Notes under the pieces: model-generated
What the model was told of the DNA's origin: nothing
The model's database searches: none
Seen by the model: only the letters and a program-made list of their open reading frames with translations
Shown here: positions 1 to 64,000 of the stretch, in pieces
Numbering within the stretch: the first letter of the stretch is position 1
How the letters are laid out: the number at the start of each line of letters is the position of its first letter
DNA from: an uncultured Chlamydiales bacterium
GTDB lineage: Bacteria > Chlamydiota > Chlamydiia > Chlamydiales > Rhabdochlamydiaceae
Assembly: GCA_963700985.1 (NCBI GenBank)
Contig: OY969554.1
Location: 1,792,001 to 1,856,000 of the forward strand
Reading direction: 5' to 3'
Length of the DNA: 64,000 bases
Translations under genes and position numbers: made by a program

Positions 1-1
1 C

Positions 2-2254
2 TATAATTTTGAAGTCTCCGGATATGCAATCACGGTCGGCTCCACTGGAACTGCAGCTACGTTGACTTTTAATGATGCTGGAATCACAGGTTCTAATGCT
101 CCTCAATTTGAAACCAGCGCCACGGGCTCAGCGATTATTTTTACAGCAGGTAGCACTTCTGAAACCGCAAATTTTGCTTTATCCAACGCAGGCAACATAA
201 CTTTTAATAGTGCCACAGCTGGAAGTAGCTCGTTCAGCGCTGATGATGCGACAGCCAACACGATTGACTTCCTAGGTACTTCATCTGCGCAGACTACTAA
301 TTTCGTTTTAGGCACCGGTAGTAGCGTGACATTTAATGGCACCTCGAGTGCAGGTAGTGCGGCACTCAATATGTTTGGTGGTGCAGCAAACTTTCTTGGC
401 TCCTCTTCGGCAAGCAGTGCAGTGGTAACATTAGCTGTAGGAGCTTCACTTGACGTTCAAGTGCCTGCGATTACTTTTGGGTCTATCACCAGCGACAATG
501 CAAGTACGATTACGCTTGGTCAGACAACTCCTGCACCGGTCCATGTTCAAATTGGCAACTTGAATACTTCTACCACAATCGCAGGGGTCATTTCTGAGGT
601 TACAGGGTCAGCATCGATTCTCGAGAAAATTGGAACGGGTACACTCACTCTTTCAAATGATAATGAGTATACGGGGGGAACGATTGTCACATCGGGAATT
701 CTTTCTGTCCCTTCTGGAAGCCTAGTGAGCCCTGTTACTGTCAGTTCGGGTGGAACCTTAAAGGGCACCGGAACCATGGCGGGTGGATTGAGCAATAGCG
801 GAACCGTCTCACCAGGAAACTCTATAGGCACGATGCCCGTGCACTCTTATGTTGCAAATCCCGGGTCTACGACGCTGATCGAAGTCAGTCCGACTGCAGT
901 ATCAAGTATTGCAGCATTCGGAACTCCCGGGACAATCTCTATCAATGATACTGGAACCACACTTGCGCTTACGTTTGATCCGGGCACATATGTAAGTCCT
1001 TCCTCATTTCCTATACTTACTGCCGACGGTGGTGTAACTGGGAAATTTGCAGCTGTGACTGGTTCTCTGCCTGGCTTTACCATTGAGCTTCAATATCCTG
1101 GAACGGAAGTGCTGCTCTTGCTGCAAAAAATGGAGAACTTTTTTTCTCAAATCGTGCACGGCGGAAATCCTGGCACAGTGGCCACTGTTTTGGATGCTCT
1201 TTCTCCAACTGCCACAGGCGATCTTGCTGATGTGATTGCAGCGCTGCACCGTTTAGATCCATCTGCTCTGAAAAGCGCCTTAAATCAGCTGCAACCCTCT
1301 CTCTTTAAGGGATTGGCTTTAGCACAAGAAGACAGCAGCATACGCGTACGCCAAGCGATCTCACGCAGATTAGATCAGCTCTATATCGCAGAGTGTGTTC
1401 GAGTTTGCCCAGAAGCTGGCAAACATCTAACGCTCTGGGCTGATGGTCTTGGCGATTACTCATTACAAAGAGGAATTCAGCAGCAGCGCGGTTTTCATAC
1501 TAAAATGGGTGGGGCAATCCTTGGTTTAGATTACCGTTGCTTGCAGTATTTTGATGCGGGTGCCGCACTTAGTTACACACATACTGCAGTAGATTGGAGC
1601 GCCTCGCAAGGAAATGGCCATATCGACAGCTACTATGGGGCAGTATATGGTAACTTTACGAGCGACTATGTCTATGTCAATGCAGTAGCTTTGGGGTCAC
1701 ATAATCAGTACGAAGCTGAGCGTAAGATCGTTTTTCCTGGCTTAAGCCGAAAAGCTAAGAATCACCATAATGGTAATGAAGCTGAAGGAAATCTAGAAGT
1801 AGGTGCTTACTATAGTTGGGGTGGATATGAGATCCGGCCTTTTGACTCTTTCGACTACATCTGGCTGCATGAAGCGGGTTTTACGGAAAGAGGCGCCGAT
1901 TCGTTAAACACGATCGTAAAATCTAAAAACTCCAGAATGCTACGCAACGAGCTCGGGATTGGCTTCTCGCGCTGCTTCACCATTCATAAATCGAAATTGA
2001 TCCCTGATATAAAGCTTAGTTGGGTGCGTGAAGTGCGCTTCCAAGGTAAACACTACACAGTGCGCTATGAAGATACCGATGTGCCTTTCACAGTATATGG
2101 CATGAAGCCCAACCGCAGCCTATTTAGCCCAGCTGCTGGGATTACCTGGTATGATGCCAATGAGCGCTTGTCAGTGGCTGTGCTTTATGATGGTGAGTTT
2201 GGTAAAAACTATACCGATCATAATGGCAATCTGCGCCTAGGATATGCTTTTTAA
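2..2254 (+). CDS. Autotransporter (type Va) with passenger-associated repeat and C-terminal beta-barrel; 5' end lies before the window
   Basis: Frame is open from position 2 (YNFEVSGY...). G/S/T/N-rich passenger, PATR-like LEKIGTGTLTLSNDNEYTGGTIVTSGIL, GTVSPGNSIG linker, barrel ending LRLGYAF. Confidence 0.9.
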   Translation, partial: YNFEVSGYAITVGSTGTAATLTFNDAGITGSNAPQFETSATGSAIIFTAGSTSETANFALSNAGNITFNSATAGSSSFSADDATANTIDFLGTSSAQTTNFVLGTGSSVTFNGTSSAGSAALNMFGGAANFLGSSSASSAVVTLAVGASLDVQVPAITFGSITSDNASTITLGQTTPAPVHVQIGNLNTSTTIAGVISEVTGSASILEKIGTGTLTLSNDNEYTGGTIVTSGILSVPSGSLVSPVTVSSGGTLKGTGTMAGGLSNSGTVSPGNSIGTMPVHSYVANPGSTTLIEVSPTAVSSIAAFGTPGTISINDTGTTLALTFDPGTYVSPSSFPILTADGGVTGKFAAVTGSLPGFTIELQYPGTEVLLLLQKMENFFSQIVHGGNPGTVATVLDALSPTATGDLADVIAALHRLDPSALKSALNQLQPSLFKGLALAQEDSSIRVRQAISRRLDQLYIAECVRVCPEAGKHLTLWADGLGDYSLQRGIQQQRGFHTKMGGAILGLDYRCLQYFDAGAALSYTHTAVDWSASQGNGHIDSYYGAVYGNFTSDYVYVNAVALGSHNQYEAERKIVFPGLSRKAKNHHNGNEAEGNLEVGAYYSWGGYEIRPFDSFDYIWLHEAGFTERGADSLNTIVKSKNSRMLRNELGIGFSRCFTIHKSKLIPDIKLSWVREVRFQGKHYTVRYEDTDVPFTVYGMKPNRSLFSPAAGITWYDANERLSVAVLYDGEFGKNYTDHNGNLRLGYAF

Positions 2255-2317
2255 CATATTCTATTGCTGACCTAAAATCATGATCTTTTAGAAGGTTAAA
2301 ATTTCTTTCGAAAGTTT

Positions 2318-3370
2318 TTAAACTGTGGCTAGCTCGGCAGGTGCTGGTGTTTGCTCGGGAAGAGCTTTCTGAGTGAGAGTCTTGTGAAGGTCTGTGATGG
2401 CGGTGAGTAGAGGCTTTATACCCTTGTCTTCCATCGCAGAGATTTCAAAGAGGTTTTTGGGGTTGCCATCAAACTTTTTGCGGAAGCGTTTGAGGTTTTC
2501 TTCGGCGCCTTCGATGTCGATCTTATTCAGCGCGACGAGGAAGGGTTTTTCTAGGAGTTTTTCATCATATTCACGCAGTTCATTGCGGAGGATCTCGTAA
2601 TCACGAATAGGATCTCTTTCTTCAAAACCAGAGATGTCAATCACATAGAGAAGAATGGAAGTCCGTTCGATATGCCTTAGGAAGGCGAGACCGAGGCCGC
2701 GATTCTCATGGGCATTTTCGATGATACCTGGAATGTCCGCAACGAGCACGCGTGAGGAGTCTTTGCGGGTGATATAACTTAAGTTAGGGAAGAGGGTAGT
2801 GAAGGGATAAGCGCCGATTTTCACCGGCAAATGCGTGATCTTGGACATTAGGGTCGATTTGCCCGCATTTGGGAAGCCGACGAGTCCAACATCTGCAATG
2901 AGTTTTAGCTCGAGTTCGATTTCGCGGGTCTCTCCAAAAGTCCCCTCGGTGAAAACGTTAGGAGCTTGATGAGTTGGTGAGCGGAAGGAAGCATTCCCAC
3001 GTCCGCCTTTACCACCTTTGCAGATTAGCCACTCTTGATCTGGTACGGTAAAGTCGAAAAGAACTTCTTTGGTAACTGCATCTTTAACGAGTGTGCCGCA
3101 GGGAACCGAAAGAAAGATCTCCTTTCCATTTTTGCCCTGTTTATGTGCGCCAGCACCAGCGCCCCCGTTTTCGCCTTTGATGATCCGCCGGTTTCTGAAT
3201 CCGTCGAGCGAAGTCTCTTGGACGTTAGCGCGGATCACGATGGATCCGCCTTTGCCGCCGTTTCCGCCCGCAGGTCCGCCTTTCGGGATAAATTTCTCCC
3301 TTCTCCAGGCGACTACGCCATTGCCACCCTTGCCAGCAGAAAGGGTAAGAGTTACTGAGTCAATAAACAC
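2318..3370 (-). CDS. obgE: GTPase ObgE
   Basis: Gly-rich Obg fold, GFPNAGKS P-loop, YPFTT, DIPG, NKID; follows rplU-rpmA. Confidence 0.97.
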   Translation of the reverse strand: MFIDSVTLTLSAGKGGNGVVAWRREKFIPKGGPAGGNGGKGGSIVIRANVQETSLDGFRNRRIIKGENGGAGAGAHKQGKNGKEIFLSVPCGTLVKDAVTKEVLFDFTVPDQEWLICKGGKGGRGNASFRSPTHQAPNVFTEGTFGETREIELELKLIADVGLVGFPNAGKSTLMSKITHLPVKIGAYPFTTLFPNLSYITRKDSSRVLVADIPGIIENAHENRGLGLAFLRHIERTSILLYVIDISGFEERDPIRDYEILRNELREYDEKLLEKPFLVALNKIDIEGAEENLKRFRKKFDGNPKNLFEISAMEDKGIKPLLTAITDLHKTLTQKALPEQTPAPAELATV

Positions 3371-3382
3371 GGCTAAATGATT

Positions 3383-3658
3383 TTAGGTTGTTGCAGTTAC
3401 TGTTTCTGGTTGTGCAGGGAGTACAGAAACAAATGTGCGCGTGCTCTTTCGATAGGTCACGATCCCATCGATCAAAGCATAGAGAGTATAATCTCTACCT
3501 ACACCCACGTTTTTGCTTGGGTGCCACTTTGTGCCTTTCTGACGAATGATAATGCTTCCTGCAGTAACAAATTGGCCACCAGAGGCTTTAACACCTAGGC
3601 GCTGAGATTGTGAGTCACGTCCGTTACGGGTAGAACCCTGTCCTTTCTTATGTGCCAT
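3383..3658 (-). CDS. rpmA: 50S ribosomal protein L27
   Basis: [16 protein letters not shown]...RLGVK signature. Confidence 0.98.
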
Positions 3659-3670
3659 ATAAGCCTTCTG

Positions 3671-3982
3671 TTATCCTTCAATGCCTGTGATCTTTATGCG
3701 TAAATAACGCTGGCGGTGTCCCACCTTACGTCTTACACCTTTACGGCGTTTGTATTTGAATGCAATGACTTTAGGTCCGCGAACTTCTTGGACTAGCTCG
3801 CCCAAAACACGCGACTTAGCCACATGAGGGGAACCTAGTTTAACTGCTGAGCCAGTGTTTAAAAGAAGAACATTCTTAAATTCCACTATGCCGTCAGTAG
3901 AAGGAGCTAGTAGCTCCACGTCGATGACGTCGTCTTTTTCAACGCGGTATTGTTTTCCGCCAGTTTCGATGATTGCGTACAT
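3671..3982 (-). CDS. rplU: 50S ribosomal protein L21
   Basis: MYAIIETGGKQYRV...GHRQ signature. Confidence 0.98.
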   Translation of the reverse strand: MYAIIETGGKQYRVEKDDVIDVELLAPSTDGIVEFKNVLLLNTGSAVKLGSPHVAKSRVLGELVQEVRGPKVIAFKYKRRKGVRRKVGHRQRYLRIKITGIEG

Positions 3983-4192
3983 TTTGAACTCCTCTCGATG
4001 AAAGAAAAGGATGATACTCCACCGGTAGATTCCTCGTCAATAGAGCCTTACGATTCGATTCAACTCTTCGTTAATTTAGTTATAATTATGCATTTAATAA
4101 ATTATCTAAAATTAATTGATTAATAATTAAATTATATAATACTATAAAACTAAGGGTGAGAGATACTTTATTATAAAATCTATGGCGGCTCT

Positions 4193-4324
4193 ATGAAACA
4201 CTACAGCAAGAAAAAGACATCAAAAGTAACGTTCAAGACTCACCGGAAGCATAAAAGCAAAGAAGCGTTGAAGAAAGGGGAGCAGGGTGGATTAAGCATC
4301 TTCTCTCAGAGGTATTTTACCTAA
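4193..4324 (+). CDS. Putative small basic protein, 43 aa (MKHYSKKKTSKVTFKTHRKHKSKEALKKGEQGGLSIFSQRYFT)
   Basis: Translated by hand; below the ORF-track cutoff. K/H/R-rich, follows an AT-rich promoter-like region. Confidence 0.35.
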   Translation: MKHYSKKKTSKVTFKTHRKHKSKEALKKGEQGGLSIFSQRYFT

Positions 4325-4350
4325 TATAAACAGGAAAAGGGGTGTATATT

Positions 4351-4458
4351 ATGAAAGCTAGAAAAAGAACTGTTAGAAAAAGCCACAGCCGAAAAGCAAA
4401 ATCTCATAAAAAACGTGGGATGTGGAAAAGCTTCTGGGATAAGTTCAGCTCTCGTTAA
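4351..4458 (+). CDS. Putative small basic protein, 35 aa (MKARKRTVRKSHSRKAKSHKKRGMWKSFWDKFSSR)
   Basis: Translated by hand. SD-like AAGGGGTG upstream; same basic-then-aromatic layout as the preceding sORF. Confidence 0.5.
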   Translation: MKARKRTVRKSHSRKAKSHKKRGMWKSFWDKFSSR

Positions 4459-4467
4459 TAAGTATGC

Positions 4468-5304
4468 TTAAGCGCGCTTAAGCGATCTTCGAAATAGAGA
4501 AAAGCTGTAGAAGCAAGCGGCGGTAAGCGAAATGGTGGCTCCAGGGGGCCAATTCAGTAGGTAGGAGGCAATTGTTCCTGCTAAGCTGAAAAGACACCCT
4601 AAGCCGACGGCAATGAGCATCATTAAGCCCATGCGATGGGTCATTTCGCTTGCCATAGCCGCAGGTATAGCAAGCATTGCTATGATCAAAATTGCGCCTA
4701 CTACTTGAATTAAGATCACGACTGAGATCGCTACGAGCACCAAGAGCAGAAGATAAATTGCACGAATATGCACGCCCTGTAAAAGGGCTTGCTCTTCATC
4801 AAAACAGACTGCTACGAAGCGACGGTGGAATAGTGCTACCGTAAAGATGATGATGAGATCGAGTGCAAATAAAAGTTGAAGATCGGCGCTGCTCACCCAG
4901 AGTATGTTGCCGAATAAAAAGTTCATCAGCTCCACATTATAGCCAGGTGTTAACGCCACGAAGATTACGCCAATTGCCATGCCTGTAGACCAGAGCGTGG
5001 CGATCACGGTATCTTCGCGTTGACGGTATTTTAAGTGTATCCAGCCGATCAGAAGGGCCGAAAGAAGGGCAGCGAAGAGCGCCCCATAAAGGGGTGTAAG
5101 CCAAGCTATGCCCCAAACGCGTTTTAGCCAAAGGCAGAGGCCCATTCCTCCTAGCACAGAGTGGGCAATGCTACCGCTGATAAAAACGATGCGTTTGCTA
5201 ACCACGTAAGATCCGATGATTCCGCTGGTAATAGAAGCTGCCAAGCCCGCCATAAGCGACATGAGCAAGAAGGGATTGGTCTGAAAAAAGGCCAAAATGT
5301 TCAT
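4468..5304 (-). CDS. Zn/Mn ABC transporter permease (ZnuB/MntB family)
   Basis: Multi-TM, SIAHSVLGG and LMNFLFGNIL motifs. Start placed at ATG 5304, which overlaps the ATPase stop (ATGA). Confidence 0.93.
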   Translation of the reverse strand: MNILAFFQTNPFLLMSLMAGLAASITSGIIGSYVVSKRIVFISGSIAHSVLGGMGLCLWLKRVWGIAWLTPLYGALFAALLSALLIGWIHLKYRQREDTVIATLWSTGMAIGVIFVALTPGYNVELMNFLFGNILWVSSADLQLLFALDLIIIFTVALFHRRFVAVCFDEEQALLQGVHIRAIYLLLLVLVAISVVILIQVVGAILIIAMLAIPAAMASEMTHRMGLMMLIAVGLGCLFSLAGTIASYLLNWPPGATISLTAACFYSFSLFRRSLKRA

Positions 5305-6032
5305 GGTAAGCGTATGGGGTGGAGGTGTGGAGCGTGATAAAGGCCGACTGCAAAATGTTCGCATACCTCTTTGGGCGTATAAGAGATAAGCGTCCGGTGA
5401 ATGCAGAGCATGCGGTCGGCTTTTTCGATAATTCCTTGTAAATCATGCGTGACCATCAGAATGGTCATCGTCCCCTTTAAGCGGAGCAGCAGATGATGAA
5501 TCTGCGCTTCCGCTTCAGGATCGACACTTGCTGTCGGTTCATCTAAAAATAAGATGCTGGGCTCGGAGACAAGTGCGCGTGCGATTAACGCTCTTTGTGC
5601 CTGTCCGCCTGAAAGAGTTCCAAAAGCTTGAGCTTGCTTATCTAAAAGACCTACTTTGTCTAGAGCTTCAAGCGCTTTTTGTTTAGCATTTTTGGGTAGG
5701 GTTCCCCAGATCGTACTTTTCGACAAACAGCCCATTAAAACGAGATCTAATACAGATAAGGGAAATTGGCGATCGAATTGTGCCACTTGTGGCACATAAC
5801 TAATTCTTCCGCGCGCTTTACGCGGCGATGTGCCAAAAATTGTGATTTCCCCGGAATCAGGTTTAAGAAATCCAAGAAGCAGCTTTAAAAAGGTGGTTTT
5901 TCCGCCACCATTTGGCCCGAAAATAGCCAGAAACTCGCCTTTTTTGACGTTGAGATTCACTCGAGCTAAAATCGGGTTATTCTCATATTCAAAACTGAGA
6001 TCTTTTACTTCTATGACGGTTTGGTCAGACAT
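5301..6032 (-). CDS. Zn/Mn ABC transporter ATP-binding protein
   Basis: GPNGGGKTT Walker A, LSGGQ, LFLDEPT, VTHD. Confidence 0.95.
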   Translation of the reverse strand: MSDQTVIEVKDLSFEYENNPILARVNLNVKKGEFLAIFGPNGGGKTTFLKLLLGFLKPDSGEITIFGTSPRKARGRISYVPQVAQFDRQFPLSVLDLVLMGCLSKSTIWGTLPKNAKQKALEALDKVGLLDKQAQAFGTLSGGQAQRALIARALVSEPSILFLDEPTASVDPEAEAQIHHLLLRLKGTMTILMVTHDLQGIIEKADRMLCIHRTLISYTPKEVCEHFAVGLYHAPHLHPIRLP

Positions 6033-6944
6033 TTATGATGGTTGAGCGATGGCGCTTGCTAGCTGGCGTAAATTTTCAAAATAGTCTTCAGCATAAGGAT
6101 CGATGCTGAAAATAGGCAATTGAAGTTTTTTTGCGACAAGCTCAGCCGCTTTAGGTGAATATTGGCCTTGGGTGATCACACAGCCTACTCGGTGTTGCAC
6201 CGCTTCTTTCATGGTATTAGCAATTTTTTGAGGCAGCGCCTCTTTACCTTCGCTTTCAATCGAAAGTTGAATGAGTCCATAATCACGACAAAAATATCCA
6301 AAGGCGGGGTGGGATACTAAGATCGCTCTGCCTTTTAAGGGAGTGAGTAGGCTCGTTAGCTCTTTATCTAGTGTGTCGAGATCAGTTAAAAAATCATTTA
6401 AGTTTTTTTCGAAAAATGTGCGATTTTCTGGCATGAGAGCGCAAAGTGCCACTTCAATTTCCTGAGCTTGAATCTTGGCGAGTCTGGGGCTAAGCCAAAC
6501 GTGCTTGTCTTGAGCTTCGTGTTCATGGTGCCCATGCCCATGATCGTGATGATGGTGGGCGCAATGCGTATGCTCTTCAAGAGGTAAAAGGGGGAGCTTT
6601 TCCCATATCTGAAGTGTACGTAGAGTTGTGTGTTCTTGCTGCAAAACTTTTAAAATTTTATCTTCAAATGGATCACCGATACGCACCCAAAGTTTTGCTT
6701 GATGTGCAGTTTGAACCTGCTTAGGGGTAGGCTCATATGTATGTGGATCGGCGCCGCTTGGCACTAAGAGTTGTACGTTGACTCTGCCTTGCGCAATACG
6801 TTCGACGAAGTGGGCGTAAGGAACGATGCTGACCAAGACCGTGGGTTTAGATGAAGGCGCAGGAGTTCTGTTATTTTTTTGCTGACAAGCAAAAAGTCCA
6901 AACAGAAAAAGCATGCAAGAAATTTTGAGAAAAAATCCTTTCAT
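6033..6944 (-). CDS. Zn/Mn ABC transporter substrate-binding lipoprotein (ZnuA-like, His-rich loop)
   Basis: Lipobox LFAC, DPHTYEP, HHHHDHGHGHHEHE loop, DKHVWLSP, HPAFGYF. Confidence 0.94.
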   Translation of the reverse strand: MKGFFLKISCMLFLFGLFACQQKNNRTPAPSSKPTVLVSIVPYAHFVERIAQGRVNVQLLVPSGADPHTYEPTPKQVQTAHQAKLWVRIGDPFEDKILKVLQQEHTTLRTLQIWEKLPLLPLEEHTHCAHHHHDHGHGHHEHEAQDKHVWLSPRLAKIQAQEIEVALCALMPENRTFFEKNLNDFLTDLDTLDKELTSLLTPLKGRAILVSHPAFGYFCRDYGLIQLSIESEGKEALPQKIANTMKEAVQHRVGCVITQGQYSPKAAELVAKKLQLPIFSIDPYAEDYFENLRQLASAIAQPS

Positions 6945-7070
6945 GCGAATCAGTTTACGCTAATTCTCAATTTTCGCAAAGAAAGTAGCTTTCGCTATTA
7001 CAAAATCAGAATAGAAAATGCTCTTGTCAAATAAACAAATTCCAGGTTACGTTCTTCGCGTGTTTGACTT

Positions 7071-7157
7071 GGAGGAGTGTCCGAGTGGCCGATGGAGCAC
7101 GCTTGGAAAGCGTGTATACTTGAAAAAGTATCGTGGGTTCGAATCCCACCTCCTCCG
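7071..7157 (+). tRNA. tRNA-Ser(GGA)
   Basis: Acceptor GGAGGAG/CTCCTCC, anticodon arm CACGC-TTGGAAA-GCGTG, long variable arm, T-arm GTGGG-TTCGAAT-CCCAC; CCA not encoded. Confidence 0.96.
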
Positions 7158-7222
7158 AAATTATTATTTTGTTTATAACGTTCTTACTTCACAAAAATGT
7201 GCGTGACCGATAAATCATCAAT

Positions 7223-7732
7223 ATGCGCTGTCCTTTTTGTAGTCATGATGAATCCAAGGTGACAGATTCTCGCAACGCAACTGAAACAAATGCGGTGCGT
7301 AGAAGACGCGAATGTTTGAAGTGCTTACGTCGCTTTACGACTTTTGAAACGATCGATCTGACGATTCAAGTACATAAGCGTGATGGAAGGTACGAAGATT
7401 TTCAGCAAGATAAGCTCATTAAGGGTTTAGATGCTGCTTGTCGACATACGCGTATCAGTCACGAACAGGTTCGGGCAATTTCTTATAAGATCACAGCAGA
7501 TCTTATGGAGAGGCAAATTAAGGAGATTAGTACACCTGAACTCGGCGAGATCGCTATGAAGCACCTCCAAGCGCTTGATACGATTGCCTACATCCGCTTT
7601 GCGTGCGTATATCGCCGCTTTAAAGATGTAAACGAGCTAGTCGATGCTCTTCAGAGTGTTAAGCCTAAGGACGGCGGAGATGATTTGACATACGAACAAA
7701 CAGAGGTAAGACATGCCGTTGAAAAAGACTGA
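7223..7732 (+). CDS. nrdR: Transcriptional repressor NrdR
   Basis: MRCPFC...RRRRECLKC Zn ribbon, ATP cone, AYIRFACVYR. Confidence 0.97.
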   Translation: MRCPFCSHDESKVTDSRNATETNAVRRRRECLKCLRRFTTFETIDLTIQVHKRDGRYEDFQQDKLIKGLDAACRHTRISHEQVRAISYKITADLMERQIKEISTPELGEIAMKHLQALDTIAYIRFACVYRRFKDVNELVDALQSVKPKDGGDDLTYEQTEVRHAVEKD

Positions 7733-8078
7733 GATTGCAAAATTTAAAGAGCGCTTAGAAGAGTTGCGTGCTCAAATGCAGCAGCTTGTACGAGGAGCCA
7801 CTGAAGAAGTAAAATCTGACGATAAGTCTAAAGGATACTCTCAACACCAAGCTGATGAAGGCACAGATGATTTTGTGCGCACAGTCAGTTTAGAGGTGAC
7901 AAACAAAGAGTATAACATTTTGCGCCAGATCGAGCGTGCGCTCGAAAAGATCGATGATAATACTTACGGCGTTTGTGATATCACAGGCGAAGAGATTCCC
8001 GTTAAACGCCTTGAAGCCATTCCTTACGCGACAATGACTGTCAAAGCACAAGAAAAGTTTGAAAAGGGTCTTTTATAG
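7713..8078 (+). CDS. dksA: DksA/TraR family regulator
   Basis: HQADEGTD coiled-coil tip, YGVCDITGEEIPVKRLEAIPYA; chlamydial nrdR-dksA-lspA order. Confidence 0.9.
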   Translation: MPLKKTEIAKFKERLEELRAQMQQLVRGATEEVKSDDKSKGYSQHQADEGTDDFVRTVSLEVTNKEYNILRQIERALEKIDDNTYGVCDITGEEIPVKRLEAIPYATMTVKAQEKFEKGLL

Positions 8079-8080
8079 GG

Positions 8081-8617
8081 ATGCGTCGTTTTACTCTCTT
8101 TTTTCTTTTTGCAGCAGCTCTGTTCACAATAGATCTTTTATCAAAGGCCTACGTGAATCATTTTCTTCCTGTATTAGGATATGCCTCTCCGATCTATCCC
8201 TATGGTGGCATTGCTGTATTTGAAAACTGGGGCGGGATCGATTTTTCGATTAACCACGTGCTCAATAAAGGTGCAGCTTGGGGGATGCTTTCGAGTTTTC
8301 ATGAGTATCTCTTTTATGCGCGCCTTCTGATCATAGCCGGTATGCTTTTCTATCTTTTTTTCTTTTCGCTGCCGAGCCAGCGTCTTCCTTTTCTGATGAT
8401 TGTTACCGGCGCTCTTGGAAATGTTTTCGATCATATTATTTATGGACATGTGATCGATATGTTCTACTTCCGCCTATGGGACTACTCTTTCCCTGTTTTC
8501 AATATTGCCGATAGTGCAATTTTCTGTGGCATCGCCTGGCTCATGTTACAGTCGTTCTTTAAGCCTAAACCAGAGTCAGAGCCTCTTTCAGCAAATGGAA
8601 TTTCGAAAGAAATCTAG
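8081..8617 (+). CDS. lspA: Lipoprotein signal peptidase II
   Basis: NKGAAWG, GALGNVFD, VIDM, FPVFNIADSAI. Confidence 0.96.
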   Translation: MRRFTLFFLFAAALFTIDLLSKAYVNHFLPVLGYASPIYPYGGIAVFENWGGIDFSINHVLNKGAAWGMLSSFHEYLFYARLLIIAGMLFYLFFFSLPSQRLPFLMIVTGALGNVFDHIIYGHVIDMFYFRLWDYSFPVFNIADSAIFCGIAWLMLQSFFKPKPESEPLSANGISKEI

Positions 8618-9329
8618 TGAACCTTCAGCTTTTCCACTGCAGCTCAGTACGCCTGCTTTGCAGGGAGTGATGCGTGCTTCAAAATGGCTCAAACATCAAG
8701 TCTTACTCGATGAATCTGAAATGCGCGATCTTTTTGCCGCACTTTCTCCCTTCGAAATTTTTGTGGTTAGTGAACCTGTTACTCGGGAGACGCTCCAAAT
8801 TGAAAAAGAAGATTTTTTGCAGAAGTATGCGGCTTATGTAAATGCACTTAAAGCCGGCATTCTTCCTGAGGAGCGCGAGCTGCGCCGATATTTTTCCGCA
8901 GTTTTCACGAGCACAAGAGAGGCGCTCTATGCCATGGAAGCCGGAAAGGAGCGCTATTTAGTTAAAACTATTAAGCCGGTGGTGCAGCTGCAGATCCATC
9001 ACTTCTTTGTTTCTAATATTGATGGGAAATTTCATTCCATGGTCTTAGGCAAAGATAGCATCACCTGGGGCATTCAATTTTCTTATCCCCAGATCTTTCA
9101 AAGTCCCACAACTTATGCTTACGCAAAAGTTGATAATAGCCAGGAATTTCCGAACACGGCACTTTTTCATCGCCTGGTGAAGTGGCTACGGTCACATACA
9201 CTTCCGACCCCTTTTGTTTTTCAAAATAAGCGCAGCAATGAACCGATTAGAATTGGCAGAAATTGCCTGCAATGGATTGAGCGGCATCCGGGTCTTGTGT
9301 CACATCAAGTGCAAATTGCAAAATTATGA
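8505..9329 (+). CDS. Hypothetical protein (true start probably near 8595 or later)
   Basis: Long ORF coupled between lspA and cinA; no recognised motif. Confidence 0.7.
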   Translation: MPIVQFSVASPGSCYSRSLSLNQSQSLFQQMEFRKKSSEPSAFPLQLSTPALQGVMRASKWLKHQVLLDESEMRDLFAALSPFEIFVVSEPVTRETLQIEKEDFLQKYAAYVNALKAGILPEERELRRYFSAVFTSTREALYAMEAGKERYLVKTIKPVVQLQIHHFFVSNIDGKFHSMVLGKDSITWGIQFSYPQIFQSPTTYAYAKVDNSQEFPNTALFHRLVKWLRSHTLPTPFVFQNKRSNEPIRIGRNCLQWIERHPGLVSHQVQIAKL

Positions 9330-28458: not shown

Positions 28459-29415
28459 ATGTTAAAAAATCTTTTTCGCGAACAGCGCAGTTACTTAAAT
28501 GCTTTCTTCGAGCAGATCGATGTCGAAAGAGCCGAAGCTTTTCTAAAAGCCTGCCTCGAGTGTAAGGGGCTAATCGTATTTAGTGGCGTGGGCAAAAGTG
28601 GGATCATCGCTGAGAAGATTGCAACCACCATGGTTTCAACCGGCACCAAAGCGCTCAATCTTCCACCGACTAACTTCTTGCATGGAGATCTCGGTGTGAT
28701 GACTTCCGAAGACCTTCTGGTGCTTATCAGTAAAAGCGGGGAAACAGAAGAGCTGCTCACCCTTTTGCCTTTTGCAAGAAGACGCAAAGTGCGTGTGCTC
28801 ACGATTGTTTCAAATCCGCAAAGCCGTTTAGCCAAAGAAGCAGACCTCAGCATCTCTTTACCGGTTGAAAAAGAACTCTGCCCGTTTGATCTCGCTCCTA
28901 CAACTTCAACCGAGGTTCAGCTGATCTTTGGTGATGCACTTGCAATTGCGATGATGAAAGCCAAGGGCTTTTCTCTCAGTGAGTATGCACTTAATCATCC
29001 CTCTGGAAGCATCGGCAAGAAGATTACTTTATCGGTTTCAGATATTATGCTACGTAAAGAGGGAGTGCCTTTTTGTAGTCCGCATGATCGGCTGGTCGAT
29101 GTTCTGGTCGAGCTCTCGAATAAAAAATGTGGATGCCTAATTGTCGCAGACGAAAAACAGAAATTATTGGGCATATTTACAGACGGTGATTTAAGACGGG
29201 CCTTGCAAAATCAGGGGGCAGGTGTGTTAGAAAAGAAAATGGAGAACTTGATGACCGCATCGGCCATCTCGGTTCCCCAAGACATACTTGCGTGGGAGGC
29301 CATGAAAATTATGCAGAAAGACCCAAAAAGGTGGGTGATGGTCGTTCCCGTGATAAACGATGAAAAAGTCGTAGGAATGGTGCGTATGCATGATATAGTT
29401 CAGGCAGGGCTTTGA
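28459..29415 (+). CDS. kdsD: Arabinose-5-phosphate isomerase (KdsD/KpsF/GutQ; SIS plus two CBS domains)
   Basis: GVGKSG, HGDLG, SKSGET, LAPTTST, HPSGSIG, GIFTDGDLRR. Confidence 0.94.
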   Translation: MLKNLFREQRSYLNAFFEQIDVERAEAFLKACLECKGLIVFSGVGKSGIIAEKIATTMVSTGTKALNLPPTNFLHGDLGVMTSEDLLVLISKSGETEELLTLLPFARRRKVRVLTIVSNPQSRLAKEADLSISLPVEKELCPFDLAPTTSTEVQLIFGDALAIAMMKAKGFSLSEYALNHPSGSIGKKITLSVSDIMLRKEGVPFCSPHDRLVDVLVELSNKKCGCLIVADEKQKLLGIFTDGDLRRALQNQGAGVLEKKMENLMTASAISVPQDILAWEAMKIMQKDPKRWVMVVPVINDEKVVGMVRMHDIVQAGL

Positions 29416-30089
29416 TGGAATGGAAAACAGCTACACTTCTACTCATCTTAGCTAGCGTTCTCACCACATCTTTCTACATCAGAAAGGTGCCACGAGATTT
29501 GATCTACTTTATTGGAGGTGCATTGACCTTGTTGGTGGGCATCACACCCGCCAAAGAATTCATGCTAAACTTGACTTATGCTCCCACTCTGGCTCTCCTT
29601 TTCCTTTTCATGCTTCTGACTATTCTGAAAGAGCCTCTTTTCGATCGTTCCATTCCGCTAAAAACTCCCAAAGACTTTATCAACCTGCTTCCTGAAGGCT
29701 TGTGGACCGCCGCGCTAGCTGGGTTTTTCTTTATGGCCGCGTTTAAGCAGACCACTCTGCCCACGCAAGCCGGAAGTGTGCTCTTTTGGCTGATGGGCGA
29801 AAACCCTTTCTTTATCGTGGCCTTTTTAATGGTTGCGATCTATTTACTTGCTCATGTTCTTCCTCCCGCTTTCGTACTAGTGGCAATCCTTCCATTTGTA
29901 CAGGCAACATTACGCTTATCAATGCCGCTAGGAGATGTCACAATTGCAACATCGAGCGTTGTGCTCTTCGCCGTATTTTTCGCTTCGCTTTATATAAAAT
30001 CACGCCAGCGCGTCAAAGTGAAAGTGCGCGCACCATTGCTTATTCTCTTTTTTCTCATTTGCAGCTTTCTGATTCCGCAATTTTTATGA
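29412..30089 (+). CDS. Hypothetical integral membrane protein
   Basis: Several hydrophobic helices; overlaps the kdsD stop. Confidence 0.65.
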   Translation: MMEWKTATLLLILASVLTTSFYIRKVPRDLIYFIGGALTLLVGITPAKEFMLNLTYAPTLALLFLFMLLTILKEPLFDRSIPLKTPKDFINLLPEGLWTAALAGFFFMAAFKQTTLPTQAGSVLFWLMGENPFFIVAFLMVAIYLLAHVLPPAFVLVAILPFVQATLRLSMPLGDVTIATSSVVLFAVFFASLYIKSRQRVKVKVRAPLLILFFLICSFLIPQFL

Positions 30090-30176
30090 ATAAACCCGGA
30101 TAAAGATTCTGAATGAGATTTTAGACTGGTTCGAGGTGGGTTTTGAGGCGCTGACTTAAAAGAAACAAACTAGAGG

Positions 30177-31454
30177 TTGTCTATGGAACTCGCAGGAATC
30201 CCATTACTCTTACTGGTAGGCACCTTCGCTATTGGTTATTTGCTCATCATTCTCGAGCACTATATCAAGATTAACAAAACAGCCGTGGCCCTTATGCTCG
30301 CCGTGCTGTGTTGGATGATCTTTTCTGCCACGACATCAGTTTCGCCGCTCGAACTATTAAATCAGCTCACCGTCCACATATCGAAGGCTTCACAAATCAT
30401 CTTTTTTCTGCTCGGTGCCATGATGCTTGTGGAGGTCATCGATTCGCATAAAGGATTTAAGATTGTCACGGATTCGATTTACAGTCCTTCCAAGAGAACC
30501 ATGCTTTGGACGATTGCGCTTTTTTCCTTTTTTCTCTCAGCCATTCTCGACAACTTAACCACTACAATTTTGATGATTTCGCTTCTGCGCAAAATGATTC
30601 CTCGATTTGAGGAGAGAATCTTGCCTGCTTGCCTTATCGTCGTTGCCGCAAATGCTGGCGGAGCTTGGACGCCTATCGGAGATGTCACCACCACAATGCT
30701 CTGGATTGAAGGCCAGATCTCTACGCTTGCGATTATGAAGGCGCTATTTGTTCCAAGTATTGTTTCGCTACTTGTGCCATTGGTGATTTTCACATTTTTC
30801 GTGAAAGGAAAATTTTCAAAAAAAGTGGAGTTGGAAGGATCCAAAGAAGAGCCCGGCGGCCGCGTCATTTTCTATCTAGGCGTTTGCGCCATGATCTTTG
30901 TGCCAGTTTTTAAGGCTTTGACAGGCCTACCTCCATTTATGGGGATGTTAATTTCTCTTTCAGTCCTCTGGCTAGTGACCGATTTAATGCATTATAAGCA
31001 TGAAGGCCGCTCCCATTTACGCGTTCCCTCTATCATTACCAAAGTCGATATCGCCAGTGTACTTTTCTTTTTAGGGATCCTTTTGGCGATGAATTCGCTT
31101 GAGTCAGCGGGCGTTTTAGATCGGATATCCCACTACTTAAGTGGAGTTATCCATAGCGAATCAGCGCTTGCCACCCTGATTGGGATCGCATCCGCTTTAA
31201 TCGATAACGTCCCCCTAGTCGCAGCTACAATGGGGATGTACCCTCTTTCTCAATATCCAGCCGACTCCGCCCTTTGGCATATGATCGCTTATGCCGCAGG
31301 AACAGGAGGAAGTCTTTTGATCATAGGATCTTCTTCAGGGATCGCCCTCATGGGGATGGAAAAGATCGACTTCTTTACCTACCTAAAAAAGGCCACTTTA
31401 CCGGTCCTAATCGGCTACTTAGCCGGCATGGGTTGCTATCTTTTGATAAATTAA
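30177..31454 (+). CDS. nhaD: Na+/H+ antiporter, NhaD family
   Basis: SAILDNLTT, AANAGGAWTPIGDVTTTMLW, IDNVPLVAA, GTGGSLLIIGS. Confidence 0.93.
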   Translation: MSMELAGIPLLLLVGTFAIGYLLIILEHYIKINKTAVALMLAVLCWMIFSATTSVSPLELLNQLTVHISKASQIIFFLLGAMMLVEVIDSHKGFKIVTDSIYSPSKRTMLWTIALFSFFLSAILDNLTTTILMISLLRKMIPRFEERILPACLIVVAANAGGAWTPIGDVTTTMLWIEGQISTLAIMKALFVPSIVSLLVPLVIFTFFVKGKFSKKVELEGSKEEPGGRVIFYLGVCAMIFVPVFKALTGLPPFMGMLISLSVLWLVTDLMHYKHEGRSHLRVPSIITKVDIASVLFFLGILLAMNSLESAGVLDRISHYLSGVIHSESALATLIGIASALIDNVPLVAATMGMYPLSQYPADSALWHMIAYAAGTGGSLLIIGSSSGIALMGMEKIDFFTYLKKATLPVLIGYLAGMGCYLLIN

Positions 31455-31608
31455 TAAAATCGAGTTTCCATAGAGGAAAATACGATTTTTTTTTGGTCTT
31501 TCTCAAAAGTCGTTGCACAAAAAGATCGCCATTTTGTATGTTGTTGGCTTCCTTGAATGTTTTACGCATTCTAAGTGAACAGTGCGGCCCGATAGAGCTG
31601 TATAAGAT

Positions 31609-31654
31609 GTTTTGACAGTGGAGTAGAAGTGACGTGCAAGTGTAAGAAGCTTGT
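31609..31654 (+). other. 5' strand of the pre-16S processing stem (pairs with 33334-33380)
   Basis: GTTTTGACAG...GAAGTGACGTG...AGAAGCTTGT is complementary to ACAAGCTTCT...CACGTCACTTC...CTGTCAAAAC. Confidence 0.75.
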
Positions 31655-31743
31655 GCAAATGGGGTAATTTATTACCCCATAGCCTGTCAAATTATATATA
31701 GAAAGAGGCTGCTAAGGCAGCCTCAAATCTGAGATTAAATTTT

Positions 31744-33295
<1,552 letters not shown>

Positions 33296-33751
33296 AAGAG
33301 ATCGTAGGTTTACCTACATTTTCTAAGGTTGAGACAAGCTTCTCTCCCTCTCCACGTCACTTCCCTTCTGCTGTCAAAACAACAGATACAAAATCTGAAA
33401 GTTGAATGATGAAGAATGAATTTATTTCATACTTCTGACTTCTTCCTTCACGTTTTGTTTCGCTATCTCGAAAGATTGATAATGAGAATCAGAGAAGAGA
33501 ATCCTATTAAGGGTTTTGTTTCTTCGCAAGAAGAGCAATTCCCGCGGACCTAAGATATGATAGGTCCGAAACAAGCGTAAATATGAGCATCAAATTGCTA
33601 CAAACGGCGCTTGAGGAGAAGTACTTCACACATTTGTGTAAATAGGTGTTAGGAATGGCGTAAGCAAATAAGTAGACTGAATAGCGACCTATATCTCTTA
33701 TGAGACTAGGAAGCGTTCAGAAAGCTCAAATTAGTAGCGTATAAAGTTAAG

Positions 33752-36699
<2,948 letters not shown>

Positions 36700-36868
36700 T
36701 TTTTTTCTTTATATCGCTGGCTTTTCTCCTAATTTTAGGAGAATCGCCAGTGATTAACGCGTCAGACCTAACACCCTTGCAAAAGTGGGTGGAGGAAATC
36801 TCTTTCAAGCGCCTTTTATAGCAATTAAATGCTCCGCTGTTTTAGTAGGAAACAAAATATCTCGATTC

Positions 36869-36986
36869 ATCTTGGTGACCATAGAGAAGGGGAAATACCT
36901 GATCCCATCCCGAACTCAGAAGTCAAGACCTTCATCGCCGATGGTACTGCACACAAGAGTGTGGAAGAGTAGGACGTCGCCAAGAT
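36869..36986 (+). rRNA. rrf: 5S rRNA
   Basis: Terminal helix ATCTTGG/CCAAGAT, CCTGATCCCATCCCGAACTCAGAAG, GCCGATGGTACT. Confidence 0.97.
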
Positions 36987-36996
36987 TTTTACTTAC

Positions 36997-37033
36997 AACC
37001 CTAGTAGCTGAAAAGTTACTAGGGTTTTTTTTT
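36997..37033 (+). terminator. Rho-independent terminator of the rRNA operon
   Basis: AACCCTAGTAGC-TGAAAA-GTTACTAGGGTT followed by a T run. Confidence 0.85.
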
Positions 37034-37060
37034 GCTCGCTTGCAGCTGATGAATTCTTAT

Positions 37061-37217
37061 ATGGAGTGCGTGCGACTTGTCGCCGCTTTCATAGACATCG
37101 ACTTGTCGATGCCCAGTTGAGAGTCAATATTTGAAGCTTGTTTGTAATAAACTTGGCGTAAAAAAACATGATAAGTAGCACCTTTCGAAGAGCATCGACA
37201 AGTCGATGTCTATGAAA
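37061..37217. repeat. REP/REPIN-like nested palindromic element
   Basis: 26-bp perfect inverted repeat at 37087-37112 and 37192-37217, each arm itself palindromic (CATCGAC-TT-GTCGATG); preceded by GGAGTGCGTGCGACTTGTCGCCGCTTT. Confidence 0.8.
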
Positions 37218-37319
37218 ATGGAAAAGCCGAAATGAAAAACGACCAAAAGGACCTTAAGAACATCAACGACAATAAGAACAAGAAAATCTTTTTATTGTCC
37301 TTTGTGTCCTTTTGAACGC

Positions 37320-38042
37320 TTATATGTGTTGTCTGTATAGCGTTCTGATCCTCTCGTCTGTGGCCCATTCCAATCTGTCGGAGTTGATGAGCGTCCAAAT
37401 GGTGTTGCCCTCTTCCTGGTCAGTGATTTCTTTATTTTGAGCACGGACAAAATAAGATCTCACCGTTTGTGCAGAGAGTTCAGCATAACCTGCGAAGTCA
37501 GGAAAAATTGCGGCTCGTGTCTTAGTTGCTAAGTGCAGATTAAGGTTTTTCCAGTCATGCTTACCTGGATTCTGAGCTACAGGTGCAGCATCGCTACATC
37601 TAAGAAAGAGAGCTGCACTTAAGGCGTGAGGATAGAGCGTATTAATTGCCTGCCAATCGTTATGGGCAAAGTAAGGACGTATTTGGTGGGCAAGTGCTAC
37701 TAATTCTTTTCCTGTTGAAGGTATCATTGCCACTCGTCCTTCCGAGTTATGGTAAAACCCTTCTTCACGTAGGAGCATGATTCCATCGCACAGGTGCCAG
37801 TTAAAGATAGCCATAAACAGAGTGGAGATGGTGCGAGCGATAAGTGTCCACGAAGGGAGTTCGCAGTGCGTTATGTGCTGCCAGAGTTCGTGTAGTGGCC
37901 TAGTTACTACAATCGTGCCCGCTTCAAATCTTGCAAGAGGTGGAGGTGGCGGAAGTGGTTGCGGTTTAAGAGATGGTAAAGGAGGTGGTGGAGGATAGAT
38001 ACCAGGTGTTCTTTGCGCTGGTGCTGCTGCTTGTGTTGTCAT
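37320..38042 (-). CDS. Hypothetical protein, tandem family P copy 4 (Pro-rich N-terminus)
   Basis: Shared motifs RPLHELW..I..CELPSW.LIAR.ISTLF, HLCDGI.L.R.EG.YH, SAQT.RSYF, ITD.EEGNT. Confidence 0.8.
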   Translation of the reverse strand: MTTQAAAPAQRTPGIYPPPPPLPSLKPQPLPPPPPLARFEAGTIVVTRPLHELWQHITHCELPSWTLIARTISTLFMAIFNWHLCDGIMLLREEGFYHNSEGRVAMIPSTGKELVALAHQIRPYFAHNDWQAINTLYPHALSAALFLRCSDAAPVAQNPGKHDWKNLNLHLATKTRAAIFPDFAGYAELSAQTVRSYFVRAQNKEITDQEEGNTIWTLINSDRLEWATDERIRTLYRQHI

Positions 38043-38140
38043 GTTTTTACTCTCGAGTAGATAATCGACAGTAGATTCTATGCTGTTTACTATTTTTAAT
38101 GTTTAAATCTATTTTTGAGTCTTTTGAAGCGGCAAATGAA

Positions 38141-38186
38141 TCTTGGTTGGAGCGCATACGATAAATCGCACGCGCTCCAACCAAGA
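38141..38186. repeat. Long hairpin (REP-like or terminator) between family P genes
   Basis: TCTTGGTTGGAGCGC...GCGCTCCAACCAAGA, 15-bp perfect stem that extends with G-U pairs on the minus strand. Confidence 0.7.
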
Positions 38187-38220
38187 AGGGAGATTTAAAA
38201 AGAAAAAGAATTCTCTGTTA

Positions 38221-38976
38221 TCAGTGTTTTAAGTACAGCGATTTGATAGCTTCTTCTTCGGCCACTTCCAATCGATCAGACTGGAGGAGCGTCCATAGGG
38301 TATTGCCCTCTTCACGGTCTGTGATATCTTGATGATAGACGCTGGCAAAGTAAGATCTTAGAGTTTGCGCAGAAATTTCCGGATATTTATCAAAGCTTGG
38401 AATAGCTACTGTTTGTGTCTCGCTGTCTGATTTCAGAATGAGATTTTTCATGTCATGCTTGGCAGGATTCTGCGTCACAGGAGTATTATCTCTACATCTG
38501 AGACAGAGTGCTGCGTTAGTGATATATGGGTACTGCAACAGAAGAGCATCCAAGTCCCCTCGATGGTATACAGAACCGTTGGTAGGTGGCTCGAGTGGGA
38601 AGAGCTCTGCTTCCACGCAGTAAGGGCGTATTACATTAGTTAAATCATCCATTTGTCTTCCCGTGAAGGGTATCGTTGCGACTGCTCCATCAAAGCTATG
38701 ATAAACCCCTTCACCTCGTATGAGCATGATTCCATCGCAAAGATGCCATCTAAAAATAGCCATAAACAGGGTAGAGATTGCACGCGCAATGAGTGTCCAA
38801 GAAGGGAGCTCGCAATCCGCAATATGAGCCCAGAGCTCATGCAGTGGCCGAGTAAAAACAATCGTGCCTTCTTTAAATTGACGAACGGTTTCTGGTTGCT
38901 GTTGCGGGAGTGGAGGTTGTGCGTAACGGTCTGATCCGCCGTGAGTTCCGCCTGTTGCTAAAGGTAATAGAGCCAT
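38221..38976 (-). CDS. Hypothetical protein, tandem family P copy 3
   Basis: Same family motifs. Confidence 0.8.
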   Translation of the reverse strand: MALLPLATGGTHGGSDRYAQPPLPQQQPETVRQFKEGTIVFTRPLHELWAHIADCELPSWTLIARAISTLFMAIFRWHLCDGIMLIRGEGVYHSFDGAVATIPFTGRQMDDLTNVIRPYCVEAELFPLEPPTNGSVYHRGDLDALLLQYPYITNAALCLRCRDNTPVTQNPAKHDMKNLILKSDSETQTVAIPSFDKYPEISAQTLRSYFASVYHQDITDREEGNTLWTLLQSDRLEVAEEEAIKSLYLKH

Positions 38977-39113
38977 ATTTGTTCCCTCAATTCATTATTA
39001 TTACCGATAATTATAGCAGCTTTATTAATTTTAATGATAATAATTAATAATTTATGTGATTTATATAAAATTACTTTGAAAAATGACTATTCCCTTAGAC
39101 TTCCATACAGTCT

Positions 39114-39836
39114 CTAAGAGTACATTGCGAAGGCAGTCTGCATATCGATTTGTTCTAATCGCTCTGAATAAACTAGGGATGCAAGAGTATTGCCCTCTTC
39201 GCGATCTGTGATCGCTCGGCCGTAGGCATTTGCGAAGTAGGATCTGATGGTTTGCGCTGAAATTTCCGGATATTTATCAAAGTTGGGAATAGCTGAAATG
39301 GAGGGTTTTCGGCCTTCTTCTGCGAAGTTAATCTCTTTCCATTCATGATCCCATGGGATTGGCAACTTGCGCGCTTCTCTTGTACATCGGAGATAGCATG
39401 CGGCAACAAGTATGCGAGGATATTGTTCTTCAATGATTAAAGTATCTCCGCCTGTATAGTAAGGCGCTACCCTGTCAATAGATTGATGATGTGCTCTACC
39501 TGTGGCTGTTACCATTTCAATTCTTCCATTAAAGCTGTGATACAAGCCTTCGGCACGCATGAGGAGGATGCCATCGCAAAGATGCCACGTAAATAGGGCC
39601 AAAAATAGTGTGGAAATAGCACGGGCAATGAGCTGGAATGAAGGAAGTTCGCAGTTCGTGATGTGCTGCCAGAGTTCATGCAAAGGCTGCGAAAGTATAA
39701 TCGTTCCTTCTTCAAACTTTGTAACGGTTAGTGGTTCACGATGTGGTGGAGGGTAGCCATTGGCTGATAGAGGTGGGTAGGAATTGTAGGGGTCAGCCCC
39801 ATGTCCTCCTGATCTGCCTAAAGTTACTGTGGCCAT
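39114..39836 (-). CDS. Hypothetical protein, tandem family P copy 2
   Basis: Same family motifs. Confidence 0.8.
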   Translation of the reverse strand: MATVTLGRSGGHGADPYNSYPPLSANGYPPPHREPLTVTKFEEGTIILSQPLHELWQHITNCELPSFQLIARAISTLFLALFTWHLCDGILLMRAEGLYHSFNGRIEMVTATGRAHHQSIDRVAPYYTGGDTLIIEEQYPRILVAACYLRCTREARKLPIPWDHEWKEINFAEEGRKPSISAIPNFDKYPEISAQTIRSYFANAYGRAITDREEGNTLASLVYSERLEQIDMQTAFAMYS

Positions 39837-39920
39837 AGATTGTGCTCCAAATTTTAAATTGGGGGACTAAAAAATACGCTGTGATTTTGTTCACTACGTC
39901 CACTTTCCGTCCATCGCTTC

Positions 39921-40568
39921 CTAGGAGTATAGCGCATGGACTCTTTGCACATCTATGATCTGTAATCTATCAGAGTAGATTAAAGTTGCTAAAGTATTGT
40001 CCACTTCGCGATCTGTGATCGCGAGATCATAGGCATTTGCAAAATATGCTCTCATTGTTTGTGCAGAAATCTCTGCACAACGTGAAAAGTCAGGAATGCT
40101 TACGATTGTGTTAGGCGGTGCTTTATCTGAAACTAGATCTAAACGTTCTTTCATCTTATATCCTTCCGAGCTTTGCGGAGAGGGAGTCTCTTTTTTGCAG
40201 CTTAGATATAGAGCTGCCTCCATGAGATGAGGGTAGCTTGCATTAAATTCTACGCCATCTTCCAATCTATAAAAAGGAAACTTGAATTCGTTTTGGGAGT
40301 CGTTATGTCTGCCTGTGGCAGGCATCTCTTCGATTTTTCCGTGAAAGCTATGGTAGATGGCTTCGGGCCGCAGAAGTAAGATGCCATCGCAGAAATGCCC
40401 TCTAAATAGAGCTAGGAAGAGCGTAGAAATTGCGCGTGCGATTAACTGCCAAGAAGGGAGTTCACAATTCTGAACATGCAACCAGAGTTCATGTAAGGGG
40501 CGCGATAAAACTAATGTGCCTGGATCGGGGAGTTCAATATAATTTTTAGTTACAGCTGGAATTGTCAT
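39921..40568 (-). CDS. Hypothetical protein, tandem family P copy 1
   Basis: Same family motifs, short N-terminus. Confidence 0.8.
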   Translation of the reverse strand: MTIPAVTKNYIELPDPGTLVLSRPLHELWLHVQNCELPSWQLIARAISTLFLALFRGHFCDGILLLRPEAIYHSFHGKIEEMPATGRHNDSQNEFKFPFYRLEDGVEFNASYPHLMEAALYLSCKKETPSPQSSEGYKMKERLDLVSDKAPPNTIVSIPDFSRCAEISAQTMRAYFANAYDLAITDREVDNTLATLIYSDRLQIIDVQRVHALYS

Positions 40569-40673
40569 ATGCTTTACTCCTAAATTTTTTAGAAGTAATA
40601 GCTTATATTTGTCAGTGTTTTAATTAAATATGTTAAATAATTTTGATGGGGTCTGAGACAGTGTCCGTAAAAT

Positions 40674-40711
40674 AAAAAAGCCGCAGGGGTTGCCCCCTGC
40701 GGCTTCTTTTC
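40674..40711 (-). terminator. Rho-independent terminator after the RRM gene
   Basis: AAGCCGCAGGGG-TTGC-CCCCTGCGGCTT with A/T runs on both sides. Confidence 0.85.
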
Positions 40712-40730
40712 ATTCACGCGTTAGCGAGAA

Positions 40731-41105
40731 TTACTCTCGGGAAAAGCGATCTTGTCTTCGTCCTTCGCCAGACCAGCTGCCACGACGCTCTCTGCGCTCG
40801 CCGCCACCGCCGCCGCCACCACCACCGAAAGAACGCTCTCTTTTTTGCTCAGGGCGTGCTTCGTTGACGATAAGTGTACGACCGTTCAACTTCATGCCGT
40901 TGATAGCTTCGATGGCTTTTTGTGCTTCATCGCCATCTGCCATTTCAACGAAACCGAAGCCTTTAGATTGGCCCGTAAATTTGTCTGTGATGATACGGAC
41001 TGACTCAATCTTTCCATAAGCGGAAAAGAGGTTGTGTAGCTCCTCTTCTGTAACGCTGTAAGGTAGGCTTCCGACATAAAGTTTCTTATTTGCTGCTTGA
41101 TTCAT
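40731..41105 (-). CDS. RRM RNA-binding protein with Gly/Arg tail
   Basis: RNP2 LYVGSL, RNP1 KGFGFVEM; start MNQAANKK with SD AAGGAG. Confidence 0.95.
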   Translation of the reverse strand: MNQAANKKLYVGSLPYSVTEEELHNLFSAYGKIESVRIITDKFTGQSKGFGFVEMADGDEAQKAIEAINGMKLNGRTLIVNEARPEQKRERSFGGGGGGGGGERRERRGSWSGEGRRQDRFSRE

Positions 41106-41551
41106 ACTAAAAAAAATCTCCTTAAGATCATAAATACATACTATACGAACCTGCCCAATTAATTTTGGCGCGGGCCCATACTTCAGGAGTTGACTCGGGA
41201 TTTCCAATCGGCGGGAACAAAAAACTTGAAACTGCTCGCTGGACAGAACTGCTTGATTTCCACTTAGGTGAAGAAGATCTAATCGTCGAGTTAAAGCTGC
41301 TTACATTATATAAGCCGCCTTTTCTCAGTGTCTTAGATGGGTTCTTTTTAACTAAATTAGCCATGAAGCTCGGTTCAAAAATACTCGGGATCAACAACGT
41401 TTTTAATTCTATCACACCGAGCTTTTGACTGTCTATGCATGAAAAAGCAGGTAAAGAGCTCTCTTTTTAAAGCATTCTAGATTAGATGCTTGCGTATTTG
41501 GTTTCTTAAAATACTAAAAAAATTTATCTACAGTAGGAGGAGCACTCGAAT

Positions 41552-42301
41552 ATGCAGATGAGAATTTTTGTTTTAACGCTATTGCTAGGTTTTTCCTTCA
41601 TCGGGAAAATCAGAGCGGCAGACGCAGGCTTTTTGCTGGTCGAGCAAGAGTTTGTAAAGTTTGGCAAAAAAGAGCTTTATGAGCAGCAGAAGAAGGAGTG
41701 GTTGCAAGCATTTACGCAATTCAGCGCAAAAAAAAATGCATCTTCTATTTGTGCGATTTACGATCAGGACGCTTCTCAATACCTCTATCTGATGCCGATG
41801 AAAAGTTATGCGGACATTGGCAGCTATTTCCAGCTTAGACAAGATTTCAGAAATTCTTTTTCTAAAGATGCAGAAACGAACCGCGCTCTTTTGACAGATA
41901 GCACGTTAAATTTTCGTGTGTTGTCTTTTCATCAAAACCTGCCGCGCTGCTCCTATGCTCCAGAAAATGGGCTGCAAGATTTTTTCGATAAGCCATTCTT
42001 GCATTATCACATATTTGGGATAGCTCCAGGAGATGAAGAACTTCTCGAAAAGCATCTCGAAGAGATGGTAAAGACGCACAAAAAGAATAAATCCACCGCG
42101 ACTTGGCGTGTCTGGAAAGTAATTTTTGGCTCTGACGTGCCGAAATATGTCGTGTGTGTATTTGACAAAACTCAAGAGGGTTTAGAAAAACAGGTTAAGA
42201 CTCTCACGTTTGTCGATCCGCGTATGCGCGAGATGTTGCGTCGAGACCGACAGGGCGATGTGGAAGTGCGAAGGGATCTTTCGCTTCCTTCGAATAAATA
42301 G
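41552..42301 (+). CDS. Hypothetical exported protein
   Basis: Signal-peptide-like N-terminus ending IRA-A; SD AGGAGG. Confidence 0.75.
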   Translation: MQMRIFVLTLLLGFSFIGKIRAADAGFLLVEQEFVKFGKKELYEQQKKEWLQAFTQFSAKKNASSICAIYDQDASQYLYLMPMKSYADIGSYFQLRQDFRNSFSKDAETNRALLTDSTLNFRVLSFHQNLPRCSYAPENGLQDFFDKPFLHYHIFGIAPGDEELLEKHLEEMVKTHKKNKSTATWRVWKVIFGSDVPKYVVCVFDKTQEGLEKQVKTLTFVDPRMREMLRRDRQGDVEVRRDLSLPSNK

Positions 42302-42310
42302 CTGAGGCAT

Positions 42311-43273
42311 ATGAGTCATCCCCATTTTTTACCCGATCACCATCGCTACATCGATCGTCTACCGCGGATTCCACTTGTGGGCGTGGCGCTCAAAGATAGA
42401 GATCCTCTCATCTGGTGTAAGTTAGAATTTCTCAATCCTAGCGGTTCGATCAAAGATCGGATTGCTCGCTTTATTATTGAAAAAGCTTGGCGTCAAGGGC
42501 ATGTGCAAAAAGGCAGCTTGGTCATCGAAGCTTCTTCGGGCTCGACTAGCATTGCACTCGCGTTAGCGTGTGCGCAGATGGGTATAAAATTCCTGACTGT
42601 GATGCCTGAGGGCGTAAGCTTAGAAAGGATACTCATGATCCGTGCTTTTGGTGGCGAAGTTGTTTTTTCGCCTAAGGAAGATGGCATGCGTGGCGCGATG
42701 TCCATGGCAGTTGAAATGGCTGAAAAACAAGGCGCCTTTTTTACACGCCAATTTGAAAACCCTGATAACGCCGAAACGCATCATCTCTGGACTGGGCAGG
42801 AAATTTTAGCGCAGATTCCCGGAGGGATTGTCGATGCGGTAGTAAGCGGTGTAGGCACAGGTGGCACAATCGTGGGTCTAAATCGCGCTTTTAAAGAGGC
42901 CGGCTGCACGAGCATACCAGTGGTTGCGATTCCTACTTCTCTAAGTGGAATTGCAGGGGCTGAATGTTCTAGTTTCAGCTGTCGCATTCCGGGTGTAGTG
43001 GACTCTTTGTCGAAGCTCTACGACAAAAAAAATATGCCTGATGCAATCGAAATTGAAGTGGAAGATACACTTGCTATCCAAACCACGCACGAACTGATCA
43101 ACGTGGGCTTTCCAGTAGGTCCAAGTTCAGGCCTCAATTATGCTGCCGCACGCATGGTGGCTGAAAAGTTTGGTAGAGATACACAAATAGTTACGGTTTT
43201 CCCAGATCGTATGGAAAAGTATTTTTCTACGGAACTCTTTGCGCCATTTAATGAGGGAGTTTCTAAAAGGTAA
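42311..43273 (+). CDS. PLP-dependent cysteine synthase family protein
   Basis: KLEFLNPSGSIKDR, EASSGST, GVGTGGT, GPSSG, FPDRMEKY. Confidence 0.92.
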   Translation: MSHPHFLPDHHRYIDRLPRIPLVGVALKDRDPLIWCKLEFLNPSGSIKDRIARFIIEKAWRQGHVQKGSLVIEASSGSTSIALALACAQMGIKFLTVMPEGVSLERILMIRAFGGEVVFSPKEDGMRGAMSMAVEMAEKQGAFFTRQFENPDNAETHHLWTGQEILAQIPGGIVDAVVSGVGTGGTIVGLNRAFKEAGCTSIPVVAIPTSLSGIAGAECSSFSCRIPGVVDSLSKLYDKKNMPDAIEIEVEDTLAIQTTHELINVGFPVGPSSGLNYAAARMVAEKFGRDTQIVTVFPDRMEKYFSTELFAPFNEGVSKR

Positions 43274-43343
43274 AAAGTCTATTGAAGAATATCTTTAAAC
43301 CGCCTACATATTGCGGTGTAAAATTACTAATTGGAGATCGTGT

Positions 43344-43610
43344 ATGGCATTGAAGAATACAATCAACGCAATGAGAACCCTTCTTGAAGGGATTTGCGGA
43401 GATTTAGAAAAATCTGAAGCTGGTAATAGAGCTGCTTCGCAAAGAGTGCGCACCTCATCAATTAAATTTGCCAAGATCAGCAAACTCTATCGTAAAGAGT
43501 CGATTGCAGAGGAGCGCAAAGGTGGCAAAAGCGGTAAAAAAGCCAAGTCAACGGCTAAGGCTGCTAATTCTAAAAAAGCTAAAGCTAAGCCTGCAGCTAG
43601 AAAAAAATAA
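43344..43610 (+). CDS. hctA: Chlamydial histone H1-like protein Hc1
   Basis: MALKNT...DLEKSEAGNRAASQRVRTSSIK...YRKESI plus K/A-rich tail. Confidence 0.92.
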   Translation: MALKNTINAMRTLLEGICGDLEKSEAGNRAASQRVRTSSIKFAKISKLYRKESIAEERKGGKSGKKAKSTAKAANSKKAKAKPAARKK

Positions 43611-43654
43611 GAGTACGGCTTTAACCTTTATTCTCGATGGTTTAACCTGGTCGC

Positions 43655-44869
43655 ATGACCTGTTTATCCGTATCTCTATGCTCGCATGTTCCGCTATGCG
43701 GAGGGTGCAGCTGGCAACAAATTGAATACTCTGAGCAGCTGAACAAAAAGCGCGAAAACGTGAAGAAGCTTTTTGAGCCGCTGGGCGTATTTGACTCAAT
43801 GATTTTCCATGAGATCTTGCCTTGTCCTGCGCCCTGGCGCTATCGCAATAAGATGGAGTTCTCCTTTTCGCAGAATAAAGCCCAAGATCATTTCCTGGGT
43901 TTGATGATCGCGCGCAGTCGAAGGCGCGTCTTCAATCTCGAAGAGTGCTACCTCACTGCCCCCTGGTTTGCAGAAACACTTTGTAGTGTGCGCAACTGGT
44001 GGAAGGCGAGTGGGTTAAAAGCCTATCATGCGCATTACAATACAGGATCACTGCGCACGCTTACTTTGCGTGAAGGAAGGCGAACGGGCGATAAAATGGC
44101 CATCCTCACAGTTTCGGGCGAGCCCGAGTTTTCTTTAAATAAGGAGCAGCTTGCTGGGTATGTCGAAGCTGTTAAAAGTGCGCTTCCAGGAGAAAATGTC
44201 AGCATTTTTCTGCGCATTCATCAGATCAAAAAGGGCACGCCTACGCAATTCTATGATATGGTGCTCTCAGGGCCAGATCATATCACCGAGAAGTTAGAGA
44301 TTAAAATCGGCGGAGAGACCCGCGCGTTTACGTTCAAAATTAGTCCGATGTCATTTTTTCAGCCTAATTCTCTTCAAGCCGAGCTTCTTTACAGCCGCGC
44401 GCTTGAGATGTGTGCCGTAAACAAAGAGATGCATGTGTTTGATCTCTATTGCGGTACGGCTACGCTTGGTATGATCTTTGCGCAGCAGGCGGGACGCGTC
44501 TCTGGGATCGAACTCAATCCAGAGGCGGTCTTTGATGCGGAAAGCAATTTGCAATTGAATGGAATCGACAATGTTCAGATCCATCAGGGCGATGTAGGGA
44601 AGATCCTCCAAAGTTGGGAAAAAGATAAGCTCAAGCCCGATCTGGTGATTGTCGACCCGCCGCGTTCGGGCTTAGATGCCACTTCCATTGCGCAGATCTT
44701 GCAACTCGCTCCAAAAGAAATTCTATACATTTCTTGTAATCCCGAGACGCAAGCGCAGAATGTGAAGGTATTTATCGAAAATGGATATAAGCTGCTCGAA
44801 CTGCAGCCTGTAGATCAATTTCCCCATACGCCTCACCTTGAAACCATCGCTAGACTAGCGTCAAATTAG
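43655..44869 (+). CDS. rlmD: 23S rRNA (uracil-5)-methyltransferase RlmD/RumA family
   Basis: CGGC Fe-S motif, YRNKMEF, SFFQPN, DLYCGTA, VDPPRSG, YISCNP, DQFPHTPHLE. Confidence 0.93.
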   Translation: MTCLSVSLCSHVPLCGGCSWQQIEYSEQLNKKRENVKKLFEPLGVFDSMIFHEILPCPAPWRYRNKMEFSFSQNKAQDHFLGLMIARSRRRVFNLEECYLTAPWFAETLCSVRNWWKASGLKAYHAHYNTGSLRTLTLREGRRTGDKMAILTVSGEPEFSLNKEQLAGYVEAVKSALPGENVSIFLRIHQIKKGTPTQFYDMVLSGPDHITEKLEIKIGGETRAFTFKISPMSFFQPNSLQAELLYSRALEMCAVNKEMHVFDLYCGTATLGMIFAQQAGRVSGIELNPEAVFDAESNLQLNGIDNVQIHQGDVGKILQSWEKDKLKPDLVIVDPPRSGLDATSIAQILQLAPKEILYISCNPETQAQNVKVFIENGYKLLELQPVDQFPHTPHLETIARLASN

Positions 44870-44941
44870 CTCATTTTTCTTGATTTTGGGGCTGTTTTAG
44901 GGCATGCTCAGGCAATGCATTTTTTTAACAAGGGAACTATT

Positions 44942-45343
44942 ATGAACAAGTTTTTTACTTTTTGCCTCAGCCTTTCTGCGCTGGTTTTCAGCTCTCTTCC
45001 GCTCTTTGCACAAGATGCGCCAGCAGCACCAGCTCGTGAAAACAGCTTCATGCAGACGCTGATCATGATCGGTATTGCACTGGTCTTCTTCTATTTCATC
45101 CTCTGGCGCCCAGAACAAAAACGTCGCAAAGCGATGGAAAAACAACGCAGCGGCCTGAAAAAGGGCGATCGCGTTACTGCAATGGGAATCGTGGGCACAG
45201 TATTCAAAGTTCAAGAGACAACTGTAATCTTGAAGATGGTTGATGGTGCTAAGATTGAAATTCTGAAGGGTGCAATTACAGACGTTCAAGCTGGAACTGA
45301 TGAAGATTCCAAGTCTGTTGAACTGACTCCTGACCCTAAGTAA
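44942..45343 (+). CDS. yajC: Preprotein translocase subunit YajC
   Basis: FFYFILWRPEQKRRK, LKKGDRVTAMGIVGTV. Confidence 0.93.
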   Translation: MNKFFTFCLSLSALVFSSLPLFAQDAPAAPARENSFMQTLIMIGIALVFFYFILWRPEQKRRKAMEKQRSGLKKGDRVTAMGIVGTVFKVQETTVILKMVDGAKIEILKGAITDVQAGTDEDSKSVELTPDPK

Positions 45344-45367
45344 GTAGCCTTAAGAAATTTTCCATAT

Positions 45368-45414
45368 AACTCATATTTTGCGGGTTTTTAAAACCCCAGA
45401 ATATGAGTTTTTTT
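45368..45414 (+). terminator. Terminator between convergent yajC and the coiled-coil gene
   Basis: AACTCATATT...AATATGAGTT followed by a T run. Confidence 0.7.
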
Positions 45415-45415
45415 A

Positions 45416-47467
45416 TTAGTCAATATTGTGAACATCTAGCATGCGTTGCTGTTCTGGTGTCCGTGCAGCCGCTCTTTTTGTGCGTTCTTGCAGCATCTCA
45501 TAAAGAACCCTGACGCGAGTATCTAATTCGCCTTTTTCAAGCTCAGCTTGTCTGATACGCTTTTCCATTGCCTTAATGGTTTTCTGCATTTTTTTAAGCT
45601 GCTCGTCAGCAGTATTTGCGCTCTCTACAGCTTTGTCACGAGCTGCAATCAATCTATTCATATATTCTGTCTGTGCTTTTATCGTGTTCAAAGCACCAGC
45701 AGTCGTCTCTGTTGAGGCTTTGACGACCTCTTGCGCGCGCTCCTGCTCATCGTCTGAATCAGAACTCGCTTTATTAATTTGTTGCTTTAAAGCTCGAATT
45801 TGTAGCCCTTGCTTATCTCTTAGCTGTTCGGCTTCATTACGCTGTTTTTCAAGCATGCTCATCTGCTGCTTCAACAACCCAATTTCTCGATCGTGCTCTC
45901 TTTGTGCATGTGCGCTTGCCTGATCGTAAGCTGTTTGGTTTTGGCCTATCTTATGATCAAAAGAAAGATTTCGCTCTTCGCTCTCTTTAAAGCGTTGTGT
46001 TACGGATGTAAGTTGTTGCTTAGCTTGGCTTTCAGAATCTTTTAGGTTCACAAATTCTGCATTTAGATCCTCGACCCTGCTGGCCAGTGATTGCGCCTGC
46101 TCTACTAGCTCACCATTTTCGATTTCTTTATGCGCAAAAGCGTGCTCAAGCTCACTAACTTGGAGCGCCAATCGGAGGTTTGCTGCTCTTTGAGTTTCAA
46201 GCTGCTTGCTTAAAGCAGTCACTTCGGTAGATCGATCTGGGTAAGCTGGTTTTTGTGCAGAAAGTTCAGTGATTTTTCTCTCTGCTTCGCTGACATCATG
46301 CTCGAGCTCCAAGATGCGCTTTTCGAAATTAAATTTTTCTGAAGCAAGTTGTGTCTCTAGCTCAGCCACTCTTTTATTTGCATTTTCTAATTCAGTCGTA
46401 AGCACGTCGATTTCTGGAAGAATCTGTTCAATATAGTCTTCTAACTCGACTTTTTCTTTTTGGAGTATTGCAACTTCGTTTTGGGCTTTGGCAAAAGCTT
46501 GCTCGAGTTCTTGGATTCTCGTTTCTAACGCTGTCTTGTCTGAGGTCTTGTCGTCTTGCGCTGCAGCGAGTTGTGCCTCTAGCTCAGCCGCTCTTTTAGT
46601 TGCTTTTGTTAATTCAGATCTAAGCCTGTCAATCTCTGCATTTGCAGTTGCAATGTTTGCTTCTAACTCGCTTTTCGTATTTTTGAGAGCAGCAATCTCG
46701 GCTTGGTCTGCATTAACAGCTTTTTCGAGCTCGCCGATTCTTGCTGCTGATTCAGCTTTATCTGCAACGCTGCTTTTTTGTAATTCAGACAACTCTTTTT
46801 GGAGTTGTTCAATTCTTTCGTCGAGGTCGCGGATTTTTTGCTTAGCTGCTCCATATAGTTCGAGCTGGGTTTTCAAAGTGCCAGTAAGTTCTTCTTGAGA
46901 AGCTGAGCACTGCGTATTTTCTTGAACAAGACGTGCATTCTCTTCGGCTAAACCTCTGACTTGACCTGTAAGATCTTCAACTCGATGCGTAAGCCCGGTT
47001 TTTTCGTCGGTTAAACGGTCAATCTGAGAGCGTAATTCTTCCATTGCTGCAGGATTTACTGCGCTTTGGGGTTCAGGTGATGGCGTAAACGTGCGCGGAA
47101 AGCTTAATCTTCGGGCAGACTCAGATGAGGGGGAAAGTCCGCGGTTAGCGATTTTTATGATTTTTTTGCAGACCTTCTGAATCTCTGGAGTCTGTTTAAC
47201 AGGCATGCTTGCATGGCTGTCTTTGAGGGAGACGGTCAGTCTTTTAGTTGGGCCATCGATGTCTAAAAGCAGGCGTTGGCCCGCAGTAATCGTGCCATTT
47301 GATTTTAAAATTTGGACGAGTTTAGCAACATGCGTTTGAGTTTCATTAATGAAGCTGCTGTCAGCTTTTTTAGCCGTTGTACGACCGCCTTTGCCTGGGG
47401 AGGTATATTTGATGCGTGTAATGCTATGCGAGGGCGAGCTATCAGGTCCTGTTAATGCTAATGACAT
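45416..47467 (-). CDS. Long coiled-coil protein with internal repeat; candidate effector
   Basis: Continuous E/K/Q/L/A heptads from about residue 140; S/P/T-rich N-terminus. Confidence 0.8.
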   Translation of the reverse strand: MSLALTGPDSSPSHSITRIKYTSPGKGGRTTAKKADSSFINETQTHVAKLVQILKSNGTITAGQRLLLDIDGPTKRLTVSLKDSHASMPVKQTPEIQKVCKKIIKIANRGLSPSSESARRLSFPRTFTPSPEPQSAVNPAAMEELRSQIDRLTDEKTGLTHRVEDLTGQVRGLAEENARLVQENTQCSASQEELTGTLKTQLELYGAAKQKIRDLDERIEQLQKELSELQKSSVADKAESAARIGELEKAVNADQAEIAALKNTKSELEANIATANAEIDRLRSELTKATKRAAELEAQLAAAQDDKTSDKTALETRIQELEQAFAKAQNEVAILQKEKVELEDYIEQILPEIDVLTTELENANKRVAELETQLASEKFNFEKRILELEHDVSEAERKITELSAQKPAYPDRSTEVTALSKQLETQRAANLRLALQVSELEHAFAHKEIENGELVEQAQSLASRVEDLNAEFVNLKDSESQAKQQLTSVTQRFKESEERNLSFDHKIGQNQTAYDQASAHAQREHDREIGLLKQQMSMLEKQRNEAEQLRDKQGLQIRALKQQINKASSDSDDEQERAQEVVKASTETTAGALNTIKAQTEYMNRLIAARDKAVESANTADEQLKKMQKTIKAMEKRIRQAELEKGELDTRVRVLYEMLQERTKRAAARTPEQQRMLDVHNID

Positions 47468-47671
47468 AATTATATGTTCCTTATTATTGCTATTGTTAAT
47501 TATTATACTAAATTATTAATATATAGTCAAAATAATATTAATATTATTATAACTAGAATAAAGTCATAAATCATTGAAATTAAGGCGTTTGTATTTTTAG
47601 CTCTAGAAAAGAAGGATAGAATTAATTTGGCCATAGACGCATAGCCTAGATTTGTCTAAAAATAGCGGCCT

Positions 47672-48907
47672 ATGCGACGAATTTTGCTCTTTTTTTGCCT
47701 ATTTTCGGGTTCCATTCTGATTGGAGCACAGACTCCTTCCAAAGAGCCAACGGCCCTATACCTAAGTTGGAAAAGAGACCCGACCTCGACCATGGTCATT
47801 CAATGGCACACCTCTAAAAAAGAGGCTATTTCAGAGATCTCATACAAACGTGAAGCAGAAACAACATGGCGCTCAGCTACTGGCATCGTAACTCCTTTTG
47901 CCAAGGAAGCGCTTTTGGTGCATACAGTGGAACTCACTGATCTTCAGGCGGATACGATGTATCAATTCCGCATAGGCCAGAGCAAAAACATCTATAAATT
48001 TCGAACTTGCCCCAAGAATTTAGAAAGGCCGCTGCGCTTTGCCATTGCAGGGGATGTCTATTTTTACCTCTATCTTCTGAGAAAGATGAATCATGAGATT
48101 GCACAGAGCGATCCAGATTTTGTGGTGGTGGGTGGTGACATCGCTTATACCAATGGGCATAAGTCGCTCTTTAAAGGCAAAGATTGGGAGCGTAAACGCT
48201 GGGGCACTTTTTTCGAGGAGTGGCATAAACAGATGGTTGCTCCTGATGGGCGGCTAATTCCGATGGTGGTCGTGATTGGCAATCATGATGTGAAATCGAA
48301 AGTAGAGGGTGGCTCTTTTTATAAACTCTTCGCCTTTCCAGAAGAGAACATACCTTACCGCGCGCTTGATTTTGGCACGTATTTCAGCCTCTTTTTGTTA
48401 GATACAAATCACACATATCCAATTGAGGGTCTGCAATCCGCCTGGTTAAATGAGGCATTAGCTAAGCGAGAAGCTGTGTCTTTTAAAATTCCGGTCTACC
48501 ACGTGGGGGCTTATCCTTCGGTTTATCGATATGATGGGCACATCCCGACTAAGATTCGTGACATGTGGGTGCCACTTTTTGAAAAATATGGCGTGAAGTT
48601 CGCATTCGAAAATCACAATCACGCTTACAAGCGCACACATCCCATCAAAGCGGGAAAAGTAGATCAAACTGGGGTGATCTATTTAGGTGATGGGGCTTGG
48701 GGCGTCGCACCACGTAAACCGAAACCTATTAAAGATCAGTGGTACATGGCTACATCAGCCCAGAAAAACTGCTTCTGGCTGATTAGCTTAAGCAAGGAAG
48801 GGTATGCGGTGAAGTCTCTCGATGGCGAAGGAAAATTAATCGAAGAGCTTCCTCTAATTCCAATTCCTGCTAAACTTGCTTCCCCAATTACACCGAGCCA
48901 AAATTGA
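47672..48907 (+). CDS. Purple-acid-phosphatase-like metallophosphoesterase with N-terminal FN3-like domain, copy 1
   Basis: Signal peptide; AGDVY, GGDIAY, GNHD, YH, ENHNHAY. Confidence 0.9.
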   Translation: MRRILLFFCLFSGSILIGAQTPSKEPTALYLSWKRDPTSTMVIQWHTSKKEAISEISYKREAETTWRSATGIVTPFAKEALLVHTVELTDLQADTMYQFRIGQSKNIYKFRTCPKNLERPLRFAIAGDVYFYLYLLRKMNHEIAQSDPDFVVVGGDIAYTNGHKSLFKGKDWERKRWGTFFEEWHKQMVAPDGRLIPMVVVIGNHDVKSKVEGGSFYKLFAFPEENIPYRALDFGTYFSLFLLDTNHTYPIEGLQSAWLNEALAKREAVSFKIPVYHVGAYPSVYRYDGHIPTKIRDMWVPLFEKYGVKFAFENHNHAYKRTHPIKAGKVDQTGVIYLGDGAWGVAPRKPKPIKDQWYMATSAQKNCFWLISLSKEGYAVKSLDGEGKLIEELPLIPIPAKLASPITPSQN

Positions 48908-50148
48908 TGAAATTTCTGAAGTTTTTTGCACCTCTAGTCGTGATTGTTATCGCAGTCATCTTTTTTAAAACTTATGAAAGTGCCAAGGTTCCATCTGCCC
49001 TTTATCTCACCTGGCTGCATGATCCTACGCACACTATGACGGTGCAGTGGCACAATGAAGATGGCGAGAACACACAAGTTTATTATCAGAAAGAAGGCGA
49101 ATCGACTTGGCATGCAAAAGTGGCCGCTTCGCATCAGGTTGCAAATGGCACCCTTTTATGGGGAACGCTTTTTGTGCATACGGCAGAGCTGACTGAGCTT
49201 CAACCAGACACTGTCTATGCTTTCCGTTTAGGGACTCACGATGTTCTCTATCGTTTTAGAACCATGCCAGATACAACGCTGGGCCGGCCTGTGCGCTTTG
49301 TGGTGGGCGGCGATCTCTATCAAGACAACCTTTCGCGTTTCAAAAAAATGAATGGCCAGGTGGCCAAAATGGATCCCGATTTCGTGGTGCTAGGCGGCGA
49401 CATCGCTTACACGAGAGGTCATAGCGCTTTTCTGAAAGGGCGCTACTTTGAAATCAAACGCTGGCAGACCTTCTTTAAAGCTTGGAAGAATCAGATGGTT
49501 ACATCTGATGGCCGGCTGATTCCTGCGCTCGTGGCCATCGGCAATCACGATTTGGAAAGTTCTCACCCTGACCCGCGCGTAAAGTCGGTGCTGTTCTATG
49601 AGTTTTTTGCCATGCCTGAGCTTTTCACAGCATATCGCACGCTCGATTACGGAAACTATTTGAGCTTGTTTCTTTTGGATACAGGACATACCTATCCGAT
49701 CAGTGGCAAACAGACAAAATGGCTGCAAAGTGCGCTTGCACAAAGCGACATGCCGCATAAGATGGCGGTTTATCATGTCTCTGCCTATCCATCAGTCTAC
49801 GATTTTAACAAAGGCAATCGGAAACTCATTCGCAAGCACTGGGTGCCGCTCTTTGAGCAATATGGAGTGAAGACTGCTTTTGAACATCACGATCACGCTT
49901 TTAAACGCACTTATCGCATAAAAGAGGGCAAAGTAGATCCAAATGGAGTTCTCTATCTCGGTGACGGCGCTTGGGCGATCGATGTGCGCGAGCCGCGCAA
50001 AGCCGAAAGCACCTGGTATCTAGAAAAAACGCAAGCGATCAACTTTGTCTATCTCGTTACTCTGCAAGGAGCTACGCAGATCGTGCAAGCCATCGACAAT
50101 AATGGCATTACCTTTGATCAGATCTCTTTCACGAACTTATCTAAATAA
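48904..50148 (+). CDS. Purple-acid-phosphatase-like metallophosphoesterase, copy 2
   Basis: N-terminal anchor; GGDLY, GGDIAY, GNHD, EHHDHAF; paralogue of copy 1. Confidence 0.9.
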   Translation: MMKFLKFFAPLVVIVIAVIFFKTYESAKVPSALYLTWLHDPTHTMTVQWHNEDGENTQVYYQKEGESTWHAKVAASHQVANGTLLWGTLFVHTAELTELQPDTVYAFRLGTHDVLYRFRTMPDTTLGRPVRFVVGGDLYQDNLSRFKKMNGQVAKMDPDFVVLGGDIAYTRGHSAFLKGRYFEIKRWQTFFKAWKNQMVTSDGRLIPALVAIGNHDLESSHPDPRVKSVLFYEFFAMPELFTAYRTLDYGNYLSLFLLDTGHTYPISGKQTKWLQSALAQSDMPHKMAVYHVSAYPSVYDFNKGNRKLIRKHWVPLFEQYGVKTAFEHHDHAFKRTYRIKEGKVDPNGVLYLGDGAWAIDVREPRKAESTWYLEKTQAINFVYLVTLQGATQIVQAIDNNGITFDQISFTNLSK

Positions 50149-50159
50149 AAGCTGAGATT

Positions 50160-51743
50160 TTAGTCGGGTTGCGGAAGGCTCTCTGGAGTTAGCGTGCGGC
50201 TGCTGCGGAAGAGCTGGATGCCAAGACAGGAGAGCAGACCATAGACGAGGTAATAAAATCCGAATCCGATAGCGTAAAGTATTTGCATGCCCCAAGAGGT
50301 GCGTATCGCTTCATGTTGAGCGATTTCTGGCCCGCGTAGGGTGTTGTCGAACTGTGTATCTAATTCAGCTCTTGGATACTCATATGTGATCACAGCCGGC
50401 ACTGGAGGATTTATAGTGTATTCGGGCTCGCCGGGGCGAAATGCGTGGGGGCCGAGCACCTCTCCTACCTTGCCAATATCAAGGCTATTTTGAAATTCGG
50501 TCAAATGTACTTCTATATAGGGGTTGTCTGGGTGAATGCCCAATCCGAAATGTGTCTCTCCCAAATAATCAGAACGATCTCCACCCGAGACTGTGGTGGC
50601 GCGATTGCGGTAGACTTCGACGCGACATTTTGGCCCAAGTGATGGATCCGTGCGCGTATTGATCATGTTGCTAAAAGCTGTGACGGTTTCTCTATCGGGG
50701 CTTGGTCCACAAAGTAGAAGGGCTTCTTCAACATCTGCCCAGAAATCCATCATAAATCTTTGCGCCTGCGTGCTTCCCTCGCTATAGGCGATAACGCGAA
50801 TTTTTTGTCCATCTAGCGTGCGAAAATTGCCATCTTGGAGGAGCGTAGCAAAATCTGCTTTGGCTGCAGCATAGCCAGTTAGTCCCATGCATCTTTCGGT
50901 GCCGTTGGCGATGCTCATAAAAAAATCTTCGGCTACAAAAGCCACTTGCGTTGGGCGAAAAACAAGCGAGGGGACAAGTGTGGAATTTTTGCTAAGCGGT
51001 TTGAGTGCAAAGGCCACTAGTCCATCACCCGTGCCGATTTTGCGGTAGACTTCGAAGAAGTCGAGCTTACCATCACGTGTGAGTGCAGGGATGATCTCAC
51101 CTTCAGTAAGTTCCAGGCTCGAAAAGACCTTGGTCAGACGGTCACAGAATGCATAATCTGGCACGCGTGGGAAACGGCCTGGATTATAAAGATCTAAAAT
51201 ATCAGGCGAGAGTTGCTGACGCTTCTGATCTAAAAGAAAAGGATCATAGACGAACATGTCGCGCATAGTATCGGGCCCGCCCATGATTCTAGTGGCGGGT
51301 TTTTTGGGGCCGAGATAGGGAGCGGCTTGCAGCCTGGCAGCAATCTGCTCTCGCGGCATCTGCGCAACGCCCAGAATATCGTTTGTAAATACACGTGAGG
51401 CGCCCACTCCCACTTTAGCGACATGACTTAGCTCAAGGAAAGATCCTTTGTCCTGTTCTCGCTGAAAGTTTAGGTCGTAACGCGTGCAAAATCTCTTTAT
51501 TTGAATGGGAGAGTAAGCCGTTTTAACGGCTCTTTCAAAGGCTTGCCATGTGCGCGCATTGGCCGCACGCTCTTCTTCTGAAAGAGAAGAGCAGCAGCCC
51601 GGCTCTCTAGCTTCAATGCGCACAACTCGATCATGTGCGAGCTGAAGAAACGAAAATTCCGCCTCTTGTTCTGCCGCGTCAAAAAAATCCTGAATAGTGG
51701 GCTCGAAGGCAACTTGTGAAGAAGCTAAAGCAGTAGCATTCAT
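50160..51743 (-). CDS. Hypothetical protein, possible alpha/beta-hydrolase (lipase-like) with C-terminal membrane anchor
   Basis: LVFRPT oxyanion-like segment, VIAYSEGS nucleophile-elbow variant, hydrophobic C-terminal helix. Confidence 0.55.
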   Translation of the reverse strand: MNATALASSQVAFEPTIQDFFDAAEQEAEFSFLQLAHDRVVRIEAREPGCCSSLSEEERAANARTWQAFERAVKTAYSPIQIKRFCTRYDLNFQREQDKGSFLELSHVAKVGVGASRVFTNDILGVAQMPREQIAARLQAAPYLGPKKPATRIMGGPDTMRDMFVYDPFLLDQKRQQLSPDILDLYNPGRFPRVPDYAFCDRLTKVFSSLELTEGEIIPALTRDGKLDFFEVYRKIGTGDGLVAFALKPLSKNSTLVPSLVFRPTQVAFVAEDFFMSIANGTERCMGLTGYAAAKADFATLLQDGNFRTLDGQKIRVIAYSEGSTQAQRFMMDFWADVEEALLLCGPSPDRETVTAFSNMINTRTDPSLGPKCRVEVYRNRATTVSGGDRSDYLGETHFGLGIHPDNPYIEVHLTEFQNSLDIGKVGEVLGPHAFRPGEPEYTINPPVPAVITYEYPRAELDTQFDNTLRGPEIAQHEAIRTSWGMQILYAIGFGFYYLVYGLLSCLGIQLFRSSRTLTPESLPQPD

Positions 51744-51755
51744 CTCTTTTCCTAC

Positions 51756-53576
51756 TTATTGGCGTTCAACCAGCTTTTCGAGAATCTGGCTTGAGCGCGT
51801 GACGTACTCAGAAAGTGCAGAGGGCTCGAGCTCTTTTTGCGAGAGCAGCGAGAGATCATAAAGATGGCGGACCATCTCTTTGGCCAGCGCAGGTTCTTTA
51901 TTCTGCATCGAATAGAGTCCCGAGATCAATTTGCTATTGGTATTGACTACGAAGGTGCGTTTGCTGGTGATACTTGGCGGTAAATTCTGGCCGGTCATGG
52001 CCATGTAGTCGCGCATGCGTCTTAGCTCTTCATCGAGCACAATAAAGCTTGGCAGTGTGTCACTGGTTAAACTCTTGGCTTCGACTTCTACTTTTTCTAA
52101 GTTAAGGGAAGCGCGGATGAAATCAGCGATCTTGCCCGCTTGGGTCTTGCCGTCGGCATCCAGAAGGGTTTTTTCGCGCGTGCTATCTAGTGTCGCGCTG
52201 TCGATCGCGCCATCTAGACGTTGAAATTTAGCCGGCTGGAATTTTTCTTCCAGAGTGTTCATCAGCGCAGTGTCAACCGGTGAAGTGGCAAAGAGAACTT
52301 CATGGTCTTTGTATAATTCGAGCAGATGTGAAGGTGTTTTCTCTTCGGTGGTATAGAAGATCTTCTCCTTTGTTTTCTCGCGGTTGCGCGCAAGATACTC
52401 TTCGGTGGTGGTCCACTCGCTTTTAGTATTTTTCCAGATGAGAGCGCTTTGTACGCGCTCGTAGAACTTCTCATCTTGAATCGCTCCGAGTTTGACGATG
52501 AGTTCGATATCGGGCCATGCCTCTTCGAATTTTGCGCGGTCAGTTTGATAGAGGCTGACTAAGCGGTCTGAAACTTTTTTAGAGACGTGCGCCGCCAGCT
52601 GTCTAACGGTGCGGTCCATCTGCAGTGTGCTTCTGGAGACGTTCAAGGGGATATCAGGGCTGTCGAGCGCGCCTTGTAGCACGGCTAGATATTCAGGGAT
52701 CAAATCTTTGCAATTGTCAGATACGAAGACACGGTTGCAGAAGAGTTTGATGTTTGCGCGGTTCCAATCAAAGCGTTTTTGGATTTTAGGGAAGAAGAGA
52801 ATGCCTTTGAGATTGAATGGATAGTCGACATTTAGATGGATCCAGAAAATCGGCTCTGGCTCCATGGGGTAGAGATCGCGATAAAAATCTAGGTAGTCTT
52901 GATCTGTGCACTCAGAGGCGTTTTTTAGCCAGAGGGGGTCTTTGTGGTTGATCTTCTCGCCATTTAAATAGATAGCAAAAGGCAAAAATGCGCAGTACTG
53001 TTTGAGGATCTGCTTAATGCGATTTTCTTCTAGGAACTCATCGCTTTCTTTATCGACAAAGAGAGTGATCTCTGTGCCGCGCATCTCACGTGTGCCTTTA
53101 TCGATGGTGTAATCTGCGGAGCCGTCGCACGACCAGAAAACCGCTTCTGCATCTGCACGATACGAAAGAGTATCGATTTCAACTTTAGTGGAGATCATGT
53201 AAGCAGAATAGAAACCGAGGCCGAAATGGCCGATGATCTGATCTTGCTCATTTTGGCTTTTGTATTTGCTTACAAACTCTTCTGCGCCAGAAAAAGCCAC
53301 TTGAGCGATATATTTTTCCACCTCTTCATGGGACATACCGATACCAGTATCGATGAACTTTAAAGTGCGGCCTTCTTTATCGATCACGAGGTCGATGCGC
53401 AGCTCTTCATCCGTTGTCTCAGCTTCTTTTTGCTCTCTTAGAATACGCAGCTTATGCAGGGCGTCGCAGGCGTTGGAAACAAGCTCACGGATAAAGATAT
53501 CCTTGTCGCTGTAGAGCCATTTCTTGATAATAGGAAGAAGATTTTCAGTGTGGATCTTTAGTTTTCCGAGGGCCAT
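51756..53576 (-). CDS. htpG: Chaperone HtpG (Hsp90)
   Basis: FIRELVSNACDA, DTGIGM, IGHFGLGFYSAY, PLNVSRS. Confidence 0.97.
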   Translation of the reverse strand: MALGKLKIHTENLLPIIKKWLYSDKDIFIRELVSNACDALHKLRILREQKEAETTDEELRIDLVIDKEGRTLKFIDTGIGMSHEEVEKYIAQVAFSGAEEFVSKYKSQNEQDQIIGHFGLGFYSAYMISTKVEIDTLSYRADAEAVFWSCDGSADYTIDKGTREMRGTEITLFVDKESDEFLEENRIKQILKQYCAFLPFAIYLNGEKINHKDPLWLKNASECTDQDYLDFYRDLYPMEPEPIFWIHLNVDYPFNLKGILFFPKIQKRFDWNRANIKLFCNRVFVSDNCKDLIPEYLAVLQGALDSPDIPLNVSRSTLQMDRTVRQLAAHVSKKVSDRLVSLYQTDRAKFEEAWPDIELIVKLGAIQDEKFYERVQSALIWKNTKSEWTTTEEYLARNREKTKEKIFYTTEEKTPSHLLELYKDHEVLFATSPVDTALMNTLEEKFQPAKFQRLDGAIDSATLDSTREKTLLDADGKTQAGKIADFIRASLNLEKVEVEAKSLTSDTLPSFIVLDEELRRMRDYMAMTGQNLPPSITSKRTFVVNTNSKLISGLYSMQNKEPALAKEMVRHLYDLSLLSQKELEPSALSEYVTRSSQILEKLVERQ

Positions 53577-53674
53577 ATTTTAAATCTCAAGTTGTGTTAT
53601 TTATTGGAAATGATCCAAGTGCTGAAGTTTGATGTCAAGCGAGCGCTCGAAAAATAGGCTAAAAAAAAGATATT

Positions 53675-55321
53675 ATGCGAATTCTAGCTGCCCAGCTTAA
53701 TCCAATCGTGGGAGATCTTGAAGGAAATACGTTAAAAATTCTTCAAATCCTCGAGAAGGCCCGCATCCAAAAAGCCGATATCGTAGTTTTTCCTGAGCTG
53801 GCTATTTGTGGTTATCCACCGGAAGACCTCTTGCTACATGCCTCATTTATCGAGGCGATCGAGCCCCAACTTGAAAAAATTATACATGCTTCTGCAGGGC
53901 TAATGGTGGTGGTAGGGCTAGTGCGCAAGAACCCCTCACATACAGAAAAAGCGCTGTTTAACAGCGCGGCAATTATTCAAGATGGCAAGTTGGTTGGTTA
54001 CGAAGATAAGTGTTTATTGCCTACATATGACGTGTTTGATGAGCGCAGATATTTTGAGCCAGGGAGCTCGATTAAACTCTGGGAGTTCAAAGGAAAGAAA
54101 GTCGCGGTCATGATTTGTGAAGACATTTGGCAGCACTTTGGGTGGCAACACTCAGGTGTTGAGTTCACTCACTATTTACGCGATCCAGTGGCTGATTTAG
54201 CCTCTTCCAAACCAGACTTTTTGATTAATATCTCCGCCTCGCCCTATCAATTTCAAAAACCCAGTGTGCGTTTGGAAGTGTGTGCCAAAAGCGCTAAAAC
54301 TTTAAAATGCCCAGTGATTCTCTGCTGCCAAGTAGGGGGCAATGATCAGTTAATCTTCGATGGATACAGTCTCTGTGTTGATCAAACGGGCACACTGCGG
54401 CAAGTTGCAAAAGGGTTTGAAGAAGATCTTCTGCTCGTCGACCTCAATGCGCTGCCACCACCGTCTACATTTACGTCCGATGCTGTTGAAGATCTCTACC
54501 GCGCGCTGGTTTTAGGTGTGCGCGATTATTTTCATAAGTTAGGTTTTAAAAAAGGATGTCTCGGTTTATCAGGTGGTATCGATTCTGCATTGGTGGCATG
54601 CATAGCGGTCGATGCACTTGGGAAGGAGAATGTCTTAGCGATAGCAATGCCTTCGCGGTATAGCTCTGAAGCAAGTTTATCCGATGCAAAAGAACTTACG
54701 CGTAGGTTGGGGATCAATCTCGTTGAAGTGCCCATTGAGGCACCATTTGACTCCTATTTAAATCTCTTAGAACCTCACTTCGAAGGCAAAAAGCCTGACG
54801 TCACTGAAGAGAATTTGCAAGCGCGCATCCGTGGCATCATCCTAATGGCATTTTCCAATAAGCTAGGCTACATCGTAATGAGTACGGCCAATAAGAGCGA
54901 AATGGCTATGGGTTACTCCACACTTTACGGAGATATGTGCGGCGGGCTTGCGGTGATTTCTGATGTAACCAAAACGCAAGTCTACACAATTTGTCGTTGG
55001 CTCAATCGCAAAAAAGAGCTTATTCCGCAGGCGATCATCGATAAACCTCCCTCCGCAGAGCTTAGGCCAAATCAGAAAGATTCAGATACGCTACCCGATT
55101 ACGCCATCGTCGATGCTGTGCTGCAAGCATATGTTGAAGAGTTTCATGCGCCTGAAGAGATCGCTGAAAAACAAAAACTTCCCTTAGATCTCATTCTCGA
55201 TTTGATTCACCGAATTCATCTCGCCGAATACAAACGGCGTCAAGCCGCACCTGGCATACGTGTTAGCAAGAAAGCTTTCCGTGTCGGACGAAGGTATCCT
55301 ATCGTTCAGCAATGGATGTGA
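53675..55321 (+). CDS. nadE: Glutamine-dependent NAD+ synthetase
   Basis: Nitrilase domain (FPEL, K, ICEDIW) plus GLSGGIDSA, ENLQARIRG, PPSAEL. Confidence 0.97.
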   Translation: MRILAAQLNPIVGDLEGNTLKILQILEKARIQKADIVVFPELAICGYPPEDLLLHASFIEAIEPQLEKIIHASAGLMVVVGLVRKNPSHTEKALFNSAAIIQDGKLVGYEDKCLLPTYDVFDERRYFEPGSSIKLWEFKGKKVAVMICEDIWQHFGWQHSGVEFTHYLRDPVADLASSKPDFLINISASPYQFQKPSVRLEVCAKSAKTLKCPVILCCQVGGNDQLIFDGYSLCVDQTGTLRQVAKGFEEDLLLVDLNALPPPSTFTSDAVEDLYRALVLGVRDYFHKLGFKKGCLGLSGGIDSALVACIAVDALGKENVLAIAMPSRYSSEASLSDAKELTRRLGINLVEVPIEAPFDSYLNLLEPHFEGKKPDVTEENLQARIRGIILMAFSNKLGYIVMSTANKSEMAMGYSTLYGDMCGGLAVISDVTKTQVYTICRWLNRKKELIPQAIIDKPPSAELRPNQKDSDTLPDYAIVDAVLQAYVEEFHAPEEIAEKQKLPLDLILDLIHRIHLAEYKRRQAAPGIRVSKKAFRVGRRYPIVQQWM

Positions 55322-55439
55322 ACGGAACCGTCGATGACCCTCCTTTGAGAGAAGAGTTCTCCAAATTAGTAACGCGTTAATTCCATGATTTCTGTACACT
55401 AGTTACCTTTATTAATTTTTTTAAATCAAAAGGTAGTTT

Positions 55440-55988
55440 GTGGCAGGTGTAATATTATCTAGTTTAGACAGCGTTTTAGATCACGTAACGGCGCAGATAG
55501 ATTTAGTGGTGGATTTGTTAAAAAATGGTGATAACGCTGAAGCAACACGGCTCTTTAAACTGTCAATTCATCCTTATCTCGGGGATTTAGATAGTTCAGG
55601 AAGGATAGAATATAAAGCATGCCGAGCGATGTTCCTGCCTTCCAGTGATCTTGAGCGGGCAAGGAAGATTATTAAAATTGCTGAGCACTATTTTCTTGGC
55701 TATAAATGTCGAGTAAACTTGAATCCAGAACCCGAGCCTTTAAGAGAAGAACCTGAAGAACCTATTGTTATACAGATACCAAAGCTAGTTTTACCTGCAT
55801 TGCCAGAAAACAAATCGCAACCAGCCGCTTTTGTTGCAGTTTCCAAAAATGCTGCTCTGCCAAGGCCTAAGGAGAATCTCATGACATCTGATGAAATTGT
55901 GGAAGTAGATGATGAGGTTGCAGCGATCATGGGAAACTTAGATAAGGAACTTGAAATGGCCCGTTTACTAGCAACGACTTATAACTAA
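55440..55988 (+). CDS. Hypothetical protein
   Basis: 182-aa ORF filling the gap between nadE and the exporter; no motif recognised. Confidence 0.55.
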   Translation: MAGVILSSLDSVLDHVTAQIDLVVDLLKNGDNAEATRLFKLSIHPYLGDLDSSGRIEYKACRAMFLPSSDLERARKIIKIAEHYFLGYKCRVNLNPEPEPLREEPEEPIVIQIPKLVLPALPENKSQPAAFVAVSKNAALPRPKENLMTSDEIVEVDDEVAAIMGNLDKELEMARLLATTYN

Positions 55989-56011
55989 TCAAGAATTTGC
56001 GTGCTAATTTG

Positions 56012-58951
56012 TCAGAGCTCTTGGCGTTTTAGCATTTCGGCGAAGAGGCCTTTGGCTGCAGCGAGTTCTTTATACGTGCCAACTTCGATGATTTTTCCTT
56101 GATCCATCACATAGATACGATCGGCGTTGCGTGTAGTGCTCAGCCGGTGTGCGATCATAACGCGTGTGATATTGAGCTCGGTTAAATTTTTGTCGATTAG
56201 ATTTTGAGATGTATTATCGAGCGCGCTTGTCGCTTCATCGAGGATGAGGATTTTTGGCGAAGCAGCAAGTGCCCTAGCCAGATATAGGCGTTGCCGCTGC
56301 CCTCCAGAGACTGTATTGCCTCCTGTCGACATGACCGTATTTAATCCCATGGGTAAGGCTTTAAGGTCATCATCTAAATTGGCCATATGGATGGCTTTTT
56401 GAATGTCCTCAATGGACAACACCTTAGATCCTGCGATGATATCATAAATGCTCCCGCCTAACATGCCTTCGTTTTGAAGAACGGTGCCTATCTGTTTTCT
56501 AATTTGGCGGATGTCGTAATCAAAAATACTACGATCGTCAAAGAGAATTTCACCTTGTTCGGGTGTTTCGAATCCGAGCAGAAGTCTAACGATGGTCGAT
56601 TTGCCGCATCCTGAAGGGCCCACAATCGCAATCATTTCGCCAGGATGAGCGAAAAGGGAGACATTATCCAATGCGAGTGGCCCATCGGGAGAATAACGGA
56701 AATTGACATGCTCAAGCGCAATGGAACCTTTGAGCACGATGGGCGCACTCTTTTCAGGTAACGCTTCAGTTTCCGATTGAACGAGGACTTTTGATCTCTC
56801 CCAATAGGGCAGAACAGTCCAGATTGAAAATGCCATTTGGAAGACTTCGAGCGCGGAAGCTATTAAAAGCGCATAGGCAGTATAAAAGCCTAAGAAAGCT
56901 CCGAGCGACTGCGAAGGGTTTATCGAGGATGAGACTTTTGGATCGTTGCGGAATGTGATGATTGCTACCCAAAAGAGGAGTGTGGCCATGAGCACAGGAA
57001 AGATCCGATAGACAAGTCTTTCAATTGCGGTAACGATAAGCAGCTTTAAATCGATCTTCTTTTTCTGGCTGAAGACATTTCCCCATAAGCTAAAAAAGCG
57101 GCCCTCTGCGCCTGAGATGCGGATTTTTGCGATGCCGGAGATGATCTGTACGACGATTCCCTGAATTGTGGTTCCCAAAGCGAAACTCTTTTTGGTCAGT
57201 CTGACTTCTATGGCAATGCAAAGAGTAAAAACAAGAGCGGCTACGAAGAGGCCGATTAATCCTATGGTGGCAAATTTTGAATTATAAGCGAAAAGCATCG
57301 CGAAGTAATAAAGGCAGAAAATGGAGGTCACGCAAAGATTTATGAGATTAGAGCTAGTCTCGTAGCGAACTTTTTCGTAAGCCATGATCCGCGTAATGAG
57401 GTCACCCGAGGTGAACTTGCGAAAAAATGAGAGTGGGAGCTGAAGGACGCGTAACCAGAGACCAGTTTGCATTTCGCTTTTAGATAATCCTTCGATTCGC
57501 AATACGAGAAAATTTTTGCAAAAAGTATAAATTGTCGTGCTAAATGAAACCAGGAGCAGTCCGAGCACAAATTGCTTAAAAAGAGAGATATCTGTTCCAA
57601 AAAGGATCTTGTCGAAGAGCTCTCGCGTAGCAAAAGGAAGAAACAGGTTGAGAGAGCCGATGACTATCGCAATAAAGAGAATCCAAACAAAATTCTGTTT
57701 ATTGTATTCAAACGAGAACTTTGCAATGCGGAAAAGGGTCATTTCTCCTTGTGGAAATCCTCGATAAAAAACGTAGGCGCGCTTGGAAAGCTCTTTGGCT
57801 AGCAGAGGGGTAAGTGTTAGCCTTTTTTTCTCTTGAAGATCGACAATCTCATAATTGTTTTTGATGGGCATCAAAGCCACAGGGCGCTGCTCTGGGCCAA
57901 AGAATCCCAAAAGTGGTTGCATGGCCTCTTTCCACCACCGACCCTTCAAAGTAATGCGACGGAAGTTGATATTGCTATTCAAGCAGATCTCGATCACTTC
58001 ATCATCGACTGTCGTGGCTTTTGTGGGCGTATTATCAAAGCTTAGCCCCATTGTTCGACCAATTAGATCGCACGTTTGAAAAAGAAGGTCTCCTTGATGC
58101 AAATGCGCAACCGTGATCTCTTCATTTAAAACAGAGCCGAGGCTGAGCAGCGTCTGCTCGATTAAGTCTTCTTCAAGGGTCTGTTTCTTTTGCAACCTTA
58201 AAAGGGCATTTTCTAGCTCTTCATTCTTCTGTTTGACGACAGTTTTAAAAAGCTCATATCCTAGTGCTTCAATTCCTTTCCAAAATTCAGGTTTCTCCAA
58301 AGCTTGAGTGGTTGAAAAAGTTGCCAGAGTCGATTCTACTTCACTTCTCAACCAGTGAGATTGCGTGATAGGATAGAGAGTTCCAGTTTCTTTGAAGAAT
58401 AAAGAGGAGGCTTCATCTAAAAAGCTGCAACTGCCTTTCAATACCTCTACCCAAAAAATGTGCTCTTTTTCTTCTGGTGTGAAGGATTTTTGTGGGCCAG
58501 CGACTTCTCCTGGCTGTAGATCTGTATTTTCACCTACTTTAAGCACCTTTTCAATGCGCTCTTCTCGATGTGGAAAAGGCGAAAATATTCGATGGATGTA
58601 ACTCTCGAGTAATTTGATAATGCTCTCTTTTAGGACAGCATCCTTAGCCATCTCTGCAAGCAGGGTATTTGCGGAGACTTTACGCAGCGTTGTTTTTCGC
58701 GGAGAGAGGAAAAAAAGGCCGTAGTTTTTTTCTTCAGATGTAGCTCTTCCCAGGATTAGATCGCCCTGTTTGATATGCGCGACAAAAATAGGTAGAAAGT
58801 GGGGATCTTTTGGATCGTAGAGAAATAGATCTCCAACCTCTTGCTCCATCACCCAAACAGTGAAGGGTTCATTGAGATTGTAGCGAACGCTGGCTTCAAG
58901 CGAGATCTCTTCGCCAATATGTGATGGCAGCACGAGTGAGCTATCTTGCAT
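56012..58951 (-). CDS. NHLP/NHLM bacteriocin-system ABC exporter, permease/ATPase without an evident C39 peptidase
   Basis: RRITLKGRWWKEAMQPLLGF...PVALMP segment typical of NHLM transporters, TM domain, GPSGCGKST, VSGGQRQR, LDEATSALDN; adjacent to NHLP precursors. Confidence 0.9.
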   Translation of the reverse strand: MQDSSLVLPSHIGEEISLEASVRYNLNEPFTVWVMEQEVGDLFLYDPKDPHFLPIFVAHIKQGDLILGRATSEEKNYGLFFLSPRKTTLRKVSANTLLAEMAKDAVLKESIIKLLESYIHRIFSPFPHREERIEKVLKVGENTDLQPGEVAGPQKSFTPEEKEHIFWVEVLKGSCSFLDEASSLFFKETGTLYPITQSHWLRSEVESTLATFSTTQALEKPEFWKGIEALGYELFKTVVKQKNEELENALLRLQKKQTLEEDLIEQTLLSLGSVLNEEITVAHLHQGDLLFQTCDLIGRTMGLSFDNTPTKATTVDDEVIEICLNSNINFRRITLKGRWWKEAMQPLLGFFGPEQRPVALMPIKNNYEIVDLQEKKRLTLTPLLAKELSKRAYVFYRGFPQGEMTLFRIAKFSFEYNKQNFVWILFIAIVIGSLNLFLPFATRELFDKILFGTDISLFKQFVLGLLLVSFSTTIYTFCKNFLVLRIEGLSKSEMQTGLWLRVLQLPLSFFRKFTSGDLITRIMAYEKVRYETSSNLINLCVTSIFCLYYFAMLFAYNSKFATIGLIGLFVAALVFTLCIAIEVRLTKKSFALGTTIQGIVVQIISGIAKIRISGAEGRFFSLWGNVFSQKKKIDLKLLIVTAIERLVYRIFPVLMATLLFWVAIITFRNDPKVSSSINPSQSLGAFLGFYTAYALLIASALEVFQMAFSIWTVLPYWERSKVLVQSETEALPEKSAPIVLKGSIALEHVNFRYSPDGPLALDNVSLFAHPGEMIAIVGPSGCGKSTIVRLLLGFETPEQGEILFDDRSIFDYDIRQIRKQIGTVLQNEGMLGGSIYDIIAGSKVLSIEDIQKAIHMANLDDDLKALPMGLNTVMSTGGNTVSGGQRQRLYLARALAASPKILILDEATSALDNTSQNLIDKNLTELNITRVMIAHRLSTTRNADRIYVMDQGKIIEVGTYKELAAAKGLFAEMLKRQEL

Positions 58952-59027
58952 CTTCTCTTTCCCTCTATGTTTGTCACATTAGAGGAATAGAGTCATTTCA
59001 GCAAGCCACCCTTAATATGAAAAGATG

Positions 59028-59142
59028 ATTTAACCACAGAGGCACAGAGAACGCAGAGTAAAGAAGGAAGATTATTTTTTTGTTTCTCTTACAAAAAACG
59101 GCTTCTTTCTTCTCTGTGTCCTCTGTGCCTCTGTGGTTAAAT
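59028..59142. repeat. CACAGAG-type palindromic element, copy 2, in the divergent exporter/ycaO intergenic region
   Basis: 22-bp perfect inverted repeat ATTTAACCACAGAGGCACAGAG / CTCTGTGCCTCTGTGGTTAAAT. Confidence 0.88.
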
Positions 59143-59193
59143 TATTTAAGATTTATTTTGATTTTTGAGGGGTGTTGTGCAAAATGCAGATCT

Positions 59194-60507
59194 ATGCAGC
59201 CAATTTTTTTTCGTGGAACACCATTTTCAGCGCGCAAAGGCTTCTTTGAGGGGACTCATCGCATCCAAAGCCCTGAGCAGACTTGGAAGCAGATTGCACC
59301 GCTTGCACCTTTAATTGGAGTGTCTCGGGTTGCGAACATCACAGGTTTAGACAAGATTGGCATTCCAGTGACGATTTCGATTCGGCCTGGGGCTTTCACG
59401 TTATCTATCTCTTCGGGCAAGGGCCTCTCTCTGGTAACTGCGCAGGTCTCTGGCCTAATGGAATCTTTGGAAGTTTTCTGTGCAGAAACAGCCAATCTTC
59501 CCTACCTTCTTTTTTCCTATAACGAACTGATTAAAAGATATACGGCGCCGCTTTTAACCCATTTATCTTATCGATCTCACGCGTTATTTCATCCTGATCT
59601 GCCGGAAAAATGGGTTTTAGCATGGGATCTATTTGGACAAGAAGAGGTGGCAGTTCCTCTGCAAAGCGTCATGCAAGATTATCGCGTAAGCAGAAATGAA
59701 AATCAGGAGCTTTACTCAATTCGCATGGACACAAATGGCCTGGCTTCAGGATGCCATTTTTTAGAAGCAGTTGCCTCCGGGGTTTATGAACTCATCGAGC
59801 GCGATGCGATGAGCTGCTATCTCGCTCTTAAAGAGCGCCACCATCAGCCATTGAAAAGAGTGAAGCTTGATACGATCCGGTATCAGAGTGTGTTAGAAGC
59901 TCTGGAACAGATTGAAAGAGCAGGAGTTCAAACCCTCTTATACGATTGCACGGTGGATACTGAAGTGCCCGTATTTAAGGCCTCTATTTATGATAAGCAC
60001 CTTCGCCATAGTATGGGCATCTGCGAAGGCTATGGCGCACATCTCGATCCAGAGGTAGCCATGATTCGTGCCATTACTGAAGCCGTTCAGGGAAGAACCA
60101 TCGCGATTTCGGGCTCCCGAGATGACATTTTTATGTCACAATTCAATGCCATGAAGAAGAATGATGTAGCTGAAATTATTCAAATCATCGAAGCCAATCC
60201 TGCTACCATCGATGCCGCTTCTTATACATCTGGTGCAGGTGCCACTTTAGAAGAAGATATTCACATTCTCATGCGTAAACTTAAAAATGCCGGCCTTTCA
60301 CAACTGCTGGTGTTCGACTTAAGCCAGGAAAAACTGGGCATGTCTGTGGTACGTGTCATTATCCCGGGTCTAGAAGGATACTATTCTCGTAATTTTGATC
60401 CGGGATTAAGAGCTAAGAAGTTTATCTCAGAAAGAGCAACTACAATTAAAAAAACGCCATGCGATCAAAGAGAAGGTACGCACTTTCCTGCAGGAGCGCT
60501 TTTATGA
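59194..60507 (+). CDS. ycaO: YcaO-family enzyme, TfuA-associated (thioamide-forming) type
   Basis: GTHR, GVSRVANITGLDKIGIP, SGKG...MESLE, TNGLASG, YELIERDA, RAITEAVQGR...SGSRDD, VVRVIIPGLE; no C-terminal PxP motif. Confidence 0.95.
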   Translation: MQPIFFRGTPFSARKGFFEGTHRIQSPEQTWKQIAPLAPLIGVSRVANITGLDKIGIPVTISIRPGAFTLSISSGKGLSLVTAQVSGLMESLEVFCAETANLPYLLFSYNELIKRYTAPLLTHLSYRSHALFHPDLPEKWVLAWDLFGQEEVAVPLQSVMQDYRVSRNENQELYSIRMDTNGLASGCHFLEAVASGVYELIERDAMSCYLALKERHHQPLKRVKLDTIRYQSVLEALEQIERAGVQTLLYDCTVDTEVPVFKASIYDKHLRHSMGICEGYGAHLDPEVAMIRAITEAVQGRTIAISGSRDDIFMSQFNAMKKNDVAEIIQIIEANPATIDAASYTSGAGATLEEDIHILMRKLKNAGLSQLLVFDLSQEKLGMSVVRVIIPGLEGYYSRNFDPGLRAKKFISERATTIKKTPCDQREGTHFPAGALL

Positions 60508-61898
60508 CCATTTCTCCCGATGATATTCTCATTTTTCTTGGACCATCTCTTCCAGTTGAAGAGGCAAAATCAATCTTAGATGCCCGCTATCTCCCGCCGG
60601 CCAAACAGGGAGATATTCTGAGCGTTGCAGTGCAGTTTCAACCCAAAGTTATCGGATTGATCGATGGAACCTTTATGCAGACCTTATCGGTGTGGCATAA
60701 AGAGATCCTCTATGCGATCGATCAGGGGATCATCGTATTAGGAGCCAGCAGCATGGGCGCGTTGCGCGCAGCTGAAACCGCTGACTTTGGCATGATCGGG
60801 GTTGGAAAAGTCTTCGAGCTCTACCATAATGGCACGGTGATCGATGATGATGAAGTTGTGCTCATCCACGGGCCCAAGGAAGAAGGCTATATTCCGCTTT
60901 CCCTTCCTCTGATTAACATACGTTTTACCTTAGAGCGCGCTAAAAACGAGCAGAGAATACCTGCGGATGTTTGCGAGGCCTTCTTTGCGCTTGCACAAGA
61001 GCTTTATTATCCTGAAAGAACCATCGAGAACATTATTGAGTGCGCTCGTAAAAAAGGCTTTTCAGAAGAATTAATCGGCGATGTCACTGGGTGGATGCAA
61101 GCACACTATGTCGATCAGAAAGCTGATGATGCACGCCTTCTCTTACAAAAAATCAAAGCTCTATCTCTTTCAGAGACAGTAGAAAAAAAAGAATTTTCAA
61201 GGACATCGCTTTTTGAGGTGCTCTTTCATGCAGATAGGCGCCTCTCTTTCTCCGAAGTTGAGCTTACCCAAAGGCAGATTGCTCAGCATTTTGCGCTTCA
61301 TGATCCGCATTTTCCAGAGATGCAGTTCAATGCGATGAATCAAGCTATGGCCAATGCGCTTTCTAAAATTTACAAGGTTGAGGTTTCCGTTGAGGAGATC
61401 AAAGAGGAAAAAAAGCGCTTTCGCAGACGCCATCTGCTTCAGGAAGATTGGATGTGGACATCTTGGCTTGTACGCAATCATTTAACCGAGAAAGAGTTCT
61501 CTTCTCTTGCAGAAGAAAAAGCAAAAACACGCAAGCTTCACGCCTGTTTTTCCAGTGGGCAATTTCCTTGGAAGCAGGGAAAGTTTTTACTTAACGAGCT
61601 TAAATGGGCTGATCGATACGAAGAGGGCCTAGAAAAAGCAGTTGCACAGGAAGAAATATTAAACGAAATCGCCCGCTATTACAATGAGACTGATTCATCA
61701 GAAATCTATCAAGCAAAGTTCATCGACGCTCACAAGGAGGCGACTGGCTGGAATCCCGATATGCCTCTTAAGGAGTGGGCCGAAGAAGCTGGCTTCGAGG
61801 ATCTTTTAAAGCTTGTCACGGAGATTCACAAATCTAAGATCGCGCGCGATCATCTTAATAAGATAGTCGAAGCCGGCCTTGACGAAGCCAGTCAATAA
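60504..61898 (+). CDS. tfuA: TfuA protein with long C-terminal extension
   Basis: IFLGPSL, PPAKQGD, LIDG.F, SVWHKEIL, GASSMGALRAAE, DDDEV; ATGA overlap with the ycaO stop. Confidence 0.95.
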   Translation: MTISPDDILIFLGPSLPVEEAKSILDARYLPPAKQGDILSVAVQFQPKVIGLIDGTFMQTLSVWHKEILYAIDQGIIVLGASSMGALRAAETADFGMIGVGKVFELYHNGTVIDDDEVVLIHGPKEEGYIPLSLPLINIRFTLERAKNEQRIPADVCEAFFALAQELYYPERTIENIIECARKKGFSEELIGDVTGWMQAHYVDQKADDARLLLQKIKALSLSETVEKKEFSRTSLFEVLFHADRRLSFSEVELTQRQIAQHFALHDPHFPEMQFNAMNQAMANALSKIYKVEVSVEEIKEEKKRFRRRHLLQEDWMWTSWLVRNHLTEKEFSSLAEEKAKTRKLHACFSSGQFPWKQGKFLLNELKWADRYEEGLEKAVAQEEILNEIARYYNETDSSEIYQAKFIDAHKEATGWNPDMPLKEWAEEAGFEDLLKLVTEIHKSKIARDHLNKIVEAGLDEASQ

Positions 61899-61929
61899 CC
61901 ACAATTTTGCGACCGATCAGGACGAGAAA

Positions 61930-62208
61930 TTACTCCAAAGTCCAGATTACTACTTGTGTAGCCGCTGCCGCCGCAATTTGTTTTAAATCTGCCTCATCAA
62001 GTTCGGTGGCATTGGTGGGAGCTGGCGGTAAAAGAAAAGTGAAATGACGCGCATCGTCTTCTTGAATACGCACTTCAACATTGGCAGGAATGTCATAGCC
62101 CATTTCTTTTAAGGTCTCTTTAGGCTTAGCGATGAGTTTTTTGCGAAAAGCTGGATCTTTCCAAGCTTTTGCAATAATTTTTGCCCTTATGTCTTTATTT
62201 TTTGGCAT
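61930..62208 (-). CDS. NHLP-leader RiPP precursor 6, core about AATQVVIWTLE
   Basis: IIAKAWKDPAFRKKLIAKPK...FTFLLP...ELDEADLKQIAAA leader. Confidence 0.93.
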   Translation of the reverse strand: MPKNKDIRAKIIAKAWKDPAFRKKLIAKPKETLKEMGYDIPANVEVRIQEDDARHFTFLLPPAPTNATELDEADLKQIAAAAATQVVIWTLE

Positions 62209-62292
62209 ATTCTTTCTCTTTGTTAGTTAACTTTTATCTAAATAAATTGAGGCTGGTCTTGGTAATGCTAGTCATTGAGGGTTCAGCTCCTC

Positions 62293-62571
62293 TTAATCTC
62301 TCTTTAACTGGCGGGCTGCAACAAACCCTGCAGCAGCAATTTGTTTCAGTGCAGCTTCATCCAGCGTTTGAGCATTCTTAGGTGCAGCCGGTAAAACAAA
62401 AGTGAAATGACGTGCATCGTCTTCCTGGATACGCACCTCTACGTTAGCAGGAACGTCGTAGCCTATTTCTTTTAGAGTTTCTTTGGGCTTAGCGATGAGT
62501 TTTTTGCGAAAAGCTGGATCTTTCCAAGCTTTAGCAATAATTTTTGCTCTTATATCTTCACTTTTCGGCAT
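62293..62571 (-). CDS. NHLP-leader RiPP precursor 5, core about GFVAARQLKRD
   Basis: Same leader. Confidence 0.93.
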   Translation of the reverse strand: MPKSEDIRAKIIAKAWKDPAFRKKLIAKPKETLKEIGYDVPANVEVRIQEDDARHFTFVLPAAPKNAQTLDEAALKQIAAAGFVAARQLKRD

Positions 62572-62621
62572 ATTCTTTCCTTGTTTTACTGCGTAACCAG
62601 TTAGAGAGAAGAGGATTTTTC

Positions 62622-62900
62622 TTATTCTGGTCTTATTTGTAGGCCATAAGCAAGACCGGCCGCTGCGAGTTGTTTTAGCTCTGCTTCATCCAGCTCCTGA
62701 AAGTCCTTAGGAATGGCTGGTAAAACAAAAGTGAAATGACGCGCATCGTCTTCCTGAACACGTACCTCGATGTTCGCGGGGGCTTCATAACCCATTTCTT
62801 TTAAAGCCTCTTTGGGCTTAGCGATGAGTTTTTTGCGAAAAGCTGGATCTTTCCAAGCTTTAGCAATAATTTTTGCTCTTATATCTTCATTTTTTTTCAT
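62622..62900 (-). CDS. NHLP-leader RiPP precursor 4, core about GLAYGLQIRPE
   Basis: Same leader. Confidence 0.93.
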   Translation of the reverse strand: MKKNEDIRAKIIAKAWKDPAFRKKLIAKPKEALKEMGYEAPANIEVRVQEDDARHFTFVLPAIPKDFQELDEAELKQLAAAGLAYGLQIRPE

Positions 62901-62923
62901 ATTTTCATTTCCTTAAAATGCAT

Positions 62924-63199
62924 TCATCTTGATCCAAGACGGAACCCTACACCCCGACCTGCAGCAACGTTCTTCAACTCCGCTTCATCCAGCTCGGTGA
63001 TGTTTTTAGGAGCAATCGGCAACACAAAAGTGTAATGACGCGTATCATCTTCCTGGATACGCACCTCTACGTTGGCAGGAACGTCGTAGCCCATTTCTTT
63101 TAGGGTCTCTTTAGGCTTAGTGATGAGTTTTTTGCGGAAAGCTGGATCTTTCCAAGCTTTAGCAATGATTTTGGCTCTTATGTCTTCATTTTTTGACAT
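62924..63199 (-). CDS. NHLP-leader RiPP precursor 3, core about RGVGFRLGSR
   Basis: Same leader, ending VAAG. Confidence 0.93.
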   Translation of the reverse strand: MSKNEDIRAKIIAKAWKDPAFRKKLITKPKETLKEMGYDVPANVEVRIQEDDTRHYTFVLPIAPKNITELDEAELKNVAAGRGVGFRLGSR

Positions 63200-63230
63200 G
63201 TTCTCTTCTCTTTAGAATATTTATTTGTAC

Positions 63231-63512
63231 TCAATGAGGAAATCCACCACCACAAAAAATCCAGACACTCCCAGCAGCAACTTGTTTTAGCTCTGTGTCA
63301 TTCAGTTCGCCGAGATTAGTGGGTGCAGGAGGCAGGGGGAAAGTGAAATGACGCGCGTCATCTTCTTGTATACGCACCTCTACGTTAGCAGGAATGTCAT
63401 AGCCCATTTCTTTTAGAGTTTCTTTGGGCTTAGCGATGAGTTTTTTGCGGAAAGCTGGATCTTTCCAAGCTTTAGCGATGATTTTGGCTCTTATATCTTC
63501 ATTTTTTGGCAT
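63231..63512 (-). CDS. NHLP-leader RiPP precursor 2, core about SVWIFCGGGFPH
   Basis: Same leader, ending VAAG; start corrected to MPKNED at 63512. Confidence 0.93.
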   Translation of the reverse strand: MPKNEDIRAKIIAKAWKDPAFRKKLIAKPKETLKEMGYDIPANVEVRIQEDDARHFTFPLPPAPTNLGELNDTELKQVAAGSVWIFCGGGFPH

Positions 63513-63525
63513 TTTTTCTTTCCTT

Positions 63526-63588
63526 TCATAGTGCATCCACTCCAATAACGTGCCCCTGACCCGCAGCAGCAATCTGCTTCAACTCTGC
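63526..63588 (-). pseudogene. Leaderless seventh precursor cassette AELKQIAAA-GQGHVIGVDAL*
   Basis: Manual translation starting 2 nt after the precursor 1 stop reproduces the leader end and gives a new 11-aa core with its own TGA. Confidence 0.8.
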
Positions 63589-63590
63589 GA

Positions 63591-63872
63591 TCAATAAACG
63601 TTCTTTGCAATGTGCCCCATGCTCTGACCCGCAGCAGCAACTTTCTTCAACTCTGCTTCATCCAGCTCGTTGATGTTTTTCGGAGCGATCGGCAATACAA
63701 AAGTGAAATGACGTGCATCATCTTCTTGTACACGCACCTCTACGTTAGCAGGAATGTCGTAGCCCATTTCTTTTAGAGTTTCTTTGGGCTTAGCAATGAG
63801 TTTTTTGCGGAAAGCTGGATCTTTCCAAGCTTTAGCGATGATTTTGGCTCTTATATCTTCATTTTTTGGCAT
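63591..63872 (-). CDS. NHLP-leader RiPP precursor 1, core about GQSMGHIAKNVY
   Basis: Same leader; SD AAGGAG upstream; ATG 63872. Confidence 0.93.
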   Translation of the reverse strand: MPKNEDIRAKIIAKAWKDPAFRKKLIAKPKETLKEMGYDIPANVEVRVQEDDARHFTFVLPIAPKNINELDEAELKKVAAAGQSMGHIAKNVY

Positions 63873-63922
63873 ACACACTTCTCCTTGTGTTGTTTATCTC
63901 TGTGTAGGCGATCTCTTGCTTT

Positions 63923-64000
63923 TTATAAAGTATTTTTTTGAAGAGCTTCGATTCCACCAATCAGAGAAAAGATGTTTTCTAAGCCTTTGCTTTTCAAGGC
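63923..64000 (-). CDS. 3' end of a gene ending in a rhodanese-like motif (partial; continues beyond the window)
   Basis: Translates ALKSKGLENIFSLIGGIEALQKNTL*, matching the rhodanese C-terminal pattern L...G..NV.SL.GG..AW. Confidence 0.6.
   Translation of the reverse strand, partial: ALKSKGLENIFSLIGGIEALQKNTL

What the first reader, a model, noticed from the sequence alone, without database searches (positions are those of the whole stretch)
56012..64000. Putative thioamide-RiPP library system in a chlamydial genome: NHLP precursor array, YcaO-TfuA and NHLP exporter
Seen: translationally coupled ycaO-tfuA, a divergent NHLP-type ABC exporter, and a convergent array of six NHLP-leader precursors, in a genome identified as Chlamydiae by 16S and hctA. 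Established: TfuA-associated YcaO enzymes install backbone thioamides (thioviridamide-type thioamitides, methanogen McrA thioglycine). NHLP leaders define proteusin/NHLM-type RiPPs, which are usually paired with radical SAM, LanM or cyclodehydratase enzymes. Inference: one promiscuous YcaO-TfuA thioamidates several unrelated short cores. No dehydratase, flavin decarboxylase, azoline dehydrogenase or rSAM gene is in the window, and the cores do not resemble thioviridamide. To my knowledge this combination is uncharacterised in an obligate intracellular lineage; I could not verify that by search.
Basis: partly seen in the sequence, partly recalled or inferred. Interest (0 to 1): 0.92.

Follow-up and report, generated by a model that had tools for sequence, protein, structure and literature searches.

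The report
Chlamydial thioamide-plus-lanthipeptide RiPP gene cluster
An environmental chlamydia carries an intact gene cluster that probably makes and exports a family of short, sulfur-modified peptides from many near-identical precursor genes, a kind of system predicted before in other bacteria but never characterised.

Summary
The window holds ycaO overlapping tfuA (ATGA), a divergent NHLM ABC2 exporter and six convergent NHLP-leader precursors.

The window cuts the cluster, which runs about 16 kb further. It adds:
- a MoeB/MoeZ-type ThiF and a GG-ended ThiS (the genome's only ThiS; no ThiG or MoaE found)
- a seventh precursor
- a full class II LanM with a ProcM-like CCG zinc motif
- the peptidase-ABC1 and HlyD

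The module YcaO, long TfuA, ThiS, ThiF recurs in five of six related chlamydial loci. In four of those genomes it sits directly beside Nif11-leader precursors with no LanM. The same architecture occurs in cyanobacteria, Nitrospirota, Gemmatimonadota and Actinomycetota.

Leaders are about 81% identical in DNA and cores about 31%. Two of ten cores have no Ser, Thr or Cys, so only backbone chemistry could modify them.

Best reading (0.6): leader-guided backbone thioamidation fed by a dedicated ThiS thiocarboxylate relay. LanM acts on Ser/Thr/Cys cores, and C39 cleavage and export follow.

Genome-mining papers had already noted NHLP/Nif11 with TfuA-YcaO elsewhere. I judge this a new variant of a known kind. 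No product or expression was shown.

The parts
56012..58951 (-). NHLM ABC2 exporter subunit (979 aa, no peptidase domain). The N-terminal ~287 aa match no family.
   Evidence: TIGR03797, 714 bits against cut-off 709.4, protein residues 288-977. Pfam ABC_tran and ABC_membrane.
59025..59145 (.). 34-nt inverted repeat (91% complementary, 53-nt spacer) in the divergent ABC2/ycaO intergenic region. It is a copy of a dispersed palindromic element.
   Evidence: The 20-mer core occurs 32 times in the genome at up to 2 mismatches, 11 times as inverted pairs less than 200 bp apart. 0 copies expected in shuffles of the window.
59194..60507 (+). YcaO (437 aa from the ATG at 59194), the ATP-dependent backbone-amide activating enzyme.
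   Evidence: PF02624, E 2.9e-70. Best NCBIfam is TIGR03266, McrA-glycine thioamidation YcaO, 237 bits, below its cut-off of 365. Best solved relative is 6pe3, MJ1094, E 6e-35. Start codon read.
60504..61898 (+). Long-form TfuA (464 aa). Residues ~1-225 are the TfuA domain. Residues ~235-464 are a conserved helical C-terminal domain.
   Evidence: PF07812, 151 bits. NF033432, 225.9 bits, just below its cut-off of 235.2. PDB 6xp8 (217 aa) aligns to residues 9-220 only. ATGA overlap with ycaO. C-terminal domain model pLDDT 90.7.
61930..62208 (-). NHLP precursor p1. Its tail is ...KQIAAAAATQVVIWTLE.
   Evidence: TIGR03793, 75.6 bits against cut-off 50.9.
62293..62571 (-). NHLP precursor p2. Core FVAARQLKRD has no Ser, Thr or Cys.
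   Evidence: TIGR03793, 77.1 bits. Sequence.
62622..62900 (-). NHLP precursor p3. Core LAYGLQIRPE has no Ser, Thr or Cys.
   Evidence: TIGR03793, 77.0 bits. Sequence.
62924..63199 (-). NHLP precursor p4. Core RGVGFRLGSR.
   Evidence: TIGR03793, 83.4 bits.
63231..63512 (-). NHLP precursor p5. Core SVWIFCGGGFPH is the only local core with a Cys.
   Evidence: TIGR03793, 74.4 bits.
63591..63872 (-). NHLP precursor p6. Core QSMGHIAKNVY.
   Evidence: TIGR03793, 81.3 bits.
63923..64000 (-). 3' end of the ThiF/MoeB/MoeZ-type E1 with a rhodanese tail (352 aa). The gene runs on past the window to extrapolated coordinate 64981.

Further genes, in L020 coordinates (L020 position 1 = window 64001):
- ThiS, 981-1226 (-)
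- NHLP precursor p7, 1269-1547 (-)
- LanM, 1643-4495 (+)
- PPTase, 4676-5344 (+)
- thiolase, 5339-6526 (-)
- NRPS, 6551-11974 (-)
- ABC1 with C39 peptidase, 12190-14394 (-)
- HlyD, 14391-15698 (-)
   Evidence: - ThiF: PF00899, 238 bits, plus a weak Rhodanese hit of 20.3 bits. MoeB 289 bits and MoeZ 255 bits over residues 7-349.
- ThiS: PF02597, 59 bits, sequence ending ...PPVAGG.
- LanM: TIGR03897, 817 bits against cut-off 304.
- ABC1: TIGR03796, 931 bits against cut-off 853.
- HlyD: TIGR03794, 190 bits against cut-off 156.

Best explanation
This is one hybrid RiPP cluster of about 24 kb. Its precursors carry NHLP leaders. The proposed pathway has five steps.

1. Seven local precursor genes, plus three elsewhere in the genome, give peptides with a nearly constant leader of about 80 aa. 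The leader ends in ...ELKxxAA(A)G and is followed by a hypervariable core of 8-12 aa.
2. ThiF (a MoeB/MoeZ-type E1 with a rhodanese tail) adenylates the C-terminal Gly-Gly of the dedicated ThiS and converts it to a thiocarboxylate.
3. The TfuA domain hydrolyses ThiS-COSH and hands sulfide to YcaO. YcaO activates a backbone amide of the core with ATP, so that O is replaced by S, giving a thioamide. Because this chemistry acts on the backbone, it can work on cores with unrelated side chains.
4. The ProcM-like LanM dehydrates Ser/Thr. Where a Cys exists, it closes a lanthionine ring.
5. The C39 peptidase domain of ABC1 cuts after the AAG-type motif. ABC1, ABC2 and HlyD export the short modified peptides.

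Shown here: gene content, family membership, gene order, conservation of the four-gene module next to precursors, and the leader/core contrast.

Inferred: every chemical step, which cores are modified, and the idea that the extra C-terminal domain of TfuA helps hold the precursor.
For: **Family and coupling.** YcaO, TfuA and all six window NHLP genes match their families, and ycaO/tfuA overlap as ATGA. The best solved and curated relatives of the YcaO are the methanogen thioamide-type YcaOs: 6pe3 at E 6e-35 and TIGR03266 at 237 bits. The azoline-type TIGR03604 scores only 118 bits.

**Dedicated sulfur relay.** ThiS and ThiF are adjacent. The cluster's ThiS is the only PF02597 hit in the closed genome. 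MoaE gave no hit and ThiG gave none over its cut-off.

**Conservation within the phylum.**
- This YcaO type occurs in 8 of 401 sampled genomes, counting G000.
- Of 6 relatives' loci examined, 6 have YcaO with a long TfuA and 5 have ThiS and ThiF adjacent.
- In four of these genomes, all 10 of 10 Nif11-leader hits lie directly beside the module, and no LanM is nearby.

**Across phyla.**
- Of the 80 best loci, NHLP/Nif11 precursors were found in 15 of 38 with long TfuA, 2 of 23 with intermediate TfuA and 0 of 19 with short TfuA.
- LanM lies next to TfuA in 6 of the 80 loci.

**Precursors.**
- Mean pairwise DNA identity is 0.81 in the leader and 0.31 in the core for the 7 local genes. It is 0.79 and 0.28 for all 10.
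- 2 of 10 cores have no Ser, Thr or Cys, and only 3 of 10 have Cys.

**LanM.** It aligns with LicM2 over the zinc motifs, with CCG where LicM2 has CHG.

**Export.** All three NHLM transport genes pass their cut-offs.

**Literature.**
Against: - No product, mass shift or transcript was seen. No RNA run was listed.
- The YcaO and TfuA scores are below the equivalog cut-offs of the McrA-type models: 237 against 365, and 225.9 against 235.2. They are relatives of the characterised enzymes, not members of those equivalogs.
- Nothing shows which protein reads the NHLP leader.
- The fold and feature matches of the TfuA C-terminal domain are weak: VIA Z 5.2-7.1 for a helical domain, and Foldseek found nothing at E <= 0.001.
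- Only some cores may be substrates. Several cores in other phyla share an S/T-x-W start that most cores here lack.
- Promoter and terminator scans were at chance level.
- A low-GC NRPS segment (0.387) splits the cluster between LanM and ABC1.
Confidence: 0.6

Rival explanations
1. The cluster is essentially a prochlorosin-like class II lanthipeptide system. LanM is the maturase of the NHLP precursors. YcaO-TfuA-ThiS-ThiF is a neighbour that acts on something else or on only one or two cores.
For: - LanM scores 817 bits and has the CCG zinc motif.
- The NHLP leader with the three-gene NHLM exporter is the classical partner of LanM.
- In the same-genus genome G031, ThiS-ThiF-LanM are co-directional, and the Cys-rich cores lie near LanM.
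- LanM passes its cut-off in 13 of 400 genomes of the phylum, more than the 8 of 401 that carry this YcaO type.
Against: - Only 1 of 7 local cores, and 3 of 10 genome-wide, has a Cys. Two have no Ser, Thr or Cys at all, so LanM cannot touch them.
- In four other chlamydial genomes the YcaO module sits beside Nif11 precursors with no LanM nearby.
Confidence: 0.15
2. YcaO-TfuA-ThiS-ThiF thioamidates a structured cellular protein, as with McrA in methanogens or uL16 in E. coli. The precursor array is unrelated to it.
For: Protein thioamidation by YcaO enzymes is established for McrA and uL16 (PMC13063428, passages). The best curated match here is the McrA-type model.
Against: - The uL16-type YcaOs have no TfuA nearby (PMC13063428).
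- The module here is found next to leader-bearing precursors and peptide exporters in several chlamydial families and other phyla.
- It is present in only 8 of 401 sampled genomes of the phylum, which is not the pattern of a housekeeping modification.
Confidence: 0.08
3. The YcaO is an azoline-forming or amidine-forming enzyme, as in dehydrazoles, where an NHLP precursor is processed by a YcaO and a LanM-like dehydratase. ThiF then acts as a docking partner and not as an E1.
For: NHLP + YcaO + LanM-type hybrids exist: the dehydrazoles (PMC10676384, passages). ThiF-like proteins serve as docking partners in azoline systems (PMC6511847, passages).
Against: - ycaO is coupled to tfuA.
- ThiF is a MoeB/MoeZ-type E1, and a GG-ended ThiS stands beside it.
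- No dehydrogenase gene is in the cluster.
- TIGR03604 scores only 118 bits against a cut-off of 219.
- Most cores have few or no Cys, Ser or Thr.
- The LanM keeps its zinc ligands, unlike the class III-like cyclase domain described for LanMbC (PMC10676384).
Confidence: 0.05
4. The cluster is an unexpressed or decaying relic of a horizontal transfer and makes no product.
For: - Distribution in the phylum is patchy.
- One relative, G053, has a shortened YcaO of 316 aa and no ThiS/ThiF in the stretch fetched.
- A low-GC NRPS block interrupts the cluster.
- A dispersed palindromic element sits in the ABC2/ycaO promoter region.
Against: - All 13 RiPP genes and all 7 local precursors have open frames.
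- Orthologues at 45-57% identity remain full length in five relatives.
- GC of the RiPP part equals that of the genome.
Confidence: 0.1

Closest known systems
TfuA-associated YcaO thioamidation (McrA thioglycine; thioamitides such as thioviridamide and thiostreptamide; thiovarsolins)
   Same: A YcaO coupled to TfuA, with ThiS/ThiF-type sulfur delivery as described for organisms outside sulfidic habitats (PMC13063428; PMC9576775). The nearest solved YcaO and TfuA are the methanogen proteins.
   Different: - The precursors carry NHLP leaders in a multi-gene array with very short cores.
- No thioamitide tailoring genes (decarboxylase, kinase/lyase dehydratase) are present.
- TfuA has an extra C-terminal domain of ~230 aa that is absent from the solved 217-aa TfuA.
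- A full NHLM export set is present.
- The host is a chlamydia.
Prochlorosins (ProcM with many NHLP/Nif11 precursors in marine cyanobacteria)
   Same: - One LanM with a CCG zinc motif (the ProcM link is recalled).
- Many precursor genes with conserved leaders and hypervariable cores, some at distant loci.
- A double-glycine-type cleavage site and a C39 ABC exporter.
   Different: - Most cores here lack Cys, so they cannot form lanthionine rings.
- The cores are far shorter.
- A thioamidation module is embedded in the cluster.
NHLP/Nif11 precursors in TfuA clusters seen by genome mining (Santos-Aberturas 2019 'Network 7'; Malit 2021 CCRG-2/Nif11 clusters with MoeB)
   Same: The same combination of leader family with YcaO-TfuA, sometimes with MoeB. 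My scan finds the same layout in Nostoc, Actinomycetota, Gemmatimonadota and others.
   Different: - Those reports are predictions in Actinobacteria, Bradyrhizobium and Nostoc.
- The word 'Chlamydia' is absent from the main text of Malit 2021. I could not see the supplements.
- I found no characterised product in my searches.
Dehydrazoles (NHLP precursor, azoline-forming YcaO, LanMbC dehydratase, dehydrogenase)
   Same: An NHLP leader with both a YcaO and a LanM-family enzyme in one cluster. A Nakamurella variant with an added YcaO-TfuA pair is mentioned (PMC10676384).
   Different: - There is a single, TfuA-coupled YcaO here.
- There is no dehydrogenase.
- The LanM has a zinc-binding class II cyclase domain.
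- The cores are poor in Cys, Ser and Thr.
Nocathioamides (chimeric class I lanthipeptides with thioamides)
   Same: A lanthipeptide enzyme and YcaO-TfuA thioamidation act in one pathway (PMC8362196; I saw the abstract and outline only).
   Different: A class I system in Nocardia, with a different leader type and a single product family.

Membership tests
TfuA-dependent YcaO thioamidation system | YcaO domain with a complete ATP-binding fold | tested here: met
   PF02624, E 2.9e-70, profile covered 1-325 of 325. Aligns to 6pe3 over residues 20-396. I did not check individual ATP or Mg ligands.
TfuA-dependent YcaO thioamidation system | tfuA adjacent to ycaO | tested here: met
   ATGA overlap at 60504-60507. 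PF07812, 151 bits.
TfuA-dependent YcaO thioamidation system | Membership of the curated McrA-type equivalogs (TIGR03266, NF033432) | tested here: not met
   237.4 bits against cut-off 365, and 225.9 bits against cut-off 235.2. These are the best hits but fall below the cut-offs. The proteins are relatives and not McrA-type equivalogs, as expected for RiPP-associated enzymes.
TfuA-dependent YcaO thioamidation system | ThiS-type carrier with a C-terminal Gly-Gly, and its E1 | tested here: met
   ThiS: PF02597, 59 bits, ending ...VAGG. ThiF: PF00899, 238 bits, MoeZ-like over residues 7-349. It is the sole ThiS in the genome.
TfuA-dependent YcaO thioamidation system | Thioamide present in the product | not testable with these tools
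   This needs MS/MS (+15.977 Da).
NHLP/NHLM bacteriocin system (Haft 2010) | TIGR03793 leader on the precursors | tested here: met
   7 of 7 local genes exceed the cut-off. There are 12 hits in the genome.
NHLP/NHLM bacteriocin system (Haft 2010) | Three-gene export set: ABC1 with peptidase, ABC2 and HlyD | tested here: met
   TIGR03796, 931 against 853. TIGR03797, 714 against 709. TIGR03794, 190 against 156.
NHLP/NHLM bacteriocin system (Haft 2010) | Double-glycine-type cleavage motif at the end of the leader | tested here: met
   9 of 10 precursors end the leader in AAG or AAAG. p1 has AAAAA. The same ...ELxxxAAG motif ends the Nif11 leaders of relatives.
Class II lanthipeptides, ProcM-like | Full LanM with dehydratase and zinc cyclase domains | tested here: met
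   TIGR03897, 817 bits, positions 23-931 of 932. The motifs GFSHG, WCHG and CCG align with LicM2.
Class II lanthipeptides, ProcM-like | Cores with Ser/Thr and Cys able to form (methyl)lanthionine | tested here: not met
   Cys is present in 1 of 7 local cores and 3 of 10 overall. 2 of 10 have no Ser, Thr or Cys. This is met for a minority of cores only.
Proteusins (NHLP with radical SAM epimerase or other rSAM) | Radical SAM maturase in the cluster | tested here: not met
   None of the cluster proteins scanned matched a radical SAM family. I ran no dedicated genome-wide rSAM search.
Dehydrazoles | Azoline-forming YcaO with a dehydrogenase and a zinc-less LanMbC | tested here: not met
   There is no dehydrogenase among the cluster ORFs. 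The LanM keeps its Cys ligands. TIGR03604 scores 118 bits against a cut-off of 219.
SurA-N / trigger-factor-like chaperone module (for the TfuA C-terminal domain) | Shared fold with the peptide-binding helical module | tested here: inconclusive
   - VIA wide: 9 of the top 13 rows are PEB4, SurA, PrsA, a PrsA-like E. faecium PPIase, trigger factor or PpiD, at Z 4.2-7.1. The tool states that this range is common for helical models.
- Foldseek: nothing at E <= 0.001.
- Atlas features: SurA_N clusters at 0.89-0.91 with only 86-107 shared features.

The most novel reading that the evidence does not exclude
The long-form TfuA carries a previously undescribed substrate-holding domain. It resembles the SurA and trigger-factor chaperone modules and would replace the usual RiPP recognition element. 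This domain would let one YcaO-TfuA pair thioamidate any short core that follows an NHLP or Nif11 leader. An obligate intracellular bacterium would thus secrete a combinatorial set of very short, protease-resistant thioamide peptides into its host cell or against competing microbes.
Probability: 0.25. Interest if true: 0.8.

Novelty: new variant of a known kind. Interest (0 to 1): 0.55.

Why it matters
If the prediction holds, this would be the first defined product class from the large, widespread clade of long-TfuA clusters with Nif11 or NHLP precursors. That clade spans cyanobacteria, Nitrospirota, Gemmatimonadota, Actinomycetota and the PVC bacteria.

It would also be a natural case of leader-guided, side-chain-independent backbone thioamidation. 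Such an enzyme would be useful as a tool for making protease-resistant peptides.

For chlamydial biology, it would show that some environmental chlamydiae keep a self-contained sulfur relay only to make exported peptides. That points to a role in the host cell or in competition inside amoebae or other hosts.

The extra TfuA domain is present in at least 627 representative proteins at E <= 1e-10, and I found no published function for it.

Tried and rejected
- **Complex prediction:** TfuA C-terminal domain against an NHLP precursor gave no verdict (score 0.00, below the mark). It says nothing either way.
- **The look-up of sequencing runs:** no RNA holder was listed for window 59000-64000.
- **Foldseek against PDB with the C-terminal domain model:** no match at E <= 0.001.
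- **Word-based homologue search with the TfuA C-terminal part:** only 5 hits. The later profile search showed the domain is in fact common.
- **Promoter and terminator scans over 58800-64000:** 6 promoter-like sites against 7.2 expected, and 10 terminator-like sites against 6.4 expected. This is chance level, so I make no operon claims from them.
- **Liu et al. 2021, the TfuA mechanism paper (PMC8084935):** not held. The TfuA hydrolase and ThiS thiocarboxylate mechanism is cited second-hand from PMC13063428 and PMC9576775.
- **YcaO tree:** the careful search did not finish in 300 s. Only the quick tree with SH-aLRT support is reported.
- **Inverted repeat upstream of ycaO:** I considered that it might be a dedicated operator and rejected this, because it is a dispersed genomic element.
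- **ThiF as an Ocin-ThiF-like docking protein:** I considered this and rejected it, because its best hits are MoeB, MoeZ and UbaA-type E1s and a GG-ended ThiS is adjacent.

Full report
**Observation.**
- A 979-aa ABC protein lies on the minus strand at 56012-58951. It scores 714 bits on TIGR03797 (NHLM_micro_ABC2), just above the cut-off of 709.4.
- ycaO is divergent from it, at 59194-60507. It matches PF02624 at E 2.9e-70.
- tfuA follows at 60504-61898 and matches PF07812 at 151 bits. The tfuA ATG overlaps the ycaO TGA as ATGA.
- Six convergent genes of 91-93 aa lie between 61930 and 63872. All six exceed the TIGR03793 cut-off, scoring 74-83 bits against 50.9.
- The window also holds an rRNA operon and an Hc1 histone gene.
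- The closest named relatives of the TfuA are Chlamydiota records. The taxon claim is therefore consistent, although I did not classify the 16S.

**The window cuts the cluster.** The window is G000:C1:1792001-1856000 of a closed 2.07-Mb genome. The last 78 bases of the window are the 3' end of a 352-aa ThiF gene.
- ThiF matches PF00899 at 238 bits. MoeB and MoeZ are its best NCBIfam hits, and the MoeZ profile is covered into the rhodanese part.
- Downstream lie an 81-aa ThiS/MoaD protein ending in Gly-Gly, a seventh NHLP precursor and a 950-aa LanM (TIGR03897, 817 bits).
- Next come a PPTase-like gene, a thiolase and an 1807-aa NRPS.
- The cluster ends with the peptidase-bearing ABC1 (TIGR03796, 931 bits) and HlyD (TIGR03794, 190 bits).
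- GC of the RiPP genes is 0.446, equal to the genome's 0.448. The NRPS block is at 0.387 and may be a later insertion.

**A dedicated sulfur relay.** In the whole genome the only ThiS-family hit is the cluster's gene. MoaE gave nothing, and ThiG gave nothing over its cut-off. The same searches rang in 11 to 14 of 14 control genomes. ThiS and ThiF here are therefore not part of thiamine or molybdopterin synthesis. Published work states that thioamide-forming YcaOs outside sulfidic habitats tend to use a thiocarboxylated ThiS homologue and the TfuA hydrolase (PMC13063428, passages). [quoted passage not shown] The primary TfuA paper was not available to me.

**Relatives in the phylum.**
- With the YcaO as query, 8 of 401 sampled genomes (G000 included) hold an orthologue at 47-58% identity. 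They fall in three families. The other 16 hits, at about 25-33% identity, are a different YcaO type of about 750 aa.
- I fetched about 38 kb around six of the seven relatives. The seventh, G336, sits on a 1.7-kb contig and was dropped.
- All six have YcaO followed by a long TfuA of 436-457 aa. Five have ThiS and ThiF adjacent. Four have ABC1/ABC2/HlyD-like genes. Only the same-genus genome G031 has LanM and NHLP genes.
- In G060, G308, G247 and G324, every Nif11-leader hit in the genome (10 of 10) lies directly beside the module, and no LanM is nearby.
- These Nif11 leaders end in the same ...ELxxxAAG motif as the NHLP leaders here, and are followed by cores of 14-24 aa.
- This is the strongest evidence that the four-gene module acts on leader-bearing peptides and does not depend on LanM.
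- NHLP leaders themselves are not rare in the phylum: 39 of 400 genomes exceed the cut-off. LanM exceeds its cut-off in 13 of 400.

**Other phyla.** A scan of one genome per species with the TfuA alignment found 565 relatives, and the best 80 loci were kept. I annotated them with BLAST against the cluster proteins and with HMMs built from the chlamydial NHLP and Nif11 genes.
- The TfuA match reaches query residue 430 or beyond in 38 loci, 330-401 in 23 loci, and 240 or less in 19 loci.
- NHLP/Nif11 precursors were detected in 15, 2 and 0 of these three groups.
- LanM lies next to TfuA in 6 loci (Gemmatimonadales, Longimicrobium, Actinomycetota, Nakamurella). ThiF is present in 14.
- These counts are descriptive only. 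The loci were chosen by similarity, relatives are not independent, and my HMMs are narrow.
- A quick maximum-likelihood tree of 63 YcaO rows was built from 55 of the 80 loci, G000, five relatives and two outgroups. The careful search did not finish.
- In that tree the chlamydial sequences and one record labelled Verrucomicrobiae form one clade (SH-aLRT 93). It is sister to four cyanobacterial rows (89), then two Nitrospirota rows (94). All sit inside a 36-row clade supported at 99.

**Precursors.** The genome has 12 TIGR03793 hits: seven in the cluster, three at 44-46.5 kb with the same leader, and two divergent ones at 1437-1439 kb.
- Across the ten same-leader genes, mean pairwise DNA identity is 0.79 in the leader and 0.28 in the core. 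For the seven local genes it is 0.81 and 0.31. The drop falls at the AAG codons.
- The cores are 8-12 aa long. Cys occurs in 3 of 10 (p5, d1, d2). Ser or Thr without Cys occurs in 5. Two cores, FVAARQLKRD and LAYGLQIRPE, have none of the three.
- LanM can ring-close at most three cores and cannot touch two of them. Backbone thioamidation is the only chemistry encoded here that could act on all ten.
- The LanM aligns with LicM2 through GFSHG and WCHG, and has CCG where LicM2 has CHG. From memory, a three-Cys zinc site is the mark of the substrate-tolerant ProcM group.
- In G031 the cores next to tfuA lack Cys, and those next to LanM are Cys-rich. This fits two maturases sharing one leader family.

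**The extra TfuA domain.** The solved TfuA (6xp8, 217 aa) aligns only to residues 9-220.
- Residues ~235-464 are conserved among long TfuAs.
- A model from 29 sequences has pLDDT 90.7. It shows a beta-hairpin followed by about eleven helices.
- Foldseek found nothing at E <= 0.001.
- The Foldseek-independent search put PEB4, SurA, PrsA, a PrsA-like E. faecium PPIase, trigger factor or PpiD in 9 of its top 13 rows, at Z 4.2-7.1. The tool warns that this range is common for helical models.
- Language-model features also point to SurA_N clusters (0.89-0.91), but with few shared features.
- A profile search of 1.84 billion representatives found 1544 proteins at E <= 0.001 and 627 at E <= 1e-10.
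- Of the best 150, all 99 proteins of 420-530 aa carry the TfuA domain in front. So do both longer proteins. The 49 shorter ones look like fragments.
- The domain is thus a common, TfuA-specific appendage. A role in holding the unfolded precursor is a lead only. The one complex prediction gave no verdict.

**Literature and novelty.**
- NHLP-type precursors with TfuA genes were noted in Actinobacteria ('Network 7', PMC6511847, passages).
- CCRG-2/Nif11 precursors and MoeB in TfuA clusters were noted in Bradyrhizobium and Nostoc (PMC8120280, passages).
- A Nakamurella dehydrazole-type cluster with an added YcaO-TfuA pair has been mentioned (PMC10676384, passages).
- Surveys of chlamydial gene clusters mention 'RiPP-like' and 'proteusin' calls. 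The words TfuA, YcaO and thioamid do not occur in their main texts (PMC9666466 and PMC13229535, passages).
- My full-text searches found no characterised product of an NHLP or Nif11 thioamide cluster, and none in Chlamydiae. Supplementary tables were closed and may list such clusters.
- I therefore rate this as a new variant of a known kind.

**Limits.**
- Nothing here shows expression or chemistry.
- The YcaO and TfuA fall below the McrA-type equivalog cut-offs.
- Which cores are substrates is open. Many cores beside long-TfuA modules in other phyla begin with S/T-x-W followed by a hydrophobic Ala/Gly/Val-rich tail. Only a few cores here (p5, d1, perhaps p1) resemble that start.

Noticed in passing
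L022:9079-12090 (G000:C1:1437079-1440090): Two divergent NHLP-like precursor genes (tails ...VSGAGDDYFPH and ...FAAGGEGPSDYISDKYIHYGK). Each is followed by a paralogous ORF of 363 or 373 aa with no Pfam hit. The atlas features place the 363-aa protein next to unnamed clusters (0.96). More distantly (0.88-0.90) it lies near ABBA aromatic prenyltransferase families: PTase_Orf2, Trp_DMAT and DUF5838. This may be a second RiPP system, with prenylation of Tyr-containing cores.
   Followed up: partly
L021:8187-15966 (G000:C1:44187-51966): Three more precursors with the same NHLP leader (cores IASWFFPC, GEVLCGHLSM, QAQHAFTTGLDL) lie about 240 kb from the cluster across the origin of the numbering. 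They are interleaved with a cyclopropane-fatty-acid-synthase-like methyltransferase (PF02353, 301 bits) and followed by a 1760-aa RHS/YD-repeat protein.
   Followed up: partly
window:59025-59145 and 13220-13239: A palindromic element with the core TTAACCACAGAGGCACAGAG occurs 32 times in the genome at up to 2 mismatches. Eleven occurrences are inverted pairs 60-170 bp apart, so it is a MITE- or REP-like dispersed repeat. One pair sits in the divergent ABC2/ycaO promoter region.
   Followed up: partly
L020:4676-11974 (just past the window): A low-GC block (0.387 against 0.448 for the genome) splits the RiPP cluster between LanM and ABC1. It holds a PPTase-like gene, a thiolase and an 1807-aa NRPS (T-C-A-T-TE). 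The NRPS adenylation domain is interrupted by about 480 aa that match no family.
   Followed up: no
L051, L052, L059, L062, L063, L064, L076 (other phyla): Nif11 cores beside long-TfuA modules often begin with S/T-x-W (SSASW, GVTTW, ATTAW, RTTSW, GAGTW, TSASW) and continue as an Ala/Gly/Val/Ile-rich hydrophobic tail without Cys. This holds even where a LanM is adjacent. It may define the true substrate motif of this enzyme clade.
   Followed up: no
window:58091-58951 (ABC2 residues 1-287): The N-terminal ~287 aa of the ABC2 subunit lie outside the TIGR03797 profile and match no Pfam or NCBIfam family. ABC2 proteins of similar length (963-1007 aa) occur in the Nitrospirota, Nostoc and Actinomycetota loci.
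   Followed up: no
L045:17651-19974 (G053): One relative has a shortened YcaO of 316 aa next to an intact long TfuA. It has no ThiS or ThiF in the 38 kb fetched, so the module may be decaying.
   Followed up: no
window:55440-55988: A 182-aa ORF between nadE and the ABC2 gene has no Pfam or NCBIfam match. It probably lies outside the cluster.
   Followed up: no

Follow-up and report, generated by a model that had tools for sequence, protein, structure and literature searches.

Cassette X, a 63-nt element on the minus strand of the window (the whole 64,000-nt stretch of DNA analysed here), is real, truncated and conserved, and machinery for peptide export is present in the same genome. Judged by its sequence, it is a 5′-truncated copy of the 3′ end of a RiPP precursor gene, placed directly behind a full precursor. 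The best reading of this arrangement, to which we give a probability of roughly 0.4, is that cassette X would act as a 22-residue mini-precursor translated by reinitiation. This reading would cover most of its features, i.e., the TTGA overlap with the preceding stop codon, the frame, the length, the stop, the synonymous changes between two lineages, and an Ala-to-Thr change that is compatible with a leader.

By their leader sequences, the genes of the array are NHLP-leader RiPP precursors. The features of the locus are as follows.

63923..64000, minus strand: 3′ end of a ThiF-family gene, which runs past the window
63591..63872, minus strand: precursor 1 (93 aa), NHLP leader, core (G)QSMGHIAKNVY; TIGR03793, 81.4 bits (cut-off 50.9)
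63624..63656, minus strand: precursor 1 copy of the 33-nt direct repeat (codons 73-83, AELKKVAAAGQ), identical to 63588-63556 at 30 of 33 positions
63526..63594, minus strand: 22-codon ORF MIAELKQIAAAGQGHVIGVDAL of an ORF list (20-aa threshold), TTG start at 63594-63592
63526..63588, minus strand: leaderless cassette X, read from the sequence; orthologous copy at 565-627 of contig L029
63588-63556, minus strand: leader-end copy of cassette X, AELKQIAAAGQ, forming the 33-nt repeat with precursor 1
63555-63529, minus strand: core of cassette X, GHVIGVDAL; the first core residue is G or Q, depending on the cleavage site
63528-63526, minus strand: stop of cassette X, TGA
63513..63525, minus strand: 13-nt spacer AAGGAAAGAAAAA directly behind the cassette X stop, holding the precursor 2 ribosome-binding site; 0 of 13 positions differ in L029
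63231..63512, minus strand: precursor 2, NHLP leader; TIGR03793, 74.4 bits
62924..63199, minus strand: precursor 3, NHLP leader; TIGR03793, 83.4 bits
62622..62900, minus strand: precursor 4, NHLP leader; TIGR03793, 77.0 bits
62293..62571, minus strand: precursor 5, NHLP leader; TIGR03793, 77.1 bits
61930..62208, minus strand: precursor 6, NHLP leader; TIGR03793, 75.6 bits
60459..61898, plus strand: TfuA-like protein, 479 aa; NF033432, 225.9 bits, just under the cut-off of 235.2; PF07812, 151.1 bits
59080..60507, plus strand: YcaO-domain protein; TIGR00702, 207.3 bits (cut-off 75.65)
56012..58951, minus strand: NHLP bacteriocin export ABC transporter, permease/ATPase subunit, 979 aa; TIGR03797, 714 bits (cut-off 709.4)
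Genome positions 1857547-1857269, just outside the window: precursor 0 (P0), a seventh full precursor, matching TIGR03793

The YcaO and TfuA-like genes converge on the precursor array and are followed by the gene for the NHLM ABC2 transporter; the TfuA domain makes up the N-terminal half of the 479-aa protein. Just past the window end lie the ThiF-family gene, a ThiS-family gene whose product ends in GG, and precursor 0. The initial annotation had counted cassette X as the seventh core cassette; since precursor 0 lies just outside the window, it is in fact the eighth. Genes for a LanM (DUF4135 and LANC_like), a PPTase, a thiolase and an 1807-aa NRPS are found further outside. The array is associated with an NHLM export cassette, the genome's only C39-peptidase ABC exporter (734 aa, L045 13190-15394, with the C39 domain in roughly its first 150 residues), an NHLM HlyD (TIGR03794, 189 bits) and an OEP being encoded 12-16 kb away. 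Another array in the genome, at 44-46.5 kb, comprises three precursors, and two distant precursors are also present; NHLP leaders occur in 26 of 129 genomes of the family.

Positions 63588-63526 of the minus strand read GCA GAG TTG AAG CAG ATT GCT GCT GCG GGT CAG GGG CAC GTT ATT GGA GTG GAT GCA CTA TGA (63 nt including the stop), which translates as AELKQIAAAGQGHVIGVDAL followed by the stop. As initially annotated, this sequence begins 2 nt past the precursor 1 stop: precursor 1 ends in TAT TGA (TGA at 63593-63591), TC follows, and cassette X begins. The runs shared with the end of precursor 1 were likewise confirmed, as exact stretches of 12 and 17 nt within the 30/33 match of the first 33 nt of cassette X to the precursor 1 leader end; the other leaders of the array match less well. 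The repeat begins exactly at precursor 1 codon 73, its copies are offset by 68 nt, and a search of the window allowing up to three mismatches found only these two sites (0.00 expected from 100 shuffles). Tandem Repeats Finder reported no array, the divergence of the copies being too great outside the 33 nt. Ten codons from the end of the leader, a core of 10 residues and a stop make up cassette X. Its core resembles that of precursor 1 most (z=2.4) and then a core of the second locus (z=2.0), both resemblances being weak. Its origin would be either the deletion of a neighbor's leader or a partial tandem duplication of the precursor 1 tail.

Said to be missing from the ORF track, the element is included in an ORF list made at a 20-aa threshold, as the 22-codon ORF 63594-63526. 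The TTG start of this ORF overlaps the precursor 1 stop as TTGA, and TTGATC is also present in L029, a diverged lineage described below. This start has no conserved Shine-Dalgarno sequence, the upstream sequence being AAAGAAC here and GCCAGTG in L029. Relative to precursor 1, cassette X is in the -1 frame, which has no stop back to 63657, and the same span is open in L029; the precursor 1 frame read past its TGA meets another TGA three codons on.

Hydrophobic residues at positions -4, -7, -12 and -15 form the double-glycine-leader pattern. In the leader-end profile of this family, position 76 is the third residue past the conserved I/V/L (ELKQIAAA/G, ELKQVAAG/S), resulting in the spacing E(-8), L(-7) and I/V(-4), to which full leaders add L(-12) and I(-15). 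The leader part of cassette X has 11-12 residues, with I at -4, L at -7 and Glu at -8 present and the hydrophobic -12 and -15 positions missing, and it is shorter than the length of at least about 13 residues that marks double-glycine leaders. The sequence ELKQIAAAG, 10 further residues and a stop provide a Gly/Ala-Gly/Ala cleavage motif with a short core, and this leader end can be aligned with those of the 99 full-length matches in the family. The leader domain of about 75 residues that defines TIGR03793 is absent, and the 77-position leader HMM matches cassette X only via its 13-position C-terminal sub-profile, at 9.7 bits. The start of cassette X lies inside the L(X)4L motif of NHLP leaders, as this motif is described in the available text of PMC12537861, after the first Leu.

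Metagenome contigs from two studies cross this region. A 199-nt contig of run X1 covers 63461-63659 with 0 differences and a 151-nt contig of run X3, which comes from a different study, covers 63469-63619 with 1 difference; each spans core 1, cassette X and the start of precursor 2. The suspicion that a full leader had been lost by assembly collapse is refuted by these junction-crossing contigs, as far as short contigs can show, and by the same arrangement in the diverged L029.

L029 is a metagenome contig of 1397 nt, about 10% diverged from the window, that carries the same cassette in the corresponding position. Its first part belongs to the ThiF 3′ end (22 of 228 sites differ), after which come a precursor 1 ortholog, the cassette and a further three precursors. 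Its cassette reads TGATC ACAGAG...GGTGTGGATGCACTATAA, corresponding to (M I) T E L K Q I A A A G Q G H V I G V D A L and a stop. The two cassettes differ at 3 of 60 sites: codon 1 is changed from Ala to Thr, which is conservative and gives the residue of precursor 2 at the same leader position, and GCT to GCA and GGA to GGT are 4-fold synonymous changes. A 1-nt deletion in L029 converts the stop TGA to TAA at the same codon, so that frame, length and stop are all kept; the third frame across the cassette is broken by this deletion. Cassette X would therefore already have been present in the common ancestor of the two lineages, being at least as old as their split.

The other regions of the same alignment, which supply the controls for this one lineage pair, have diverged further. 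Third codon positions differ at 16/76 in ThiF, 17/72 in the precursor 1 leader and 12/56 in the precursor 2 leader, and the 4-fold sites pooled from these three genes at 18/72. The orthologous inter-precursor spacers differ at 22/83 and 10/50 (32/133 together), the precursor 1 5′ UTR at 7/50, and the precursor 1 leader end at 7/33; the precursor 1 core differs at 8/30, with four nonsynonymous codons. At codon positions 1 and 2 the cassette differs at 1/40 versus 12/408 in the neighboring coding sequence, and at position 3 at 2/20 versus 45/204, a distribution over codon positions similar to that of this coding sequence. The cassette belongs to a block of 116 nt (63600-63485) that is near-identical to L029, and the 13-nt spacer and the first 28 nt of precursor 2 are identical, whereas conservation in the array's other spacers is limited to the last 15-20 nt or so before the ATG.

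Similar elements were sought among relatives. A leader profile applied to six-frame segments of 62 stretches (329,104 nt) from NHLP loci of the family yielded a leader match in 111 segments, with 99 full-length leader ends, including two duplicates from the overlap of L046 and L047; the 13-position leader-end sub-profile was then run for matches outside full leaders. Its best matches were G004 (12.8 bits), cassette X (9.7), L029 (9.6) and G011 (7.6), with noise at 7.4 bits and under, and the reversed-sequence control reached 9.3 and then 6.0. In G004, from the same genus, MSDHELKPIAGGTLTVSFVFRSCAIR followed by a stop heads a two-gene array; it has an ATG start and the parts MSDHELKPIAGG/TLTVSFVFRSCAIR. 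Upstream is a spacer homologous to inter-gene spacers, with the ribosome-binding site and leader deleted, and this cassette looks dead. In G011, from another genus, the sole NHLP precursor ends in ...NIAAAAHKGHHGMYTK and a stop, and a +1-frame ORF, MACIPNELEKLAAAAGTIQHFSDACLRVINKKNSAWLIRSR followed by a stop, starts with ATG 17 nt before the precursor stop, behind AAGGGA, and overlaps this stop (parts MACIPNELEKLAAA/AGTIQHF...). This +1-frame cassette is possibly a frameshift error of the MAG; its 41-aa mini-ORF had no homologues among proteins of 22-72 aa. No leaderless cassette was found in twelve further, mostly distant loci, and in the nearest species-level relative (G003, the same as L036) the precursor 1 ortholog is present and the cassette absent. 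Decayed precursor pieces were also found: a 5′-truncated leader cut at profile position 37 in L073, and pieces with in-frame stops in G097, G081 and G142. By their sequences, relics are common in the NHLP arrays of this family.

The array itself recombines. In L029 the module order differs: behind precursor 1 and the cassette comes a chimeric gene, of which the first 170 nt or so are like precursor 2 (14 differences in 168) and the core and downstream spacer like precursor 5, and the next module is a precursor 4 ortholog with the P4-P5 spacer behind it. In addition, the precursor 1 leader end equals cassette X over its 3′ 17 nt in the window genome and the cassette over its 5′ 20 nt (19/20) in L029. 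The reordered modules and the differing halves of the leader ends indicate that leaders recombine, which fits the initial, general idea that cores are shuffled.

The commonness of decayed pieces in the family lends weight to the view that cassette X is an inert relic of a leader deletion or a partial duplication, its low divergence then reflecting chance, gene conversion or a short tract recombined between lineages. Consistent with this view are the G004 cassette without its ribosome-binding site and the missing Shine-Dalgarno sequence ahead of the cassette TTG, and the whole comparison comes from a single pair of lineages. The divergence of the cassette, moreover, is not significantly lower than that of the precursor 1 5′ UTR (p=0.18), and the near-identical 116-nt block could be one imported tract. 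However, such a tract must end exactly at the precursor 1 stop, beside a core that differs at 8/30 sites. The 3/60 differences of the cassette are fewer than the 32/133 of the spacers (Fisher p=0.0010; p=0.00018 for its non-4-fold sites, 1/50) and the 18/72 of the pooled 4-fold sites (p=0.0017), and its core part alone differs at 1/27 (P=0.006 for a neutral rate of 0.24). Both lineages have retained the start overlap, the frame, the length and the stop; neither the neutral-rate divergence nor the loss of frame, start or stop of a neutral relic is seen in this lineage pair. The uniformity of the 33-nt leader part could stem from gene conversion by functional leaders; for the core part, no paralogue is known that could have served as a donor. 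Three substitutions with one amino-acid change or none would arise by chance with P=0.17. Taken together, the comparisons with the spacers and the 4-fold sites argue that cassette X is no freely decaying relic, and with one lineage pair compared it looks to have been kept under purifying selection. The initial reading as the remnant of a precursor that lost its leader thus holds for the 5′ truncation and fails for free decay, and an inert relic appears unlikely, if still worth serious weight.

The remaining explanations give the cassette a role without its peptide or attach the peptide to precursor 1. A coupling of precursor 1 to precursors 2-6 in cis, at the RNA or DNA level, through a coupling ORF or an extended 5′ UTR would make the peptide irrelevant. 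This would fit the TTGA overlap, the position of the cassette stop, which lies 13 nt ahead of the precursor 2 ATG and on its ribosome-binding site, and the identity of spacer and precursor 2 start in L029. It would require neither a leader-end motif nor a synonymous placement of the two internal substitutions (the latter P=0.17 alone), the other spacers lack such extended conservation, and no signal was found at the cassette: folding of the region in both lineages gave no significant structure (z-scores 0.31, 0.06, 0.02 and -0.13), a scan of the minus strand no promoter or terminator, and Rfam no match, with four sub-threshold matches elsewhere being noise. We regard such a bridge as improbable. 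Also proposed initially was a silent spare core, an untranslated donor that a 68-nt deletion between the 33-nt repeats would put on leader 1. The geometry of this swap is exact, since a crossover between the copies at the 68-nt offset gives an in-frame precursor of 92 aa by computation, and the reordered modules, chimeric genes and leader-end halves of the two lineages suggest exchange. The event, however, is one-way and destroys core 1, and cassette and precursors share only the 5′ 33-nt block, with no common 3′ homology block for conversion. A check for deletion junctions found no 68-nt joint in contigs of four runs, from which rare variants are dropped; the joints listed were a 177-nt replacement in relative X2 and 360-nt joints going back, from tandem leaders. 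A degenerate DNA pattern for core X (up to 2 mismatches) found only the window's own copy among 129 family genomes (0 of 128 others), and a 43-aa query in the cassette frame against longer proteins of the protein collection gave three candidates, none of which scored; core X on a full leader was not found there. Second-order selection would be weak for keeping 60 nt so intact, and a spare core is quite improbable. A programmed -1 frameshift in core 1 that yields a two-core precursor is very improbable indeed. The frame is open from 63657 through the cassette in both lineages, as this proposal had it, but a stretch of 23 codons would be open by chance with a probability of about 0.3, reading by eye revealed no slippery X XXY YYZ heptamer upstream of the cassette in the window or L029, no downstream stimulatory structure accompanies the site, and the G011 cassette is in the +1 frame.

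In the favored mini-precursor reading, ribosomes that terminate at the precursor 1 UGA would reinitiate at the overlapping UUG (UUGA) and produce the 22-residue peptide M-I-A-E-L-K-Q-I-A-A-A-G-Q-G-H-V-I-G-V-D-A-L. This peptide would keep only the last 11-12 leader residues, i.e., the part read by the C39 double-glycine peptidase/exporter, and would lack the folded nitrile-hydratase-like body needed by some modifying enzymes. It might therefore be cleaved and exported without leader-fold-dependent modification, by the genome's single C39-ABC exporter and alongside the products of the full precursors, the exported product being a short, little-modified or unmodified (G)QGHVIGVDAL. As the cassette stop lies on the precursor 2 ribosome-binding site, translation might be chained from precursor 1 through the cassette to precursor 2.

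Two reports bear on the plausibility of such a substrate. According to the available text of PMC6363468, LahT150 (a C39 domain) cleaves substrates in which the leader of a ProcA precursor is cut down to its final 13-14 residues. In the accessible part of PMC12537861, SrpI can do without the folded NHLP nucleus, which the LanM DprM requires, and truncated NHLP leaders in vitro serve SrpI, but not DprM, with the C-terminal leader segment via L(X)4L. This provides a rationale for an exported, incompletely modified cassette, although those engineered truncations keep the whole L(X)4L and the natural cassette X begins after its first Leu (PMC12537861).

Several observations count against the mini-precursor reading. 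The TTG start has no conserved Shine-Dalgarno sequence, and the leader part has 11-12 residues versus the 13 sufficient in the available text of PMC6363468, begins inside the L(X)4L motif and lacks the -12 and -15 positions. One lineage pair was compared, with p=0.18 against the 5′ UTR and P=0.17 for the substitution pattern, and gene conversion could account for the uniform 33-nt leader part. The G004 cassette looks dead, and decayed precursor fragments are common in the family.

Silent pilS copies feed pilE by gene conversion. Cassette X resembles a pilS copy in being a promoterless, 5′-truncated copy of a variable region beside an expressed gene, with a common conserved block, and differs in that homology is on one side only, the exchange would be a one-way deletion, and no recombinants were seen among the contigs, proteins and genomes covered. 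Prochlorosins diversify by core indels rather than by pilin-type domain swapping, according to the consulted part of the report (bioRxiv 10.1101/2020.03.09.984088).

NHLP arrays, GG-type export and engineered leader truncations are already known. The array described here shares with NHLP/NHLM arrays (TIGR03793, TIGR03796/03797/03794) and prochlorosin-type arrays the conserved leaders, the variable cores and the GG-type leader ends; seven full precursors are present, with ABC2, the C39-ABC exporter and HlyD in the genome and LanM adjacent. In contrast, cassette X lacks the NHLP body of about 72 residues that defines the family and lies, conserved, 2 nt behind the stop of another precursor in another frame, and the cluster joins YcaO/TfuA/ThiS/ThiF with LanM in an environmental chlamydial genome. 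With C39-exported double-glycine peptides (PCAT/AMS) cassette X has in common a short extension that ends in an Ala/Gly pair, with I at -4, L at -7 and Glu at -8; unlike PCAT substrates it has a leader of 11-12 residues, a TTG start, no ribosome-binding site of its own, and no -12/-15 residues. In a literature search covering mostly titles and abstracts, no natural leader-truncated cassette overlapping a precursor stop was found described, and a search of titles and abstracts for chlamydial NHLP clusters found none among the matches listed.

A tentative generalization, which we hold possible but doubtful, is that NHLP arrays repeatedly spawn leader-minimal mini-precursors. These would retain of the leader only the end recognized by the C39 exporter, would abut a full precursor's stop or overlap with it, and would be translated by coupling; cassette X, conserved in two lineages, and the G004 and G011 cassettes would be the first examples. 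Because RiPP mining uses leaders and ORF size, a leader-truncated cassette of 22 codons is invisible to it and is missed. If such cassettes are translated, the product lists of NHLP clusters would be incomplete, export recognition would be naturally separable from enzyme recognition, a counterpart of the truncations in the available text of PMC6363468 and PMC12537861, and coupling by stop/start overlap would be a way to set peptide ratios from one array. If cassette X is instead a donor or a relic, the cassette and the reshuffling in L029 would document leader-mediated rearrangement of cores. In both cases the locus, set in the small genome of an environmental chlamydia, is a rare RiPP/NRPS island. 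If the generalization is true, a single operon would yield enzyme-modified products as well as short linear peptides that escape the enzymes dependent on the leader fold.

In the small genome (2.07 Mb) of this environmental chlamydial bacterium, the precursor array belongs to a composite island that occupies window positions 56012-64000 and extends beyond them, into an overlapping stretch (L045, genome positions 1855001-1874000). The island contains seven NHLP precursors, the modification genes YcaO, TfuA, ThiS/ThiF and LanM, genes for a PPTase, a thiolase and an NRPS of 1807 aa (C-A-PCP-TE), and the export genes for a C39-ABC exporter, HlyD and OEP. ThiS/ThiF likely constitute a sulfur relay for thioamidation. 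As Cys is absent from most of the NHLP precursor cores, few of them are available to LanM. Two of the island proteins are covered only in part by known families, and a terminator-like element lies within the array:

56012-58951, minus strand: NHLM ABC2 transporter, TIGR03797 match at 288-977
60459-61898, plus strand: TfuA-like protein of 479 aa, TfuA match at residues 23-234 only (Pfam 69-188)
62925-62941, minus strand: terminator-like hairpin and T-run, mid-array, overlapping the end of precursor 3

The N-terminal extension of the transporter (about 287 residues) is outside the TIGR03797 match and has no Pfam hit, and the C-terminal 245 or so residues of the TfuA-like protein have no match in Pfam or NCBIfam. 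Elsewhere in the window, a 683-aa coiled-coil protein (45416-47467, minus strand) has sub-threshold matches only, which are SMC-like or to the LegC2/C7 T4SS effector family (E=6e-6, far under the cut-off).

The same genome carries a second NHLP array of three close precursors, together with two distant NHLP genes (genome 44187-46543, minus strand, and 1437163-1438912, plus strand). A core of the second array, GQAQHAFTTGLDL, is weakly similar (z=2.0) to that of the leaderless cassette adjoining precursor 1.

Leaderless or overlapping ORFs are also seen in relatives. In a genome of the same genus (G004), an array of two precursors is headed by a leaderless 26-codon ORF, MSDHELKPIAGGTLTVSFVFRSCAIR (L023 2141-2221, minus strand), which starts with ATG, its ribosome-binding site being deleted. 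In another genus (G011; L060 4017-4406, plus strand), the 3' end of a single NHLP precursor is overlapped by a +1-frame ORF of 41 codons, which has its own ATG preceded by AAGGGA and encodes the leader-end motif NELEKLAAAAG and a cationic Ser/Thr/Cys core of 25 residues; this overlap could instead be a frameshift error of the MAG that masks a precursor with two motifs. Decayed NHLP precursors are present in relatives as well (L073, about 1400; L070, 1662; L078, 2239, all minus strand; and L080). In one of them the leader is cut short at profile position 37 and has a tail of three residues; others carry TGA or TAA in frame within the leader.

The hairpin within the array could split it into two transcription units or set the stoichiometry of its products. 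When window positions 62293-64000 are compared with the roughly 10% diverged metagenome contig carrying the same cassette (L029, 1-1397), the order of modules differs between the two lineages, and a chimeric gene combining the 5' part of precursor 2 with the 3' part of precursor 5 is found. From this alignment, the moving unit seems to consist of a core, the spacer and the 5' end of the next gene, so that crossovers would have occurred within the conserved leaders.
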